Assembly (NCBI GenBank): GCA_028712895.1
Contig: JAQTPL010000006.1
Location: 239-64,238 of the forward strand
Direction of reading: 5' to 3'
Length of the DNA: 64,000 nucleotides
DNA from: a bacterium
Lineage (GTDB): Bacteria; CAYTYR01; UBA6262
The position numbers and the translations under genes are program-made. Positions 1-64,000 of this stretch are shown here, in pieces; position 1 is the stretch's first letter, and each line of letters starts with the position of its first letter. The notes beneath the pieces are model-generated. The model worked only from the letters and a program-made list of their open reading frames with translations, searched no databases and was not told the DNA's origin.

Positions 1-1320
1 TTGCACATAGTAAACCGGGTTGTCTGAGCTGTGTTTCTTAGCCAACTCCAAGTCAAAATCAAGCGCACTGTCCGGACTGCGCATTAAGAAAAAGAACCGG
101 CAAGCATCCTTGCCTACTTCATCTAGGACCTGCCGTAAAGTGACAAATTCCCCGGCCCGGGTAGACATGGGAACTGTCTCTTTCCCTCTTTTAAGGCTGA
201 CCAGCTGATAGAGGATTATTTTCAGCTTTTCCTTGTAACCAAGCATTGAGGCCACTGCCTCCATCCTGGGCACATACCCATGATGGTCTGCTCCCCAGAT
301 GTTGATCACCTGGTTAAGAGGCGGCTTTCTTTCAAATTTATTGATTAGATAGGCAATATCACTGGCAAAATAGGTCGGCCTGCCGTCTGCCCGGAAGATC
401 ACCCGGTCCTTATCATCGCCAAAATCAGTGGTTTTAACAAAAACCGCGCTGTCTTCCTCATATGTTTTAGCGGGATATTCATGGTTTAGCTTATCTAATA
501 ATTCTTTTTTTAGGTCCTTACCTTCATATAAAGTATTTTCAAAGAACCAAGTATCGAAAACTACGCCAAAATCTTCCAAATCCTTTTTTATCCATTCTAA
601 AATTGTATTAATTGCGTATTCACGAAAAGCATTTTCATCTGCCATCTGCCGTCCCTGCCCGCCAACGCTTGCTGGGAGGGCGCCAGCTGCTATCTGTTCG
701 GCTATTTCCTTGATATAATCGCCTTTATACCCGTCTTCAGGGATTTCCTTATCTTCATAACGGGCCTGGACTGATTTGCCCAGGATATTCATTTGGTTGC
801 CGATATTATTGACATAGTACTCTTTTTGGACTTGATAACCAAGTGCGTTAAAGATCCTGGCTAAGGTATCTCCGGTGGCAGCGCCCCGTCCATGGCCGAC
901 ATGCAAGGGCCCGGTCGGATTGGCGCTGACAAATTCGATCTGGATATGCTTGCCTTTGCCGGCAGAGGTTTGGCCATACTTACCGTGCGGGGCCAGGATT
1001 TCACTTAATTCTTTATAAACTCTCTCTTTGGCCACAAAAAAGTTTATGAATCCATTACCCGCGACTTCCACTTTTTCCAATAAGTTTTTATCTTGGGGAA
1101 GTTTATCAACGATTAGCTTGGCCAACTCCCGCGGTGATTTTTCATAAAAAGCAGCGCCATAGAAAGCAATATTAGAAGCATAATCGCCAAATTTTTCATT
1201 ACCGGGCAAGGTTAAGAAGAATTTGTCACTTGACCAATTGAATGTTTTATCCTTAAAATCCGCCGCCGCGGCTTTTACCGCTGTTTCCAGCAGGTTTATT
1301 ATCTCATTATAAATAGTCAC
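1..1320 (-). CDS. argS: Arginine--tRNA ligase, 5' portion. GTG start at 1320; the C-terminus runs off the left edge of the window.
   Basis: My reverse-complement translation gives a class I aaRS with the HIGH-like motif 'ANPTGPLHVGHGRGA' and the ArgS block 'DNPVYYVQ' at the C-terminal end. It is missing from the ORF track because it is truncated by the window edge. Confidence 0.85.
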   Translation of the reverse strand, partial: MTIYNEIINLLETAVKAAAADFKDKTFNWSSDKFFLTLPGNEKFGDYASNIAFYGAAFYEKSPRELAKLIVDKLPQDKNLLEKVEVAGNGFINFFVAKERVYKELSEILAPHGKYGQTSAGKGKHIQIEFVSANPTGPLHVGHGRGAATGDTLARIFNALGYQVQKEYYVNNIGNQMNILGKSVQARYEDKEIPEDGYKGDYIKEIAEQIAAGALPASVGGQGRQMADENAFREYAINTILEWIKKDLEDFGVVFDTWFFENTLYEGKDLKKELLDKLNHEYPAKTYEEDSAVFVKTTDFGDDKDRVIFRADGRPTYFASDIAYLINKFERKPPLNQVINIWGADHHGYVPRMEAVASMLGYKEKLKIILYQLVSLKRGKETVPMSTRAGEFVTLRQVLDEVGKDACRFFFLMRSPDSALDFDLELAKKHSSDNPVYYVQ

Positions 1321-1665
1321 TTACATCTCCCATTTCACTTTGACTGCTTTACTCCACAATCTTTCCAGGTTATAGAATTCCCTGGCTTCTTTGATAAATA
1401 TATGCACCAGGACACCGGAAAAATCCAGCAATAACCACCGTTTAGACATCTGCTGCTGGCGATTACGCAGAGCTATCCCTTGGTCAATCAAACTATCGGC
1501 TATAGCTTCCCGCACAGCCTGGGCTTGCGGTTGTGAATTGACTGTCACAATTACAAAATAATCAGTAATAGGCGTTAATTTTCTGACATCTAAAACAACA
1601 ATATTCTCGCTCTTTTTGGCACTGGCTGCTTCCGCCGCCATAATTGCCGGTTTTTTATAGAGCAA
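1321..1665 (-). CDS. rsfS: Ribosomal silencing factor RsfS (Iojap family)
   Basis: The 114-aa protein is colinear with RsfS/YbeB. It sits downstream of nadD, a common arrangement. Confidence 0.8.
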   Translation of the reverse strand: MLYKKPAIMAAEAASAKKSENIVVLDVRKLTPITDYFVIVTVNSQPQAQAVREAIADSLIDQGIALRNRQQQMSKRWLLLDFSGVLVHIFIKEAREFYNLERLWSKAVKVKWEM

Positions 1666-2884
1666 TCTTTTGTCTCCAGTCTTCTCCGATAATGATCACT
1701 GCCTGGGTTAGGGAACTATCGCTCAGGCTGGTCTCGATCTCATCGCAATGAAGTATTTTACCCAGGTAATGGGCTGAGTCTATGTTACCGGTACGGTCAA
1801 TGATCTTAGTGTGAGGTAAAATCCGTTCAAAATTGCCCCACGTCAATACATCTACGCCTTTTTGGCGCAGATATTTAGTGACTTCCTCTACTGCCTCGCG
1901 ATTGCGGGTAGCATTCCATATCTCTACCCGGATATTAGCAGCGGCGTTATCATTGGCAACCGGATCTTCCCGCAGCAGCTGGGTAACTTTTTCCAGTCGT
2001 ATCTTGTCAATTTCCCAAACCCAAGCGCCTCTTACTGACACCGGCTTTCCCGGTAATTGCTGCTGCCGGAAATTCTGGGTGTTCAGTTTCCTTAACTCAA
2101 AAATTAAAGTTACGAGGTCATATAAACCAAGATCGGTATGTAAAGCATTCATACTGGTCCAGGCTAATTGCGGCATCCTGAAAATGATCGCCGGTGATTT
2201 TATTTTAGCGGCCAGAGCCCTGATAAAACTACGGTTGCGCTGCATACGTCCGATATCTCCCTGGAGATCTTTGCGGAAACGCAAATATTCCAGGCTTTGT
2301 TTACCATTCAAGGTCTGCCGGCCTGGTTTAAAATGGATATGCAGGTTGCCCCAATTGTCATCGTAATCCATTTTTTCGGTAATATCGAGCGTAACACCGC
2401 CCAAAGCGTCAACTATGCTGATCAGGTCATTAAAATCAAGCTGGATATAATAAGGGATTTCCAAGCCCAGCAAATTTTGGGTCACTTCCTTGGTCAGGGC
2501 TATGCCTTCCCCTATCCCGCCTTTTTTAAAGCCGTAAGCGAAAAATTCATTGATCCGCAGCAGCTTGTATTTTGGCACCCGAACCCGGGAATCGCGCGGG
2601 ATGGAAAGAATATCAGCCAAACGCTGGCGGGGATAAAAACTGACGAACATCAGGACATCGGCCCGCTTACTGTTCTCTGTCTCATCGCAGCCGATCAAAA
2701 GCAAGTTGATCCGCTCGCCTTTTTGTACTGCACGGTTGACCGGGCTATAAAAGGACAATCCGATCATGATGATAAGCAAACCCAGGGATATACCCAGGAA
2801 GACTTTGGTTATTGCTGGTTTATTTTCCATTATTCCCTTAAATGCGATTACCCGCCATCGCCAAGGCTTCGGCGGGCGCGGCAC
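1655..2884 (-). CDS. LytR-CpsA-Psr (LCP) family cell-envelope phosphotransferase. The real start is probably the internal Met near 2832 ('MENKPAIT...').
   Basis: An N-terminal TM helix is followed by an LCP core ('LLLIGCDE...RADVLMFVSF...SIPRDS...LGGVTLDI') and a LytR_C-like tail. Confidence 0.7.
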   Translation of the reverse strand: MPRPPKPWRWRVIAFKGIMENKPAITKVFLGISLGLLIIMIGLSFYSPVNRAVQKGERINLLLIGCDETENSKRADVLMFVSFYPRQRLADILSIPRDSRVRVPKYKLLRINEFFAYGFKKGGIGEGIALTKEVTQNLLGLEIPYYIQLDFNDLISIVDALGGVTLDITEKMDYDDNWGNLHIHFKPGRQTLNGKQSLEYLRFRKDLQGDIGRMQRNRSFIRALAAKIKSPAIIFRMPQLAWTSMNALHTDLGLYDLVTLIFELRKLNTQNFRQQQLPGKPVSVRGAWVWEIDKIRLEKVTQLLREDPVANDNAAANIRVEIWNATRNREAVEEVTKYLRQKGVDVLTWGNFERILPHTKIIDRTGNIDSAHYLGKILHCDEIETSLSDSSLTQAVIIIGEDWRQKIAL

Positions 2885-2889
2885 AGATT

Positions 2890-3471
2890 TTATTCGTATA
2901 ACTTATGCTTTTTTATATATGCGTACACTACTTTGGGAACAAGCTTACTGATACTTTTATTTTTGGCAATTTTTTGCCTGATAGCGGTTGCGGCAATAGG
3001 AATCCCGGTAATGCGCAATACGGCCACTTGCGCTGCCACCGGCTCCTGCGGTAACACTATTTGATAGCCTGGCCGGTTAATGACAATAAAGCGGCATATT
3101 CGCAGTAATTCCCGCCACCGGCGCCAGGTGCGGATCTCACCAAAAGCATCTGCTCCGATAATAAAAAAGAACTCCGCCCGGCGGCCAAGTTTTCTTTTTA
3201 AATGCCATACAGTTTCTATGCTATAGCTGGGAGATCTTTTGTTAGTTTCATACGCGCTTACGGTGAATTTCTTTTTATGCCGCAGGGACAGTTTAACCAT
3301 GGCCAGCCGGTCTTTGGCTGTAGCCTGGCTTTGCGCTTTATGGGGCAAAATCCCGGCGGGAATGAAGATGATCTTATCCAATCCCAGTTTTTGCCGCACT
3401 ATCCCGGCTATTTTAAGGTGACCGTTATGGATAGGATCAAAAGTTCCGCCGAATAAACCAATCTTTGTCAT
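2890..3471 (-). CDS. nadD: Nicotinate-nucleotide adenylyltransferase
   Basis: The protein begins 'GLFGGTFDPIHNGH' (HxGH nucleotidyltransferase motif) and is 193 aa, typical of NadD. Confidence 0.9.
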   Translation of the reverse strand: MTKIGLFGGTFDPIHNGHLKIAGIVRQKLGLDKIIFIPAGILPHKAQSQATAKDRLAMVKLSLRHKKKFTVSAYETNKRSPSYSIETVWHLKRKLGRRAEFFFIIGADAFGEIRTWRRWRELLRICRFIVINRPGYQIVLPQEPVAAQVAVLRITGIPIAATAIRQKIAKNKSISKLVPKVVYAYIKKHKLYE

Positions 3472-3486
3472 GAAAAACCTTAACTA

Positions 3487-3557
3487 AGCTCATAGCTCGA
3501 TGCTCGTAGCTCTTAGGATAGGTTAGAAGCATTTACTATGAGCTATGAGCTACCAGC
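3487..3557. repeat. Intercistronic inverted repeat (arms 'AGCTCATAGCTC' / 'GAGCTATGAGCT') in the proA-nadD spacer
   Basis: An 11-12-bp reverse-complementary pair separated by about 40 nt. It belongs to the GAGCTAYGA motif family seen again at 49861-49928 and 57981-58012. Confidence 0.5.
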
Positions 3558-3568
3558 CAAGAGCTTTC

Positions 3569-4825
3569 TTATTTCCGTGTTTGTCCGTTGCCGTAAATCA
3601 TATATTTATACGAACAAAGTTCATTCAGGCCCATCGGCCCGCGGGCGTGCATTTTTTGGGTAGAGATGCCGATCTCCGCTCCCATGCCGAATTCACCGCC
3701 GTCCGTGAACCGGGTAGAAGCATTCCAGTAAACCGCGGCTGAATCGACGGCGCGCATGAACTCATCGGCCCGTTTTTTATTCTTTGTTACGATAGTTTCA
3801 GAATGGTGCGATCCGAACTTATTAATGTGCGCCACTGCTTCTTCCGCTGTATCCACTATTTTGACGGAGAGGATAAGGTCAAGATATTCTTCTGACCAGT
3901 CTTCTTCCGCAGCCAGCTTGATGCCCTTCAAGATCGCCAGGGTTTTTTCATCACCGCGCAATTCTACTTTGGCTGCCGTAAAACGGGCGGCCATTTGCGG
4001 CAAAAATTCCAAAGCTATCCCATTATGCACCAGCAGGGTTTCCATGGCGTTGCATACTCCCGGCCGCTGCACCTTGGCATTAAAACAGATCTCTTCCGCC
4101 ATCTTCAGGTCAGCGTCAATGTCAACGTAGGTATGGCATACTCCCTTACCATGGGAAATAACAGGTATAGTAGAATGCTCTTTAATAAACTGGATCAATT
4201 CTTCCCCGCCGCGCGGGATGATCACATCAACGAATTTATCCAGCTTGACCATATCCAGGACTGCCTGGCGATCCGTGGTCTCAATAAACTGGATCGCTCC
4301 TTCCGGGATACCGGTAGCATAGGCTGCGGCAGCTATAGTTTTCGCCAGGATATGATTGGAATTGACTGCTTCCGAGCCGCCGCGCAAGATCACTGCGTTC
4401 CCGCTCTTTAGGCACAATCCTGCAGTATCAACTGTCACATTCGGCCGCGATTCATAAATAATGCCGATCACTCCCAGCGGAACACGCACTTTATTGATCT
4501 TCAAACCATTGGGACGCTCCACAGATAAAAGCACTTCCCCAACCGGGTCCTTTAAACCAGCCATCTCCTGCAATCCTTTGATCATGGCGGCTATCCGGGC
4601 CTCGGTAAGCGAAAGCCGGTCGATAAGAGCGGCGCTTAAGCCTGCTTCTTTGGCTGCTTCAACATCTATTTCATTCTTGAATAAAATATCGTCTTTGCCG
4701 GCTTGGAGCGCATCAGCCATAGCTAATAAAGCTTTATTTTTTATCTCTGTGGAGATATTAGCTAAAGCATAAGCAGCTCTTTTCGCGGCAGCCGCCCGTC
4801 TGATAATTTCCTCTTTTAGTTCCAT
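3569..4825 (-). CDS. proA: Gamma-glutamyl phosphate reductase
   Basis: The 418-aa protein is colinear with ProA (aldehyde dehydrogenase fold), including the active-site region 'GGEFGMGAEIGIST'. Confidence 0.9.
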   Translation of the reverse strand: MELKEEIIRRAAAAKRAAYALANISTEIKNKALLAMADALQAGKDDILFKNEIDVEAAKEAGLSAALIDRLSLTEARIAAMIKGLQEMAGLKDPVGEVLLSVERPNGLKINKVRVPLGVIGIIYESRPNVTVDTAGLCLKSGNAVILRGGSEAVNSNHILAKTIAAAAYATGIPEGAIQFIETTDRQAVLDMVKLDKFVDVIIPRGGEELIQFIKEHSTIPVISHGKGVCHTYVDIDADLKMAEEICFNAKVQRPGVCNAMETLLVHNGIALEFLPQMAARFTAAKVELRGDEKTLAILKGIKLAAEEDWSEEYLDLILSVKIVDTAEEAVAHINKFGSHHSETIVTKNKKRADEFMRAVDSAAVYWNASTRFTDGGEFGMGAEIGISTQKMHARGPMGLNELCSYKYMIYGNGQTRK

Positions 4826-4841
4826 AATGCACCTCTGAATT

Positions 4842-4880
4842 ACGAATAACTCGAATGATAGCGAATAAATGCCGAATAGA
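4842..4880. promoter_or_regulatory. Four direct CGAATRA repeats with about 10-bp phasing in the proA/MFS divergent region
   Basis: The stretch 'aCGAATAActCGAATGAtagCGAATAAatgcCGAATAGa' lies 20-55 bp upstream of the proA start codon. Confidence 0.4.
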
Positions 4881-4947
4881 CTACGCGCATGATTCGCCTC
4901 TGTTTGTTACTTTTACCACAAAAAAACAGTTATTTCAATGAAATTAA

Positions 4948-6123
4948 TTGCCAAAAACCCCTACTTTAAGCTATATTAATAACATGTTTAACATAATCAT
5001 GGTAGGTATTACCAGTTTACTGACCGACATTTCCACAGAAATGGTCTATCCGCTCCTGGCCATATTCTTAAGTACCACCTTAGGAGCCTCTACCTGGATC
5101 ATCGGCTTGATCGAAGGCATAGCGGAAAGTATCGCCAGCCTCTTAAAAGTGTTCAGCGGCTACCTTTCTGATAAGTCGCAGAAAAGAAAACCGCTGGCTA
5201 TACTGGGATATGGTTCTTCTACATTCGGCAAAATATTTCTCTATATCGCTACAAGCTGGTGGTGGGTCCTTTTATCGCGGGTCATCGACCGGTTCGGCAA
5301 GGGTATCCGCAATGCCCCCCGGGATGCCTTGATCGCTGATTCCAGCGCTAAAGAAAGAAGAGGCCGGGCATTTGGCCTGCACCGGATGATGGATACGATC
5401 GGGGCCGCAACCGGAGTGCTGATCGCCTATTATCTCCTGACTTCCCATGCCGGGTCTATAGATTACCGCAAAATATTCCTGATATCGCTGATCCCGGCAT
5501 TCCTGGGATTATTATTTCTTTTCTTGGTAAAGGAAAAGAAAGCTGCCCCCGCATCTGCTGCTAAAAAATTCTCTTTTAACTGGTCCGCTTTACCTCTGCG
5601 GTTAAAATTATTCCTGGTTGTGACCGTACTCTTTACCCTGGGGAATTCATCTAACCAGTTTTTACTGCTTAGGGCTAAAAACCTCGGCTATACCACAGAA
5701 AACGTGCTTTTACTCTACCTGGTTTATAATATCGTCTATGCCATGGTTTCTTATCCAGCCGGGCGGCTGTCTGATATTATCGGCAGGAAAAAACTGTTAG
5801 TTTGGGGTTATGTTTTTTACGGGGTAGTATATCTCGGGTTCGCTCTCACGAATGATCCGCGGTTACTATGGGGATTGTTCGGTTTATACGGAATCTATAT
5901 CGGCATGACTGAAGGCGTGGAAAAAGCCCTGGTTACAGATATTGCCCCGGAACACCTGCGGGCCACGATGATCGGTTTGCATGCCACACTGGTAGGTATC
6001 GGACTTTTCCCGGCGTCATTCCTGGCCGGCATCCTCTGGAACCAATTCGGGCCGGCAGCCACCTTCTACTTCGGCGGCATTACCGGCCTGTTAGCTGCGG
6101 TAGGCTTGCTGCTTGTGCTTTAG
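4948..6123 (+). CDS. MFS transporter. TTG start at 4948; ATG at 4984 or 4999 are alternatives.
   Basis: About 12 predicted TM segments and MFS-type loop motifs ('DRFGKGIRNAPRDALIAD', 'GRLSDIIGRKK'). Confidence 0.75.
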   Translation: MPKTPTLSYINNMFNIIMVGITSLLTDISTEMVYPLLAIFLSTTLGASTWIIGLIEGIAESIASLLKVFSGYLSDKSQKRKPLAILGYGSSTFGKIFLYIATSWWWVLLSRVIDRFGKGIRNAPRDALIADSSAKERRGRAFGLHRMMDTIGAATGVLIAYYLLTSHAGSIDYRKIFLISLIPAFLGLLFLFLVKEKKAAPASAAKKFSFNWSALPLRLKLFLVVTVLFTLGNSSNQFLLLRAKNLGYTTENVLLLYLVYNIVYAMVSYPAGRLSDIIGRKKLLVWGYVFYGVVYLGFALTNDPRLLWGLFGLYGIYIGMTEGVEKALVTDIAPEHLRATMIGLHATLVGIGLFPASFLAGILWNQFGPAATFYFGGITGLLAAVGLLLVL

Positions 6124-6157
6124 ATTTATAATAAATATTATATTACAATGTAATAGA

Positions 6158-6688
6158 TTATTCTTTGGTCGGATCAGCCGCAACTTTAAAACGTATATAA
6201 GTTTTGCATTTTACCAATTTACCTTCTGAATTTTCTTGTGACACTATGAGTTCTGTATTAACAAGCCATCCATACCCATTTGGACTTGTAAAGCTATAAG
6301 GAGCAATATATAGAACCTCTTTACCCGTATTTGGCATGACATTCCCAATTTTTACACTCCAGCTAGGATTAAATTTACCGCCAGTTTCACCAATATCATT
6401 TCCATCATTATCATAAGCGTGTGGAATTGCTTTAATTTTTACTCGTTCTCCTGGGCCAATTTCAATATACTGTTTACCAGTTTCAGCATTTAATATTTCT
6501 ATATCATCAAGTAATGGATTCTGCTTTTCTTGCTGTTCTTTAGCTTTTTGAAGTTCTTCTGCTTTCTGATTCTCTTGCTGTTCTATAACTTTTTGAAGTT
6601 CTTCAATTTTCAGTTTATCTTGAACTCTACTTGTAGCACACCCACATATCAGAAAGACTAAAGAACAATAAATAAAACTTTTTTTCAT
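6158..6688 (-). CDS. Lipoprotein of unknown function. Start taken at 'MKKSF...' with an AGGAGG Shine-Dalgarno sequence; the ORF extends to 6739.
   Basis: Signal peptide plus lipobox 'LICGCA', then a Glu/Gln/Lys-rich coiled-coil segment ('EELQKAKEQQEKQ') and a C-terminal beta-rich domain. Confidence 0.55.
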   Translation of the reverse strand: MKKSFIYCSLVFLICGCATSRVQDKLKIEELQKVIEQQENQKAEELQKAKEQQEKQNPLLDDIEILNAETGKQYIEIGPGERVKIKAIPHAYDNDGNDIGETGGKFNPSWSVKIGNVMPNTGKEVLYIAPYSFTSPNGYGWLVNTELIVSQENSEGKLVKCKTYIRFKVAADPTKE

Positions 6689-6735
6689 AAATCCTCCTGC
6701 ATTTATAATAATATTATCCCAAATAACCAGGTATC

Positions 6736-7098
6736 TCAAAATTTATAAACTACGCCTAATAGAGAGGCTTCTTTTTTTAACTTTACATCTAATGTCCATA
6801 AAGAGACTTCGCTTAACAAAGCAGAAGCCAACAGATACATATCAATAAGTCCGAGTCCCTTACCCATTAAATTATTCTTTTCAATAAACAACAATGTTTC
6901 TTCGTCATCTATATGTTCAACAGTGGGCAGAGTGCTAAGTAATGACAATATTTCCTTCCTATTCCTAATATTGCCACAGGCGAGCTCTCCAATGATAAAA
7001 GAGTGGCAGGCTATCTCGCCATCGTTTAAGAGCTGTTCCAGCCTGGCATTGCCATGACGCAAGTGAGCTATCCATATTGATGTGTCAGCAAGGATCAT
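6736..7098 (-). CDS. vapC: Type II toxin VapC (PIN-domain ribonuclease)
   Basis: The protein starts 'MILADTSIWIAHLR' (PIN-domain acidic residue and fold signature) and overlaps the upstream antitoxin gene by 4 bp. Confidence 0.8.
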   Translation of the reverse strand: MILADTSIWIAHLRHGNARLEQLLNDGEIACHSFIIGELACGNIRNRKEILSLLSTLPTVEHIDDEETLLFIEKNNLMGKGLGLIDMYLLASALLSEVSLWTLDVKLKKEASLLGVVYKF

Positions 7099-7289
7099 GA
7101 TTGAGTTCTCCGGCGAGGAATATTATGTATGTTTTTCTCAGTCCCTCCTAATTTAGCCAGTCTTTTACTGCTTTCTCTGGCTATTAAGGCTTCTAAACCT
7201 AATCTGACTAAAGTAGTCTTTTCCTTGATCCCGGTGAGAATTGATACTTTTCTGATCAACTCATCATTAATATTTAATGTTGTTCTCAT
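7095..7289 (-). CDS. vapB: Type II antitoxin, VapB-like. Start taken at 'MRTTLNINDELI', preceded by 'AAAGGGG'; the track ORF begins at 7331.
   Basis: A small antitoxin-type protein that overlaps vapC by 4 bp. Confidence 0.6.
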   Translation of the reverse strand: MRTTLNINDELIRKVSILTGIKEKTTLVRLGLEALIARESSKRLAKLGGTEKNIHNIPRRRTQS

Positions 7290-7437
7290 ATCATAACCCC
7301 TTTCATATAAAATATATGTATTATTATGCATTAATTATGCATACATGTCAAGTCTTTTTGTTATCCATAATTAAAAAACAAAGAAGGGATAACAGGTTTC
7401 TGCCATCCCTTCTTTTAAACTTATTAGTACTATACCG

Positions 7438-7722
7438 CTATTCTGTCCTGCTGGTTATTTCTATTAAATGGTATCCGAACTGGGTTTTGACCGGTCCGAG
7501 CACTTTTTTGATTTCACCACTAAAAACAACAGTATCAAATTCTTTCACCATCTGGCCCGGGGTAAATTCGCCCAAATCCCCTCCCTGCTTCCCGGATGGG
7601 CAGGTTGAAAATTGTTTAGCCACCTCAGCAAAATCAGCTCCGGCAATAATCTTGCTTTTTAATTCTTCACATTGTTCTTTGGTCTTGACCAAGATGTGTC
7701 TTGCTGCTGCTTTTTTCATCAT
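7438..7722 (-). CDS. ppiC: Parvulin-type peptidyl-prolyl cis-trans isomerase (PpiC-like, no signal peptide)
   Basis: A 94-aa single rotamase domain ('HILVK...GGDLGEF..GQM...GYHLI'). Confidence 0.85.
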   Translation of the reverse strand: MMKKAAARHILVKTKEQCEELKSKIIAGADFAEVAKQFSTCPSGKQGGDLGEFTPGQMVKEFDTVVFSGEIKKVLGPVKTQFGYHLIEITSRTE

Positions 7723-7754
7723 ACTCCTCCTGAGTTATATTGTATATATGCTTA

Positions 7755-8360
7755 TTAAAAAGATCCGCCTGGACGGCCCATCCCTCCACCCATGCCGCCT
7801 CTCATACCACCCATACCTTCCATACCTTGCCGTCCGCCGCCTTCACGGTTACCCATCTGTTCTCTCATCGCTTCCCTCATGGCCAGTTCTTTCTTCTTTA
7901 AATAGTTAAATAATATGTCCCTTTGTTTTTCTGATAATAACATACGCAGTTTTGCCTTTACCGACATTCTTATTTTGTATTGCTTACCCCACAGTTCGCT
8001 GATCTGGTCGATAAGGGAAGCGACGGCAGCCAGGTCAGGCTGTACAAACTGCCCGTTGACTTTCACCAAGTTCTTGATCGGTATTTTGCTTCTTAAGGTG
8101 CTTTCTTTAGAGGCAATCTCTTCTCCCATGGCCACTGCTTTGGCAATATCGAAGGATAAAGCCTTGAATTCCCCGTTTTGTTGCTCGTTCATTTCCAATT
8201 CCTTGATCAATTTAGCGTCTTTAGCCCACTCAAAATTTAATCCATAATCAGACCACTCTAAATCTTGCCTGGCCATGGATGGCGGCCGTTCAGCCGCAAA
8301 GCACTGAAGAGCACTCAATAAAAAAATAATGCCTAATAACAGCTTACTTTTGCTGAACAT
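7755..8360 (-). CDS. Secreted CpxP/Spy/ZraP-family (LTXXQ) periplasmic protein with a Met/Gly-rich C-terminal tail
   Basis: Signal peptide, a helical LTXXQ-like segment ('LSEKQRDIL') and the tail 'GMEGMGGMRGGMGGGMGRPGG'. Confidence 0.5.
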   Translation of the reverse strand: MFSKSKLLLGIIFLLSALQCFAAERPPSMARQDLEWSDYGLNFEWAKDAKLIKELEMNEQQNGEFKALSFDIAKAVAMGEEIASKESTLRSKIPIKNLVKVNGQFVQPDLAAVASLIDQISELWGKQYKIRMSVKAKLRMLLSEKQRDILFNYLKKKELAMREAMREQMGNREGGGRQGMEGMGGMRGGMGGGMGRPGGSF

Positions 8361-8381
8361 GTGTTTCTCCTTGGGATTATA

Positions 8382-10343
8382 TTATTCGTACCGTAATGCT
8401 TCGATCGGGTCAAGCTTGGCTGCCTGGCGCGCTGGCCAGATCCCGAAGCCGACACCTACGGCTATGGAAAACGTGGTTGCCATTATTACCGAAGACATAG
8501 AAACCGTAGTCGTCCAACTGGTGAAGGCAGACAAGGTAAACGCGATCCCTGCCCCAACCGCAATACCGATCAATCCGCCGGTCACGGTCATCACCACTGC
8601 TTCGATCAAAAATTGGGTCATAATATCCTTGGAACGGGCGCCGATGGCTTTACGCAATCCTATTTCTTTGACCCGCTCCCGGACCGACACCAGCATAATA
8701 TTCATAATACCAATACCGCCGACCAGCAGGGAAATAGCCGCGATAGAACCTAACAGCATGGTCATGGTCTTGGTGGTGCTTTGCACGGTTTCCTGAATAT
8801 CATTCATATTCCTGATCTCAAAAGAATCTTCTTTATCCTGACTCAGGAGATGTCGCTGGATAACTAATGTTTTGATCGATTCCTGGGCAGCATCCATCAA
8901 ATTAGCACTTTTTACTTCGAGGTCAATATAATCCACATATTCCTTACCTAATACCCGGTACATAGCTGTGGTAACCGGAATAACGATCACATCATCCTGG
9001 TTCATCCAGCCGGTCGATCCTTTAGTAGGCAATACCCCGATAACCTTGAAATATATCCGGTTGATCTTGACTGTCATTCCTACCGGATTAGCGGTATCAA
9101 ATAACTCCTTAGCTACAGTTGAGCCGATCAAGGCGACTTTTTGGCGCACTTGTAATTCTTCAGCGGTAAAGAACCTGCCGACTGTCGGTATCGCCGCGCG
9201 CATAGTCGGGTAATTGACCCCGGTACCTAAGATCTGGGTATTCCAGTTCCGGTCACCATAAACCACTTGGGCTCGGCCCCTGACTGTCGGGGAAACATTT
9301 TTTATTTCCGGCAGTTTAGCCAGGTATTCAGCGTCTTGCAGGGTGAACCTGGTTACTGACCCTGCTTCCACGGCTACACCCATTGACCGGTGTGAACCAG
9401 GAGTGACCATTAATAAATTAGAACCTAAGGAAGCCAGGCTTTTTTCTATTGATTCTTTGGCTCCCTGTCCCAGAGCTAACATGGCAATGACGGCAGCTAC
9501 CCCGATCAGGATCCCCAGCATGGACAACATAGAACGCATTTTATGGGAAACCAGGGCTTGCAGGGCTTGCCTGAAATGATCACCGAATTTGGCCCCATCT
9601 ACCTTAGACTCGCTTTCTTTGTCAGCCGATCCTGTAGTCAATTGTTCTGCTAGCTGTGCAGCAGCCAGACCTGACTTAGTTTTTTCATCAGTAACTATTT
9701 TCCCGTCGCGCATATAAATTATCCGTTTGGTCCGTTCCGCGACTTCTTTTTCATGGGTTACCATGACTATGGTTTTCCCTTGCTTATTCAGTTTGAGCAG
9801 GAGAACCATGATCTCTTCTTCATTTTTAGTATCCAGGTTCCCGGTCGGCTCATCGGCAAAAAGGATCAAAGGATCATTGACCATGGACCGGGCAACGGCG
9901 ACCCGCTGCTGTTCCCCACCAGACAGCTCAGTCGGCAAATGCAGGGCCCGGGATTCAAGTCCGACCTCTTTTAATTTTTCCAGGGCCCTTTCTTTCAGGT
10001 GCCGCCGGCCGGCATAGATCAAGGGCAGTTCAGCGTTGCCCAGCGCAGTGAGACGGGCCAAGAGGTGAAATTGCTGGAAGATAAAACCTGCTGTCTTATT
10101 CCTTAGCATAGCTAATTCATCATCATTGTACTTGCTGACTTCTTTATTGTTAAAAGTATACTCTCCGGAATCGGGACGGTCCAGCAGCCCGAGAATATGC
10201 AGCAAGGTGGATTTCCCGGAGCCAGACGGTCCCATTATAGCGACAAATTCCCCGGCTTCAATATTTAGAGAAACTCCGCGCAGGGCTTGTACCCCCACAC
10301 TGCCGATCTGATATGTTTTAGAGATATTTTTTACTTTTATCAT
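8382..10343 (-). CDS. macB: MacB-type ABC transporter (fused ATPase and FtsX permease)
   Basis: Walker A 'GPSGSGKST', ABC signature 'LSGGEQQR', Walker B 'ILFADEPTGNLD', then a large periplasmic domain and four FtsX-type TM helices. Confidence 0.9.
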   Translation of the reverse strand: MIKVKNISKTYQIGSVGVQALRGVSLNIEAGEFVAIMGPSGSGKSTLLHILGLLDRPDSGEYTFNNKEVSKYNDDELAMLRNKTAGFIFQQFHLLARLTALGNAELPLIYAGRRHLKERALEKLKEVGLESRALHLPTELSGGEQQRVAVARSMVNDPLILFADEPTGNLDTKNEEEIMVLLLKLNKQGKTIVMVTHEKEVAERTKRIIYMRDGKIVTDEKTKSGLAAAQLAEQLTTGSADKESESKVDGAKFGDHFRQALQALVSHKMRSMLSMLGILIGVAAVIAMLALGQGAKESIEKSLASLGSNLLMVTPGSHRSMGVAVEAGSVTRFTLQDAEYLAKLPEIKNVSPTVRGRAQVVYGDRNWNTQILGTGVNYPTMRAAIPTVGRFFTAEELQVRQKVALIGSTVAKELFDTANPVGMTVKINRIYFKVIGVLPTKGSTGWMNQDDVIVIPVTTAMYRVLGKEYVDYIDLEVKSANLMDAAQESIKTLVIQRHLLSQDKEDSFEIRNMNDIQETVQSTTKTMTMLLGSIAAISLLVGGIGIMNIMLVSVRERVKEIGLRKAIGARSKDIMTQFLIEAVVMTVTGGLIGIAVGAGIAFTLSAFTSWTTTVSMSSVIMATTFSIAVGVGFGIWPARQAAKLDPIEALRYE

Positions 10344-11341
10344 TGTCTTGTATTCCTGTTTGTCTGATTCCGTTGGCTCCTCTGGCCTGGCCGGGTTGGC
10401 ATAAAAGGATTACCACTAGTGGCTTTCTGGGTAGCTGGCATATAGGTCGCGCTTTGTATAACCACCCTATCAGTATCAGTGAGCCCGGAAATAATTTCAG
10501 TATTAGTGTCATCAGCTAAACCGGTTTGAATGCGGCGCTGCCCCGGTTTCTGCTCTTTACCCTGGTCAATGAGGACATATTTCCCTTCTTTGTCTTGCTT
10601 GATTGCTTCCAAAGGTAAAGTCAACACATTCTCGTGACTGGCTTCCAAAACTTTTACTTCAGCAGTCATACCGGAACGGAATTCTGCCGGCACTCTATCC
10701 GGTAAGACATCTACTTTATAGATACTGACGTTACTGACTACCTGTGATTCATAATAAATATGGTTCACCGTGCCATTCACTTTGATATCTGGATAAGCAT
10801 CCAGAGTAATTGTCGCCGGTTGTCCCATCTTAATCTTGCCAATATCAGTCTCATCAAACTGGGCTTGCACGATCAGCCGGTCAGAAAGTACCAGTATCGC
10901 TTCGCTGGTCATAATCGTCTGTCCCGGCTCGACACTTTTGACGATCACTTCCCCGTCGATCGGCGCGATCAAGGGAGTTGACTTATAAACTTCTTGCCAC
11001 TGTTTGACAACTTCATCTCCCTGGGCTCGGGCGGCATCTAATAATGCCGCTCTTTCGGTCGAGCTCATCCAAGCGAGGGTTTGTCCTTTTTTTACCCGGT
11101 CACCTTCCTGCACCAGGATGTTTTCTACTCGCCCGCTGATCGCCGGTTTTACTTCCAGTCGATTTTGCGGCAAGACCGTCCCGGTGGTAGATACGAATGT
11201 TTGGATGTTGTCGTATACCGGATTAACGATGGTAGTTTTTTCCAGACTGTCCTTATTGTTCCCGGCTTTTACGGCCCAGAATATAGCGGCAATCACCACT
11301 AATATGCCTAATACTATGAGTTTCCATTTTTTACTCTTCAT
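10340..11341 (-). CDS. macA: MacA/HlyD-family periplasmic adaptor (membrane fusion protein)
   Basis: N-terminal TM anchor followed by lipoyl/beta-barrel adaptor architecture; translationally coupled to macB and tolC. Confidence 0.8.
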   Translation of the reverse strand: MKSKKWKLIVLGILVVIAAIFWAVKAGNNKDSLEKTTIVNPVYDNIQTFVSTTGTVLPQNRLEVKPAISGRVENILVQEGDRVKKGQTLAWMSSTERAALLDAARAQGDEVVKQWQEVYKSTPLIAPIDGEVIVKSVEPGQTIMTSEAILVLSDRLIVQAQFDETDIGKIKMGQPATITLDAYPDIKVNGTVNHIYYESQVVSNVSIYKVDVLPDRVPAEFRSGMTAEVKVLEASHENVLTLPLEAIKQDKEGKYVLIDQGKEQKPGQRRIQTGLADDTNTEIISGLTDTDRVVIQSATYMPATQKATSGNPFMPTRPGQRSQRNQTNRNTRQ

Positions 11342-12596
11342 CTAAAGTCACTCCTTTGGCTTGTATCCAGTTCGCTTCTGCTATCATGGCGTTGGCCTGG
11401 GTATTTAATAAGGTTTTTTTGGCATTGATCAAATCATCTTCAATAATGATCCAGTTGTCAAAAGACATTAACCCGATCTTATATTGTGCTTCAGCGATCT
11501 TGGACCGCTCTTCAGTGGCGATCAAGAATTTTTGCTGTACCTCTAATTGTCCCAATGCATCCCGCAGATTGGCCCAGTTTTCAGCCAGAGTAAGAATAAC
11601 GCTTGCACGGCCGTTTCTTTCTTCGGCCTGTGCCTGGCTATACGCTGATTCAGACCTTTTTACAGCCGCTACCTGGCTGCCTCCGGAAAAGATCGGCACG
11701 CTCACATTTACTCCGGCTGACCATTGGCTCCGGTCAGGAGGCCAATTTGAACCGCTCTTACTGGTTGAGGCGCTGGCATAAACCGAAGGATACATATCAG
11801 CGGTAGCGCCTTTTAAAGAAAGGCGGGAGGCATCTTTTTGGGCGATCAGAGCTTGTAGCAAAGGAACTGATCCTGCTAATTGTTCAAAATCAGGTGTCAC
11901 CGGGTCCAGCAAAGATACTGCCAGCTCACCTTGTACTTGTATCTGGCTATATTTGCCATAGCCCAGGTCCGCGCAGAGCATCCGGGCAGCTATTTCTAAA
12001 TTCCTAGTGGCTTGGGCAATTTCAAACTCAGCTTCTGCCAGGTCAGCCTGCGCTGTTAGTAATGAACCTTTATGCTCACGTCCTGCTTCATACCCCAGCT
12101 TGATCAGCTCCAGGCTTTGTTTACGCCGTTGTGCTATTTCAGTGGTTATAGCTACTAACTTCTGCGCTTTCAAAAGATTCACAAAATCTTTCTTCAGCTG
12201 CAGCCGCAAGTTGGAAGAAGTCACAGCATATGAATATACTGCTGACCGGAAAGTCGCGGAAGAAGTAGCGACATTATACTGGGATTTCAAACCGTCAAAG
12301 ATCAATTGCCTGCCGGAAACACCGTAAGAATAGCTATTGTTCCGGTCCTGATCATCTGCTTTTGAAGTTTGGCCGCTCGCGCTGCCGCTTATTTGCGGAT
12401 AATAGTTGCTCTTAGACGTGGTTATATTAATCCCGGCTTGCTTCAATTTCTCAGTCGCCGACAATAAATTGGGATTATTTTGCCTGGTCTCGCGGACACA
12501 ATCTGCCCAAGTCAGGTCTTGGGACACAGCGCTGTTAACAGAGCCCAATATACTTATAGACACCATCAATAATATTATAAAGAAGTTTCTTTTCAT
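11331..12596 (-). CDS. tolC: TolC-family outer-membrane channel
   Basis: Signal peptide and two repeats of the TolC helical/beta pattern over 421 aa. Confidence 0.8.
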   Translation of the reverse strand: MKRNFFIILLMVSISILGSVNSAVSQDLTWADCVRETRQNNPNLLSATEKLKQAGINITTSKSNYYPQISGSASGQTSKADDQDRNNSYSYGVSGRQLIFDGLKSQYNVATSSATFRSAVYSYAVTSSNLRLQLKKDFVNLLKAQKLVAITTEIAQRRKQSLELIKLGYEAGREHKGSLLTAQADLAEAEFEIAQATRNLEIAARMLCADLGYGKYSQIQVQGELAVSLLDPVTPDFEQLAGSVPLLQALIAQKDASRLSLKGATADMYPSVYASASTSKSGSNWPPDRSQWSAGVNVSVPIFSGGSQVAAVKRSESAYSQAQAEERNGRASVILTLAENWANLRDALGQLEVQQKFLIATEERSKIAEAQYKIGLMSFDNWIIIEDDLINAKKTLLNTQANAMIAEANWIQAKGVTLDEE

Positions 12597-12626
12597 ACTG
12601 CTTTAACCACCTTTTAAAATTTGGGA

Positions 12627-13124
12627 TTATGGCTCTGGCGGCCCTTCATGCCTTTCCTTGCCGGGTTGGTCCGGCGGCGGGGTCATAAAACCCCTGGGCA
12701 TGATCGCTTTAAACTTCCGCTGTTGTTCCGGGGTCAGGTTCTTTTTCATGGTCACTAAATGCCCGACGATCGTTTTTTCGATTTTTGCCTGCAGAGAGGA
12801 AATAGCGTCAATTAATTTGTCTACCTTGACGCTGTCGACCGGATCGGTATCCAGCAGGGCAAACAATTCCGCTCGTTTTCTTTTCAATTCTTCCCTGGCC
12901 GATTTGATCTCCTGGTTTATATTTTTCCGGTCCTGCTCCATAAATTCGACCTGGGTATTGGTCAAATTAAGCTCTTTTTTTATTTTCTTTTTAAACCAGT
13001 TGTTCTCGCCCGGCCCTTTTTTAAAATCCCGCCGGATGAGCCAATGGCGACTGAACGTCGCCACTACCCCCAGGTTTAAACCCAGCGAGAGAACTAAAAT
13101 AACAGTCAGTACTTTATTTTTCAT
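12627..13124 (-). CDS. CpxP/Spy-family periplasmic chaperone or heavy-metal sensor (LTXXQ)
   Basis: Signal peptide and two LTXXQ motifs ('LNLTNTQV', 'NLTPEQQ'). Confidence 0.6.
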   Translation of the reverse strand: MKNKVLTVILVLSLGLNLGVVATFSRHWLIRRDFKKGPGENNWFKKKIKKELNLTNTQVEFMEQDRKNINQEIKSAREELKRKRAELFALLDTDPVDSVKVDKLIDAISSLQAKIEKTIVGHLVTMKKNLTPEQQRKFKAIMPRGFMTPPPDQPGKERHEGPPEP

Positions 13125-13128
13125 CTAC

Positions 13129-13587
13129 TCACCCTCCAATAATACTATTATAAACTGTTTCAACTTGTTCATTGGGCATGTCATTGAATTCGGTTAATGA
13201 TAATTGCTGTGAAACCTCAGCGCTGGCCACGATCTCTTGCTGGGCAGTGGAGCCAAGCATCCCTGAGACAAGATAATTCCCGGCTAAGGCCATGACAACA
13301 AACATGGAAAAGGTCGCCACTGTGTTCAACCATTTTATCCCGCCATGCGCCGGCTCTTGTGCCAGGCGGCTTTTTATCCGCGTCCATAGGAAAGCGGGAG
13401 GTTCTACCGGCATTGCTTTCCGGAGAGGTTCAACCGTCAGGTTTGAAACAGCGGCGGCATAAGCGCGGCAGGCAGAGCAATCCCGCAAGTGACGGTCGAT
13501 CTCCTGTTTCCCCTGTTCATCGAGTTCACCATCAACATAATCAGTGATAATGATATCGCGGTATTTATCGCATTTCATGGTAACCAC
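13129..13587 (-). CDS. Anti-sigma factor (zinc-finger type, single TM)
   Basis: A 'C..H..C..C' motif ('HLRDCSACRAY'), a central TM segment, and overlap with the upstream ECF sigma gene. Confidence 0.6.
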   Translation of the reverse strand: MVTMKCDKYRDIIITDYVDGELDEQGKQEIDRHLRDCSACRAYAAAVSNLTVEPLRKAMPVEPPAFLWTRIKSRLAQEPAHGGIKWLNTVATFSMFVVMALAGNYLVSGMLGSTAQQEIVASAEVSQQLSLTEFNDMPNEQVETVYNSIIGG

Positions 13588-14131
13588 CTCTTTTTAAGAG
13601 TATTTCCCTGGCCCTCTTCAGCCTTGATCTCACCGTATTAATATTGATCTTAAGGGCTTGGGCAATTTCATCATACCGTAACCCCTGTATCTCCCTTAAT
13701 ACTATACAGGCGCGGTATTCGGGACTGAGCGCCTCTAATAATTTATCAACCTGCGCTTTTTGGTCACGCTGCTCCAAAAATGTTTCCGCGGCTTCAGCCT
13801 GCCCCGGCAGTTCCGCACTGATATTTTCATGGTATTCAAATTGCCGGCGGCGGTCATACGCTGCTTTTTTCAGCACATTCAGCGTAGTATTGACCGTGAT
13901 CCTGTAGATCCAGGTTTTAAAAGAAGACTGGAACCGGAAGTCCCGCAGGCTTTTAAACACTTTCAAGAAAACTTCCTGGGTGATTTCCTGGGCATCTTCC
14001 CTGTTCCGGGCAGTCCGCAAAGCCACGTTATAGACGAAACTTGAAGCACCTTTATAGATCTCTTCAAAAGCTTGTATATCCCCGGCCACAGCTTTATGTA
14101 TAATGTCTGGCGAAATGCTTTGGATATCCAT
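13565..14131 (-). CDS. ECF-family RNA polymerase sigma factor
   Basis: Sigma-70 region 2 ('FEEIYKGASSFVYNVALRTARNREDAQEITQEVFLKVFKSL') and region 4 HTH ('RACIVLREIQGLRYDEIAQAL'). Confidence 0.85.
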   Translation of the reverse strand: MDIQSISPDIIHKAVAGDIQAFEEIYKGASSFVYNVALRTARNREDAQEITQEVFLKVFKSLRDFRFQSSFKTWIYRITVNTTLNVLKKAAYDRRRQFEYHENISAELPGQAEAAETFLEQRDQKAQVDKLLEALSPEYRACIVLREIQGLRYDEIAQALKININTVRSRLKRAREILLKRGGYHEMR

Positions 14132-14149
14132 TATGCTCCTTACACTAAC

Positions 14150-14178
14150 TTAGACAAAGTTGAAAAAGGAAAAGTTTC
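14150..14178 (-). promoter_or_regulatory. Candidate autoregulated ECF promoter: GAAACTT-N16-GTCTAA (minus-strand sense)
   Basis: The reverse complement reads 'GAAACTTttcctttttcaactttGTCTAA', about 18 nt upstream of the sigma-factor ATG. This matches the AAC-N16-TCTNA type ECF consensus. Confidence 0.5.
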
Positions 14179-14183
14179 GCGGA

Positions 14184-14777
14184 TTAACGCAATAAATGCA
14201 GTGCAGCGCCAGCAATGATCGGGATAGTAAGGTTATCATCCAGGGCAATGGGCAGGGTTTCCACCACAGCAGCGATAAACGCACTAGCCAGGATAGCAAT
14301 GACGGTAAGATCTGCGGGGAAAAAGTATTGTTTCAAAATAAAACCAACCAGAATCGCTATAATAAAGAAAGCCGCACTGCCTTCCATGCTTCTGGGAGGA
14401 AAAAGTTTATAACGGCCAAATTTTTTCCCAATAATGGCTGCGGTGACATCGCCAAAGGTCAAAAAACAAAGAGCAGTAATAGCTATGGGTTTGTCAAAAA
14501 AAAGTACTGTCACCAGTATGCCGCTGATAAAATAGGGCATCCCAGTAACAGTTTTTTTCTCGTTTTCTTTAAAAAATCCCCGGAAATTTTGCCAAGTCCA
14601 ATTATTAAACAAAGGATATTTAGCCCGCACTAATTCAAATAGCAGTACCAGGACCAGGGCAGCAGCCATGATCCGGAGAAGTATTTCCCGATCTATAAAA
14701 TAGTAGGCTATAGGAAAAATCATCCCGCCGATAAAATGAAACAATGGCCTCTTCATATCACTTCTTCCAATGGCCAA
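14184..14777 (-). CDS. CTP-transferase-family membrane protein (CdsA, or dolichol/polyprenol kinase-like)
   Basis: Six TM segments and a C-terminal motif 'FGDVTAAIIGKKFGRYKL' resembling CTP_transf_1. Confidence 0.45.
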   Translation of the reverse strand: MAIGRSDMKRPLFHFIGGMIFPIAYYFIDREILLRIMAAALVLVLLFELVRAKYPLFNNWTWQNFRGFFKENEKKTVTGMPYFISGILVTVLFFDKPIAITALCFLTFGDVTAAIIGKKFGRYKLFPPRSMEGSAAFFIIAILVGFILKQYFFPADLTVIAILASAFIAAVVETLPIALDDNLTIPIIAGAALHLLR

Positions 14778-15043
14778 ACATAAGCACTAACGCTTCCCTT
14801 AGGCATTTTCTTCTTGATATTCTTGATCGTTTCCTTAATATTAGCCATACACTGATCTTCACAATAGATCAACAATGCTGAATTGTACCCTGGCCAAACA
14901 TTGGTGTCAAGCCTGGGATCGCTGGATTTTCCGGTTCCCAATACTTTTTCCCACTTAGTATAATAATTGATGCCAGCGGCAGACAGCCCTTCCATGATTT
15001 CCTCTTCCAATGGTGCATTATAGACGAATAATATCATCTTCAT
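14753..15043 (-). CDS. Small P-II-like transporter-associated protein
   Basis: A 96-aa protein lying immediately downstream of the RND pump, with an alpha/beta pattern compatible with a GlnB-like fold. Confidence 0.35.
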   Translation of the reverse strand: MKMILFVYNAPLEEEIMEGLSAAGINYYTKWEKVLGTGKSSDPRLDTNVWPGYNSALLIYCEDQCMANIKETIKNIKKKMPKGSVSAYVWPLEEVI

Positions 15044-15127
15044 TTAAAATCCCTTCTGGATTACACTGATTTTAAAAGATGATTACACAGATTCAAGCAA
15101 TAGGTTTTAATCGGTGTAATCATCTTT

Positions 15128-18100
15128 TTAATCGGTGGAATCGTTCCTTCTAAATTTTTGTTCAAAAATTGTATACAGTACCGGCACAAAGATCAAAGTG
15201 ATCAGTGTCGACACCGTCAGTCCGCCAATGAGAGCTACGCCCATAGGTGCCCACGACTCGCTGCCCTCGCCCCGGGAAAAGGCCATGGGCACTAAACCAA
15301 ACAAAGTAGTGATCGTCGTCATTAATACAGGACGCAAACGGCTCTTACCGCCTTTTTGCACCGCTTCAAACAACTCAATGCCCCTGGCGCGCAGGATATT
15401 GATATAATCCACCAAGACAATGGCATTATTCACTACAATACCTACCAGCATGATCAATCCCAGGAAAGTCATGACATTGAAGCTTAATCCTGCAACCAAC
15501 AGCCCCCAAATAACCCCGGTGATAGCAAAAGGCACGGAAAACATAATGATGAACGGGTCGCGCAGGGATTCAAATTGGGCCGCCATGATCAAATATACTA
15601 ATAATATTCCTAAAATAAACGCGAAGAAAAGATCAGTGAATGAAGACTTCTGCTCTTTGATCGTACCACCGAATTTATAGGTAAAACCGCGGGGCATGAC
15701 CTTTTTCTGCAGCAGATTCTCTACATCAGTAGTGATCTCCCCCAGACTCCGGCCATAGGTACCTGCATCTATCCGGATCATTCTTGATCCGTCTTTACGC
15801 AATATTTCCAATGGGCCATATTGCCGTTCAAGCGTAGCCACATTACCCAATGGTATAGCTTTACCAGATGGCAGGAGGATCGGCAAATTAAGCAGATTGG
15901 CTAAACTGGTGCGTTCTTTCTTATTCAAGTTCATAAATATATCATATTCATCATCCTGGTCACGAAACTTGCTGACCGTAATACCATAGAAAGTCCCGCG
16001 TACAATATTAGCGATATAACCCACTGACAGGCCCAGGCTGGTAGCTTTGTCCCGATCCACCCGCACCCAGACCTCAGGATTGCCTTGTTCAAAGCTAACT
16101 TCTATATCTTTTACTCCCTTAATTTTAGCCATCATCCCCGAGATCTGGTCTGATAGCTCTGCTCCCTTAGCCAGATCATCCCCATAGAGTTCGATAGTTA
16201 AGGGTTTGCCGCTGCCCATGATCGCTGCTTCCATCGGGTCCTGGCTGGAAAAATTCACTTTGACTAAACCTGGGATTTTTTCTACTTTAGGCCGAACCGC
16301 TTCAATGATTTCCAGATCACTGCGCTGGCGCTGGTCTTTGGGCACTAATTTGCCGAAGAAATCAGCGGCACTGGACAGTTCTTTGCGTCCGCCTTGTACA
16401 CTGCCCATCGCTTCCCGGCTCTCACCCATATCCACCATCAGCATCCGCAGTTCTTTCACTTCTTCCCGCAGTATCTGCTCGATCTTGGACACAGCTATTT
16501 CTGTTTCATTAACATCGGTCCCTCGGGGCAGCTCTACGCGTAAGCGCAAGAATCCCTGGTCTTCCCGGGGGAAAAACTCTGTCCCCACCAGCGGGAACAG
16601 GAGCAGTGAAAATACAAAAATAGCAATGGCCCCGCCAATCACCTTTTTCCGGTTACTTAAGGCCCAGCCCAGGATCTGCCGGTATTTTTCGTCCAAGCGC
16701 TCAAACCATTTTTCACTCCAGCGAAAAAACCTGTCAACCAGTTTATTACTGTTACTATTACCATTGAGATGGATCGTTTTTTGGCTAAGCATCTTCCCGG
16801 CTAACATCGGGGATAAAGTATAGGCCACAAACAAAGAAGCCATCAAGGTAATGGTTACTATAGCGGCTAATTGTTTGAAATATACCTGTAAAAAACCGCC
16901 GACAAATATTAAAGGTAGAAAAATAACTACTGTGGTCAGGGTAGAACCAAGAATAGCTGCACTGATCTCGCCGGTACCAAAAATGGCTGCTTCCTGTGGC
17001 CTTTCTCCTTCATGTAAATGGCGGTAAATATTATCGATCACCACAATAGCGTTGTCCACGACCATACCAATGGCAATTGCCAGGCTGGCTAATGACAGGA
17101 CATTAATGGTCCAGCCATTAAAGTATACAAAAATAAAGGCTACCAGCAAAGAGGTGGGTATTTCCAGCGCCGCGATAAAACTAGCACGTACATTACGCAG
17201 GAAAAACAGCAAGACCAACACGACTAAGAATCCGCCCCAATAAATAGAGGTTTTCAGGCTGTTGATGGAATTAACAATGAAATCAGAATTATCCATCAGG
17301 ATCTTAACATCCACATCTTTAGGTAAAGTCTGCAGGATAGTTGCCAGCTTGGCCCGCACACCTTTAGCCACAGTCACGGTATTAGAGCCAGACTGTTTTT
17401 GTATTACAATAAAGCCACCGCTTTTCTGGTTGACATGGACCCGTTTTATGGCTTCCTGGAAATCATCCTTTACTTCAGCAATATCACTCACGTAAACGGG
17501 TTTACCCTGTCGGTAAGCCAGCAAGGTTTGGCTTAGTTCCGGCACAGTCGTGTATTCACCGGGAACCCGCAAACTGTATTTCTTCCGGCCTTCATATACA
17601 GAGCCTGCTGGAGTAGTCACATTTTCCTGCTGGATCTTATCAGTCACCTGGCTGAGCGAAAGATTATAAGCATTCATCTTATTAATATCTAAAATAATCT
17701 GGATCTCCCGGATCTTGCCGCCACGGACATAGACTGCACCTACTCCAGGGACAGATCGTAACTTATCAGCGATATCAGTTTCCATGATCTTATTCAGGCG
17801 GTCGTAGCTTTCGGCAGCATTGGCGCCCATAAACAAGATCGGTATGGCGCTGGTATTGAACTTAATGACCCGGGGCGCATCAGCATCATCCGGCAATCTA
17901 CTTTTAACAAATTCCAGGCGATCCCGGATATCATTACTGGCTGTATCCAGGGAAGTGCCCCAGTCAAACTTGGCTAAGACCACGGAAGCGCCTTCTTTAG
18001 AAGTGCTTTCCACAGAATCTATACCCGGAACGGTGCGCACAGCATCTTCAATAGTCTTGGTAACCTTGGTTTCAATATCCTGGGCATTGGCTCCAGGATA

Positions 18101-18250
18101 GGAGGTAATAACAGTCAGCATGGGCAAGGTGATCTCCGGCATCAAGTCCACCGGTAGCTTAGCCAAAGAGATAAAAGATAAGATTAACAGGACTACATAA
18201 ATGATACTAGTAAAGATTGGACGCTTTACACAATACTCTGTAAGCTTCAT
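15128..18250 (-). CDS. RND efflux permease (AcrB/HAE1-like)
   Basis: The 1040-aa protein has 12 TM segments and two large periplasmic loops; its N-terminus ('LPVDLMPEITLPMLTVITSYPGANAQDIE') resembles AcrB. Confidence 0.9.
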   Translation of the reverse strand: MKLTEYCVKRPIFTSIIYVVLLILSFISLAKLPVDLMPEITLPMLTVITSYPGANAQDIETKVTKTIEDAVRTVPGIDSVESTSKEGASVVLAKFDWGTSLDTASNDIRDRLEFVKSRLPDDADAPRVIKFNTSAIPILFMGANAAESYDRLNKIMETDIADKLRSVPGVGAVYVRGGKIREIQIILDINKMNAYNLSLSQVTDKIQQENVTTPAGSVYEGRKKYSLRVPGEYTTVPELSQTLLAYRQGKPVYVSDIAEVKDDFQEAIKRVHVNQKSGGFIVIQKQSGSNTVTVAKGVRAKLATILQTLPKDVDVKILMDNSDFIVNSINSLKTSIYWGGFLVVLVLLFFLRNVRASFIAALEIPTSLLVAFIFVYFNGWTINVLSLASLAIAIGMVVDNAIVVIDNIYRHLHEGERPQEAAIFGTGEISAAILGSTLTTVVIFLPLIFVGGFLQVYFKQLAAIVTITLMASLFVAYTLSPMLAGKMLSQKTIHLNGNSNSNKLVDRFFRWSEKWFERLDEKYRQILGWALSNRKKVIGGAIAIFVFSLLLFPLVGTEFFPREDQGFLRLRVELPRGTDVNETEIAVSKIEQILREEVKELRMLMVDMGESREAMGSVQGGRKELSSAADFFGKLVPKDQRQRSDLEIIEAVRPKVEKIPGLVKVNFSSQDPMEAAIMGSGKPLTIELYGDDLAKGAELSDQISGMMAKIKGVKDIEVSFEQGNPEVWVRVDRDKATSLGLSVGYIANIVRGTFYGITVSKFRDQDDEYDIFMNLNKKERTSLANLLNLPILLPSGKAIPLGNVATLERQYGPLEILRKDGSRMIRIDAGTYGRSLGEITTDVENLLQKKVMPRGFTYKFGGTIKEQKSSFTDLFFAFILGILLVYLIMAAQFESLRDPFIIMFSVPFAITGVIWGLLVAGLSFNVMTFLGLIMLVGIVVNNAIVLVDYINILRARGIELFEAVQKGGKSRLRPVLMTTITTLFGLVPMAFSRGEGSESWAPMGVALIGGLTVSTLITLIFVPVLYTIFEQKFRRNDSTD

Positions 18251-19143
18251 TGCCCGACCTCTACTTTCGACCCATCACGCAGGTTATCCTGGCCAACGAC
18301 CACGATCTGTTCTCCTACTTTCAAACCAGCGGTGATCTCAATATCGCTTTCTTGTATTAAGCCGGTCCGGACCTGGCGTTTGGCTGCTGCCCGGCCATCA
18401 CTGACATAGACAAAACTATTCTCTTGTTCTTTTATAACTGCTTCAATTGGGACCAGGATACCTTGATAGGCTTTTTCAATAATCCGTCCTTTGGCAAACA
18501 TGCCGGTTTTGAGTTTTCTTTCCTTATTATCTATCCTGATATTCACTTCAGCAGTCCTGGTATAAGGATCGATCTTCGCCTGAACCATGTCTACTAAACC
18601 GGTAAATTCCTGTCCAGGATAGGCATCGACTTTTACTTGAGCCTCATCGTTTTTTTTGATCCGATGAAGGTCTTTTTCGGGAATATTGGCTACTACCTTA
18701 ATAATACTGGTATCAGCAACTGTGCCCAGGGAATCCTTCGGTTCGATTTTAGCCCCCAAATCTACCAGGTATCCGGTAAAAACACCGCTGATCGGAGCAG
18801 TAATCTCTACTTCCTTATAATCCATAGCTGGTTCGTCCCGGTCCAATAGGGCTATGGTTTGACCGGTTTTAACTATGGCTCCTTCATCCACTACTTTCTT
18901 CAGAAGTTTTCCTGAAACTTTGGGGTAAATGTTCGCTTCATTGAGACCGCGTATTTCGCCAACAAAATTTACCAGGGACGCGATATTGCCAACCTGTACG
19001 GTCGCCAGATGCACCGGGATAACAACTTCTTGTACGACCAGGTTTCTCTCGCTTCTTTTCCGCTGGATCAACTGCACCAGGCGATACCCGGCAATGAGCG
19101 CCAGGATAATAACGATGCTAATTATTATTCTTTTTATTTTCAT
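18247..19143 (-). CDS. RND periplasmic adaptor (membrane fusion protein)
   Basis: TM anchor followed by biotinyl/lipoyl-like and beta-barrel MFP domains; overlaps the pump gene by 4 bp. Confidence 0.85.
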   Translation of the reverse strand: MKIKRIIISIVIILALIAGYRLVQLIQRKRSERNLVVQEVVIPVHLATVQVGNIASLVNFVGEIRGLNEANIYPKVSGKLLKKVVDEGAIVKTGQTIALLDRDEPAMDYKEVEITAPISGVFTGYLVDLGAKIEPKDSLGTVADTSIIKVVANIPEKDLHRIKKNDEAQVKVDAYPGQEFTGLVDMVQAKIDPYTRTAEVNIRIDNKERKLKTGMFAKGRIIEKAYQGILVPIEAVIKEQENSFVYVSDGRAAAKRQVRTGLIQESDIEITAGLKVGEQIVVVGQDNLRDGSKVEVGQ

Positions 19144-19178
19144 TTTCTTCCCCCTGTATTTAAATAGCTTTACGAAAA

Positions 19179-20501
19179 CTACTTTAATGTTTCGCCGATA
19201 ACCTTCTCTACTTTGGCCTGGGCCATGATATATTCGTAGGTCGCCTGGTAATAATTAATTTCTGCCTGGGTCAGGGTTAACTCAGCATCCCGCACTTCGA
19301 TATCGCTCATTAACCCCAGCTTATACCGCTCCTGGGCAATGCGCAGATTATCTTTAGCCGTATCTACATTCTCGCCTTGTCCGGCAATATTATCTTTAGC
19401 CTGGGCCAGGGTAAAATAAGCTTGTTTTACTTCGATCTTTATGCTGTCAATTAATTGGTCCTTGGTTAAGCGCACTTGTTCTTTTTGCGATTTAGCCTGG
19501 TCGATCCTGGCCTTAGTGGCAAATCCCTCAAATAAAGGAATAGTCAAAGAAACCGTAGTCGTCCAGCTGTTGGTCCAAGCCAGGTCAGCTCCGAACCCGG
19601 AAGAGTTTTGCCTGGAAGCAACCGAATTTAACAGTAAATTCGGCCAATGGCCGCTCTGGGCCAGCAACACTAGACTGTTAGCTGCTTCTTCTTGCAGCAG
19701 TAATTGCCGCACTTCTATCCTTTTACCCAAAGCCTGGTTCAAACCTGTTTCATAATCCTGCACTGATTTTTCCACATAATCAAGCTGGCCAACAAACTCT
19801 ATTTCCTGTGCCGGCTCTAATCCTAATATATTAATCAAGGCATCGACATTTATTTTTAAATTATTTTGCGCTTTGATCAAACTGGTTTTCTGGTTGGCTA
19901 ATTGCACTTTTACGCGACTCACATCATAATTAGACATCTTGCCTTCATTATATAAAGCATGGCTGACTTTCAGATGTGCCGCTACCACTTCATAGGCTTC
20001 CTGGTTGATCCGCACCATTTGCTGGGCCAGCAAGACAGTGTAAAAGCTCTGTTTCACCTGGTATAACAAGTCATCTCTTTGCTTTAAATAATCCCAGTTA
20101 ACTAATTGCATCCCGATATCTGCCTGGCGGTTAGATTGGTAGATCTTGCCACCCATAAATAGCGGTTGAGTTAAGCTTAACTTACCGAGATATGAATCCC
20201 TCGCTCCCAGGGGGAGTTCAGTACCAGCGAAATTTACCATATTTATCTTATGGTTGTAAATATATGCTCCCATGGCGCTGATATTGGGCCAATAGCTGCC
20301 CGCTGCCTCAATTTTTTTGGCTCTGGCATTATTGGTTTTTTCCTGGAAGAGCAGCAACTGCTTATTATTGGCCAAAGCAGTTTTAATACATTCATCCAAA
20401 CTCAGGCTTCTCTGCTGGGCTTGAACCTTGCCGGCTGATCCAACAAATCCCGCTACCAAAACCAGGATTATTAAGCTAATTAAATATTTGTTGAAATTCA
20501 T
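19179..20501 (-). CDS. TolC-family outer-membrane efflux protein
   Basis: Signal peptide and duplicated OEP repeats over 440 aa. Confidence 0.8.
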   Translation of the reverse strand: MNFNKYLISLIILVLVAGFVGSAGKVQAQQRSLSLDECIKTALANNKQLLLFQEKTNNARAKKIEAAGSYWPNISAMGAYIYNHKINMVNFAGTELPLGARDSYLGKLSLTQPLFMGGKIYQSNRQADIGMQLVNWDYLKQRDDLLYQVKQSFYTVLLAQQMVRINQEAYEVVAAHLKVSHALYNEGKMSNYDVSRVKVQLANQKTSLIKAQNNLKINVDALINILGLEPAQEIEFVGQLDYVEKSVQDYETGLNQALGKRIEVRQLLLQEEAANSLVLLAQSGHWPNLLLNSVASRQNSSGFGADLAWTNSWTTTVSLTIPLFEGFATKARIDQAKSQKEQVRLTKDQLIDSIKIEVKQAYFTLAQAKDNIAGQGENVDTAKDNLRIAQERYKLGLMSDIEVRDAELTLTQAEINYYQATYEYIMAQAKVEKVIGETLK

Positions 20502-21112
20502 GCTTTGGCTCCCTCCAGGAAAACTTCCAGGATAAACTGTTTTTCCTTGGCCTGAAACTTTCTAGCATTCTCAAACATAGCCCGCATAATGAAAATTTGC
20601 ACCATTCCCCCTAAACCTAAGGCCAATAATTCCGGGGATTCATTTTTCAAGATCTTTTCCTTAATCCCCTGCTTCATAATGGCGATCAAATATGATAATA
20701 TTCGCTTCATTTCCTTCATGGCTTGTTCATGAATATTTTTTTGGATATCAGTACATAAAACATCCCGTTCCAGCATCATAACTATGGTCCAGAGGTCACG
20801 GTTTTTTTCAAAATAATCAAAATTGTGGCCAATATAAGACTGGAGTTTTTCCCGGCAGCCAATATTTTGTTCCAATATGCCCCGGACCAATGCCGCCCGG
20901 TCATTCAGTCCCTCGGCGATCAGGGCCATGAACATTTTTTCCTTGCTGGGGAAATACAGGTATAAGGCCCCTTTGCTGATGCCCGCTTCTTTGGCTACGT
21001 CATCCATGGTGGCCCGGTGAAATCCCTTACGGGTAAAGATAGTCCGGGCAGCGGTCAGCAATGCTGTTTTGCGCCAAAGCGCCTCTCGTTCCCTGAGTTT
21101 GCTTTTAATCAT
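20498..21112 (-). CDS. TetR/AcrR-family transcriptional repressor
   Basis: N-terminal HTH ('RATMDDVAKEAGISKGALYLYFPSKE'); the gene heads the efflux operon. Confidence 0.85.
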   Translation of the reverse strand: MIKSKLREREALWRKTALLTAARTIFTRKGFHRATMDDVAKEAGISKGALYLYFPSKEKMFMALIAEGLNDRAALVRGILEQNIGCREKLQSYIGHNFDYFEKNRDLWTIVMMLERDVLCTDIQKNIHEQAMKEMKRILSYLIAIMKQGIKEKILKNESPELLALGLGGMVQIFIMRAMFENARKFQAKEKQFILEVFLEGAKA

Positions 21113-21142
21113 GTCCTTACTCCTTTATGACTACTTAGTCAG

Positions 21143-21162
21143 TTGACTGACCGGTCAGTCAA
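21143..21162. promoter_or_regulatory. Perfect 20-bp palindrome TTGACTGACCGGTCAGTCAA, a probable TetR operator
   Basis: I verified it as self-reverse-complementary. It lies 31-50 bp upstream of the tetR start codon. Confidence 0.6.
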
Positions 21163-21237
21163 TATTAATATTACCATGCTAACCACGGCCTGTCAATAAA
21201 TATCTGTAAATAATTTGCCAAGGATCAATGATTAGTC

Positions 21238-21266
21238 TTGACAATTGATTAGAGATTAATTATAGT
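21238..21266 (+). promoter_or_regulatory. Near-consensus sigma-70 promoter TTGACA-N17-TATAGT upstream of pilP
   Basis: Read directly from the sequence. It places the transcription start around 21273, so the ATG at 21271 cannot be used, which supports the TTG start at 21295. Confidence 0.55.
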
Positions 21267-21294
21267 ATATATGAATTATACTAGGAGGAAGAAT

Positions 21295-21831
21295 TTGCCG
21301 GCTAAATTCAAAGGATATGCCTTGACTAGTTCAGCAGTCCGCAGAGTTCTTGTTGCCTTATTTTTCTTAAGCCTGCCTTGTGCCCTTTGGGCTGTACCAT
21401 TGACTGTAATTCCCGCTTTACCTGAAGCTACAACCCCAGTTTTCGTCAGCACCTCTACGATCACCTTACCTATCCCGCAAAGCCAGGAATTACCGGATAG
21501 GACTATGTGGCGCAAAAATCCTTTCATGCCTCTTTTGGGTATAACCTTCGCACAAAAAACCAAGGCCAAAGCACCGGTAAGCGGCCCCTCTGATGTCGTG
21601 CAATTGCGGGATATGGAACTTATCGGCATTGTGAAAGACGCAATAGAATACTCGGGTATATTCAGGAATACCATGACCGGTAAAATATATATTACCCAGC
21701 AAAGCAAATTAATAGATAAAAGAAAAAGAACCATTAAAAATATCAGTGTTGGTTATATTGATGAAAACAGCGTTTTAATGAACGACGGGAAACAGGAAAC
21801 GAGTTACCGGCTCAGGAAAGCAGGAGAATGA
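21295..21831 (+). CDS. pilP: PilP-like pilus/secretin-associated protein. TTG start with an AGGAGG Shine-Dalgarno sequence; the track ORF begins at 21271.
   Basis: N-terminal membrane anchor and a C-terminal beta domain ('ELIGIVKD...GIFRN..TGKIYITQQSKLID...ISVGYIDENSVLMNDGK') resembling PilP; it immediately precedes the secretin gene. Confidence 0.5.
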   Translation: MPAKFKGYALTSSAVRRVLVALFFLSLPCALWAVPLTVIPALPEATTPVFVSTSTITLPIPQSQELPDRTMWRKNPFMPLLGITFAQKTKAKAPVSGPSDVVQLRDMELIGIVKDAIEYSGIFRNTMTGKIYITQQSKLIDKRKRTIKNISVGYIDENSVLMNDGKQETSYRLRKAGE

Positions 21832-23414
21832 AAAAACAATTGGTTCTCATAATCATAGGTTGTATCCTGTGTCTAGGGGTAGGCACACCATTCCACTTGG
21901 CTGCTGCTGAAGCAAACCAGGCAATTTTACAATCTATTTCTACCAAAGTAGAATCGTCCGTATTTAAAGTCTTCCTGAAAATATCCGGGCCGGTGACACC
22001 TAAGGATTTTGTAAAGGCTGATCCTGATCCAAAATTAGTGCTCGATCTTATTAATACCAGGAATGCCTCTGATTTTAAGAAGATGAAAGTGAATCTAAGC
22101 CCGATCCTGTATCTCCGTGCAACGCAATACAAGATCACTCCGCAGCCAATCACCAGGGTGGTGCTTGACCTGACGGCAACGCCAGCCTATGAGATCAAAA
22201 CATCAGCAGACGGATTAGAGATCAATGTCACGCTTGACCAGGATAACACTATGGCTACTGACCCGGCAGCAGCTCAAATTCCACCAGAAACAACTAATCC
22301 CAGACTATTTTCCTTTGATTTTGAAAACGCCGACGTTAAAGATGTCCTCTATGCTTTAGGCTTAAAAAAAGGCATCAATATAATTATCGATGAAGATGTC
22401 ACCGGCCAGATAAGTATCAGTTTAAATAATATTTCGTTTGAAGATTCCCTGGATACGATCCTGAAGATAAAAAGCCTCTCCCTGACCAAGATCAGCGATC
22501 AGGTCATCAGAATCTCTAAAAAAGAAAAAGCTGACCTGGTCACTACTTTCGTGCAGCTCAAGTTTGGCCGGGCTGAAGACACTGCTCCCTTGGTCACCCC
22601 ATTACTTTCAGGAAAAGGGAATATCCAGGTAGATAAACGCACCAATAGCCTCTTGATCACTGATGCTTTGAATAATATCCAGGTAATAACCGATGCGCTC
22701 AGCAAAATGGACCTTAAGCCAAATGTAGTTGAGATCAAAGCTGAGATCGTGGAAGTAGATACAAACGCCTTACGAGAACTGGGAATTAGCTGGACTGCAG
22801 CCAAAGAAGCAAATCCCCCTACGGGAACTGGTATGACTTATAATGCTGCTCAGTCGTTGGGCAATTTAAGTATTAATCTTGGCACGGTGATCGATAAAGT
22901 GCAGGTTAATGCCACTCTCAGCATGCTGGGCCAGAAAGGAAAGAGCAAACTGCTTTCTTCTCCCAGCATTACGACTGTTGACAATCAGCCAGCCAAGATT
23001 ATAGTCGGTGATAAAGTTCCTTATGAAAAGAAAACTATCTCCAGCTCCGCGGCGGGGGAGACTGCGACAGAGTCCACAATAGAGTTCCTTGATATTGGCA
23101 TCAAGCTCGAAGTTACCCCGACCATAAACATCCATAAGCAAATTACCATGAAGATTAGACCAGAAGTAAGTTCTTATACCCCCTCTACTCTCGGGCCAAT
23201 CGTACATACCAGGGAAGCAGAGACCACGATCATGGTCAACAACGGAGAAACCATCGTCATCGGGGGCTTAATGAGTGAAACCGATACTGATACTATCCAG
23301 GCGGTGCCCTTTGTCGGAGATATTCCTATTTTAGGCTGGCTGTTTAAAAAGGCCACTAAAAACACTGATAAGACTGAATTGCTGATCTTTATTACTCCGC
23401 GTTTGATAGAGTAA
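21828..23414 (+). CDS. pilQ: Type IV pilus / type II secretion secretin (PilQ-like, with AMIN domain)
   Basis: Signal peptide, an AMIN-like N-domain, N0/N1 domains, and the secretin C-domain ('VPFVGDIPILGWLFK...ELLIFITPRLI'). Confidence 0.85.
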   Translation: MKKQLVLIIIGCILCLGVGTPFHLAAAEANQAILQSISTKVESSVFKVFLKISGPVTPKDFVKADPDPKLVLDLINTRNASDFKKMKVNLSPILYLRATQYKITPQPITRVVLDLTATPAYEIKTSADGLEINVTLDQDNTMATDPAAAQIPPETTNPRLFSFDFENADVKDVLYALGLKKGINIIIDEDVTGQISISLNNISFEDSLDTILKIKSLSLTKISDQVIRISKKEKADLVTTFVQLKFGRAEDTAPLVTPLLSGKGNIQVDKRTNSLLITDALNNIQVITDALSKMDLKPNVVEIKAEIVEVDTNALRELGISWTAAKEANPPTGTGMTYNAAQSLGNLSINLGTVIDKVQVNATLSMLGQKGKSKLLSSPSITTVDNQPAKIIVGDKVPYEKKTISSSAAGETATESTIEFLDIGIKLEVTPTINIHKQITMKIRPEVSSYTPSTLGPIVHTREAETTIMVNNGETIVIGGLMSETDTDTIQAVPFVGDIPILGWLFKKATKNTDKTELLIFITPRLIE

Positions 23415-23593
23415 TACCGCGTATGTTTTGTCCTAACTGTCAAAAGCCCCTGCATGCCTTTAATTATCATAAAAATATCTATACCCCGGCAGAATAGCAA
23501 AAAATGCCCCTGGCGCAGCTAAATTCCTGTTTTTTACCTGGCTGGGTAATTTGACACACCGTATCAGAATCGAGTTTTTCTTTTCAGAAAATA

Positions 23594-24922
23594 TTATCCA
23601 ATAAAAACATCTTCCCGGGCATATCTATAAAGCACCTTTTTTGGCTTGGTGATAACCGCTGTAGCTACAATTAACGGGCCTACCCTGCCAATAAACATAG
23701 TCAATGTTAATATTGTCCGGCCGGCATTGCTTAAAGCCGCGGTGATACCGGTAGATAATCCTGTATTCGCCAAAGCCGAAACAATTTCAAATAAGATTTG
23801 GATAAAAGAAGTTTTTTCCGTAAACGCCATGACCAATGAATCAATAAAAATAATGGCTAGGAAGAAGATAAAGATTATTACCGCGTTATATATCCCCTGC
23901 TCACCTATTTCCCTTTTAAAAACATTAAAATTTCGATCGCGAAGCTTAGACCAAACCAGGATGAATAATAAAGCAAACGTGGTGGTCTTTATTCCTCCTC
24001 CGGTACTCCCAGGAGAAGCCCCGACGAACATCAGCAGCATGATCATGATCCAGCTGGTCGGGCTCATTTTACCGATATCCAGCGTGTTAAACCCATCAGT
24101 AGTAGAAGCAGACACTGCCTGGAAAAAAGAGTGCATTCCCTTTTCATAATTATTCGCGGTTATAGGCTGCCAGTCTTCAGCCACACAGATCATTGCCGTA
24201 CCAGCCATAATTATAATAAAAGTAGTTATTAATACTAGTTTTGTGTGTATTGCTAATCTAGCTGGGTACTGTTTCTTAAGTCTGAGACTTAGGTAATGTC
24301 TGATATCGTCCAGCACAAAAAATCCCAAACCACCGGCTAAGGAAAGAATGTTAATAGTCACATTTAGCAGTATATTTTGCTGGTATTTCATCAGGCTATC
24401 GGGAAATAATCCGAATCCAGCCGTACAAAAGGTGGAAATCGAATGAAACAATCCAAAATAAAAAGCCTGCCACAGGGGGTAATCCCTCAGCCAGATCAAA
24501 CTTAAGATTATGGTCCCGCTTAATTCAAAAAAACAGGTGTAGAATAATACTTTGCGGAAAAAATTTTCCAGTAAATTGAGATCTGATCCTACCAACGATT
24601 CCCTGGCGACCAAAGAAGTTTTCAGGGAACGGCCCATTCCCAATACATAAGCGGTAAAAATTATGAAAGTCATGTATCCGATACCGCCGATCTGGAAAAT
24701 AACCATGAGGACTATTTGCCCAAAAAAGGAATAATAGCTGCCTATATCTACCACCGTAAGGCCAGAGGTACTGATCCCGGAACTTGCCAGGAATAGCGCA
24801 TCCAGAAACGGCTGGGCCGTACCTTTAGCCGAAGAAATGGGCAAAGACAATATCATAGCCCCGGTTAGGGTAATGAAAATATACCCTAATAGCAATAATT
24901 GATAGGGAGTGAGCTTTTTCAT
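23594..24922 (-). CDS. trkH: TrkH/KtrB-family potassium transporter subunit
   Basis: Repeated MPM motifs with selectivity-filter-like glycines ('GGIGY', 'TGGGIKT'). Confidence 0.85.
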   Translation of the reverse strand: MKKLTPYQLLLLGYIFITLTGAMILSLPISSAKGTAQPFLDALFLASSGISTSGLTVVDIGSYYSFFGQIVLMVIFQIGGIGYMTFIIFTAYVLGMGRSLKTSLVARESLVGSDLNLLENFFRKVLFYTCFFELSGTIILSLIWLRDYPLWQAFYFGLFHSISTFCTAGFGLFPDSLMKYQQNILLNVTINILSLAGGLGFFVLDDIRHYLSLRLKKQYPARLAIHTKLVLITTFIIIMAGTAMICVAEDWQPITANNYEKGMHSFFQAVSASTTDGFNTLDIGKMSPTSWIMIMLLMFVGASPGSTGGGIKTTTFALLFILVWSKLRDRNFNVFKREIGEQGIYNAVIIFIFFLAIIFIDSLVMAFTEKTSFIQILFEIVSALANTGLSTGITAALSNAGRTILTLTMFIGRVGPLIVATAVITKPKKVLYRYAREDVFIG

Positions 24923-24969
24923 ACTATTAACTTACTCCCAGTTCAGGGGGAAGGCAAATCAATAAAAGG

Positions 24970-25668
24970 TCAAAAATCTTGCAGGCGATAGCCAATGCAG
25001 GGTTCAGTTAATATATAGGCGGGACGGTCAGGATCAGGTTCGAGTTTGCTTCTTAAATTGCTGATGGTTACGCGTAAGAGGTGAAAGACACCTTCTAATT
25101 CTTCGGTTTTATCCCAAACTTCTTTCAGTATCTGTTTATGGGTAAGCACCTTGCCAGCATTGATCACCAATAGTTTTAGTACTTCAAATTCAGTGGGAGA
25201 TACATTTACCTGGGCGCCATTAACAGTCACTTGGTGTTTAGCTATATCGATCAATAGTTTGCCAACATGAAAAACAGCTTTTTGGTCAGCCGGCAGAAGA
25301 CGCCTTAATACTGCCTTGATCCGCGCTAACAGTTCCTGTACTTTAAATGGTTTAGTCAGGTAATCATCCGCCCCCGCATCCAGCGCCGCGACTTTATCCC
25401 CCAGTTCTTCTCGTACCGAAAGAATAATAATGGGTGTTTTAGCCCATTGGCGGATCTGACGGATAACTTCTAGCCCATCAACATCAGGTAAGCCAAGATC
25501 CAGGATAATTACATCAGGATGCACAGCCAAGGCCCGTTTCAAGGCATCAGCCCCGGTTGCTGCTTCAAAAATACTGTACCCAAAAGAGGATAAAGACGTT
25601 TTGAGAAACCTCCTGATGGCTTTCTCATCATCAACTATCAGTACCCTTATGTTCTGTTTTATTTCCAT
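24970..25668 (-). CDS. kdpE: OmpR-family response regulator (KdpE-like)
   Basis: REC domain (D-D-K) plus a winged-helix trans_reg_C domain; adjacent to the KdpD-like kinase. Confidence 0.8.
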   Translation of the reverse strand: MEIKQNIRVLIVDDEKAIRRFLKTSLSSFGYSIFEAATGADALKRALAVHPDVIILDLGLPDVDGLEVIRQIRQWAKTPIIILSVREELGDKVAALDAGADDYLTKPFKVQELLARIKAVLRRLLPADQKAVFHVGKLLIDIAKHQVTVNGAQVNVSPTEFEVLKLLVINAGKVLTHKQILKEVWDKTEELEGVFHLLRVTISNLRSKLEPDPDRPAYILTEPCIGYRLQDF

Positions 25669-25677
25669 AAAATTAAC

Positions 25678-27171
25678 CTATACTGTTCGTGGCAGTTGAA
25701 TAACAAAAGTTGCCCCTGATCCTTGATTGTTACTGGCTATGATCTCTCCTCCGTGAGCTTCAATTATCCCCTTACAAATAGAAAGGCCTAATCCGGTCCC
25801 GGTGATTTGCTGCGGCTTTTCTGCCCGGTAAAATTTATCAAATATGCGTCTCAGGTCAGCCTCAGGTATGCCAAACCCCTGGTCAATTACTTCAATAATT
25901 ATCTGCTCCTGGTTCTCCCTGGCCTTGATCGTCAATAATGAATCTGGAGGGGAATATCTAAGCGCATTATCGATCAGGTTATTAAATACCTTCATCATAA
26001 AAGAAAAATCAACAGTGATCTCCGGAAGATCCCTGGGTATATCTATTTTTATGCTTCTCTTCCCGATCTTTTCTTTTAGCTGGTCCAGGGAGGCTCCTAC
26101 TATATCCCTGAGGTCGCAAGGCTTTTTGGTGATCCGTAAAGCCCCTGCTTCCATTTTAGTCATATCCAAAAGATTTTCAACCAGACGGTTAAGGCGCTCA
26201 GATTCTTCGTAAGCCGTATCTAACAGTTCTTCTTTGGCTATCGCCGCAAGGTTAGCGCTACTACCCATAAGGGTTGTCAAGGCGCCCTTGATCGAAACCA
26301 GTGGGGTTTTTAAGTCATGAGAGATCGAGTGTAATAGCGCGGATTGAAGTTTTTCCGTTTGTCTCATGATCTCAACCTGGCGGGAGTCTTCACCCAGTTT
26401 CGCCCGCTGGATCGCCATTGCCGCTTGATTCACCAAAGCTTTTATAAATTCCTCGGCTAATACTTTTCTTTCATTTTCATAAAAGCTGACACCTAAAACC
26501 CCAAGAATTTCCTGTGCCGTATCTAACGGGTAAAAAACTATCTGGACTGGTTTAGGGCTATCGGTTGTATAAATTTGTTTCTGACCATTTTTATACACTT
26601 GTTCCGCGATCAATGGCCCGGGACTTAGAGTGGGGAATTCCGGATCATAACTACTAAGTTCCGGGCTTCCGTTTACAGGCAAATAAACAGCGACATTACT
26701 ATTTAAGACCTGGCTGATATTTTTCCTGATCGCTTGTAGAACGACATCAAAAGAATCAGCATTAGCCAGGTCGTCGCTAAACCGGTATAATGCGGCAGCC
26801 TGGGCTTCCTGCTGCCGTGCCTGGATAGCCTGTTCTCTCATTTTTGAGGCTAACGTGCTGATCACCAGGCCAACGATCAAGAGCCCTATAAAAGTGAAAA
26901 TGTAATGAATACTGGCAACAGTGAAAGTTAAATAAGGAGGGACAAGAAAATAGTCAAAGCACAGAACACTGAGAATAGAAGTGACAATGGCCGGCCCCCT
27001 CCCCCATTCTATGGCGGAAATAACAACCACCAGCAGGTAAAACATAACCAAATTCGTCGGCTCTAACCTACCCTTAATAAATATACCAAATATGGTTGTT
27101 ATTAAAACAAGCCCAATGCTCAGTAAATATGGGATCACTTTGTTACTTCTGGTACTTAGTCGAAAAGCCAT
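25678..27171 (-). CDS. kdpD: KdpD-like sensor histidine kinase, short form (DUF4118 TM region, GAF-like, HisKA, HATPase)
   Basis: The TM region resembles the KdpD membrane domain ('LYLLVVVISAIEWGRGPAIVTSILSVLCFDYFLVPP'); the H-box is 'SHDLKTPL' and G-boxes are present. The KdpD N-terminal and Usp domains are absent. Confidence 0.8.
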   Translation of the reverse strand: MAFRLSTRSNKVIPYLLSIGLVLITTIFGIFIKGRLEPTNLVMFYLLVVVISAIEWGRGPAIVTSILSVLCFDYFLVPPYLTFTVASIHYIFTFIGLLIVGLVISTLASKMREQAIQARQQEAQAAALYRFSDDLANADSFDVVLQAIRKNISQVLNSNVAVYLPVNGSPELSSYDPEFPTLSPGPLIAEQVYKNGQKQIYTTDSPKPVQIVFYPLDTAQEILGVLGVSFYENERKVLAEEFIKALVNQAAMAIQRAKLGEDSRQVEIMRQTEKLQSALLHSISHDLKTPLVSIKGALTTLMGSSANLAAIAKEELLDTAYEESERLNRLVENLLDMTKMEAGALRITKKPCDLRDIVGASLDQLKEKIGKRSIKIDIPRDLPEITVDFSFMMKVFNNLIDNALRYSPPDSLLTIKARENQEQIIIEVIDQGFGIPEADLRRIFDKFYRAEKPQQITGTGLGLSICKGIIEAHGGEIIASNNQGSGATFVIQLPRTV

Positions 27172-27620
27172 TTAATTCCCTCAACGCTCATGATCAGTCC
27201 CGCATCGCAGACCAGGATGCCAGCCAGGATCGCCGGGATACTCTGGCGCGGCTTTATTCCCAGCAGCCGGGCCAATACTACTCCGCCTAACACTCCGCCG
27301 GTAAAAGCCGGCATAGCCACAATAAAAAAGACTCCCCAGCCGCCGTTTCTCTTAGCAGACAGGAACAGTTTGGAATGCATGATCTTATGTCTTTGGGGCT
27401 GGTATTTTTTTTTCAAACGCTGCACCCACATCATCCGGGAAGCCAACGAACCCAATAAAAAATAAAAAAGCGGGACCTGCGCCAGTTCAATAATAAGGAT
27501 ATACAGGAAAACAATCTGCCAGGAACCAAAAAGAGCAATCCCGATCGGGACTGCTCCTTTCCTGCCGGCAGCAATATAAATACCGGCTAAAACTATAAAT
27601 TCACTAAGATATTTAACCAT
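27156..27620 (-). CDS. Small membrane protein, possibly small-multidrug-export-like
   Basis: Four predicted TM helices over 154 aa; family assignment is weak. Confidence 0.35.
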   Translation of the reverse strand: MVKYLSEFIVLAGIYIAAGRKGAVPIGIALFGSWQIVFLYILIIELAQVPLFYFLLGSLASRMMWVQRLKKKYQPQRHKIMHSKLFLSAKRNGGWGVFFIVAMPAFTGGVLGGVVLARLLGIKPRQSIPAILAGILVCDAGLIMSVEGIKWLFD

Positions 27621-28293
27621 TTTCTTTGTCGATAATATTCATAATTTCTTTAATATCGTTTATTTCGTAATCAGCGCCGCTTTCTTTAGTATCAAAAAGA
27701 TTGCCATAGCGGGCAAAGACCGTCTTCATCCCTACCTGCTTGGCCCCAACAACATCGCGCTCCGCCCAATCTCCCACCATAACGACATGTTGCGGGTCCA
27801 GCGACCATAATTCCAATAATTTACGAAAAGGTTTAGGGCTGGGTTTCCGCTCACCGGTATCGTCAAAAGTAATGACCTGGTCAAAGATCGGATGCAAACT
27901 AAAGGAGCACAGCCGCATCCACACTGCCAGCCGTGGAGCATCGCTGATCACTGCCATCTTGATCCCCCGCTTGGCAATACCGATCAGGGTGGACATAACA
28001 TGAGGGTAGAGAGTCAGGGCTCCTTCTTTGGCCCGGCGATAACCGATTATCCCGGCGGCCAGGATCTTATAATCGATTTTCCCGAATTCCTGCAATAATA
28101 TTTTGTCAAATATCTGCTGGTCCTCAATACCTTCTACCGAATACAGGTTAAATATCCGGTTGATCATTTGCTCCTTGGAAAGATCCAGCCCCGCGTCGAT
28201 CATGGCTTCTACCGCTGCTTCTACCGCCACGCGCTTGGCTTTCATGAAATCCCAAAGGGTATTATCCAGATCAAAGACTACGGCCTGGATCAT
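27613..28293 (-). CDS. HAD-superfamily hydrolase
   Basis: Motif I 'VVFDLDNTL' and motif IV 'VGDWAERD'. Confidence 0.8.
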   Translation of the reverse strand: MIQAVVFDLDNTLWDFMKAKRVAVEAAVEAMIDAGLDLSKEQMINRIFNLYSVEGIEDQQIFDKILLQEFGKIDYKILAAGIIGYRRAKEGALTLYPHVMSTLIGIAKRGIKMAVISDAPRLAVWMRLCSFSLHPIFDQVITFDDTGERKPSPKPFRKLLELWSLDPQHVVMVGDWAERDVVGAKQVGMKTVFARYGNLFDTKESGADYEINDIKEIMNIIDKENG

Positions 28294-28691
28294 GCTCTAT
28301 CCTTTTTTAGGGTGAATGGTTCAGTCAGCAAGGTATTCATATTTAAGGCTTTCATTCCCCCTTTTTTATTTACCAGGATCACTTCCATCCTGGGATTGAA
28401 CTCAGCCATTACCTGGCGGCAAGCCCCGCAAGGGGATGTTAAATCCTCTGTATTAGTAAAGATTACCATAATCTTGAATTTAATTTCCCCGCTGCTGACG
28501 GCTTTTACTACGGCCACCTGTTCAGCGCAAAGACTTAATCCGTAAGAGGCATTTTCCACATTACCGCCGGAAAATATCTTACCAGTGGAGGTCAGCAACG
28601 CAGCCCCGACTTTAAACTTGGAATAGGGAGCATAAGCCTTATCTGCTGCTGCTTTAGCCGCTTGGACCAGTTCCTGTATCTCTTTTTCCAT
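28290..28691 (-). CDS. cdd: Cytidine deaminase
   Basis: Zinc ligands 'CAEQ' and 'PCGACRQ' in a 133-aa homotetrameric-type Cdd. Confidence 0.9.
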   Translation of the reverse strand: MEKEIQELVQAAKAAADKAYAPYSKFKVGAALLTSTGKIFSGGNVENASYGLSLCAEQVAVVKAVSSGEIKFKIMVIFTNTEDLTSPCGACRQVMAEFNPRMEVILVNKKGGMKALNMNTLLTEPFTLKKDRA

Positions 28692-29605
28692 TAAAGGATC
28701 TCCTCGAAATGAGATAATCGTTTAAATTCTATGAAGCGCTTTTCAATTTCTTCATAGTGCAGTCTCTTAAAACGGTTTAAACTGAAATCTTCCACGTCGA
28801 AAGAGGCAATAACGCTGCCAATGATCGTGGCCTGCCGGAAACACTGCTCTGAAAGTTCTCCTTTTTTAGCGAGATAGCCCATAAAGCCACCGGCGAAGCT
28901 GTCGCCGGCACCAGTAGGATCATTTACTTCTTCCAGCGGAAATCCAGGCGCGCTGAAAACAGCTCCCTGGCTGAACATCAGCGCCCCATATTCTCCCTGT
29001 TTTACCACTACATGCTTAGCGCCCCAGGAGAATATCTTCTTAGAAGCTTTAACCAGATTCAACTCCTTGGTCAATTGGCGTATCTCTGCTTCATTAATAA
29101 ATAGCAGGTCTACTTTGGCAATAACTTGTTTTAAAGCGTCCAGTTTTTTATCAATCCAATAATTCATGGTATCGCAGGCGATAAATTTAGGATGTTTTAC
29201 CTGCTTGAGCACTTCTAACTGTAATTCCGGGTCAATGTTGGCCAACAGGACAAAAGGAGCATCCTGGTATTCTGGCGGCAAGATTGGTTTGAATTGAGCA
29301 AATACATTCAGCTGGGTATCCAGGGTCTGTGCCGTATTTAGATCATAGTTGTATTTGCCTTTCCAGCGAAATGTTTTCCCGGGATTAATAGTTAAACCTC
29401 TAGTATTGATATTCCGGCTTTGCAAGTATTCTATTTCTTTTTCTGGAAAATCAGATCCGACCACTGCTACCAGGTTTACCGGACTGAAAAAACTGGCAGC
29501 TACGCTAAAATACGTGGCTGATCCACCTAGTACATCCTGCACCTGGCCAAAGGGAGTCTCTACGGTATCCAGGCCGATCGAACCCACAACAAGTATCTTA
29601 TTCAA
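28691..29605 (-). CDS. PfkB-family carbohydrate/nucleoside kinase. TTG start with an AGGAGG Shine-Dalgarno sequence.
   Basis: Ribokinase-like fold with the anion-hole motif 'DPTGAGDSFAGGF'. Its position in the nucleoside salvage cluster suggests a nucleoside kinase. Confidence 0.7.
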   Translation of the reverse strand: MNKILVVGSIGLDTVETPFGQVQDVLGGSATYFSVAASFFSPVNLVAVVGSDFPEKEIEYLQSRNINTRGLTINPGKTFRWKGKYNYDLNTAQTLDTQLNVFAQFKPILPPEYQDAPFVLLANIDPELQLEVLKQVKHPKFIACDTMNYWIDKKLDALKQVIAKVDLLFINEAEIRQLTKELNLVKASKKIFSWGAKHVVVKQGEYGALMFSQGAVFSAPGFPLEEVNDPTGAGDSFAGGFMGYLAKKGELSEQCFRQATIIGSVIASFDVEDFSLNRFKRLHYEEIEKRFIEFKRLSHFEEIL

Positions 29606-29616
29606 CTAAACCTCCT

Positions 29617-29700
29617 AGAATCGTGTCACTAAAGAGTATCAATAAAACAGGGTCAAAAAAGAGGGTCAGCAAATAATTAAAATTCTTTGACACATTGACA
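29617..29700. promoter_or_regulatory. Repeat-rich upstream element (GTCA(A)/TTGAC half-sites around an AT-rich core), copy 1, immediately 5' of the PfkB kinase gene
   Basis: The motifs 'gtcactaaagag', 'agagggtca' and 'ctttgacac' are shared with the element at 38185-38290. Confidence 0.45.
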
Positions 29701-29710
29701 CTCTGACACT

Positions 29711-30574
29711 CTATTTTATATATTTCCCTATAATAAATTTTAAATCTTTTTTAGTCTTAGCTGAGATTTTCTCCCTGGTAGTAATGATCGCATCAGACAA
29801 AGCCCGGTCACAATGGCAATCTGACTTCATCGGGAGTTCATTCATTAATTCTTTAATAATAGCCTTGGCTTTAGAAACATTACCCAGTAGGACCTTGATC
29901 ACTCCGTCACCGCTTACAGCGGCTTCAGAAGTATGCCAGACATCATAATCAGTGATCAAAGCCAGGGTGCTATAACAAATTTCTGCTTCTCTAGCAAGTT
30001 TTGCTTCAGTAACATTGGTCATGCCAATAACGTCTACACCCCATCTCCGGTATATTTCACTTTCACTCTTGGTGGAAAATTGCGGCCCTTCGATACAGAT
30101 ATAGTTCCCCCCACGATGGATGCGGAACCCTAATTTTTGTCCAATGGCATACACCTCGCCGCTCAATACCGGGCAGACCGGATTAGCCATACCTACGTGG
30201 GCCACTAATCCCTTGCCAAAAAAAGTAGCTTTTCTTTGGTTGGTGCGGTCAAAAAACTGGTCTACCACCATCAAGTCCCCGGGCACCAGGTCTTCCCGCA
30301 TACTGCCCACAGCACTTACTGATAATATTTTTTCTACTCCTAATTTCTTAAAACCAAAAATATTAGCCCGGTAGTTTATTTCTGAAGGAGTTATCCTGTG
30401 CCCACGGGCATGGCGGGGCAGGAAAGCTATTCTCTTGCCATTAAGGTCCCCGATCATATATTGATCACTCGGCTGGCCAAAAGGCGTAAGGATGGCCTTG
30501 GCTTTTAAATTCTTGATCCCTTCAATATCATATAATCCGCTACCGCCAATAATACCTAATTCAATTTTTTCCAT
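29711..30574 (-). CDS. mtnP: S-methyl-5'-thioadenosine phosphorylase
   Basis: PNP/MTAP family 2 protein; 'GIIGGSGLYD' and 'GMTNVTEAKLAREAEICYSTLALITDYD' match MTAP. Confidence 0.85.
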   Translation of the reverse strand: MEKIELGIIGGSGLYDIEGIKNLKAKAILTPFGQPSDQYMIGDLNGKRIAFLPRHARGHRITPSEINYRANIFGFKKLGVEKILSVSAVGSMREDLVPGDLMVVDQFFDRTNQRKATFFGKGLVAHVGMANPVCPVLSGEVYAIGQKLGFRIHRGGNYICIEGPQFSTKSESEIYRRWGVDVIGMTNVTEAKLAREAEICYSTLALITDYDVWHTSEAAVSGDGVIKVLLGNVSKAKAIIKELMNELPMKSDCHCDRALSDAIITTREKISAKTKKDLKFIIGKYIK

Positions 30575-30629
30575 TACTACTCCTCCCGGTTAAGTACGAT
30601 TATCCCCCAAATTGAAACCCATATTATAG

Positions 30630-33014
30630 CTAAATCCTTCTGGAAAACTTGCTGAACAGTAGTACTAAAAAGACGATCATGGAACAAGCGGTCAGCAGCA
30701 TTCCCAGACGCAGGGAACGCGGCCGATAATGGAGCCAGATTTCGTGTTTGCCGGCAGGGACAGCAATTCTATTAAACATCCCTTCTTCACGCTCCAGTAA
30801 AACCGGCACCCCATCGATAGAAGCTTGCCAGCCAGGATAAGACATTTCCTTTAATACCAGTTGGTCCGCCCGGGGCAAGTCAGTATAAATCTTAATCTCA
30901 CCATTATGATAAAAAGCAATGATCGGCTGGTACTGCTTCTGCTGGAGATATCCAGCGCGCTGCTTAAAGTAAAGATTCTCGTACATATACGTCTGCGCAT
31001 CCTGAAAAACAACTTTTAAGCCGGCCGTTGTTATCTTCTGGGAAGCAATGATATATTTTACATTTTTCTCGCCTAATAACGGCAAAGCCAGGCGAATATC
31101 CAGTTGTTCAATATCTTTCATTTGTCGGCGTGCGGTTTTCAATTCCATCGGGCTATAACCGCTGACTTCGTCGATCTTCCACAACAGGTTCATATTCGGA
31201 GCAAGGCCCTGATCGGGACTTTGATAATTATAGACCCGGAAATAATCCGGATCCCTTTTTAATATACTAAGTAGACGGAACGACGGGGCTAACTCATTCT
31301 TTTCGGCAGTCACATTATATCCCAGACCAAAATAATACAGGTCGCACATAATAATCCCCAGTAAAACCAACTGAAAAGACTTGGCTTTAATCTCTCCTCC
31401 CAGGAAACCCTTAATGGTCCAATAAACCAGGAAGAGAATGATCAACTGCGCGTAGACATGGAGGCTGACCAAATTAAGGGAATACTGTAATCCTCCAATC
31501 AGCTGGTCCGCCCATGCGGCTAATTTATAAAAAGGGATATGTATGAAGATGCCTGCTATTTTAGCCAACCGTTCCTTGCCGATCAAGATCAGGCTATAAC
31601 CCAGCCCAAAAGCCAGTAACATAAAAGAACCGATCAGGATATAGACCCGTTTTAGCGCTAAACTAAAGTGTTCTTTTTTTAATAGTATTATTTTTAATCC
31701 AAACCCGGCCAGCACAGCCAAGCTAAAACTGACCACCAGTAGATATCCGGATATTCCTGAGGGGTGGCTGCTAAGAGACAGGGCCATAGCCGCGACAAAC
31801 AGAAAAACAAAAAAATTCAAATGTTTGGTTAGCCGGGACATCATGGACACCAGGGCCAGCACTAACGGGGCGATGCCGATATAACAGGCCAGATCCCAAT
31901 AGGTGGCCAAACCGTAGTAATAAGGACTGGCTGAGGGACTTTGCCAGCCAAAAAAATTAGGGAAAATATAGGTAATTAAATTACGTATGGGGAAAGAAAC
32001 CGCTCCATAATTAGTCGAGCGCGCCCCATTCATAACCAGCTCACGATATGGCAATAACTGTATCCCAGCCAGGGATAAACCAAGTATGATCAAAGCAGTA
32101 AAATATACAGCTTCTCTAAAAGGAAACTTCTCCCGGGACCAAAACCAGGCAAAATAGGCGGCATATACCACTATGGAACACAGAACTACTTGCGGATTCC
32201 CGGCCAATACTTGCAATGCTACCACCAGACTTAACCATATTAAAAAAGAACGCCGGCGGTCCTGTATATACCTCTCCAGGCAGTAAAAACCCAGCGGGAG
32301 CCAAGTCGCGGCAAAGATCAAACTGACATTCATTAAATTCGTAACTAAAAATCCGCCATAAGCAAACACCAGGCTGGTTATTAAAGCCGCGATCTCTTCC
32401 AAGCCCATGTACCGGGTATATATATAGGTAAAAAAACCAGCCAGCAAAAAATGGAAAATGAGCAGTAATGAGAGAGCGTACTCCGGAGCTAAAAAAGCCT
32501 GTGCCAGGAAATTCAAAGGGTAAAATACACCAAGGTGCCCCACAGCAAACAGAGGGAACCCACAAAAAAGCTGGGAGACCCATAAGGGTAAATGCCAATG
32601 CTGCCAAGCCTCGGCCATGATCTTGTGGCCGGGTAAATAAAAACGGGCAATCTCGCCAAACATAAATATTCTATTCTTAAACAGCCCTTCAAAAAATACC
32701 AGGGACCAGAAGAAACACATCCCTATTAACGGCAGGAACGCCGGGGATAAAAATATCTGCTTAACAGAAGTACCGCGGATATATCCCGCTATTTTCTTTT
32801 TAAACCGTTCAAAATGCTGATAAGCGCGCGGATATCGTTCTTTTAATCTGTTAAACATTTGCCCAGCCCAGGGATTTTCTTTAGCCAACAAAAATAAACC
32901 GACCAGCAAAAATAGGAGGCCTTGTAAAACAGGCAGAAAAAGGCCTAAAATCCCGAATAAGATGAATAACCAGCCAGCCATATTAAACAAGATCTTGCGA
33001 TATCGTATTTTCAT
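30630..33014 (-). CDS. Fusion membrane protein: DUF454/YbaN-like N-terminal module plus YfhO-family polytopic membrane protein
   Basis: Residues 10-45 ('MAGWLFILFGILGLFLPVLQGLLFLLVGLFLL') have the YbaN signature. The rest is a 700-aa multi-TM protein with a large C-terminal extracytoplasmic domain, YfhO-like. Confidence 0.55.
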   Translation of the reverse strand: MKIRYRKILFNMAGWLFILFGILGLFLPVLQGLLFLLVGLFLLAKENPWAGQMFNRLKERYPRAYQHFERFKKKIAGYIRGTSVKQIFLSPAFLPLIGMCFFWSLVFFEGLFKNRIFMFGEIARFYLPGHKIMAEAWQHWHLPLWVSQLFCGFPLFAVGHLGVFYPLNFLAQAFLAPEYALSLLLIFHFLLAGFFTYIYTRYMGLEEIAALITSLVFAYGGFLVTNLMNVSLIFAATWLPLGFYCLERYIQDRRRSFLIWLSLVVALQVLAGNPQVVLCSIVVYAAYFAWFWSREKFPFREAVYFTALIILGLSLAGIQLLPYRELVMNGARSTNYGAVSFPIRNLITYIFPNFFGWQSPSASPYYYGLATYWDLACYIGIAPLVLALVSMMSRLTKHLNFFVFLFVAAMALSLSSHPSGISGYLLVVSFSLAVLAGFGLKIILLKKEHFSLALKRVYILIGSFMLLAFGLGYSLILIGKERLAKIAGIFIHIPFYKLAAWADQLIGGLQYSLNLVSLHVYAQLIILFLVYWTIKGFLGGEIKAKSFQLVLLGIIMCDLYYFGLGYNVTAEKNELAPSFRLLSILKRDPDYFRVYNYQSPDQGLAPNMNLLWKIDEVSGYSPMELKTARRQMKDIEQLDIRLALPLLGEKNVKYIIASQKITTAGLKVVFQDAQTYMYENLYFKQRAGYLQQKQYQPIIAFYHNGEIKIYTDLPRADQLVLKEMSYPGWQASIDGVPVLLEREEGMFNRIAVPAGKHEIWLHYRPRSLRLGMLLTACSMIVFLVLLFSKFSRRI

Positions 33015-33030
33015 TGTCGTCCTTTATATA

Positions 33031-34401
33031 TCAATCAAATTTAAAATCGCGCTTGGTAAATACCGTAATACAGGCATCGACTACAGCCGGATCATATAGG
33101 GTACCGGCATGTTGCTTTAATTCATCCAGCGCCTTTTGTATCCCCAATGAAGGGCGGTAAGGACGATGCGAACACATGGCTTCAGTAACATCGGCAACCG
33201 CCATGATCCTGGCCTCTTTAATAATACTTTCACCGTTTAATCCTTTGGGATAACCAGTGCCATTCAAGCGTTCATGATGCTGGAGGATCACTTGGGCTAC
33301 CGGCCAGGGAAATTCCAGCTCTTTTAAGATCTCATAACCGACTTCGGGATGGGTTTTGACAATACTATATTCAAATTCATTTAATCGGCTGGGTTTAGAC
33401 AGGATTTCGGCCGGGACTACGATCTTGCCAATATCATGCAAAAATGCGGTGACCTTGATGCCGGCTACCGTGTCTTTGGACAAGCCCATTTCTTCGGCTA
33501 TCGCACAAGCCAGCTTAGCTACTCTTTTTTCGTGCCCGGCAGTATAAGGATCCCTTTTTTCCAGGGCTGTTGCCAGAGCATTAGCCGTACCTTCCAAGGT
33601 GCGCTGGAGCTTGCGATAACTTTCCAGCAGGCTCTCTTCAATAACTTTTTGCTGCGTTATGTCCCGGATAATACCAACGATAAATTTTTCCCCTTGCTTG
33701 TCTATGTATAATGTTTTTTTAGTCAGGATAATATGGAGAATACCAGTGGCATCAGTAAATTGCTCTTCATTGCTGTCTTCTCTCACATCATTAAAGACCA
33801 CTTCATCTCTGGCCCAGAACACTTCTGCCTGTTCTTTCGGGAAAAAATCAAAATCAGACTTACCGATCAGGTCTTCTCTTTTATATCCCATAAACTCACA
33901 ATAAGCATCATTGAGTAACACCCACTTATGATTACGGTCCTTGACAAAAATAGGATCAGCAACTGCATTCATGACTTTGCTCAGGTATTCCTGACTTTCT
34001 TTCAGTGATTGCTCAATGGAGATCTCTGCTGTCGTATCCCGTACCATGATGATCACCTGGTGGTCCACAAAGGGCATTAGCCTGGCATCAAAATGGTGTT
34101 TTTCCCCGGCAATAGATAGCCAGTACTGAATAGGAACTTTTTTCTGCGTTTTGTTTATTTGCTGCAGAGCTTCATCAAATATCTGGCCAGCATCAGGAGG
34201 CAGTACCTCTTGCATTTTTTTGCCTAAAAACTCTGTCGGCGGGATATACAATAAATCTTCATTACCGGCTCTATAATCAAGGATTACTCCTGCCGCATCA
34301 ACTTTAAAAAAGACATCTTCAAAGCCCTGGAATATGGCTTTTATTTCAGCTTGCAAGCGCAACAAAGATTCTGCCAATTTATTCTTTTCCATGTCTTCCA
34401 T
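33031..34401 (-). CDS. PAS-PAS-HD-GYP c-di-GMP phosphodiesterase
   Basis: The C-terminal domain carries 'HDIGK' and 'HHERLNGTGYP'; two PAS-like domains lie N-terminal to it. Confidence 0.8.
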   Translation of the reverse strand: MEDMEKNKLAESLLRLQAEIKAIFQGFEDVFFKVDAAGVILDYRAGNEDLLYIPPTEFLGKKMQEVLPPDAGQIFDEALQQINKTQKKVPIQYWLSIAGEKHHFDARLMPFVDHQVIIMVRDTTAEISIEQSLKESQEYLSKVMNAVADPIFVKDRNHKWVLLNDAYCEFMGYKREDLIGKSDFDFFPKEQAEVFWARDEVVFNDVREDSNEEQFTDATGILHIILTKKTLYIDKQGEKFIVGIIRDITQQKVIEESLLESYRKLQRTLEGTANALATALEKRDPYTAGHEKRVAKLACAIAEEMGLSKDTVAGIKVTAFLHDIGKIVVPAEILSKPSRLNEFEYSIVKTHPEVGYEILKELEFPWPVAQVILQHHERLNGTGYPKGLNGESIIKEARIMAVADVTEAMCSHRPYRPSLGIQKALDELKQHAGTLYDPAVVDACITVFTKRDFKFD

Positions 34402-34473
34402 ACAATGTATCCTGTCTGTTTCAGATTATCGCGTAGCCATTTTAGCGTTCCCCGCCTACTCCATTGGCAATGG

Positions 34474-35751
34474 TTAATTATATATTAAAGGATGTCTTGC
34501 TGGTTTAGTTTTCCTGATAACAATCGCAGCTAATAGCCTTTTTTTAAGTTCCGGGACAATGCCAGCCTTATTGTAATACATTGTAGCTACCAGGTCCCCG
34601 GCCTGTATTGGATCACCTATTTTCTTGTGCAGAAGAATCCCGGCGCTGTAATCAATCAGGTCTTCCTTCTTTTGCCGCCCGGCTCCGAGCATGGTGGCGA
34701 CCAGTCCAATCTCCCTGGTACTCATACTATATATATAGCCGCTGACTGGAGCTTTGATCACTAATTTATGCTTCGCTACTGGTAACTGGTTAATTTTTCC
34801 TCCCTGGGTCTTGACCAGGCAATAAAATTTATCCAAAGCTTGCCCCGTAGGAATTAATCCCCGCAGTATTTGTTCAGCCTCTTTAACATTGCCGGCTTTT
34901 TTCCCTAAAACCAGCATCTCGGCTCCCAGCGCCAGGGTTAAGGTCATAAAATCTGCCGGGCCCTCACCTTTTAGCACCTCTATAGCCTGGCTTATTTCCA
35001 AGCTATTGCCGACAGCATTACCCAAGGGCTGATTCATATCGGTAACCAGCGCTTTTATTTTCAAACCGTTCTTTTTCCCTACAGTTATTAAGACCTGCGT
35101 TAATTGTTTTGCAGCTGCATAATTTGGCATAAAAGCGCCATTACCGAATTTTACATCAAGGACCAGCCCATCTATTCCGGCCGCTATTTTTTTACTAAGG
35201 ATACTGGCGCAAATCAGGGAAATATTCTCTACTGTCCCGGTAGCATCACGCAAAGCGTATATCTTTTTATCAGCAGGCGCTAATTCTGCGGTCTGCCCAA
35301 TCATCGCTACACCTATCTTTCGTACCTGTCGCAGGGCCTGGCGGCTGGTTAATGCTGTCCTGAATCCTGGAATGCTGGCTAGTTTATCGAGGGTTCCGCC
35401 GGTATGGCCCAGACCCCGGCCGCTCATCATGAGCACCGGCAATCCAGCAGCGGCCACCAACGGAGCCAGCGCCAGTGATATCCCATCTCCTACCCCGCCG
35501 GTGGAATGTTTATCAATAACCATTCCCTTCAAACCAGTCAAATGCAAGGTCTTCCCGGAATGAGCCATCGCCTCGGTCAACGCTATAGTTTCGGACAAAC
35601 TCATCCCCTGAAAATATACTGCCATTAAGAAAGAAGCCATCTGGTAATCAAGAATATCGCCGCAGGAATAGCCGTCTATAAGCTCCTTTATTTCCCCGGC
35701 AGATAATCTTTGGCCGTTTCTTTTCCTGATGATAGTCTCGAGAACACTCAT
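34474..35751 (-). CDS. deoA: Pyrimidine-nucleoside (thymidine) phosphorylase
   Basis: 'DKHSTGGVGD' and glycosyltransferase family 3 architecture over 425 aa. Confidence 0.9.
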   Translation of the reverse strand: MSVLETIIRKRNGQRLSAGEIKELIDGYSCGDILDYQMASFLMAVYFQGMSLSETIALTEAMAHSGKTLHLTGLKGMVIDKHSTGGVGDGISLALAPLVAAAGLPVLMMSGRGLGHTGGTLDKLASIPGFRTALTSRQALRQVRKIGVAMIGQTAELAPADKKIYALRDATGTVENISLICASILSKKIAAGIDGLVLDVKFGNGAFMPNYAAAKQLTQVLITVGKKNGLKIKALVTDMNQPLGNAVGNSLEISQAIEVLKGEGPADFMTLTLALGAEMLVLGKKAGNVKEAEQILRGLIPTGQALDKFYCLVKTQGGKINQLPVAKHKLVIKAPVSGYIYSMSTREIGLVATMLGAGRQKKEDLIDYSAGILLHKKIGDPIQAGDLVATMYYNKAGIVPELKKRLLAAIVIRKTKPARHPLIYN

Positions 35752-36561
35752 TTATATTTTCCTAAGCAGCGCTTTGATCAATTTATTTAAATTAAAACTG
35801 ACCTTCTGGGCGATCTCGAGCGTCGTGCGGTGGCTGTGTTTTATTTTACCTATGCCGGCTGCCCGGTTAGTAACACAAGCCAGGCCCAGTATTTCCAATC
35901 CCAATGAGCGGGCAATGATCGCTTCAGGCACCGTGGACATCCCGATAATATCAGCGCCAATTTTTTTGAACATTTTTATTTCAGCCGGGGTTTCATAAGT
36001 TGGCCCGGTTACCGCGGCATAGATGCCTTCCTGCAATTGCACCTGCAGTTTGGCGGCTTCGGTTTTAGCCAATCTCCTCAATTCCGGGGAATATACACCG
36101 GTCAAATTCAGGAAATTGATCGACTCCCCTTTTTCAGCCCGCAGCGGATTGATACCCATAAAATTAATATGATCCTTGATCAATATGAGATCACCTGGTT
36201 GATAGCCATTATTAATAGCGCCACTGGCGTTAGTCAGGATAAGTTTAGTGATCCCTATTGCTTTCATTACTTGGATCGGGAAAGTTATCTCTTCTATGCT
36301 GTATCCTTCATAGTAATGCAACCGGCCGCGCATAATCACTACGTCTTTGCCGGCCAGTGTCCCCAATACCAGGACTCCTTCATGTCCTTCCACGGTAGAA
36401 GAAACAAAATAAGGGATCTCCATAAAAGGGATTACTACTTTATTCTCTACTTCTTCCGCCAAAACTCCTAATCCCGAGCCCAGGACGATGCCGATCTCCG
36501 GCTGGATCATTTTTTTCATCTGGATCAATTTTAAAGCCTGTTCGATCTTGGTCCGCATCAT
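35752..36561 (-). CDS. punA: Purine nucleoside phosphorylase (PNP family 2, PunA-like)
   Basis: 'GIVLGSGLG' and 'IGMSTVPEAIIA' motifs; 269 aa. Confidence 0.85.
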   Translation of the reverse strand: MMRTKIEQALKLIQMKKMIQPEIGIVLGSGLGVLAEEVENKVVIPFMEIPYFVSSTVEGHEGVLVLGTLAGKDVVIMRGRLHYYEGYSIEEITFPIQVMKAIGITKLILTNASGAINNGYQPGDLILIKDHINFMGINPLRAEKGESINFLNLTGVYSPELRRLAKTEAAKLQVQLQEGIYAAVTGPTYETPAEIKMFKKIGADIIGMSTVPEAIIARSLGLEILGLACVTNRAAGIGKIKHSHRTTLEIAQKVSFNLNKLIKALLRKI

Positions 36562-37172
36562 GTCAGTTTCACCACTATGTCTCCTATAATATTGCCGGCT
36601 TCATCAGCACGGTCAGCGGCATTGGAAAGATGCCGGTAAATCTCCCTTAATTTAAGGATATATATTGTATCTTTTTCTTTGAATAATTCTACTAAGGCTT
36701 CCTGGTAGGTATGCTCCATTTCGTTTTCCAGTTTTTTAGCTTTTTGCGCATGTTCCAGGGCTAATGAAGGCCGGGCCTGTAGATGGAAAATAGCCCGCGA
36801 TATTTCCTCGGCTTGCCGCCGCAGGATATAAACCATTTTCAGCAGTGACGGATTGGCTTGCACTTTAAATAACGCCATCTCGCCCACCGTACTTTTCGCA
36901 TAGTCCACAACATCGTCAACAGTGCGCGAAAGGGCAAAAATATCTTCCCGGTCAAAGGGCGTGATGAATGACCTATTCAATTCCGTGATCAGGATATGCC
37001 GCAAATCATCAGCGTCTTGCTCCATACGCTTAACTTTATCACTGGCTTCCTGGCTGGAATTTGACATAAACTCTTCCAGGGCAATAATACCCTCCAGGCT
37101 TTTATCTGCCTGGTCCAGGAGCAATTTATTAAAATTCTTTTCCTGCGGAAAAAAGAATTCTTTTAAACCCAT
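36558..37172 (-). CDS. DUF47 (PhoU-like) protein partnered with the Pit transporter. Start 'MGLKEFFFP'; the track ORF extends to 37292.
   Basis: An all-helical 205-aa protein in the classical DUF47-PiT gene pair. Confidence 0.65.
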   Translation of the reverse strand: MGLKEFFFPQEKNFNKLLLDQADKSLEGIIALEEFMSNSSQEASDKVKRMEQDADDLRHILITELNRSFITPFDREDIFALSRTVDDVVDYAKSTVGEMALFKVQANPSLLKMVYILRRQAEEISRAIFHLQARPSLALEHAQKAKKLENEMEHTYQEALVELFKEKDTIYILKLREIYRHLSNAADRADEAGNIIGDIVVKLT

Positions 37173-38176
37173 AACCCTCCCTTTACTACTATTGAATATA
37201 AACTTAAGGCTTTCCAGAAAAGCATAGCCAGCAACCCGGTCACGGGAATAGTCACCAACCAGGCAATAAGAATATGCCGCGCTACCCGCCAACTGACCTT
37301 ATTAAATCTCTTAGCCACACCGGCACCTACTAAACCGGAACTTATAACCTGGCTAGTGGAAAAAGTTCCTCCCCATAAAGCTGAAGCCAGGATCACGATG
37401 CTGGTCGTAACCTGGGTAGTTACTGAATCAAGCGGCCTTATCTTTAACAGCCTACGGTTAAACGTTTTAGCAATGCGCCAGCCGCCAGCTAGAATACCGA
37501 GGACGATCAAGGAAACCGAAACTGCTACCACCCACAAAGGGATAGACAGGTCGCTTTGATATCCAAAAGCAGCCAGGATCATCACCAGGACAGCCATTGT
37601 TTTTTGCGGCTCAGTAGCCCCATGCAAGATGCTGGTAACCGCTACAGTCAAGAGCTGCAATTTACTTAATGCTCGGTTTACCTGGGGCGTAGCCCAACGT
37701 AAACAGAATAATTCAAGATGCATTAAGGTATAACTTAACAAAGCGCTGACCACTGGCGTGGCCAGTAAAATAATAATGATCTTGCCAAAAGCATCATAGG
37801 AAATACCCTGCCAACCATAAGCGACAATGATCGCCCCGGCTAATCCGCCAACCAGGGCATGCGCGGAAGAGGTAGGAATGCCTATGGAGATGGTTATTAT
37901 TTTCCAGATAACCGCAGCGCCCAGCGCGGCCAGTATTATAGCCGGGGTAACGGCGAATAAGCTCAAGCTGGTAATGCTGTGGACTATCCGCATGCCGACA
38001 TAATAAATAATAAAAATCCCGCATAATTCAAAAAAACAGACTAACATAACAATACGCACGGGAGCTAGGAAATGAGTGGAAACAAAAGTGCCAATTATGC
38101 TGCCGCCGTCATTATAGCCATTTAAGATATCATAAATGACAGTTAGAATGATCGCAATCCAAAACAACCAAGCCAT
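37163..38176 (-). CDS. pit: Inorganic phosphate transporter, PiT family
   Basis: A multi-TM protein with a 'GYNDGGS' region similar to the PHO4 GANDVAN signature; paired with DUF47. Confidence 0.65.
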   Translation of the reverse strand: MAWLFWIAIILTVIYDILNGYNDGGSIIGTFVSTHFLAPVRIVMLVCFFELCGIFIIYYVGMRIVHSITSLSLFAVTPAIILAALGAAVIWKIITISIGIPTSSAHALVGGLAGAIIVAYGWQGISYDAFGKIIIILLATPVVSALLSYTLMHLELFCLRWATPQVNRALSKLQLLTVAVTSILHGATEPQKTMAVLVMILAAFGYQSDLSIPLWVVAVSVSLIVLGILAGGWRIAKTFNRRLLKIRPLDSVTTQVTTSIVILASALWGGTFSTSQVISSGLVGAGVAKRFNKVSWRVARHILIAWLVTIPVTGLLAMLFWKALSLYSIVVKGGLWV

Positions 38177-38184
38177 TTAAACTC

Positions 38185-38290
38185 CAGATACTGGGTCACT
38201 AAGAAGTGTCAAGAAAGAGTATCACTAAAGAGGGTCAAGAAATTATAGCAATAACTTTGACACTGTTTTCACTGTGACCCTGTTCATTGA
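38185..38290. promoter_or_regulatory. Repeat-rich upstream element (GTCA(A)/TTGAC half-sites), copy 2, immediately 5' of pit
   Basis: Homologous to 29617-29700: 'gggtcactaagaag', 'tatcactaaagagggtcaag', 'ctttgacac'. Confidence 0.45.
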
Positions 38291-38298
38291 TACTTTTT

Positions 38299-48095: not shown

Positions 48096-49436
48096 CTAAT
48101 TCTTTTCTTTTAAGATACGGACCAGGGTGTCGATCTCGGCTTTGGTTCTTTTTTCAGTGACGCAGAATAATAATGACTTTTTAAGTTCCGGATAATATTT
48201 TTTCAACGGTAAACCGCCGATTATATTTTTTCTTAACAGCTTTTTATTCAAGGCCTCTATATTCCCGGGCGCTGTGGCTACAAATTCATTAAAAAAAGCA
48301 GTTTTAAAATTAATTTTCCAGCCTGGTATCCTGGCTACAGCAGCAGCCAGATAATGGGCTCCGGACAAAGAGGCAGTAGCCACATCTTTTAAGCCGGCAG
48401 CACCCATAGAGGAGAGATAAACACAAGCACTTAACGCGCATAAAGCCTCATTGGAACAGATATTACTGGTAGCTCGTTCACGGGGGATATGCTGTTCCCT
48501 GGTCTGTAAGGTCAGCACATAAGCACGTTGTCCCCTGTTGTCAATACTTTCTCCTACTATCCGTCCAGGCATTTTGCGCATGAATTCCTGGCGGCAGGCA
48601 AAAATTCCCAAGTACGGCCCGCCAAAAGAAACCGGTAGTCCCAATGATTGCCCTTCACCCGTAACGATATCAGCGCCGTATTCTGCCGGTTTTTGTAAAA
48701 CACCCAGGCTAACCGGGTAAATGCTGGTGACAAACAAGGCTCCCTGCTTATGGGCCATGGCCCCCAGCTGCTGGACATGTTCCAGGCAGCCGAAAAAATT
48801 CGGCTGCTGCACAACAACAGCTGCCACCTGGTCATTTAACTGGCTTTTCAAGGCAGCCAGGTCGATCAGACCTTCAATAAAAGGTATTTCCTTAATGCTA
48901 ATCCGTGAATTTTTTAAATATGTATGCACTACCTGGCGGTATTCCGGGTGAATGGCCTTAGCCACCAGGACTATATTCCTCTGGGTATGCTCACAAGCCA
49001 GGTGAATTGCCTCATAAAGCGCCGTGGCGCCATCATAGAGGCTGGCATTAGCTACGTCCATCCCGGTCAGGTTACAGATCATCGTCTGGTATTCAAAGAT
49101 CGATTGCAAGGTGCCTTGGCTTATTTCCGGCTGATAAGGAGTATACGCAGTATAAAATTCCCCCCGTTTGGTAATCACCGGTACAGTGCTGGGAATATAA
49201 TGATCATAAGCACCTGCACCTAAAAAACAGCTAAAGTCGGCTACACTGGCGTTTTGACCGGCTACTTCCCGTAGCTGCTTTTTAACTTCCAACTCACTGC
49301 CAGCAGGTGGTAACGCTAAACAGTGGCGAATGATCTTATCTTGCGGAATATCCTTCAAAAGATCTTCTGTTGAAGCTATGCCTAACGCCTGCAACATATC
49401 CTTATTATCAGCATCGGTATTGCCTATATAGTCCAT
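48096..49436 (-). CDS. gcvPA: Glycine dehydrogenase (decarboxylating) subunit 1
   Basis: A 446-aa protein colinear with GcvPA. Confidence 0.9.
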   Translation of the reverse strand: MDYIGNTDADNKDMLQALGIASTEDLLKDIPQDKIIRHCLALPPAGSELEVKKQLREVAGQNASVADFSCFLGAGAYDHYIPSTVPVITKRGEFYTAYTPYQPEISQGTLQSIFEYQTMICNLTGMDVANASLYDGATALYEAIHLACEHTQRNIVLVAKAIHPEYRQVVHTYLKNSRISIKEIPFIEGLIDLAALKSQLNDQVAAVVVQQPNFFGCLEHVQQLGAMAHKQGALFVTSIYPVSLGVLQKPAEYGADIVTGEGQSLGLPVSFGGPYLGIFACRQEFMRKMPGRIVGESIDNRGQRAYVLTLQTREQHIPRERATSNICSNEALCALSACVYLSSMGAAGLKDVATASLSGAHYLAAAVARIPGWKINFKTAFFNEFVATAPGNIEALNKKLLRKNIIGGLPLKKYYPELKKSLLFCVTEKRTKAEIDTLVRILKEKN

Positions 49437-49438
49437 AA

Positions 49439-49828
49439 CTACTTAGATCCCTCACTGATTAACTTTTCATATTCTTCCGCGGACAGCAAGCTAGATAATT
49501 CCGTGGGAGCAGCTAAAGCTATTTTAATCATCCAGCCGTTAGTGTATGGTTCTTTATTGACCAATTCAGGCTGCTTGCCCAAAGCCTCATTGACACTGAC
49601 CACCATACCGCTGACCGGACTGAACAGATCACTGACCGCTTTTACGCTTTCAGCCACGCCAAAAGATTCTTGCTGTTTCAATTGTCGTTCTACCTTGGGT
49701 AATTCAACAAAGACGATGTCTCCCAGTTCTTCCTGGGCATAATCAGTAATGCCGATTACTATTGTATTATTGCCCACCGCTTTTACCCATTCATGGGATT
49801 TGCTGTATTTCAAGTCCTTTGGAACCAT
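49439..49828 (-). CDS. gcvH: Glycine cleavage system H protein
   Basis: Lipoyl-lysine region 'ESVKAVSDLFSPVSG'. Confidence 0.9.
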   Translation of the reverse strand: MVPKDLKYSKSHEWVKAVGNNTIVIGITDYAQEELGDIVFVELPKVERQLKQQESFGVAESVKAVSDLFSPVSGMVVSVNEALGKQPELVNKEPYTNGWMIKIALAAPTELSSLLSAEEYEKLISEGSK

Positions 49829-49860
49829 TAAAACCTCCGGTATTAGCTTATTGCTCTTAG

Positions 49861-49928
49861 CTCATAGGTCGTAGGAAAATCTACTGATTTCTTTTTTTTC
49901 CTGCGAGCTACCAGCTACGAGCTACGAA
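49861..49928. repeat. Intercistronic inverted repeat (CTCATAGGTCGTAGG / GCTACGAGCTACGAAC) in the gcvT-gcvH spacer
   Basis: GAGCTAYGA-family arms separated by a T-rich stretch. Confidence 0.45.
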
Positions 49929-49936
49929 CTGATTTA

Positions 49937-51037
49937 TTAGTCGCGAACATGGCTGGGGACAAAAGGCGTTTTTACTATTGTTGCCGGATATTTTTCTCCC
50001 CTGATCTCGATATTCAGCTTATTATCTAATGCAGCTTCAGCTAATCTGATATATCCCAGGCAAATACTTTTAGCCAAGGTTGGGGAAAATGTCCCGCTGG
50101 TAACCTGACCTACTATCTTCCCGTCTTGGTTAAAGATATGGAATCCATGGCGAGCGATCTGCCGGCCTTGCATGGTCAGACCAGCCAGCTTGCGTGATAG
50201 CCCGGCCTTTTTTATTTGTTCCAGGCTGGTCTTGCCAATAAAATTATCCTTCTCCAATTTTACTGCCCAGTCCAACCCAGCTTTTAGCGGATTAGTATCC
50301 TGGTCAATATCATTTCCGTACAGGGAATATTTCATTTCCAACCGCAAAATATCCCTGGCTCCCAAACCACAGGGGATGGCTCCCTGGTCAATAATGCTTT
50401 GCCAGATTTTTTCTGTATCTGGCTCCGGTTCAGGCTGGGCAAAATAAAATATTTCATAGCCTAGCTCTCCGGTATATCCGGTACGGGAAATAGTCACTGG
50501 CTTGCCGGCGACCTGCCCCTTAGCAAAATGCAAATAATCCAAAACGGCAATCTCTGGCCCGGCCAGTTTGACCATGATATCCCTGGCGCCAGGACCCTGC
50601 AGCGAAATCAGTGAAGTGCTTTCGGAAATATCATTCAACATCACATCATAAAAACTTTTTTGTTCCATCAGGTACTGGTAATCTTTTTCTGTATTCGCGG
50701 CATTTACCACCAATAGATAATTATGCCGGCTGATCTTATTAATGAACAAGTCGTCCACAATGCCGCCGTGATCATAACACATGAGACTGTAAAGACAATC
50801 TCCCGGCGCCATTACTGACACATCATTGGTCATTACCTGCTGCAGAAATTTTTCCGCCTGGTCACCGATAACGGTGATCTCTCCCATATGACAAATATCA
50901 AAGAGACCGGCTTTTTTCCGTACTGCCCAATACTCATCGATAATACTGCTATATTGCACCGGCATCAACCACCCGCCAAACTCAATCAAGCGGGCTTTAT
51001 GCTGCTGGTGCCAATGATAAAGTTTAGTTTGTTTCAA
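49937..51037 (-). CDS. gcvT: Glycine cleavage system T protein (aminomethyltransferase)
   Basis: A 366-aa protein colinear with GcvT. Confidence 0.9.
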   Translation of the reverse strand: MKQTKLYHWHQQHKARLIEFGGWLMPVQYSSIIDEYWAVRKKAGLFDICHMGEITVIGDQAEKFLQQVMTNDVSVMAPGDCLYSLMCYDHGGIVDDLFINKISRHNYLLVVNAANTEKDYQYLMEQKSFYDVMLNDISESTSLISLQGPGARDIMVKLAGPEIAVLDYLHFAKGQVAGKPVTISRTGYTGELGYEIFYFAQPEPEPDTEKIWQSIIDQGAIPCGLGARDILRLEMKYSLYGNDIDQDTNPLKAGLDWAVKLEKDNFIGKTSLEQIKKAGLSRKLAGLTMQGRQIARHGFHIFNQDGKIVGQVTSGTFSPTLAKSICLGYIRLAEAALDNKLNIEIRGEKYPATIVKTPFVPSHVRD

Positions 51038-51966
51038 TCCTGGAAATCCCCGATCCCCCGCCCTTTGAATAAGGCGATATCAACGACCACGCTGACAAAT
51101 GTGGTTCTTAAGGCCATTTTACTGAGCGCGATCGCTTTGATCAGCACTTTCCGTTTCTTAGGCATTTTTTTAAGTAACGCCGCCAGGTTTCTAGCCTCAG
51201 GGAAAACCTGGTAATTGGGAATAAAAATCAAAAACGCTTCAATATTAAATCCCTGGTAAATTTCTACCAGATTGGCCAGATCCAACTGGGCCCTGAGAGG
51301 ATAGTTATCATCAAAAACATTTTCCAGGCTGAAAGGATGATGTTTCACTGTTTTTAAAACATCCGTTAATCCGGCGAGAAAAAGGCGGGCATTTTCCTGT
51401 TCTCCTTCGGGATATAAAATGCCAACTTTGACTTCATCTTCCTTCGGCACCAGTAACTCTTCCGGCAAATCTTTTTCCTTTTTCAGATACATCGGCTGGA
51501 TCCGGCCGACTTCCAGGGGAATCGGTTCCTCAGTCTCCTGGCCGGGCATCCTGATATCCCCGGGCAAAACAACATTCTTATGCTTGAGCGCTTCTTTGGC
51601 TTCAGCTTTACTGATCCCGCGATCGGATAAATCCTTGATCACCCCGCCAATTTCCCGGGCCAGGTTATCAGCTCTTTCCGGTGCGCCTGTTTTCTTTTTT
51701 GCCTCTGGTAATTCCTGGGCGTCAGCCACGGAAAGCCGCTTCATGAATTTTTCTACTTCCAACCGGGTTTCTTTACTGGACGTATTCAGATAAAAACCCC
51801 AATTATAATCGCCGCGAGCAGCTTTGAGTTGAAAAGGAGGCTGACAAACTTTCTCAAATTTTCCCACCACCCTAAGAACATCTTCACGATCCCCATTAAT
51901 CGATACCAGGTAGCGGTCCTGGTGTTTGTCGTCAAAATAAGATTCTATTTTCCAGCGGATAATCAT
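51034..51966 (-). CDS. Hypothetical protein. Its N- and C-terminal domains are paralogous to the termini of the DnaA-like protein at 44693-46528; it follows pilT.
   Basis: N-terminus 'MIIRWKIESYFDD...INGDREDVLRV...DYNWGFYL' versus '[15 protein letters not shown]...[11 protein letters not shown]...DYNWSFYI'. C-terminus 'VGILYPEGEQE...' versus '[11 protein letters not shown]...'. The start overlaps the pilT stop (ATGA). Confidence 0.5.
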   Translation of the reverse strand: MIIRWKIESYFDDKHQDRYLVSINGDREDVLRVVGKFEKVCQPPFQLKAARGDYNWGFYLNTSSKETRLEVEKFMKRLSVADAQELPEAKKKTGAPERADNLAREIGGVIKDLSDRGISKAEAKEALKHKNVVLPGDIRMPGQETEEPIPLEVGRIQPMYLKKEKDLPEELLVPKEDEVKVGILYPEGEQENARLFLAGLTDVLKTVKHHPFSLENVFDDNYPLRAQLDLANLVEIYQGFNIEAFLIFIPNYQVFPEARNLAALLKKMPKKRKVLIKAIALSKMALRTTFVSVVVDIALFKGRGIGDFQD

Positions 51967-53075
51967 TATTTATCCCTCTTGCTTTGGTTATTATTTTCAT
52001 CAACTCCGGTGTAAATACCCCGAACGCTCAACATGAGTTCATCCGGATTAGTAGCATTATCCAGAGCATCTTCCAGGGAGATCTTCCCTTCTTTGTACAA
52101 ATTTAAAAGCGACAGATCAAATGATTGCATGCCGTAAAAAGCTCCCTGTTGCATAGCGGTATAAATACCGGCATCCTTGCCTTCGGCAATCAATTTTCTG
52201 ACAAAAGGGGTAACTGTCAGGATCTCGATGGCCGGGATCCGGCCTTCCTGATCGACCCGCGGGATCAGACGCTGCGCAATAATACCACGCAGGATCTGGC
52301 TGAGCGTCATTCTGATCTGGGTTTGCTGATGCGGAGAATACATATCAACAATACGGTTGACGGTATGGACAGCATCGATAGTGTGAACCGTGGAAATAAC
52401 CAAGTGCCCGGTTTCTCCCCCCATAATAGCGGCATTGACTGTTTCAAAATCTCTCATTTCCCCGATCACGATGACATCCGGGTCCTGGCGCAAGACATGT
52501 TTCAGCGCCTGGCCGAAAGACTTGGTATCGCTGCCCACTTCCCGCTGGCTGACCGTGCTCATTTTATCATTATGATAAAACTCAACGGGATCCTCGATCG
52601 TAATAATATTAGAGCGGCGGGTGGAATTAATAAAATCGATCATAGTGTTTAGGGTAGTAGTTTTACCGGCACCGGTAATCCCGGCAATCAAAATAAGACC
52701 GCGGTTATGGCTGGTTATTTTACGCATCGTTTCGCTGGGCAGGTTTAATTCTTCAAAGGTTTTAGGCGAGGGAGGAATAACCCGCAAACTTAACGCGATC
52801 CCGCCTTTTTGCCGGTATAAGTTGACCCGAAAACGAGATACTCCCTCTACTTCGTAGCCAAGGTCTAGTTCATCATCTTTCTCGAATTTTTTTTGTTGTT
52901 TCTCATTCATCAGGTTATAGGCCAGCTGTTCGATATTCTCGCTGGTTAAAGGACTGGATTCAGCAGCCATTAGTTTACCATTAAACCGCAGCATAGGAGG
53001 ACTGCCTGCTTTGAAGTGAATATCTGAGATACTGCGTTTGACCATCAGTTGCAAGAGATCGTCAACATTCATCAT
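51966..53075 (-). CDS. pilT: Type IV pilus retraction ATPase PilT
   Basis: Walker A 'GITGAGKTTT', the PilT-specific 'AIRNLIREGK'-like region 'FVRKLIAEGK', and the His box; 369 aa. Confidence 0.9.
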   Translation of the reverse strand: MMNVDDLLQLMVKRSISDIHFKAGSPPMLRFNGKLMAAESSPLTSENIEQLAYNLMNEKQQKKFEKDDELDLGYEVEGVSRFRVNLYRQKGGIALSLRVIPPSPKTFEELNLPSETMRKITSHNRGLILIAGITGAGKTTTLNTMIDFINSTRRSNIITIEDPVEFYHNDKMSTVSQREVGSDTKSFGQALKHVLRQDPDVIVIGEMRDFETVNAAIMGGETGHLVISTVHTIDAVHTVNRIVDMYSPHQQTQIRMTLSQILRGIIAQRLIPRVDQEGRIPAIEILTVTPFVRKLIAEGKDAGIYTAMQQGAFYGMQSFDLSLLNLYKEGKISLEDALDNATNPDELMLSVRGIYTGVDENNNQSKRDK

Positions 53076-53088
53076 AAACCCCTTTTTT

Positions 53089-53320
53089 AGTGTGGTGTGT
53101 CTAATATATCTTTACATTTGCGGGAGCTATTTTTTTCTGATTCAAGGCGCGAGAAACGCCGCGGGCCTTCAGGCACGTAAGCGACGAGCAACACAGAAGC
53201 AGGGAAAAAGAGCCCCGCCCGGAGGGAAGGACGTCTTTGGCCGACTACTGCGTCGTTCCTCCTTGTATTCGGCTTAAATCCATTCCTTCAAATAAAAAGA
53301 TATATTAGACACGCCACACT
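53089..53320. mobile_element. MITE-like element, copy 1 (232 bp, 22-bp terminal inverted repeats AGTGTGGTGTGTCTAATATATC / GATATATTAGACACGCCACACT)
   Basis: The TIRs match at 21 of 22 positions. The core is shared with 55937-56154. It lies 14 bp from the pilT start codon. Confidence 0.6.
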
Positions 53321-53321
53321 G

Positions 53322-53987
53322 CTATCTCTTTTTATCTCCGGAAACAAGATCAACAGCATGACTGGTGCCGATCCGGGTAGCACCGGCTTCCATCAGGATA
53401 TAAGCTTGCTCGGCAGTATCGATCCCACCACTAGCCTTAACACCCATTTCTATGCCCACTACCTGGCGGATCAGCTTAATGTCATCAACTGTCGCCCCGC
53501 TGTTACTAAAACCCGTGGAAGTTTTAATAAAATTAACACCCTGCATGCAGGCAATCTCGCAAGCCTTAATTTTTTCTTCTTTACTAAGCAGACAGGTCTC
53601 CAGTATCACTTTCAGCACATGACCGCTGGTAACGTTGCGTACCATTTTTATTTCTTCATCTATGATCTCAGGTTCATTCGATTTAAGAGCGCCGATATTC
53701 AAAACCATATCGATTTCATCAGCACCGCTCAGTAATGCGTTACGGGCTTCAATGCTCTTGATCGTGGAGGTGCTGGCACCCAGCGGGAAACCGATCACGG
53801 CTGTAACTTTAATACCGCTCCCATGCAATAGTTTTACCGCGAGTGGCACATAACTTGGATTAACACAAACTGTAGCAAAACGGTACTTTATAGCCTCCTG
53901 GCAAGCGCGTTCAATATCAGCACTTGTGGCCTCAGGTTTTAATACAGCATAATCAATAATTTGCGCTAATTTTTGGTCAAAATCCAT
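53322..53987 (-). CDS. deoC: Deoxyribose-phosphate aldolase. Likely start 'MDFDQK...'; the track ORF extends to 53996.
   Basis: Class I aldolase TIM barrel with the Schiff-base lysine region 'VKASGGI' and 'FIKTSTGF'. Confidence 0.88.
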   Translation of the reverse strand: MDFDQKLAQIIDYAVLKPEATSADIERACQEAIKYRFATVCVNPSYVPLAVKLLHGSGIKVTAVIGFPLGASTSTIKSIEARNALLSGADEIDMVLNIGALKSNEPEIIDEEIKMVRNVTSGHVLKVILETCLLSKEEKIKACEIACMQGVNFIKTSTGFSNSGATVDDIKLIRQVVGIEMGVKASGGIDTAEQAYILMEAGATRIGTSHAVDLVSGDKKR

Positions 53988-54002
53988 AGCCAACACCAGT
54001 TA

Positions 54003-54452
54003 TTATTCCTTCATATATTTTTTCTCGATCGCAGTTATCTTATCGATGCGACGCATATGCCGGTCCCGGCCAAAAGGGGTTTCCAGCCAAGCTTTGATCA
54101 TTTGTTCCATATCTGATTCACTGGTTAAACCGCTTAAGCAAAGCACATTAGCCTGGTTATGTTCGCTCGCTAACCTGGCTTGGTCTGCCTGGCAGCAAAG
54201 AGCAGCCCGGATCCTAGGTACCTTATTGGCGGCAATGCACATGCCAATACCTGTTTTACACAGTAATACTCCCCTGGCGGCCTTCCCTTGCGATATGTCC
54301 TCGGCTACCCGTAAAGCGATATCAGGATAATCAACACTATCCTTAGTATTGGTGCCCAGATCTTTAACTTCATGGCCGAGCTGAGTTAAAAAATCCTTAA
54401 TTTTTTCTTTCAGCTCCACGCCGCCATGATCGCTGCCTATGGCGATGATCAT
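54003..54452 (-). CDS. rpiB: Ribose-5-phosphate isomerase B
   Basis: RpiB/LacAB fold ('IAIGSDHGG', 'GIGMCIAANK'). Confidence 0.9.
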   Translation of the reverse strand: MIIAIGSDHGGVELKEKIKDFLTQLGHEVKDLGTNTKDSVDYPDIALRVAEDISQGKAARGVLLCKTGIGMCIAANKVPRIRAALCCQADQARLASEHNQANVLCLSGLTSESDMEQMIKAWLETPFGRDRHMRRIDKITAIEKKYMKE

Positions 54453-54465
54453 TGTTTACCTCGGA

Positions 54466-55221
54466 TTATAGGTCAAAAGTAACTATTTTGCTGAATGACT
54501 CGGGTTCCAGGCTGGCTCCGCCGACTAAGGCCCCATCTATATCCGCCTGTCCCATAAGTTCTTTGCTATTCTCCGGTTTAACGCTGCCGCCATACAAGAT
54601 CCTGATCTCTTCAGCTACAGCCGGAGCATATATTTCTGCTAATTTTTGGCGGATAAACTTGTGCGCTTCCTCAGCCTGCTGCGGAGTGGCTGTTTTGCCG
54701 GTACCGATAGCCCATACTGGCTCATAAGCAACCACTAATTTCCTAGCCTCTTCAGCGCTTAAGCCGCTGGCACCTTCACGGATCTGGCGTTCCAATACTG
54801 TGAAAGTCTCACTGCTTTCCCTTTCAGCCAGTGTTTCCCCGATACAAACAATGGGTAATAGTCCTGACAGGAAAGCTTTTTTCATTTTTTTATTGACCGT
54901 GGCATCAGTCTCGCCAAAGTATTGCCGGCGTTCAGAATGCCCAATGATCACATAGGTACAGCCGGTATCTCTCAGCATCCCCGGGGCAATCTCCCCGGTA
55001 AAAGCGCCTTTGTCTTCCCAATACATATTTTGGGCGCCTAATTTCAGGTTGGAGCCCTTCATGGATTCAGCCGCAATAGCTAAACTGGTAAAGGGCGGAC
55101 AGACTACCACTTCCCGGTCACTCAGCTTCCCTACCCGGCTGGCTAAACCTTCAACCAGGGCTTTAGCCTCCTGGGTATTTTTGTACATTTTCCAATTACC
55201 TGCAAGGATGGGTTTACGCAA
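54466..55221 (-). CDS. tpiA: Triosephosphate isomerase
   Basis: 'LAGNWKM', 'IGHSERR' and 'AYEPVWAIGTG' motifs. Confidence 0.92.
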   Translation of the reverse strand: MRKPILAGNWKMYKNTQEAKALVEGLASRVGKLSDREVVVCPPFTSLAIAAESMKGSNLKLGAQNMYWEDKGAFTGEIAPGMLRDTGCTYVIIGHSERRQYFGETDATVNKKMKKAFLSGLLPIVCIGETLAERESSETFTVLERQIREGASGLSAEEARKLVVAYEPVWAIGTGKTATPQQAEEAHKFIRQKLAEIYAPAVAEEIRILYGGSVKPENSKELMGQADIDGALVGGASLEPESFSKIVTFDL

Positions 55222-55333
55222 AGAAAATACCTCACTTTCAGAATTATATTCCGTAATAGATTATTGGTTTATGATAGCACATCATTTTTTTAATTTCAAG
55301 AGAAAAAAAGAGGATTGTAGGGAAGTTGGGAAC

Positions 55334-55873
55334 CTAACTAAACTGTGTTAGTTTGGGCGGTAATTTTAGGGCTAGGTTGGAGGCTAAAACTATCTTGACC
55401 AGATCGCCGGGCAGAAAAACGGCCATCCCGACCCAACAGGCCTGGGCCAGGGAAAGACGCGCGACAAACATCAGCTGGGCCAGGCCGCAAATATAAATCG
55501 CTATAGTTCCTAAGGCCATAGCCAAGGCCAGCCGCCAAAAGCTTCTTTTTCCTTTAGTCATAATACCAATAATGCAGCTGGCCGCCAGAAAACCCCACAA
55601 ATATCCGCCGGTTGGGCCGAACAATATTCCTAAGCCGGCTGTCCCACCGGCAAACACCGGCAAATTAAGGCAGCCGAGCAAGATATAGATCAACTGACTC
55701 AGCGGACCAAGCAGCGGGCCGAGGATTATACCGGATAAATAAGTAAAAAAAGTTTGCAAGGTAATAGGGACAGGATTGAAAGGCAAAGGGAGGGACACAA
55801 AGCTGCCGCCAGCGGTCAAACTGGCAAAAAGGCTGACTTTAACCATATCGTGGGCTGTTAGGCGCATAGGCAT
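55334..55873 (-). CDS. bioY: Biotin transporter BioY (ECF-type S component)
   Basis: A 6-TM protein with the motif 'VPITLQTFFTYLSGIILGP'. Confidence 0.8.
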   Translation of the reverse strand: MPMRLTAHDMVKVSLFASLTAGGSFVSLPLPFNPVPITLQTFFTYLSGIILGPLLGPLSQLIYILLGCLNLPVFAGGTAGLGILFGPTGGYLWGFLAASCIIGIMTKGKRSFWRLALAMALGTIAIYICGLAQLMFVARLSLAQACWVGMAVFLPGDLVKIVLASNLALKLPPKLTQFS

Positions 55874-55936
55874 ACCATCTACTGTTAACTTACATTAAAA
55901 TCAAGTTAACTTTAAAGATAAAAAAAATAATAATAA

Positions 55937-56154
55937 GTTGGTGCTTCTAATATTTCTTTACATTTGCGGGAGCTATTTTTTCCTGGTTCAAGGCACGAGG
56001 AGTACGGCGTAGTAGCACTACGTAAGCGACGAGTAACACCGAAGCAGGGAAAAAGAGACCCGCCCGGAGGGAAGGATGTTTTTGGCCAACTACTGCGTCG
56101 CTTCTCCCTGCCTACCGGCAGGCAGGCTTGACGTATCTTCTAGACACACCACAC
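55937..56154. mobile_element. MITE-like element, copy 2 (about 218 bp; left TIR degenerate, right TIR TAGACACACCACACT)
   Basis: Shares the core 'CTTTACATTTGCGGGAGCTATTTTTT...CGTAAGCGACGAG.AACAC.GAAGCAGGGAAAAAGAG.CCCGCCCGGAGGGAAGGA.GT.TTTGGCC.ACTACTGCGTCG' with copy 1. It lies 63 bp upstream of bioY. Confidence 0.55.
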
Positions 56155-56260
56155 TAAGCCAAAAACGAGCCCCCATTAGTTAAACCGAATGGGAGCTCAA
56201 AAACTGTTTGCCTCGTTAGAAACTCGATTTCTAACCGGGGTTGCTTAAAAAACTGTTTAG

Positions 56261-56392
56261 CTATCTTCTTTTCTTTTTTTTCTTCTCACCACCGCGAGCC
56301 ATTTTCGCTCTGGAGATGTCACCCTGCTTGTCAATGAAATAAAGATACCCAGCCTGTTTCTTAACGCCGCATTTCATCACTTTCTCTGCCAT
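56261..56392 (-). CDS. Small basic protein (43 aa), not in the ORF track: MAEKVMKCGVKKQAGYLYFIDKQGDISRAKMARGGEKKKKKRR
   Basis: My own translation. A strong Shine-Dalgarno sequence 'GAGGGGGGG' lies 8 nt upstream of the ATG, and the tail is Lys/Arg-rich. Confidence 0.4.
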   Translation of the reverse strand: MAEKVMKCGVKKQAGYLYFIDKQGDISRAKMARGGEKKKKKRR

Positions 56393-56525
56393 TATTCTTC
56401 ACCCCCCCTCATCTTTTGATCATGAAAAAAATGTTCTAGGCTTCTTATACACTATCTATTTGGACTTGTCAAGATAATTCTTACTTTTTTACGACGAGCT
56501 CTCTGACGATGAAAATCCCGAAGTA

Positions 56526-57767
56526 TTACACTGTCAGGGCCAGGAAGACCTCTCTGGCCCCGTTAACGATTTCTCCGTCGAACTGGTTGTCTTTTTGGCA
56601 CTCCAGTTCTGCTAGTGCCTCCTGAATGCTTTTCATTTTTTGGTAAGGGCGCGGGCTGGTCATAGCATCAAAAGCATCGGCCACGGTTATGATTCTGGAT
56701 AAATATGGTATTTGTTGCATTTCCAGATGATCCGGATATCCCAGGCCGTTAAAATGCTCATGATGATGGCGTACTGTAGGCACCAAATTCTTAAAAACAT
56801 CTATATATTTGATAATATCTGCGGTGGTCTCAGGATGCCTTCTCACCACGGCAAACTCTTCCTCGCTCAAGGGTCCTGGCTTGTTCAGGATAGATTGCGG
56901 GATAGCCACTTTACCGGCATCATGCAATAAGCTGGCCCACTTTATACGGCTGATCTCATCATGATCAAGATGTAGAGCTTCAGCCAATAACATCGCGTAT
57001 TGAGATACCCGCTGCGAATGGCCACTGGTATAGAGATGTTTGGCATCAATAACCCTGGCAAAAACCCGTAAGGTGATACCAATAACATCGCTCTTATCCT
57101 GACATTGCAAACGGGGTAACCCCTGCTGTAATTCTACAACCGCTTCTTCCAGACATTCATCCCGGTTAATTTCCCGGCAATACTCATTATGGGCTAATAC
57201 TTCACTAAAAGCTTCATACACGGAAGAGCAGAATTCCTTGTTCTTTTGTTCACCTAACTGTTTTATGCTTTGTTCATAATCAAGCTGGGGATTATCCTGC
57301 AGACAAAAATCGTAACTATCGGCAATTCTTAAGCATTGGGCCCCGATATTTATATCCTCGTTCTGTTTTTCATGTGGGTACCCTGCTCCATCCCAACGCT
57401 CATGATGGTCCATGATAATCTCAGCCGCCAGTTCCAGGCCGGGAATTTCCTGCACAATTCTAGCGCCTTTAACCGGATGCGCAAAAATCACCGGATGGGC
57501 TCTCTGCTGGTCCAGGGATAACTGTGGTCTGATACCATTGTCAATGCTGACCGACCCGACATCATGCAGTAAGCTGGCATAAAACACCTGGTTAATATCT
57601 TCCGGGGTAATTTTCCGGGCAACTTCTGTGGCCAGCACCGCCACCCGCCAGGCATGAAAGATACGCTGATGATTTTCTAAGGCAATAATTTGCGAAAGCG
57701 CATTGATAATCTGACTGAAGGAGCTTTCCAAATTAAATTCCACGATACCCTCCCTTTTTAGGAACAA
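56526..57767 (-). CDS. Tandem HD-GYP domain protein (two apparently intact HD-GYP modules)
   Basis: Domain 1 has 'LLHDVG' and 'HHERWDGAGYP'; domain 2 has 'LLHDAGK' and 'HHHEHFNGLGYP'. Confidence 0.8.
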   Translation of the reverse strand: MFLKREGIVEFNLESSFSQIINALSQIIALENHQRIFHAWRVAVLATEVARKITPEDINQVFYASLLHDVGSVSIDNGIRPQLSLDQQRAHPVIFAHPVKGARIVQEIPGLELAAEIIMDHHERWDGAGYPHEKQNEDINIGAQCLRIADSYDFCLQDNPQLDYEQSIKQLGEQKNKEFCSSVYEAFSEVLAHNEYCREINRDECLEEAVVELQQGLPRLQCQDKSDVIGITLRVFARVIDAKHLYTSGHSQRVSQYAMLLAEALHLDHDEISRIKWASLLHDAGKVAIPQSILNKPGPLSEEEFAVVRRHPETTADIIKYIDVFKNLVPTVRHHHEHFNGLGYPDHLEMQQIPYLSRIITVADAFDAMTSPRPYQKMKSIQEALAELECQKDNQFDGEIVNGAREVFLALTV

Positions 57768-58101
57768 CTACTTAATTTTATTTATTCTTTATAAATTAAA
57801 AAACCGGGATATAATTAATCCCAGGGTTATGGTGTTTATTAAATTATTATCTTTCCTTACATCCGGTTTATGATCCCGGTGTTTTACTATACACAGTCTG
57901 TCTATCTTAAACATAACTGCACCTCAAAAGCTTTACTTTCGAGTCACTTCTCATCCCGTTACTTTTGCTCTAGCTTTTTCTATCAGCTACGAGCTATGAA
58001 CTATGAGCTTTCTTTTTGGTGGCGCCAACGGGACTTCCACCCAGCAAGCGTTGGCGGATTCCGTTCGCGCAGCTCACTTCACTTCTCGTCCCGTTTAAAT
58101 A

Positions 58102-58175
58102 TGGCGCCAACGGGACTCGAACCCGTAAGCTCTGCCTTGAGAGGGCAGCGTCCTAACCAATTAGACGATGGCGCC
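58102..58175 (-). tRNA. tRNA-Glu (anticodon CUC)
   Basis: The reverse complement 'GGCGCCATCGTCTAATTGGTTAGGACGCTGCCCTCTCAAGGCAGAGCTTACGGGTTCGAGTCCCGTTGGCGCCA' folds as a cloverleaf: 7-bp acceptor stem, a GTC/GAC D-stem as in other tRNA-Glu, anticodon loop CTCTCAA, T-loop GGTTCGAGTCC. No CCA is encoded. Confidence 0.85.
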
Positions 58176-58180
58176 GTAAG

Positions 58181-58546
58181 CTATTTACTTGGCGAAACGA
58201 GAAAAATACTTAACAAAGTACTAATCACGCTAAGAATGAGCGCGCCAATGATCGCCCAAAAGAAGCCATCAATAACAAAACCAGGAATGGCCCAGGCTAC
58301 AAAACTCAGGAGCATTCCATTGATAATGAAAGTCAATAATCCCAAGGTCAGTATATTTATGGGCAGCGTTAATAAGATAATGACCGGCTTAATAAACGCA
58401 TTAACCAAACCTAATAATAGCGCTGCCATTAGAGCCGCCCAAGGGCTGGCTATATATATCCCAGCCACCAGGTAATCTGTTAAGATCAAAGCTATGATAT
58501 TGATTCCCCAGCGTAATAAGAAATGCATAAGTACCTCAAATAGCAA
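58181..58546 (-). CDS. DUF360 / YvlD-type (phage-holin-4-like) small membrane protein
   Basis: A 121-aa protein with four TM helices, whose sequence resembles the YvlD/DUF360 family. Confidence 0.6.
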   Translation of the reverse strand: MLFEVLMHFLLRWGINIIALILTDYLVAGIYIASPWAALMAALLLGLVNAFIKPVIILLTLPINILTLGLLTFIINGMLLSFVAWAIPGFVIDGFFWAIIGALILSVISTLLSIFLVSPSK

Positions 58547-58657
58547 AAAACTATTAAAACTTGAGAGTTGAAATTTGGAATTAGATCGTAATCCCTGTCT
58601 GCCGACAGGTAGAAATTCTCGATTACTTTGCTTAAATCCAACAGAGTTGGATTTAAA

Positions 58658-58730
58658 CTGCCCGGCCTGGACTCGAACCAGGAGACTTCTGCTCCAGAGG
58701 CAGACGTGTTACCAATTACACCACCGGGCA
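58658..58730 (-). tRNA. tRNA-Gln (anticodon CUG)
   Basis: The reverse complement 'TGCCCGGTGGTGTAATTGGTAACACGTCTGCCTCTGGAGCAGAAGTCTCCTGGTTCGAGTCCAGGCCGGGCAG' has a U1:A72 pair plus G73 (a bacterial Gln identity feature), a GTGT/ACAC D-stem and anticodon loop CTCTGGA. Position 37 is G, which is unusual. Confidence 0.75.
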
Positions 58731-58835
58731 ATATCAAAATTATTTATCGTTCACCGTCCCCCGCCAATGAATTGGCGGGTCGTGGTTCATCGTTCGTAGT
58801 TATAGATATGTGCTTTTACGACCAACCACGAACGA

Positions 58836-59141
58836 CTAACTACTAACGGCCTTATTGCTTTCTTCGACGTAATTTAGTTCCAGGTCAGCCAATACTCCTT
58901 CAATCATTTGCTGTTCTTTAGGATTCAAGTTCCCCTGGGTTTTATTCTGCAGCATACGTAACATATCGATCATAGATTTAGCCTGTTTTAGATCCTTTTG
59001 GACCTGATTGCTAACTGGATGGACTTGTTTTCCCAGCCAAGACCAAGCTGCCTGGCTCAAGGAATAGACCAAGCTTAAAAAACTAAGTTCTTCCTCATTA
59101 ATTTTAGCTTCGACTTTCTCTTTTTCTAATTCTTCACCCAT
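58836..59141 (-). CDS. DUF1844-like small conserved protein
   Basis: A 101-aa acidic helical protein immediately downstream of gltX (1-nt overlap); its sequence pattern resembles DUF1844. Confidence 0.5.
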   Translation of the reverse strand: MGEELEKEKVEAKINEEELSFLSLVYSLSQAAWSWLGKQVHPVSNQVQKDLKQAKSMIDMLRMLQNKTQGNLNPKEQQMIEGVLADLELNYVEESNKAVSS

Positions 59142-60565
59142 TACAGCCTCTCTACTGTTTGTTTGATCCGGGCCAATACCCGTTCCCGTCCCAGCACTGA
59201 AAGCATGTCAAAAAGGCCAGGTCCGGTGGTCCGACCACTCACTGCTACGCGAACCGGATGGAACACTTCCCCGGTTTTGTAATTATTAGTTTCACACAGC
59301 TGCCGTACAGTTTGCTCTAAGCCTGCTACGGAAAAATCCTGTGCACTTGACAATCCGGCAGCAACTTTTGCTAATATCTCTTTGACATTCGGCTTGGCCA
59401 GGGTTTTTTGGGCTTTATCATCTGCCAACTCAACCTTTTCCATAAAAAAGAAATCCACTAATTCCGGCAATTCGCCTATAGTCTTGATCCGCTCCCGCTC
59501 CAGGGAAATAACCTGGTTAATATACTCTAAATCCGTGTTTTCGTCTATTAATTTCTTTTCTACCAGGAATTTCTTCCCTAACCGCACTAGGTTTTCAGGT
59601 AGTAGTTTATGACGGATATACTCGCCATTCAGCCATTTTAATTTTTCCGGATCAAAAATGGCCGCATTCTTAGCGCACCGTTCCAAAGAGAATTTTTCGA
59701 TCATCTCAGAGACTGAGAATATCTGCTGGCTGTCTTCAGTAGCCCAACCCAGCAATACCAGGTAATTCATAATTGCTTCCGGTAGATACCCCTGCTGGAT
59801 ATATTCATCTAATGCTGCCGCACCATGCCGTTTACTTAATCGGGCGCCATCAGGCCCCAGGATCATGGGGATGTGGGCAAATTCAGGTAATTCCCAGCCA
59901 AAGGCCTGATAGAGCATAATTTGCCGGGGAGTATTGGAAATATGGTCATCCCCGCGAATCACATGGGTAATAGCCATATCGTGGTCATCACAAACCACGG
60001 CAAAATTATATACCGGTACCCCGGAGGATTTCAGGATCACAAAATCATCCAGGAGAGAATTATCAAACTGGATCGGACCTTTGACCAGGTCATTGATCTT
60101 GGTCACACCGGAATCAGGCATCCTGAAACGGATCACTGGCTGGCGGCCTTCCTGTTCAAATTTCTTTTTTTGTTCTGCCGAGAGAGCCCGGCATTGGCCG
60201 TTATATTTAGGCGGTAGTTTTTTAGCCATCATCTCTTTGCGCCGTGTTTCCAGCTCTTCCGGCGAGCAATAGCATTGGTACGCCCGCCCTTGCCGCACTA
60301 ACTGAGCGGCATACTGTTGGTGTTTTGCTTTATGGTCACTTTGTAAAAAAGGACCTTCATCCCAGTTCATGCCCAGCCATTCCATACTGCGCAGTATTTG
60401 GGCAGTAGATTCCTCAGTGGAACGAGCTTCATCAGTATCTTCAATGCGCAAGACAAAAACACCTTTTTTATTTCTGGCAAAGAGCCAATTAAACAAGGCT
60501 GTCCTGGCTCCCCCGATATGCAGATAGCCGGTGGGAGAAGGAGCAAACCGTACACGAATGGTCAA
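59141..60565 (-). CDS. gltX: Glutamate--tRNA ligase. TTG start with an AGGAGG Shine-Dalgarno sequence.
   Basis: 'RFAPSPTGYLHIGGARTALFNWLFA' (HIGH motif) and the KMSKS-like motif 'RLSKRHG'; 474 aa. Confidence 0.92.
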   Translation of the reverse strand: MTIRVRFAPSPTGYLHIGGARTALFNWLFARNKKGVFVLRIEDTDEARSTEESTAQILRSMEWLGMNWDEGPFLQSDHKAKHQQYAAQLVRQGRAYQCYCSPEELETRRKEMMAKKLPPKYNGQCRALSAEQKKKFEQEGRQPVIRFRMPDSGVTKINDLVKGPIQFDNSLLDDFVILKSSGVPVYNFAVVCDDHDMAITHVIRGDDHISNTPRQIMLYQAFGWELPEFAHIPMILGPDGARLSKRHGAAALDEYIQQGYLPEAIMNYLVLLGWATEDSQQIFSVSEMIEKFSLERCAKNAAIFDPEKLKWLNGEYIRHKLLPENLVRLGKKFLVEKKLIDENTDLEYINQVISLERERIKTIGELPELVDFFFMEKVELADDKAQKTLAKPNVKEILAKVAAGLSSAQDFSVAGLEQTVRQLCETNNYKTGEVFHPVRVAVSGRTTGPGLFDMLSVLGRERVLARIKQTVERL

Positions 60566-60587
60566 TGGGAAAATCCTCCTGCTAAGA

Positions 60588-60700
60588 TCAGTTTTGAGTT
60601 ATAAGTTATGAGTGTTGAGTTGTGGTCAAAATCTTTCCATAATATATTTACCTTAACTCAAAACTCAAAATTCAAAACTTAAAACTGCTTTTAATAGATC
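60588..60700. repeat. Intergenic element family A, copy 2 (TTGAGT-N17-CATAAT; AACTGCTTTT box), between hisG and gltX
   Basis: The stretch 'cagttttgagttataagttatgagtgttgagttgtggtcaaaatctttccataatatatttaccttaactcaaaactcaaaattcaaaacttaaaactgctttt' aligns with 41353-41500. Confidence 0.5.
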
Positions 60701-61563
60701 ACTTTATTCAATGGATATTCGATAATTCCCTGGGCACCGGCCCGTTTCAGTTCCGGGATAATTTGTTTGACAATTTTTTCTTCCATGATCACTTCCAGGG
60801 CGACCCAACCTTTTTTCGTCAATCCTGAAACTGTCGGGTTTTTCAGCGCCGGCAGCACAGCCAGTATTTTCTTCAGGTTCGCGTCAGCTACATTCATTTT
60901 CAAGCCTACCATTCCTTCGGCAGCGAGGGCTCCCTTTAACAAGATGGACAGGTTTTCGATCTTTCTTTTTTTCCAAGTGTCCTGCAAGGCAGCGGCGTTG
61001 GCGATCAACCGGGTGGTTGATTGCAATATGGTATCGATGATGCGTAATTTATTAGCCCGCAAGCTGGAACCAGTTTCGGTCAGCTCGACAATCGCGTCGA
61101 CCAGGTCCGGGACCTTGGCTTCAGTCGCTCCCCAGGAAAATTCCACATCTGCTTTTACTTTGTTCTTTTGCAGATAATTTTTAACGATATTCACTACTTC
61201 CGTGGCAATACGCTTGTTTTTAAGATCTGTTACTTTATTAAAAGAAGAATTCTCACTAACTGCCAATACCCATTTCACTGGCCGATAACCGCTCTTGGCA
61301 TAGATCAACTCTGTCACTTCCTTCACTTTGGCGCCAGATTCCACGATCCAGTCATAGCCGGCCAGGCCCACGTCAAAAACCCCGTCTTCCACATACTTGG
61401 GGATCTCCTGGGTCCGGACCAGCATTATTTCCAACTCATCATCATCACAGGAGGGAAAATAACTGCGATCATTCACATATATATTTACCCCGGCTTTTTT
61501 AAATAACGCCAGGGTTGAATCCTGCAAGCTTCCCTTTGGAAATCCTAATTTTAGTTTTTTCAT
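60691..61563 (-). CDS. hisG: ATP phosphoribosyltransferase, long form with C-terminal regulatory domain
   Basis: A 290-aa protein: HisG catalytic domains plus the HisG_C domain. Confidence 0.9.
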
Positions 61564-61612
61564 TTTCCTTTTCCTCTTTATTATTTGTTTTTACTAGCGA
61601 CTGGAGACTGCT

Positions 61613-63046
61613 TTACCGTTGCCAGATACAGATCCGGTTTTTCCCTTCTTTTTTTGCCTGATACATGGCTTCATCAGTTTTTTGGATGAAATCCTCTTTT
61701 AAATATTTCTTTTCGAACTGGGCAATGCCACCACTGATCGTGACTTGACCGATATCTTTAAAGTATTCTTCCTGTCGGGTGCTGGCTTCCACTGCCTCTC
61801 TTATTTTGTCAGCTATGGACATACCTCCGACAGCTTCTGTTTCTGGCAGGATCATCACGAATTCTTCACCGCCATAACGGCAGACGATGTCAACTTCCCG
61901 GGCATTACTTTTAATAGTGGCGCTGATATGTCTTAAAATAACATCTCCGGTCAAGTGGCCAAAGCGGTCATTGTAAGATTTAAAATTATCAATGTCGAAC
62001 ATTACCAGGGAGAGCGGGCGTCCGTAACGTTTGGCCCGGTTTATTTCCTTGGCTAGTTGTTCCTGGAAATACCGATGGTTGAATAAGCTGGTCAAAGCAT
62101 CGGTAATAGCTAAATTCCTGACTTCTTCATATAACCGCGCATTTTCAATGGCCACAGCGGCATAGTTTATGATAATGGAAAGATAATTCAAGTCGTCCTC
62201 TGTAAAGACAGCCAACCCGTTATCTTTTTTATCAGTAACGCTTAAAACCCCATGCACCTTATCTTTATGCACCAGGGGTACGCTGATAAATGATTTCCCC
62301 AGGTAATGGGGCCGGCTTTCCCGTTTGGTGCGTTCGTCACTTTCGATATCCTCAACCAGCATGGCTTCCCCATACTTAATCACAAACCCAGCGACTTTAT
62401 CGCCGATTTTCATTTTAGTTTTGCTGATAATTTCATCGGATAAGCCGATCGCTCCTTTGATAATCAACTGCCCGGTGTCCTCGTCCAGGAGCATTAAAGA
62501 GCCTTTTTCTGCTTTCAAAACTTCAGTTGATTTTCTGACGATAAAATCGATCAGTTCCCGCAGGTCCAGGATCGAAGACATCATTTTGCCTATTTCCAGC
62601 ACTGATTCGAGTTTGTCTTTTTCTGTTTTCAAGCTGGACAGCAACTCTTTATTTTCCAGGGTCAGCCGCTGTTCTTCCAAACCGCGCTTGATGATCATTT
62701 TAATACGGTTGATGTCAAACGGCTTAATGATATAGTCATACACGCCAGCTTCCAGGGCTTTGATCGCTGTTTCAGTCGTGGCAAAAGCCGTCACCATCAA
62801 AACGACGGTTTCCCGGTGCGCTTCCCTGATCTGTTTCATCACTTCCATACCGCTCATGTCCGTCAGCTTAATATCAACGATGGCAATATTAAAGAACTTT
62901 TTCTGTATTTGATCTATACCAGCAGCGCCGTTTTCAGCGGTAGTGACATTATATCCTTCACGTACCAGCAATGCTTCCAACATTTCCCGGATAACTTTTT
63001 CATCATCAACGATAAGTAATTCCGGTTTGTCCGGTTTTTTGATCAT
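61613..63046 (-). CDS. Response-regulator diguanylate cyclase (REC-GAF-GGDEF)
   Basis: REC domain ('LIVDDEKVIREML...DIKLTDMSG'), a GAF domain, and GGDEF with an intact 'RYGGEEF' motif. Confidence 0.85.
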   Translation of the reverse strand: MIKKPDKPELLIVDDEKVIREMLEALLVREGYNVTTAENGAAGIDQIQKKFFNIAIVDIKLTDMSGMEVMKQIREAHRETVVLMVTAFATTETAIKALEAGVYDYIIKPFDINRIKMIIKRGLEEQRLTLENKELLSSLKTEKDKLESVLEIGKMMSSILDLRELIDFIVRKSTEVLKAEKGSLMLLDEDTGQLIIKGAIGLSDEIISKTKMKIGDKVAGFVIKYGEAMLVEDIESDERTKRESRPHYLGKSFISVPLVHKDKVHGVLSVTDKKDNGLAVFTEDDLNYLSIIINYAAVAIENARLYEEVRNLAITDALTSLFNHRYFQEQLAKEINRAKRYGRPLSLVMFDIDNFKSYNDRFGHLTGDVILRHISATIKSNAREVDIVCRYGGEEFVMILPETEAVGGMSIADKIREAVEASTRQEEYFKDIGQVTISGGIAQFEKKYLKEDFIQKTDEAMYQAKKEGKNRICIWQR

Positions 63047-63081
63047 TGCTCACGCCTGCCCTTTGTCTTGACTTATACCTA

Positions 63082-64000
63082 TTAAGCGTATTTTGGAAAA
63101 GTAACGGTAAAGGTAGTCCCCTGGCCTAATCTACTTTCAACTGAAATTGTACCCTGATGTTTCCTGACAATCTCGTTCACGATGGATAAACCCAGGCCGA
63201 TGCCTTTATCTTTGGTGGTGAAGAAGGGCTGGAAGATACTTTTTAGGTTCTCCTCGGGAATACCGACTCCACTATCTTTGATCTTTACTTTAATAAAATC
63301 CCTCTCTTCCATGCTCGTGATCGTTAACTCGCCGCCGGCGCCCATAGCCTGTAAAGCGTTATTGATCAAGTTGTCAAATATTTGTTTAAGCTGGTCCCGG
63401 TCGGCTTTGATCACACTTTTAATTTCCTGCAGCTTTTTAGTGACTTTAATATCATGCAGCTCAGCCTGGTATTCCTGCACCGGCAGGATTTCCCCCAGCA
63501 ACTCATTTATATTGACAGTATTGAAGATCGGGCTGATCGGCTGCGAAAAGGTTAATATTTCCATCACGATCTTGTTGGCCCGGTCTGCTTCTGATTCTAT
63601 ATCATTAATGCTCTTATTGGCTTCAGCGTCCGCACTACTCACTTTATCGCGCAGAAAATAAGCAGCCATTTTAATGCCGGTTAACGGATTTTTTAATTCA
63701 TGGCTTACTGCCGCGGCAATCTGGCCAAGAGCAGCCATTTTTTCTGACTGCAGCAGTTTTTTCTGCGCTTCTTTTAATTCTCCCGTCATAGTGTTGAAAG
63801 AAGCAGCTAATTCTTTCAGTTCATCATTAGTATCTACCCTGATCGTATGGTCAAAATCACTATTAGCAACAGCAATAGCTCCCTGACGCAGGCTTTCAAT
63901 AGCCTTGGTCAAAGGCCGGCCCACATAAAATCCAATAGCCAAAGCCAGCAATATACTAAATCCAGCCATAAAGATAATAGAGGACATGACTTTTCTTTTG
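63082..64000 (-). CDS. Sensor histidine kinase (TM-HAMP-HisKA-HATPase). Probably 5'-partial: the frame stays open upstream of the first Met at 63987 to the window edge.
   Basis: HAMP region ('DELKELAASFNTMTGEL'), H-box 'SHELKNPLTGI' and G-boxes ('GIGLGLSIV'). Confidence 0.8.
   Translation of the reverse strand, partial: KRKVMSSIIFMAGFSILLALAIGFYVGRPLTKAIESLRQGAIAVANSDFDHTIRVDTNDELKELAASFNTMTGELKEAQKKLLQSEKMAALGQIAAAVSHELKNPLTGIKMAAYFLRDKVSSADAEANKSINDIESEADRANKIVMEILTFSQPISPIFNTVNINELLGEILPVQEYQAELHDIKVTKKLQEIKSVIKADRDQLKQIFDNLINNALQAMGAGGELTITSMEERDFIKVKIKDSGVGIPEENLKSIFQPFFTTKDKGIGLGLSIVNEIVRKHQGTISVESRLGQGTTFTVTFPKYA

What the first reader, a model, noticed from the sequence alone, without database searches (positions are those of the whole stretch)
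51034..51966. PilT-adjacent protein shares both terminal domains with the DnaA-like ATPase (an AAA+ module inserted into a two-domain scaffold)
The 310-aa protein immediately after pilT (pilT stop and X start overlap as ATGA) has an N-terminus and a C-terminus that each align with the corresponding terminus of the DnaA-like protein. The N-termini are 'MIIRWKIESYF..INGDREDVLRV...DYNWGFYL..RLEVEKF' against '[22 protein letters not shown]...[15 protein letters not shown]'. The C-termini are 'VGILYPEGEQEN...FNIEAFLIFIP' against '[12 protein letters not shown]...[11 protein letters not shown]'. So X equals an N-domain, a linker and a C-domain, whereas the DnaA-like protein equals the same N-domain, an AAA+ module, a Pro-rich linker and the same C-domain. 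I cannot recognise either terminal domain. The two paralogs bracket the gcvTHP operon. A shared scaffold suggests a common partner or localisation, possibly the pilus or a pole-associated complex.
Basis: seen in the sequence. Interest (0 to 1): 0.8.

Follow-up and report, generated by a model that had tools for sequence, protein, structure and literature searches.

The report
ATPase-less twin of a DnaA–MID protein
The gene after pilT is a real, ATPase-less relative of a nearby protein that databases call DnaA; that protein has swapped DnaA's DNA-box-binding end for an Argonaute-type MID domain, and the pair is conserved across a group of uncultured Elusimicrobia-type bacteria.

Summary
X (51034-51966, minus strand, 310 aa) and the 611-aa DnaA-like protein (44693-46528, minus strand) share an N-terminal and a C-terminal domain. 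Family-profile E-values are 3.7e-12 and 2.9e-10, against 0.5-0.8 for crossed controls.

Both belong to a broad, undescribed family of 137 representatives. One form carries the DnaA ATPase; the other, like X, lacks it.

The ATPase is a genuine DnaA domain III, 62% identical to B. subtilis DnaA. DnaA domains I and IV are absent. NCBI names an ortholog "chromosomal replication initiator protein DnaA".

In relatives, X usually lies directly upstream of the DnaA-like gene, in the order TIM-RpiB-DeoC-PilT-X-DnaA-like-GAF kinase-regulator. The gcvTHP operon between them here is an insertion specific to this clade.

I infer that X is a partner, adaptor or competitor of the ATPase. Whether these genomes also hold a canonical DnaA could not be tested, and this is the key open question.

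The parts
51034..51966 (-). X: 310-aa ATPase-less paralogue, made of an N-domain, a helix motif, a disordered linker and a MID-like C-domain
   Evidence: ORF. 19 homologs. No significant Pfam or NCBIfam hit. No Walker A motif.
51727..51966 (-). X N-domain (residues 1-80): small alpha+beta sandwich with order beta-beta-alpha-beta-beta-alpha
51583..51669 (-). X-specific helix motif (residues ~100-128, LAREIGGVIKDLSDRGISKAEAKEALK) inside the disordered middle
   Evidence: Nearly invariant in the X family. Distant X-type proteins that lack the N-domain begin with the equivalent motif, for example VLSELRKVLSDLTKEE. Predicted helices 100-115 and 120-128 have low pLDDT.
51037..51438 (-). X C-domain (residues 177-310): MID-like four-stranded Rossmann domain
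44693..46528 (-). DnaA-like protein, 611 aa: N-domain, DnaA domain III, Pro-rich linker, MID-like C-domain
   Evidence: NCBI names the ortholog MBI5554724.1 'chromosomal replication initiator protein DnaA'.
46274..46528 (-). DnaA-like N-domain (residues 1-85), homologous to the X N-domain
45389..46117 (-). DnaA domain III (AAA+ plus lid, residues 138-380)
   Evidence: PF00308 at 238 bits. TIGR00362 at 372.9 bits, above its cut-off of 343.9, covering model positions 83-349 only. PDB 8btg at 380 bits. 62% identity to B. subtilis DnaA over 242 residues. 88-98% identical among orthologs.
45068..45388 (-). Acidic, Pro-rich disordered linker (residues 381-487), lying after the lid where DnaA domain IV would begin
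   Evidence: 22 Pro and 23 Asp+Glu in 107 residues, pI 4.1. Only 31-73% identical among orthologs.
44696..45067 (-). DnaA-like C-domain (residues 488-611): basic, MID-like domain
   Evidence: pI 9.1. PADLOC PprPIWI E 1e-6 and three other pAgo models, always on their MID region. hhalign to the X C-domain.
51966..53075 (-). PilT-family ATPase; its stop overlaps the X start (TAATG)
   Evidence: TIGR01420 at 444 bits, cut-off 319. Junction. PilT-X adjacency in 20 of 42 metagenome loci and in every locus of the window's clade.
46581..51037 (-). gcvT-gcvH-gcvPA-gcvPB: glycine-cleavage operon inserted between X and the DnaA-like gene in this clade only
   Evidence: Absent from between the pair in all 42 metagenome loci.
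43881..44687 (-). Lipoate-protein ligase-like gene, part of the same clade-specific insertion, between the DnaA-like gene and the kinase
   Evidence: PF21948. Present only in gcv-carrying loci.
41888..43894 (-). HAMP-GAF histidine kinase, the conserved downstream neighbour of the DnaA-like gene
   Evidence: Directly downstream of the DnaA-like gene in 16 metagenome loci and in L008 and L010.
41504..41869 (-). Single-domain response regulator that follows the kinase

Best explanation
X and the DnaA-like protein are the two halves of a conserved paralogue pair in a clade of uncultured bacteria that NCBI mostly labels Elusimicrobia.

Shown here. The DnaA-like protein keeps a complete, very slowly evolving DnaA domain III, which is DnaA's ATP-binding domain. 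Domain I is replaced by a small ferredoxin/ACT-like domain. Domain IV, the DnaA-box helix-turn-helix, is replaced by a long acidic Pro-rich linker and an Argonaute-MID-type Rossmann domain. X has the same N and C domains but no ATPase. It has instead a conserved short helix motif and a disordered linker. In most relatives the two genes are adjacent, X first. PilT usually lies in front of them and a GAF histidine kinase often lies behind. The N-domain can sit on either partner or on both.

Inferred. In canonical DnaA, domain III binds ATP, oligomerises and lines up along single-stranded DNA; given the 62% identity and conserved motifs, I assume it does so here too. The two proteins act on the same target or as a complex. 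The MID-like domains bring both to the same ligand, which could be a nucleic-acid end, a nucleotide or each other. The N-domain acts as a pairing module. X then works as an adaptor or competitor that sets where or when the DnaA-type ATPase assembles on single-stranded DNA. Its helix motif is a docking site for a further partner, with PilT as the obvious candidate. The kinase and regulator supply control.

I think the ATPase is more likely an accessory to a canonical DnaA than the only initiator, but this was not testable.
For: Homology of both end domains.

Breadth of the family: 137 representatives at E <= 1e-3, in two architectures, ATPase-carrying (56) and ATPase-less.

Genuine DnaA domain III. 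PF00308 scores 238 bits, TIGR00362 scores 372.9 bits (above its cut-off), and PDB 8btg scores 380 bits. It is 62% identical to B. subtilis DnaA, with Walker [10 protein letters not shown], Walker B LLIDDVQF, box [13 protein letters not shown] and sensor [10 protein letters not shown]. It is 88-98% identical among orthologs whose N-domains are 58-87% and whose linkers are 31-83% identical.

No domain IV. Pfam finds none in 26 of 26 family members. A domain-IV HMM that hits all 74 canonical control loci hits nothing in the window or in any DnaA-like locus.

Linkage. X lies directly upstream of the DnaA-like gene in 28 of 37 informative metagenome loci. PilT-X-DnaA-like occurs in 20. The kinase lies directly downstream in 16.

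Domain shuffling that implies cooperation. L132, L133 and L092 have X with N+C next to a DnaA-like protein with only AAA+C. Many other loci have an X without N next to a DnaA-like with N+AAA+C.
Against: No interaction was tested.

The whole region (TIM, RpiB, DeoC and onward) is syntenic across the clade, so some of the adjacency may reflect inherited gene order rather than shared function.

Six loci have the DnaA-like gene with neither X nor PilT, and three have PilT but no X. X is therefore not obligatory.

The MID 5'-phosphate pocket residues do not appear to be conserved, so nucleic-acid end binding is doubtful.

No Pfam, NCBIfam or PDB sequence match supports any function for the N or C domains.
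Confidence: 0.45

Rival explanations
1. The DnaA-like protein is the only chromosomal replication initiator in this clade. Its DnaA-box-binding domain IV has been replaced by the MID-like domain, which now finds the origin or a nucleic-acid ligand there. X is an ATPase-less decoy or co-factor that tunes initiation, and the kinase and regulator link initiation to a signal.
For: The ATPase module passes NCBI's DnaA equivalog cut-off and NCBI names an ortholog DnaA.

It evolves like an ortholog under heavy constraint. It is 55-62% identical both to distant family members and to Bacillota canonical DnaA, and 88-98% identical among close orthologs. Known functional offshoots such as Hda score far lower (TIGR03420 at 112 bits, below its cut-off).

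38 family ATPase modules form one clean clade. The C-domain is basic, pI 9.1, in an otherwise acidic protein.
Against: No origin signature lies nearby. Cumulative GC skew falls steadily across all 64 kb. The gene is packed between neighbours with almost no intergenic DNA. There is no dnaN/recF/gyrB neighbourhood.

A subclade has a strongly diverged ATPase, 27-32% identical with Bac_DnaA at about 100 bits, and some members are split or frameshifted (L010). Both fit a dispensable paralogue better.

Whether a canonical DnaA exists elsewhere in these genomes could not be checked. The genome scan used exact 8-residue patterns, so it could not find a diverged second DnaA gene.
Confidence: 0.22
2. 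X and the DnaA-like protein are scaffold or hub proteins of the type IV pilus motor or of a cell-pole complex. They are recruited through their shared end domains, and PilT is their working partner.
For: The PilT stop overlaps the X start here. PilT lies immediately upstream of X in every locus of the window's clade and in 20 of 42 metagenome loci, including very distant ones. X-type proteins have long Pro-rich disordered linkers, as many bacterial hub proteins do. A secretin gene lies in the window at 21828-23414, and pilM-to-secretin genes lie near one relative.
Against: Five loci keep X next to the DnaA-like gene with no PilT (L110, L111, L114, L125, L126), and others keep the DnaA-like gene alone.

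Neither protein has a recognisable signal peptide, membrane segment or pilus-related domain (reading of the sequences).

A near-canonical DnaA ATPase and a MID-type domain point to nucleic acids, not to pilus mechanics. No other pilus gene is linked to the pair.
Confidence: 0.12
3. The pair is a nucleic-acid-sensing defence or DNA-processing module related to prokaryotic Argonaute systems. The MID domain holds a guide or a DNA end, and the AAA+ acts as effector.
For: The only sequence-library hits for the C-domain are prokaryotic Argonaute models from a defence-system database. The fold searches agree.
Against: There is no PIWI, nuclease, TIR or SIR2 partner. The genes sit in a stable housekeeping neighbourhood (TIM, RpiB, DeoC) that is syntenic across the whole clade, not in a variable island. 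The residues of the 5'-phosphate pocket described for MID domains (PMC6299218) are not visibly kept.
Confidence: 0.05

Closest known systems
DnaA, the bacterial chromosomal replication initiator (TIGR00362; Pfam PF00308 + PF08299; PDB 8btg, 2z4r, 1l8q)
   Same: It has a full domain III with lid, 62% identical to B. subtilis DnaA. Walker A and B, box VII arginines and sensor II are all present. It scores above NCBI's DnaA equivalog cut-off.
   Different: It has no domain IV, so no DnaA-box binding by the known route. It has no domain I. Unrelated N and C domains take their places. It is not next to dnaN or to any sign of an origin. It comes with an ATPase-less paralogue.
Argonaute/Piwi MID domain (e.g. 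PDB 4p1z MIWI MID, 3lug/7c6b human Ago2 MID, 1yvu Aquifex Ago)
   Different: It is not attached to a PIWI domain. The Y/H/R-K-Q-K pocket that holds the guide's 5' phosphate is not evidently conserved. The family's own conserved motifs are different: YPxG after strand 1, KKHKLKF, GPP and YxYLNLxLD.
Hda/HdaA, the DnaA-related inactivator
   Same: It is a DnaA-family AAA+ protein without domain IV that acts, or may act, on initiation rather than binding DnaA boxes.
   Different: Hda is a bare, diverged AAA+ of about 230 aa with a clamp-binding motif. Here the ATPase is near-canonical and flanked by two extra domains. TIGR03420 scores 112.6 bits, below its cut-off of 194.8.
ATPase-less or truncated paralogues that regulate their full-length relatives (general principle; recalled, not tested)
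   Same: X keeps the targeting and pairing domains but lacks the motor, and it is encoded next to the full-length gene.
   Different: No specific described example pairs a DnaA-type ATPase with such a partner. The regulatory role is my inference.

Membership tests
DnaA (chromosomal replication initiator) | AAA+ domain III with Walker A/B, box VII arginine finger and sensor II | tested here: met
   PF00308 at 238 bits. TIGR00362 at 372.9 bits against a cut-off of 343.9. 8btg at 380 bits. Motifs are visible and invariant.
DnaA (chromosomal replication initiator) | C-terminal domain IV helix-turn-helix that binds DnaA boxes (PF08299) | tested here: not met
   No Bac_DnaA_C hit in the window protein or in any of 26 family members. 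The TIGR00362 match stops at model position 349 of 437. A domain-IV HMM hits 74 of 74 canonical control loci and 0 ORFs in the window or in DnaA-like loci.
DnaA (chromosomal replication initiator) | N-terminal domain I (KH-like, partner and self interaction) | tested here: not met
DnaA (chromosomal replication initiator) | Sole or essential initiator of the genome, acting at oriC | not testable with these tools
   Only parts of the genomes are reachable. There is no GC-skew turn in the 64-kb window and no dnaN-type neighbours. A canonical DnaA gene elsewhere can be neither shown nor excluded.
Argonaute-type MID domain | Four-stranded Rossmann-like MID fold | tested here: met
Argonaute-type MID domain | Sequence-profile similarity to MID regions of Argonautes | tested here: inconclusive
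   Positive: PADLOC PprPIWI at E 1e-6 and three pAgo models, all aligned to their MID region; PprPIWI hits 12 of 70 family members.
Argonaute-type MID domain | Pocket of Y/H/R, K, Q, K residues that binds the guide's 5' phosphate (PMC6299218) | tested here: inconclusive
   In a low-confidence global alignment, only the Q lines up. It falls on family position 277, which is Q in 49% of members. The first two positions are not conserved, and an Asp/Glu kept in 98% of members (position 296) falls at a lysine position. A structural superposition is needed.
Argonaute-type MID domain | Joined to a PIWI domain | tested here: not met
   The domain ends the protein, and no PIWI hit occurs in any family member.
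Hda (DnaA inactivator) | Match to the Hda equivalog model above its cut-off | tested here: not met
   TIGR03420 scores 112.6 bits against a cut-off of 194.8. The other Hda models score far below their cut-offs.
PilT/PilU type IVa pilus ATPase (the upstream neighbour) | Match to the PilT family model above its cut-off | tested here: met
   TIGR01420 scores 444 bits against a cut-off of 319, over the full length.

The most novel reading that the evidence does not exclude
In this Elusimicrobia-type clade, the protein annotated as DnaA is the real and only replication initiator. It has exchanged its DnaA-box reader for an Argonaute-type MID domain. Origin choice would then run through a different kind of ligand, such as a nucleic-acid end or a small guide-like molecule. 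X would be its built-in ATPase-less decoy or loader.
Probability: 0.2. Interest if true: 0.9.

Novelty: new variant of a known kind. Interest (0 to 1): 0.68.

Why it matters
DnaA is among the most uniform proteins in bacteria. Its domain III plus domain IV layout is treated as universal, and annotation pipelines call anything with a good domain III 'DnaA'. Here a whole clade carries a near-canonical domain III attached to a MID-type domain instead of the DNA-box reader, together with a partner that has the same ends and no motor.

If these genomes also have a normal DnaA, this is a new kind of DnaA-derived machine. It might co-assemble with DnaA or act on single-stranded DNA. If they do not, it is a new way to start replication.

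Either way, it shows a MID domain working outside Argonaute proteins. It defines two domain families with no Pfam model. It also flags a systematic mis-annotation.

Tried and rejected
- A word-indexed protein search with an N+C chimera of the DnaA-like protein found only two C-domain proteins. The exact 611-aa sequence is not in that collection.
- The same tool, given the 66-sequence N-domain alignment, returned nothing.
I repeated it with a 7-sequence C-domain alignment, which worked.
- The AlphaFold-database fold library was not available.
- PDB sequence searches with the X family and with the C-domain profile gave nothing meaningful.
- Pfam and NCBIfam gave nothing for X. DUF4258 at E 0.011 and a VOC model at E 0.06 are both far below their cut-offs, and I dismissed them.
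- hhalign of the C-domain family against the human Ago2 MID sequence was not significant.
- The genome-collection scan returned 6 orthologs and 74 canonical DnaA genes from other phyla. It could not show whether the same assemblies hold a second, canonical DnaA.
- Three literature searches found no description of a DnaA-MID fusion, of this paralogue pair, or of anything unusual about DnaA in Elusimicrobia.
Full report
**The observation.** All genes discussed are on the minus strand:
- pilT, 51966-53075
- X, 51034-51966 (310 aa)
- gcvT, gcvH, gcvPA and gcvPB, 46581-51037
- the DnaA-like gene, 44693-46528 (611 aa)
- a lipoate-ligase-like gene, 43881-44687
- a HAMP-GAF histidine kinase, 41888-43894
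- a single-domain response regulator, 41504-41869

BLASTP of X against the 611-aa protein aligns the two N-termini (E 5e-8) and the two C-termini (E 0.002). I collected 19 X homologs and took DnaA-like orthologs from four syntenic loci. Profile-profile comparison gave E 3.7e-12 for the N-domains and 2.9e-10 for the C-domains. Every crossed control gave E between 0.14 and 0.76. One detail is wrong: the pilT/X junction is TAATG, not ATGA. The X/gcvT junction is TTGA.

**The family is large.** I built a profile from the X family plus the terminal domains of the DnaA-like protein and scored it against 1.84 billion representative proteins. It found 137 at E <= 1e-3. Domain HMMs sort them into two main forms.
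- The first form has the N-domain, a variable linker, a DnaA ATPase, a Pro-rich or acidic linker, and the C-domain. It is 500-850 aa long. 56 representatives contain the ATPase, some as fragments.
- The second form is X-like, with no Walker A motif. It is 240-530 aa long and often has hundreds of residues of Pro-rich or acidic disordered linker.

Pfam recognises only the ATPase in any of them. It finds no Bac_DnaA_C in 26 of 26 ATPase-carrying members tested, and no model covers the N or C domains.

**What the ATPase is.** It is a genuine DnaA domain III.
- PF00308 scores 238 bits.
- NCBI's DnaA equivalog model TIGR00362 scores 372.9 bits, above its cut-off of 343.9, but only over model positions 83-349 of 437. 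Domains I and IV are therefore missing.
- B. subtilis DnaA structures score 380 bits.
- Identity to B. subtilis DnaA is 62% over 242 residues.
- Walker A, Walker B, the box VII arginines and sensor II are present and invariant.
- Among orthologs, the ATPase is 88-98% identical while the N-domain is 58-87% and the linkers 31-83%.

As a control, I built a domain-IV HMM from 74 canonical DnaA genes fetched by the genome scan. It hits all 74 of those loci. It hits no ORF in the 64-kb window or in any DnaA-like locus. NCBI names one ortholog "chromosomal replication initiator protein DnaA", so public annotation hides the unusual build.

**What the end domains are.** The AlphaFold2 model of X has a confident C-domain (residues 177-302, pLDDT about 85), a fair N-domain and a disordered middle.

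For the C-domain, several lines of evidence agree:
- Foldseek agrees independently: E 1.4e-4, target-normalised TM 0.70.
- At the sequence level, the C-domain of the window's DnaA-like protein hits four prokaryotic Argonaute models in PADLOC, always on their MID region: PprPIWI at E 1e-6, and pAgo models at 8e-5, 1e-4 and 5e-3. PprPIWI hits 12 of 70 family members.

Other tests were negative. Pfam and PDB sequence searches found nothing. hhalign to the human Ago2 MID sequence was not significant.

The pocket of Y/H/R, K, Q and K residues that holds the guide's 5' phosphate in Argonautes (PMC6299218) is not evidently kept. The family's own conserved positions are a YPxG turn after strand 1, a KKHKLKF basic patch, GPP after strand 3, and YxYLNLxLD in the last helix. 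I therefore file the C-domain as MID-type by fold and probable distant homology, with its ligand unknown.

**Gene context.** In six close relatives and several more distant ones, the order is TIM-RpiB-DeoC-PilT-X-gcvTHP-DnaA-like-LplA-kinase-regulator.

A metagenome scan with a C-domain alignment brought in 42 further loci. I annotated them with custom HMMs.
- None has gcvTHP between the pair.
- X lies directly upstream of the DnaA-like gene in 28 of 37 informative loci.
- PilT-X-DnaA-like occurs in 20 loci.
- Five loci have X-DnaA-like with no PilT.
- Three have PilT-DnaA-like with no X.
- Six have neither X nor PilT.
- A GAF kinase follows directly in 16 loci.
- Some loci carry two X-type genes in tandem (L010, L117, L122).

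The gcv operon and the ligase gene are therefore an insertion specific to the window's clade, into what is otherwise a tight X-DnaA-like pair.

The N-domain moves between the partners. Some loci have X with N+C beside a DnaA-like protein with only AAA+C (L092, L132, L133). Many others have an X that lacks N and begins with a conserved helix motif beside a DnaA-like protein with N+AAA+C. That motif corresponds to residues ~100-128 of the window's X and is the only X-specific conserved element. The C-domain is the one part both proteins always share.

**Evolution of the ATPase.** A neighbour-joining tree of ATPase modules puts 38 family members in one pure clade among 74 canonical DnaAs. A divergent subgroup (27-32% identity, Bac_DnaA at about 100 bits) and two small groups fall elsewhere, probably because of long branches. 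The window's module is as similar to Bacillota DnaA (56-61%) as to distant members of its own family (55-62%). So the main subfamily has evolved at the pace of a true DnaA.

**Interpretation.** Shown here: the homology of both end domains; the two architectures; a near-canonical DnaA domain III without domains I and IV; a MID-type C-domain; and conserved adjacency of X and the DnaA-like gene, often with PilT in front and a kinase behind.

Inferred: the two proteins work on the same target or as a complex, with X acting as an adaptor or competitor for the ATPase. The arguments are the shared domains, the conserved adjacency, and the way the N-domain swaps between the partners. I give this 0.45.

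The main alternative is that this protein is the clade's only initiator. I give that 0.2-0.25 and it stays open. For it: ortholog-like conservation and the DnaA model score. Against it: no origin signature within the 64 kb, no intergenic DNA around the gene, no dnaN-type neighbours, and the existence of diverged and broken copies.

The pilus or pole-scaffold idea has only the PilT neighbour in its favour, and I give it 0.12. A defence role is unlikely (0.05) because the locus sits in a stable housekeeping neighbourhood and has no nuclease or PIWI partner.

**Novelty.** Three literature searches found no description of this architecture or pair. The parts belong to known superfamilies. So I class it as a new variant of a known kind: a DnaA-family ATPase with a new domain layout and a dedicated ATPase-less paralogue. 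Two domain families lack any Pfam model. The taxonomic label 'Elusimicrobia' comes from NCBI record titles. Two records are labelled 'uncultured Clostridia', which I take to be automatic mislabels.

Noticed in passing
L003:10001-10852 (GCA_002441095.1, contig DJVG01000044.1); protein P0021: A third paralogue sits in the same MAG (UBA6262) that also has the DnaA-like ortholog (L013). It is 283 aa, with an unrelated N-terminal part and a C-domain 65% identical to that of the DnaA-like protein. It lies in an exopolysaccharide/PEP-CTERM locus (Wzz, Poly_export, ParA-like).
   Followed up: partly
L006:3635-4348 (protein P0018): In one relative with the same gene order, X is only 237 aa and lacks the N-domain completely. 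The stop-to-stop frame is 243 aa, so this is not a start-codon miscall.
   Followed up: partly
L010:10952-12677 (same contig as L134): The DnaA-like gene of this Elusimicrobia MAG has its C-domain split across two frames: main ORF to 12619, and a 77-aa ORF at 12447-12677 carrying the last helix. This is either a frameshift or an assembly error. The same locus has two X-type genes in tandem.
   Followed up: no
window 44693-46528: The exact 611-aa product is absent from the 15-billion-protein collection, although X from the same contig is present (P0001, NCBI tag PHD29_02395). The public record may use another start or mark the gene differently.
   Followed up: no
window 21828-23414 (+): A lone secretin gene (Secretin, Secretin_N, STN) lies on the opposite strand to most genes of the window, about 28 kb from pilT.
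   Followed up: no
window 8382-12596 and 15128-20501 (-): Two outer-membrane efflux systems lie side by side: MacB-type ABC, HlyD and OEP; and AcrB-type RND, HlyD and OEP. This fits a two-membrane cell.
   Followed up: no
L001:5941-6072, L005:1882-2013, L006:321-452: A 43-codon ORF with no family hit is called at the same place in three relatives. In L001 and L005 it lies between the HD-GYP-type gene and bioY; in L006 it lies upstream of TIM. It is probably a conserved small protein.
   Followed up: no
L093:7577-9667: Upstream of a DnaA-like gene with a strongly diverged ATPase lies a 696-aa, extremely acidic, repeat-rich protein. It has a weak C-domain match at its end (E 1e-4) and no N-domain. 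It is possibly a very long X-type variant.
   Followed up: partly

What the first reader, a model, noticed from the sequence alone, without database searches (positions are those of the whole stretch)
53089..56154. Two MITE-like elements with 22-bp terminal inverted repeats flank deoC-rpiB-tpiA-bioY, each abutting a downstream gene start
Copy 1 (53089-53320) has near-perfect TIRs, AGTGTGGTGTGTCTAATATATC and GATATATTAGACACGCCACACT. Copy 2 (55937-56154) shares a core of about 150 bp and the right TIR, but is more degenerate. Both are oriented the same way. Each ends just upstream of a minus-strand start codon: 14 bp before pilT and 63 bp before bioY. They may therefore supply regulatory sequence. 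The conserved core ('GCGGGAGCTATTTTTT...CGTAAGCGACGAG...GGGAAAAAGAG.CCCGCCCGGAGGGAAGG...ACTACTGCGTCG') has internal complementarity and could alternatively be a structured RNA. A direct-repeat pair flanking 2.6 kb also invites recombination.
Basis: seen in the sequence. Interest (0 to 1): 0.6.

Follow-up and report, generated by a model that had tools for sequence, protein, structure and literature searches.

The report
New MITE-like mobile repeat in Elusimicrobia
The two repeats are real copies of a small, non-coding mobile DNA element with inverted-repeat ends that inserted between housekeeping genes in this uncultured Elusimicrobia-like bacterium; it is a new family of a familiar kind, and its only unusual trait is a folded core that appears to be conserved.

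Summary
Copy 1 (53090-53319) has 37-nt inverted arms that are 86% complementary. Copy 2 (about 55936-56154) is a decayed, right-truncated copy in the same orientation, about 90% identical to copy 1 over the shared core.

The MITE reading is supported by three results:
- Close relatives (PilT 95%, 87% and 85% identical) keep the same gene order but have only 15, 1 and 23 bp between deoC and pilT. One of them also lacks the element upstream of bioY.
- Related copies lie in unrelated intergenic sites in two other MAGs (zapB|zapA, rrf2|nrdD-like, tamB|bamA).
- In one MAG, a copy sits inside a diverged copy.

Most ends read TA|GTGT...ACAC|TA. This fits a TA target duplication of the IS630/Tc1-mariner type but does not prove it. 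No transposase partner was found.

There is no Rfam match. I found no evidence that the elements supply promoters. The pilT ribosome-binding site lies outside copy 1, and the bioY operator-like region is conserved in a relative that lacks copy 2.

Internal helices show compensatory changes: 17 pairs against 3.8±1.7 in shuffles. The fold therefore seems conserved, as reported for bcr1 of Bacillus, but this rests on only seven sequences and the strand is unresolved.

Verdict: a new member of a known kind, of modest interest.

The parts
53090..53319 (+). Copy 1 of the element (230 bp). It is flanked by TA (53088-53089) and TG (53320-53321) and fills the deoC-pilT intergenic space.
   Evidence: nhmmer E 5e-76. 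The site is empty in L017, L018 and L019.
53089..53125 (.). Left terminal inverted-repeat arm of copy 1. The conserved blocks are TAGTGT... and ...TTTACATTTG.
   Evidence: (I1: 37 nt, 86% complementary) and the arm alignments.
53284..53320 (.). Right terminal inverted-repeat arm of copy 1.
53120..53218 (+). Internal domain closed by the helix GCGGGAGCUAUUUUUUUCUG / CAGGGAAAAAGAGCCCCGC. It holds a hairpin whose sequence differs between copies.
   Evidence: Folds. Pair counts (helix at columns 34-57 with 111-133, and the variable hairpin at columns 75-81 with 86-93, which has 4 double changes).
53214..53230 (+). Most conserved core block, CCCGCCCGGAGGGAAGG. Its GGGAAGG part pairs with the right-hand block in the consensus fold, and the block resembles a Shine-Dalgarno sequence.
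   Evidence: Helix at columns 141-154 with 267-281 has 5 double changes. Its conservation is partly due to ascertainment, because this block was my search pattern.
55936..56154 (+). Copy 2: a decayed copy with a degenerate left arm and about 45 nt missing before the right arm. It is flanked by TA (55934-55935 and 56155-56156).
   Evidence: E 3e-62. The element is absent from the homologous spacer of L018.
56134..56157 (.). Right arm of copy 2. Its outer 17 nt are a perfect complement of 53087-53103.
   Evidence: (I4).
53070..53075 (-). Tandem ATG start codons of pilT. The ribosome-binding site AAGGGG (53078-53083) lies outside the element.
53322..53324 (-). deoC stop codon (TAG), 2 nt from the end of the element.
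55884..55910 (.). GTTAAC-N15-GTTAAC between copy 2 and the bioY start. It is host sequence, not part of the element.
   Evidence: conserved in L018, which lacks the element.
56160..56199 (-). Terminator-like hairpin and T-run of the upstream 43-aa gene. Copy 2 was inserted 3 nt downstream of it.
   Evidence: the hairpin is conserved in L018 and L019.

Best explanation
These are two copies of a non-autonomous DNA transposon, a MITE of about 230-310 bp. The family occurs sporadically in Elusimicrobia-affiliated MAGs.

Each copy is bounded by roughly 33-nt inverted arms with the pattern TAGTGTnnTGnnTCTnAnATnTnTTTACATTTG and has no coding capacity. I infer that a transposase encoded elsewhere moves it by binding both arms and inserting at TA, most simply an IS630/Tc1-mariner-type DDE enzyme.

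Both window copies are insertions specific to this lineage. Copy 1 went into the 1-23-bp junction of the deoC-pilT operon. Copy 2 went in just after a terminator and upstream of the bioY control region. Copy 2 has since decayed.

The branched core seems to be kept paired by selection. It most likely acts as RNA when the element is transcribed, or derives from the leader of the parent insertion sequence.

Shown: the arms, insertion polymorphism, a nested insertion, dispersal to unrelated sites, and covariation. Inferred: TA duplication, the transposase family, and any role of the fold.
For: 1. Arms. They are 37 nt and 86% complementary. The whole element folds at z = -8.0 on the + strand and -6.7 on the - strand.

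2. Empty sites. L017 (PilT 95% identical), L018 (87%) and L019 (85%) keep the order tpiA-rpiB-deoC-pilT, with 15, 1 and 23 bp between deoC and pilT. L018 has a 152-bp bioY upstream spacer without the element.

3. Other copies. They lie at zapB|zapA and rrf2|nrdD-like in Elusimicrobia UBA6262, and at tamB|bamA in MAG STB_132 and in a metagenome contig.

4. Nested insertion. L008 5016-5281 lies inside a diverged copy at 4965-5502, whose own arms still match each other.

5. TA flanks. TA is present at 9 of 11 assessable ends. The two exceptions differ by one substitution and one 1-nt deletion.

6. Assembly breaks. Assemblies of the same species break inside copy 1.

7. Decay. Deletions have occurred between short direct repeats, in copy 1 and in L016 compared with L014.

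8. Known behaviour. TA duplication is characteristic of IS630/Tc1-mariner (PMC2170065).
Against: - No transposase and no full-length element with these arms was found. There was none in the window and none next to the other copies.
- TA is palindromic, so a TA duplication cannot be told apart from TA being the end of the inverted repeat.
- Copy number looks low: 2 copies in about 79 kb of this species and 8 copies at 6 sites in all collections scanned. My exact-pattern scans would, however, miss diverged copies.
- The middle of the arms differs between three copies from one genome while staying complementary, and the internal helices covary. A plain selfish MITE does not need either feature.
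Confidence: 0.8

Rival explanations
1. The element is mainly a structured non-coding RNA gene. The long 'inverted repeat' is its closing stem, and it spreads or persists because the RNA has a cellular function. The DNA-transposon features are secondary.
For: - Internal helices show 17 pairs with changes on both sides, against 3.8±1.7 in shuffles and 0-5 in slid controls.
- Two hairpins are replaced by unrelated sequences at the same positions.
- The middle of the arms covaries.
- G·U cells outnumber A·C cells 35 to 13 on the + strand.
Against: - There is no Rfam match.
- The core without its arms is not unusually stable (z -0.2 to -2.0).
- The G·U excess is biased, because the structure was predicted on the + strand. 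Mismatches in the arms split 6 to 4, so they give no strand signal.
- Whole hairpins are deleted in copy 1 and in L016.
- Presence varies between 95%-identical relatives and the element sits at unrelated genes.
- Only 7 sequences were available, and one diverged copy supplies most of the double changes.
Confidence: 0.12
2. The element is mobilised through a folded single strand of DNA, recognised by shape rather than sequence, as with HUH-transposase or integron-attC-like substrates. It would not be moved by a DDE transposase that binds the arms.
For: - Pairing is kept while the arm sequences diverge within one genome.
- The fold is equally good on both strands: alifold gives -134.7 against -136.4 kcal/mol.
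Against: - Long, perfect terminal inverted repeats with TA flanks are not features of IS200/IS605, IS91 or attC sites (established knowledge).
- No HUH or integrase gene lies nearby.
- Conserved terminal and sub-terminal arm blocks fit a two-part DNA-binding domain.
Confidence: 0.05
3. The two copies arose by local segmental duplication or are the ends of a composite transposon that brought in deoC-rpiB-tpiA-bioY.
For: The outermost ends (53087-53103 and 56141-56157) are a perfect 17-nt inverted repeat.
Against: - The gene block and its neighbours are in the same order in relatives that lack both elements, so the block is native.
- Copies occur in other genomes at unrelated sites.
- The two copies are only about 90% identical.
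Confidence: 0.02

Closest known systems
MITEs derived from IS630/Tc1-mariner insertion sequences (ISY100 and IS630 type)
   Same: They are short and non-coding, have inverted arms of about 24-35 bp, and are flanked by TA at both ends. Insertion into TA with duplication is the hallmark of the family (PMC2170065).
   Different: No cognate transposase or full-length insertion sequence was found. The arm sequence matches nothing in the plasmid or phage collections. The TA duplication cannot be separated from the repeat itself. The arms here have a variable but compensated middle.
bcr1 repeats of the Bacillus cereus group
   Same: They are small mobile repeats whose positions are not conserved between close strains. 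Compensatory base changes maintain a branched RNA-level structure (PMC3184786).
   Different: bcr1 is about 155 bp, is flanked by 5-bp direct repeats, lacks long terminal inverted repeats of this kind, occurs in Firmicutes, and has no sequence similarity to this element.
Correia / NEMIS elements of Neisseria
   Same: They are bounded by inverted repeats, lie next to or within transcription units and are co-transcribed with host genes. Their paired ends form a long RNA duplex (PMC2229807, PMC3184786). That they have TA flanks is from my own knowledge.
   Different: Correia elements are 100-155 bp and number in the hundreds per genome. They carry documented promoter and IHF sites and are cut by RNase III. 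None of that is shown here, and this element has a larger branched core.

Membership tests
MITE (non-autonomous inverted-repeat transposon) | Terminal inverted repeats | tested here: met
   Copy 1 has 37-nt arms that are 86% complementary. Arms are paired in all full copies.
MITE (non-autonomous inverted-repeat transposon) | Small size and no coding capacity | tested here: met
   Copies are 220-310 bp. The only ORFs are short and not conserved, and the start codon of the 11-codon frame varies (ATG, ACG, CTG, TTG). The 83-aa ORF has no homologue in 5.8 billion proteins.
MITE (non-autonomous inverted-repeat transposon) | Insertion polymorphism between related genomes | tested here: met
   Both window sites are empty in relatives with PilT 85-95% identical. 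A nested copy is present in L008.
MITE (non-autonomous inverted-repeat transposon) | Multiple dispersed copies in a genome | tested here: inconclusive
   There are 2 copies in about 79 kb of this species and 3 copies in 16 kb of UBA6262. Whole genomes could not be scanned with a profile. Contigs break at copy 1.
MITE (non-autonomous inverted-repeat transposon) | Target-site duplication | tested here: inconclusive
   TA is present at 9 of 11 ends, but TA is palindromic and could be part of the repeat. No longer direct repeat flanks any copy.
MITE (non-autonomous inverted-repeat transposon) | A cognate autonomous element with the same arms | tested here: not met
   None was found in the window, near the other copies, or in viral, plasmid or phage collections.
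IS630/Tc1-mariner derivative | Insertion at TA with TA duplication | tested here: inconclusive
   The flanks are consistent with it. The empty site in the closest relative reads TG at the aligned position.
IS630/Tc1-mariner derivative | [quoted passage not shown] | not testable with these tools
   No transposase was identified.
Any Rfam RNA family (riboswitch, sRNA, 6S and others) | A covariance-model match | tested here: not met
   There were no hits in the element at gathering thresholds or at E<=10.
Structured functional RNA (new family) | Covariation that supports helices beyond the terminal arms | tested here: inconclusive
   There are 17 double-change pairs against 3.8±1.7 in shuffles. 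Only 7 sequences were available, the structure was derived from them, and the core's folding z-score is weak.
Structured functional RNA (new family) | A discrete transcript from a defined strand | not testable with these tools
   No expression data are available, and the strand signal is ambiguous.

The most novel reading that the evidence does not exclude
The element is a mobile structured RNA module. Its whole three-way fold (a 33-bp closing stem plus two internal domains) would be kept by selection because the transcript does something. It might insulate or process the host operon mRNA into which it inserts, allowing it to sit inside tight operons such as deoC-pilT, zapB-zapA and tamB-bamA without harm. 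Or it might take part in its own mobilisation. That would make it a new RNA class spread by transposition in Elusimicrobiota.
Probability: 0.15. Interest if true: 0.6.

Novelty: new member of a known kind. Interest (0 to 1): 0.3.

Why it matters
The result gives a first documented mobile repeat family for a little-studied, uncultured lineage (Elusimicrobia-like MAGs). I found no paper describing MITEs in this phylum.

The element is a practical marker for recent genome change, and it explains contig breaks in these MAGs.

It repeatedly sits inside very tight operon junctions, and its internal pairings appear conserved. This makes it a small but tractable case for asking how such insertions are tolerated, and whether MITE folds are functional RNA. 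It does not change how deoC, pilT or bioY should be annotated.

Tried and rejected
- **Rfam.** I searched at gathering thresholds over the window and at E<=10 over 52800-56500. Nothing matched in the elements.
- **Strand from arm mismatches.** An early impression that all mismatches were G·U on the + strand did not survive a full count: 6 were compatible with the + strand and 4 with the - strand. The 35:13 G·U excess over all helices is biased by predicting the fold on the + strand.
- **Promoters and terminators.** The scan found no promoter-like site inside the elements. It listed one weak terminator-like site inside copy 1 on the - strand, and neither class of site was enriched over shuffles.
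- **bioY leader or riboswitch.** Rejected. The other copies sit at unrelated genes, and the bioY operator-like region is conserved without the element.
- **Composite transposon or segmental duplication.** Rejected by synteny in relatives that lack the element.
- **More copies.**
  - A genome-collection scan with a 19-base core pattern gave 3 true loci among 12.
  - A metagenome scan gave 1.
  - Two viral-contig scans gave only chance matches.
  - BLAST against plasmids and phages gave nothing meaningful.
  - A protein search with the spurious 83-aa ORF, meant to catch mis-called copies, found nothing.
  - nhmmer on 11 further loci from relatives and from the same species found no new copies.
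- **Transposase partner.** Ten candidate window ORFs and ten neighbours of the other copies were scanned against Pfam. None was a transposase.
- **Failed look-ups.** Two look-ups of window-edge proteins failed, probably because of my choice of start codon.
Full report

Yes. Copy 1 has inverted arms at 53089-53125 and 53284-53320.

Copy 2 shares two blocks with copy 1, of 61 and 91 nt, each 90% identical and in the same orientation. Its right end (56141-56157) is a perfect 17-nt complement of copy 1's left end. Its left arm is degenerate, and about 45 nt of the right-hand part are missing.

The similarity is far beyond chance. The 17-mer core occurs twice against 0.08 expected, and nhmmer gives E-values of 5e-76 and 3e-62. 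No third copy lies in the window.

The stated distances to pilT and bioY are right to within 1-2 nt. In addition, copy 1 ends 2 nt from the deoC stop codon, so it fills the whole intergenic space.

**2. Where does the window come from, and are there other copies?**

Exact-protein look-ups place the window in two MAG assemblies, GCA_028714575.1 and GCA_028719005.1. The nearest named PilT homologues are from Elusimicrobia and Endomicrobia.

A scan of one genome per species with a 19-base core pattern returned 12 loci, of which 3 are true relatives. Two are in Elusimicrobia bacterium UBA6262 (L008, L009) and one is in MAG STB_132 (L014). A metagenome scan added L016, which is the same locus as L014 from another sample.

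The family is therefore rare in public data. My exact-match patterns would, however, miss diverged members.

The copies sit between unrelated housekeeping genes:
- zapB|zapA
- rrf2|nrdD-like
- tamB|bamA
- deoC|pilT
- a small ORF|bioY

This rules out a leader or riboswitch tied to one regulon.

**3. Evidence for mobility**

- **Empty sites.** Three relatives, with PilT 95%, 87% and 85% identical, keep the order tpiA-rpiB-deoC-pilT-gcv. They have only 15, 1 and 23 bp between deoC and pilT. The 87% relative also has the 43-aa gene, its terminator hairpin and the bioY upstream region in 152 bp without copy 2. nhmmer finds no copy anywhere in those loci.
- **Nested insertion.** In L008, a full copy (5016-5281) interrupts a diverged copy (4965-5502). 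The diverged copy's own arms, TAGTGTCCTGTCTCCTAAATC..., still match each other.
- **Assembly breaks.** In GCA_028719005.1 one contig ends 19 nt into copy 1 and another starts inside it. A Logan contig breaks there too. Assemblers behave this way at repeats.
- **Decay.** Copy 1 lacks a hairpin through deletion between GCGTCG repeats. L016 lacks 33 nt between GCGAAGAGC repeats that L014 keeps.

**4. Ends and target**

Nine of 11 assessable ends read TA|GTGT...ACAC|TA. The exceptions are copy 1's right side (TG) and the left side of the nested copy, where one A is missing.

Insertion into TA with duplication is the signature of IS630/Tc1-mariner elements (PMC2170065). That makes such a transposase the simplest inferred mobiliser.

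TA is its own reverse complement, so it could equally be the outermost pair of the repeat. No transposase or full-length parent was found in the window, beside the other copies, or in the viral, plasmid and phage collections. The family assignment therefore remains an inference.

**5. The fold**

The whole of copy 1 folds very stably, at -98 kcal/mol with z = -8.0 on the + strand and z = -6.7 on the - strand. This comes from the arms. The core alone has z between -0.2 and -2.0.

Seven copies give a consistent consensus fold with three parts: the arm stem, a domain closed by GCGGG..UUUUUU/AAAAA..CCCGC, and a second domain in which GGGAAGG pairs with the right-hand CCUUC block.

Pair counts:

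| Structure counted | Pairs changed on both sides | Shuffles | Slid controls |
|---|---|---|---|
| Whole structure | 26 | 8.9±2.2 | 1-7 |
| Arms excluded | 17 | 3.8±1.7 | 0-5 |

Two hairpins are replaced by unrelated sequences at the same positions. So the pairing seems to be maintained, as reported for the bcr1 repeats of Bacillus (PMC3184786).

Several caveats apply:
- There are only seven sequences, two of them nearly identical.
- One diverged copy supplies most of the double changes.
- The structure was derived from the same alignment.
- The strand is unresolved.

A possible source of the fold is the mRNA leader of the parent insertion sequence. The conserved GGAGGGAAGG followed by ATG, CTG, TTG or ACG looks like a relic translation start. 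This is speculation.

**6. Effect on the host genes**

No regulatory role is supported.
- The pilT ribosome-binding site lies outside copy 1 and is present in relatives with empty sites.
- The GTTAAC-N15-GTTAAC region in front of bioY lies between copy 2 and the gene, and it is conserved without the element.
- No promoter-like site falls inside either copy. One weak terminator-like site is listed inside copy 1 on the - strand, and neither class of site is enriched over shuffles.

In four of five sites the element is antisense to the host genes. That is too few to call a bias.

One copy is different. In L008, the right arm of the outer copy contains AGGAG 11 nt before the zapA ATG, and the terminal TA overlaps that ATG. 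So an arm can end up supplying a ribosome-binding site.

**7. Verdict**

This is a new family of a known kind, a MITE-like mobile repeat with a conserved fold. Interest is modest. The open points are the missing transposase and whether the fold is functional RNA.

Noticed in passing
L008:4965-5502: A diverged copy is interrupted by a full copy at 5016-5281. The outer copy sits exactly between the TAG stop codon of a ZapB-like ORF and the ATG of zapA. Its right arm contains AGGAG 11 nt upstream of that ATG, and the terminal TA overlaps the start codon.
   Followed up: partly
window:55884-55910: GTTAAC-N15-GTTAAC lies just upstream of bioY and is conserved in relative L018. From memory it looks like a biotin-repressor (BirA-type) operator. 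I did not test this.
   Followed up: no
window:56261-56392 (- strand): A conserved 43-aa lysine- and arginine-rich ORF (MAEKVMKCGVKKQAGYLYFIDKQGDISRAKMARGGEKKKKKRR) is followed by a terminator-like hairpin at 56160-56199. It is called as a gene in L018 and L019 as well and has no Pfam hit on record.
   Followed up: no
L019:321-1335: The relative with PilT 85% identical lacks bioY altogether. There the 43-aa gene is followed directly by tpiA.
   Followed up: no
L149 end (18243-18261), L002:1-190, L003:1-140: Contigs of GCA_028719005.1 and of a Logan assembly end or begin inside copy 1. The repeat therefore fragments assemblies of this species.
   Followed up: yes
L016:340-365 versus L014:1620-1680: The same tamB|bamA insertion in two samples differs by a 33-nt deletion between 9-nt direct repeats (GCGAAGAGC). 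The deletion removes the variable hairpin.
   Followed up: partly
window:58102-58175 and 58658-58730 (- strand): Two tRNA genes were found by Rfam. They are unrelated to the elements.
   Followed up: no
window:44693-46528 (- strand): A 611-aa ORF lies here. Relatives have a DnaA/IstB-like ATPase gene at the corresponding position, but no gene is listed there for L001 or L143 in the look-up tables. This is probably a gap in the gene-call record rather than biology.
   Followed up: no
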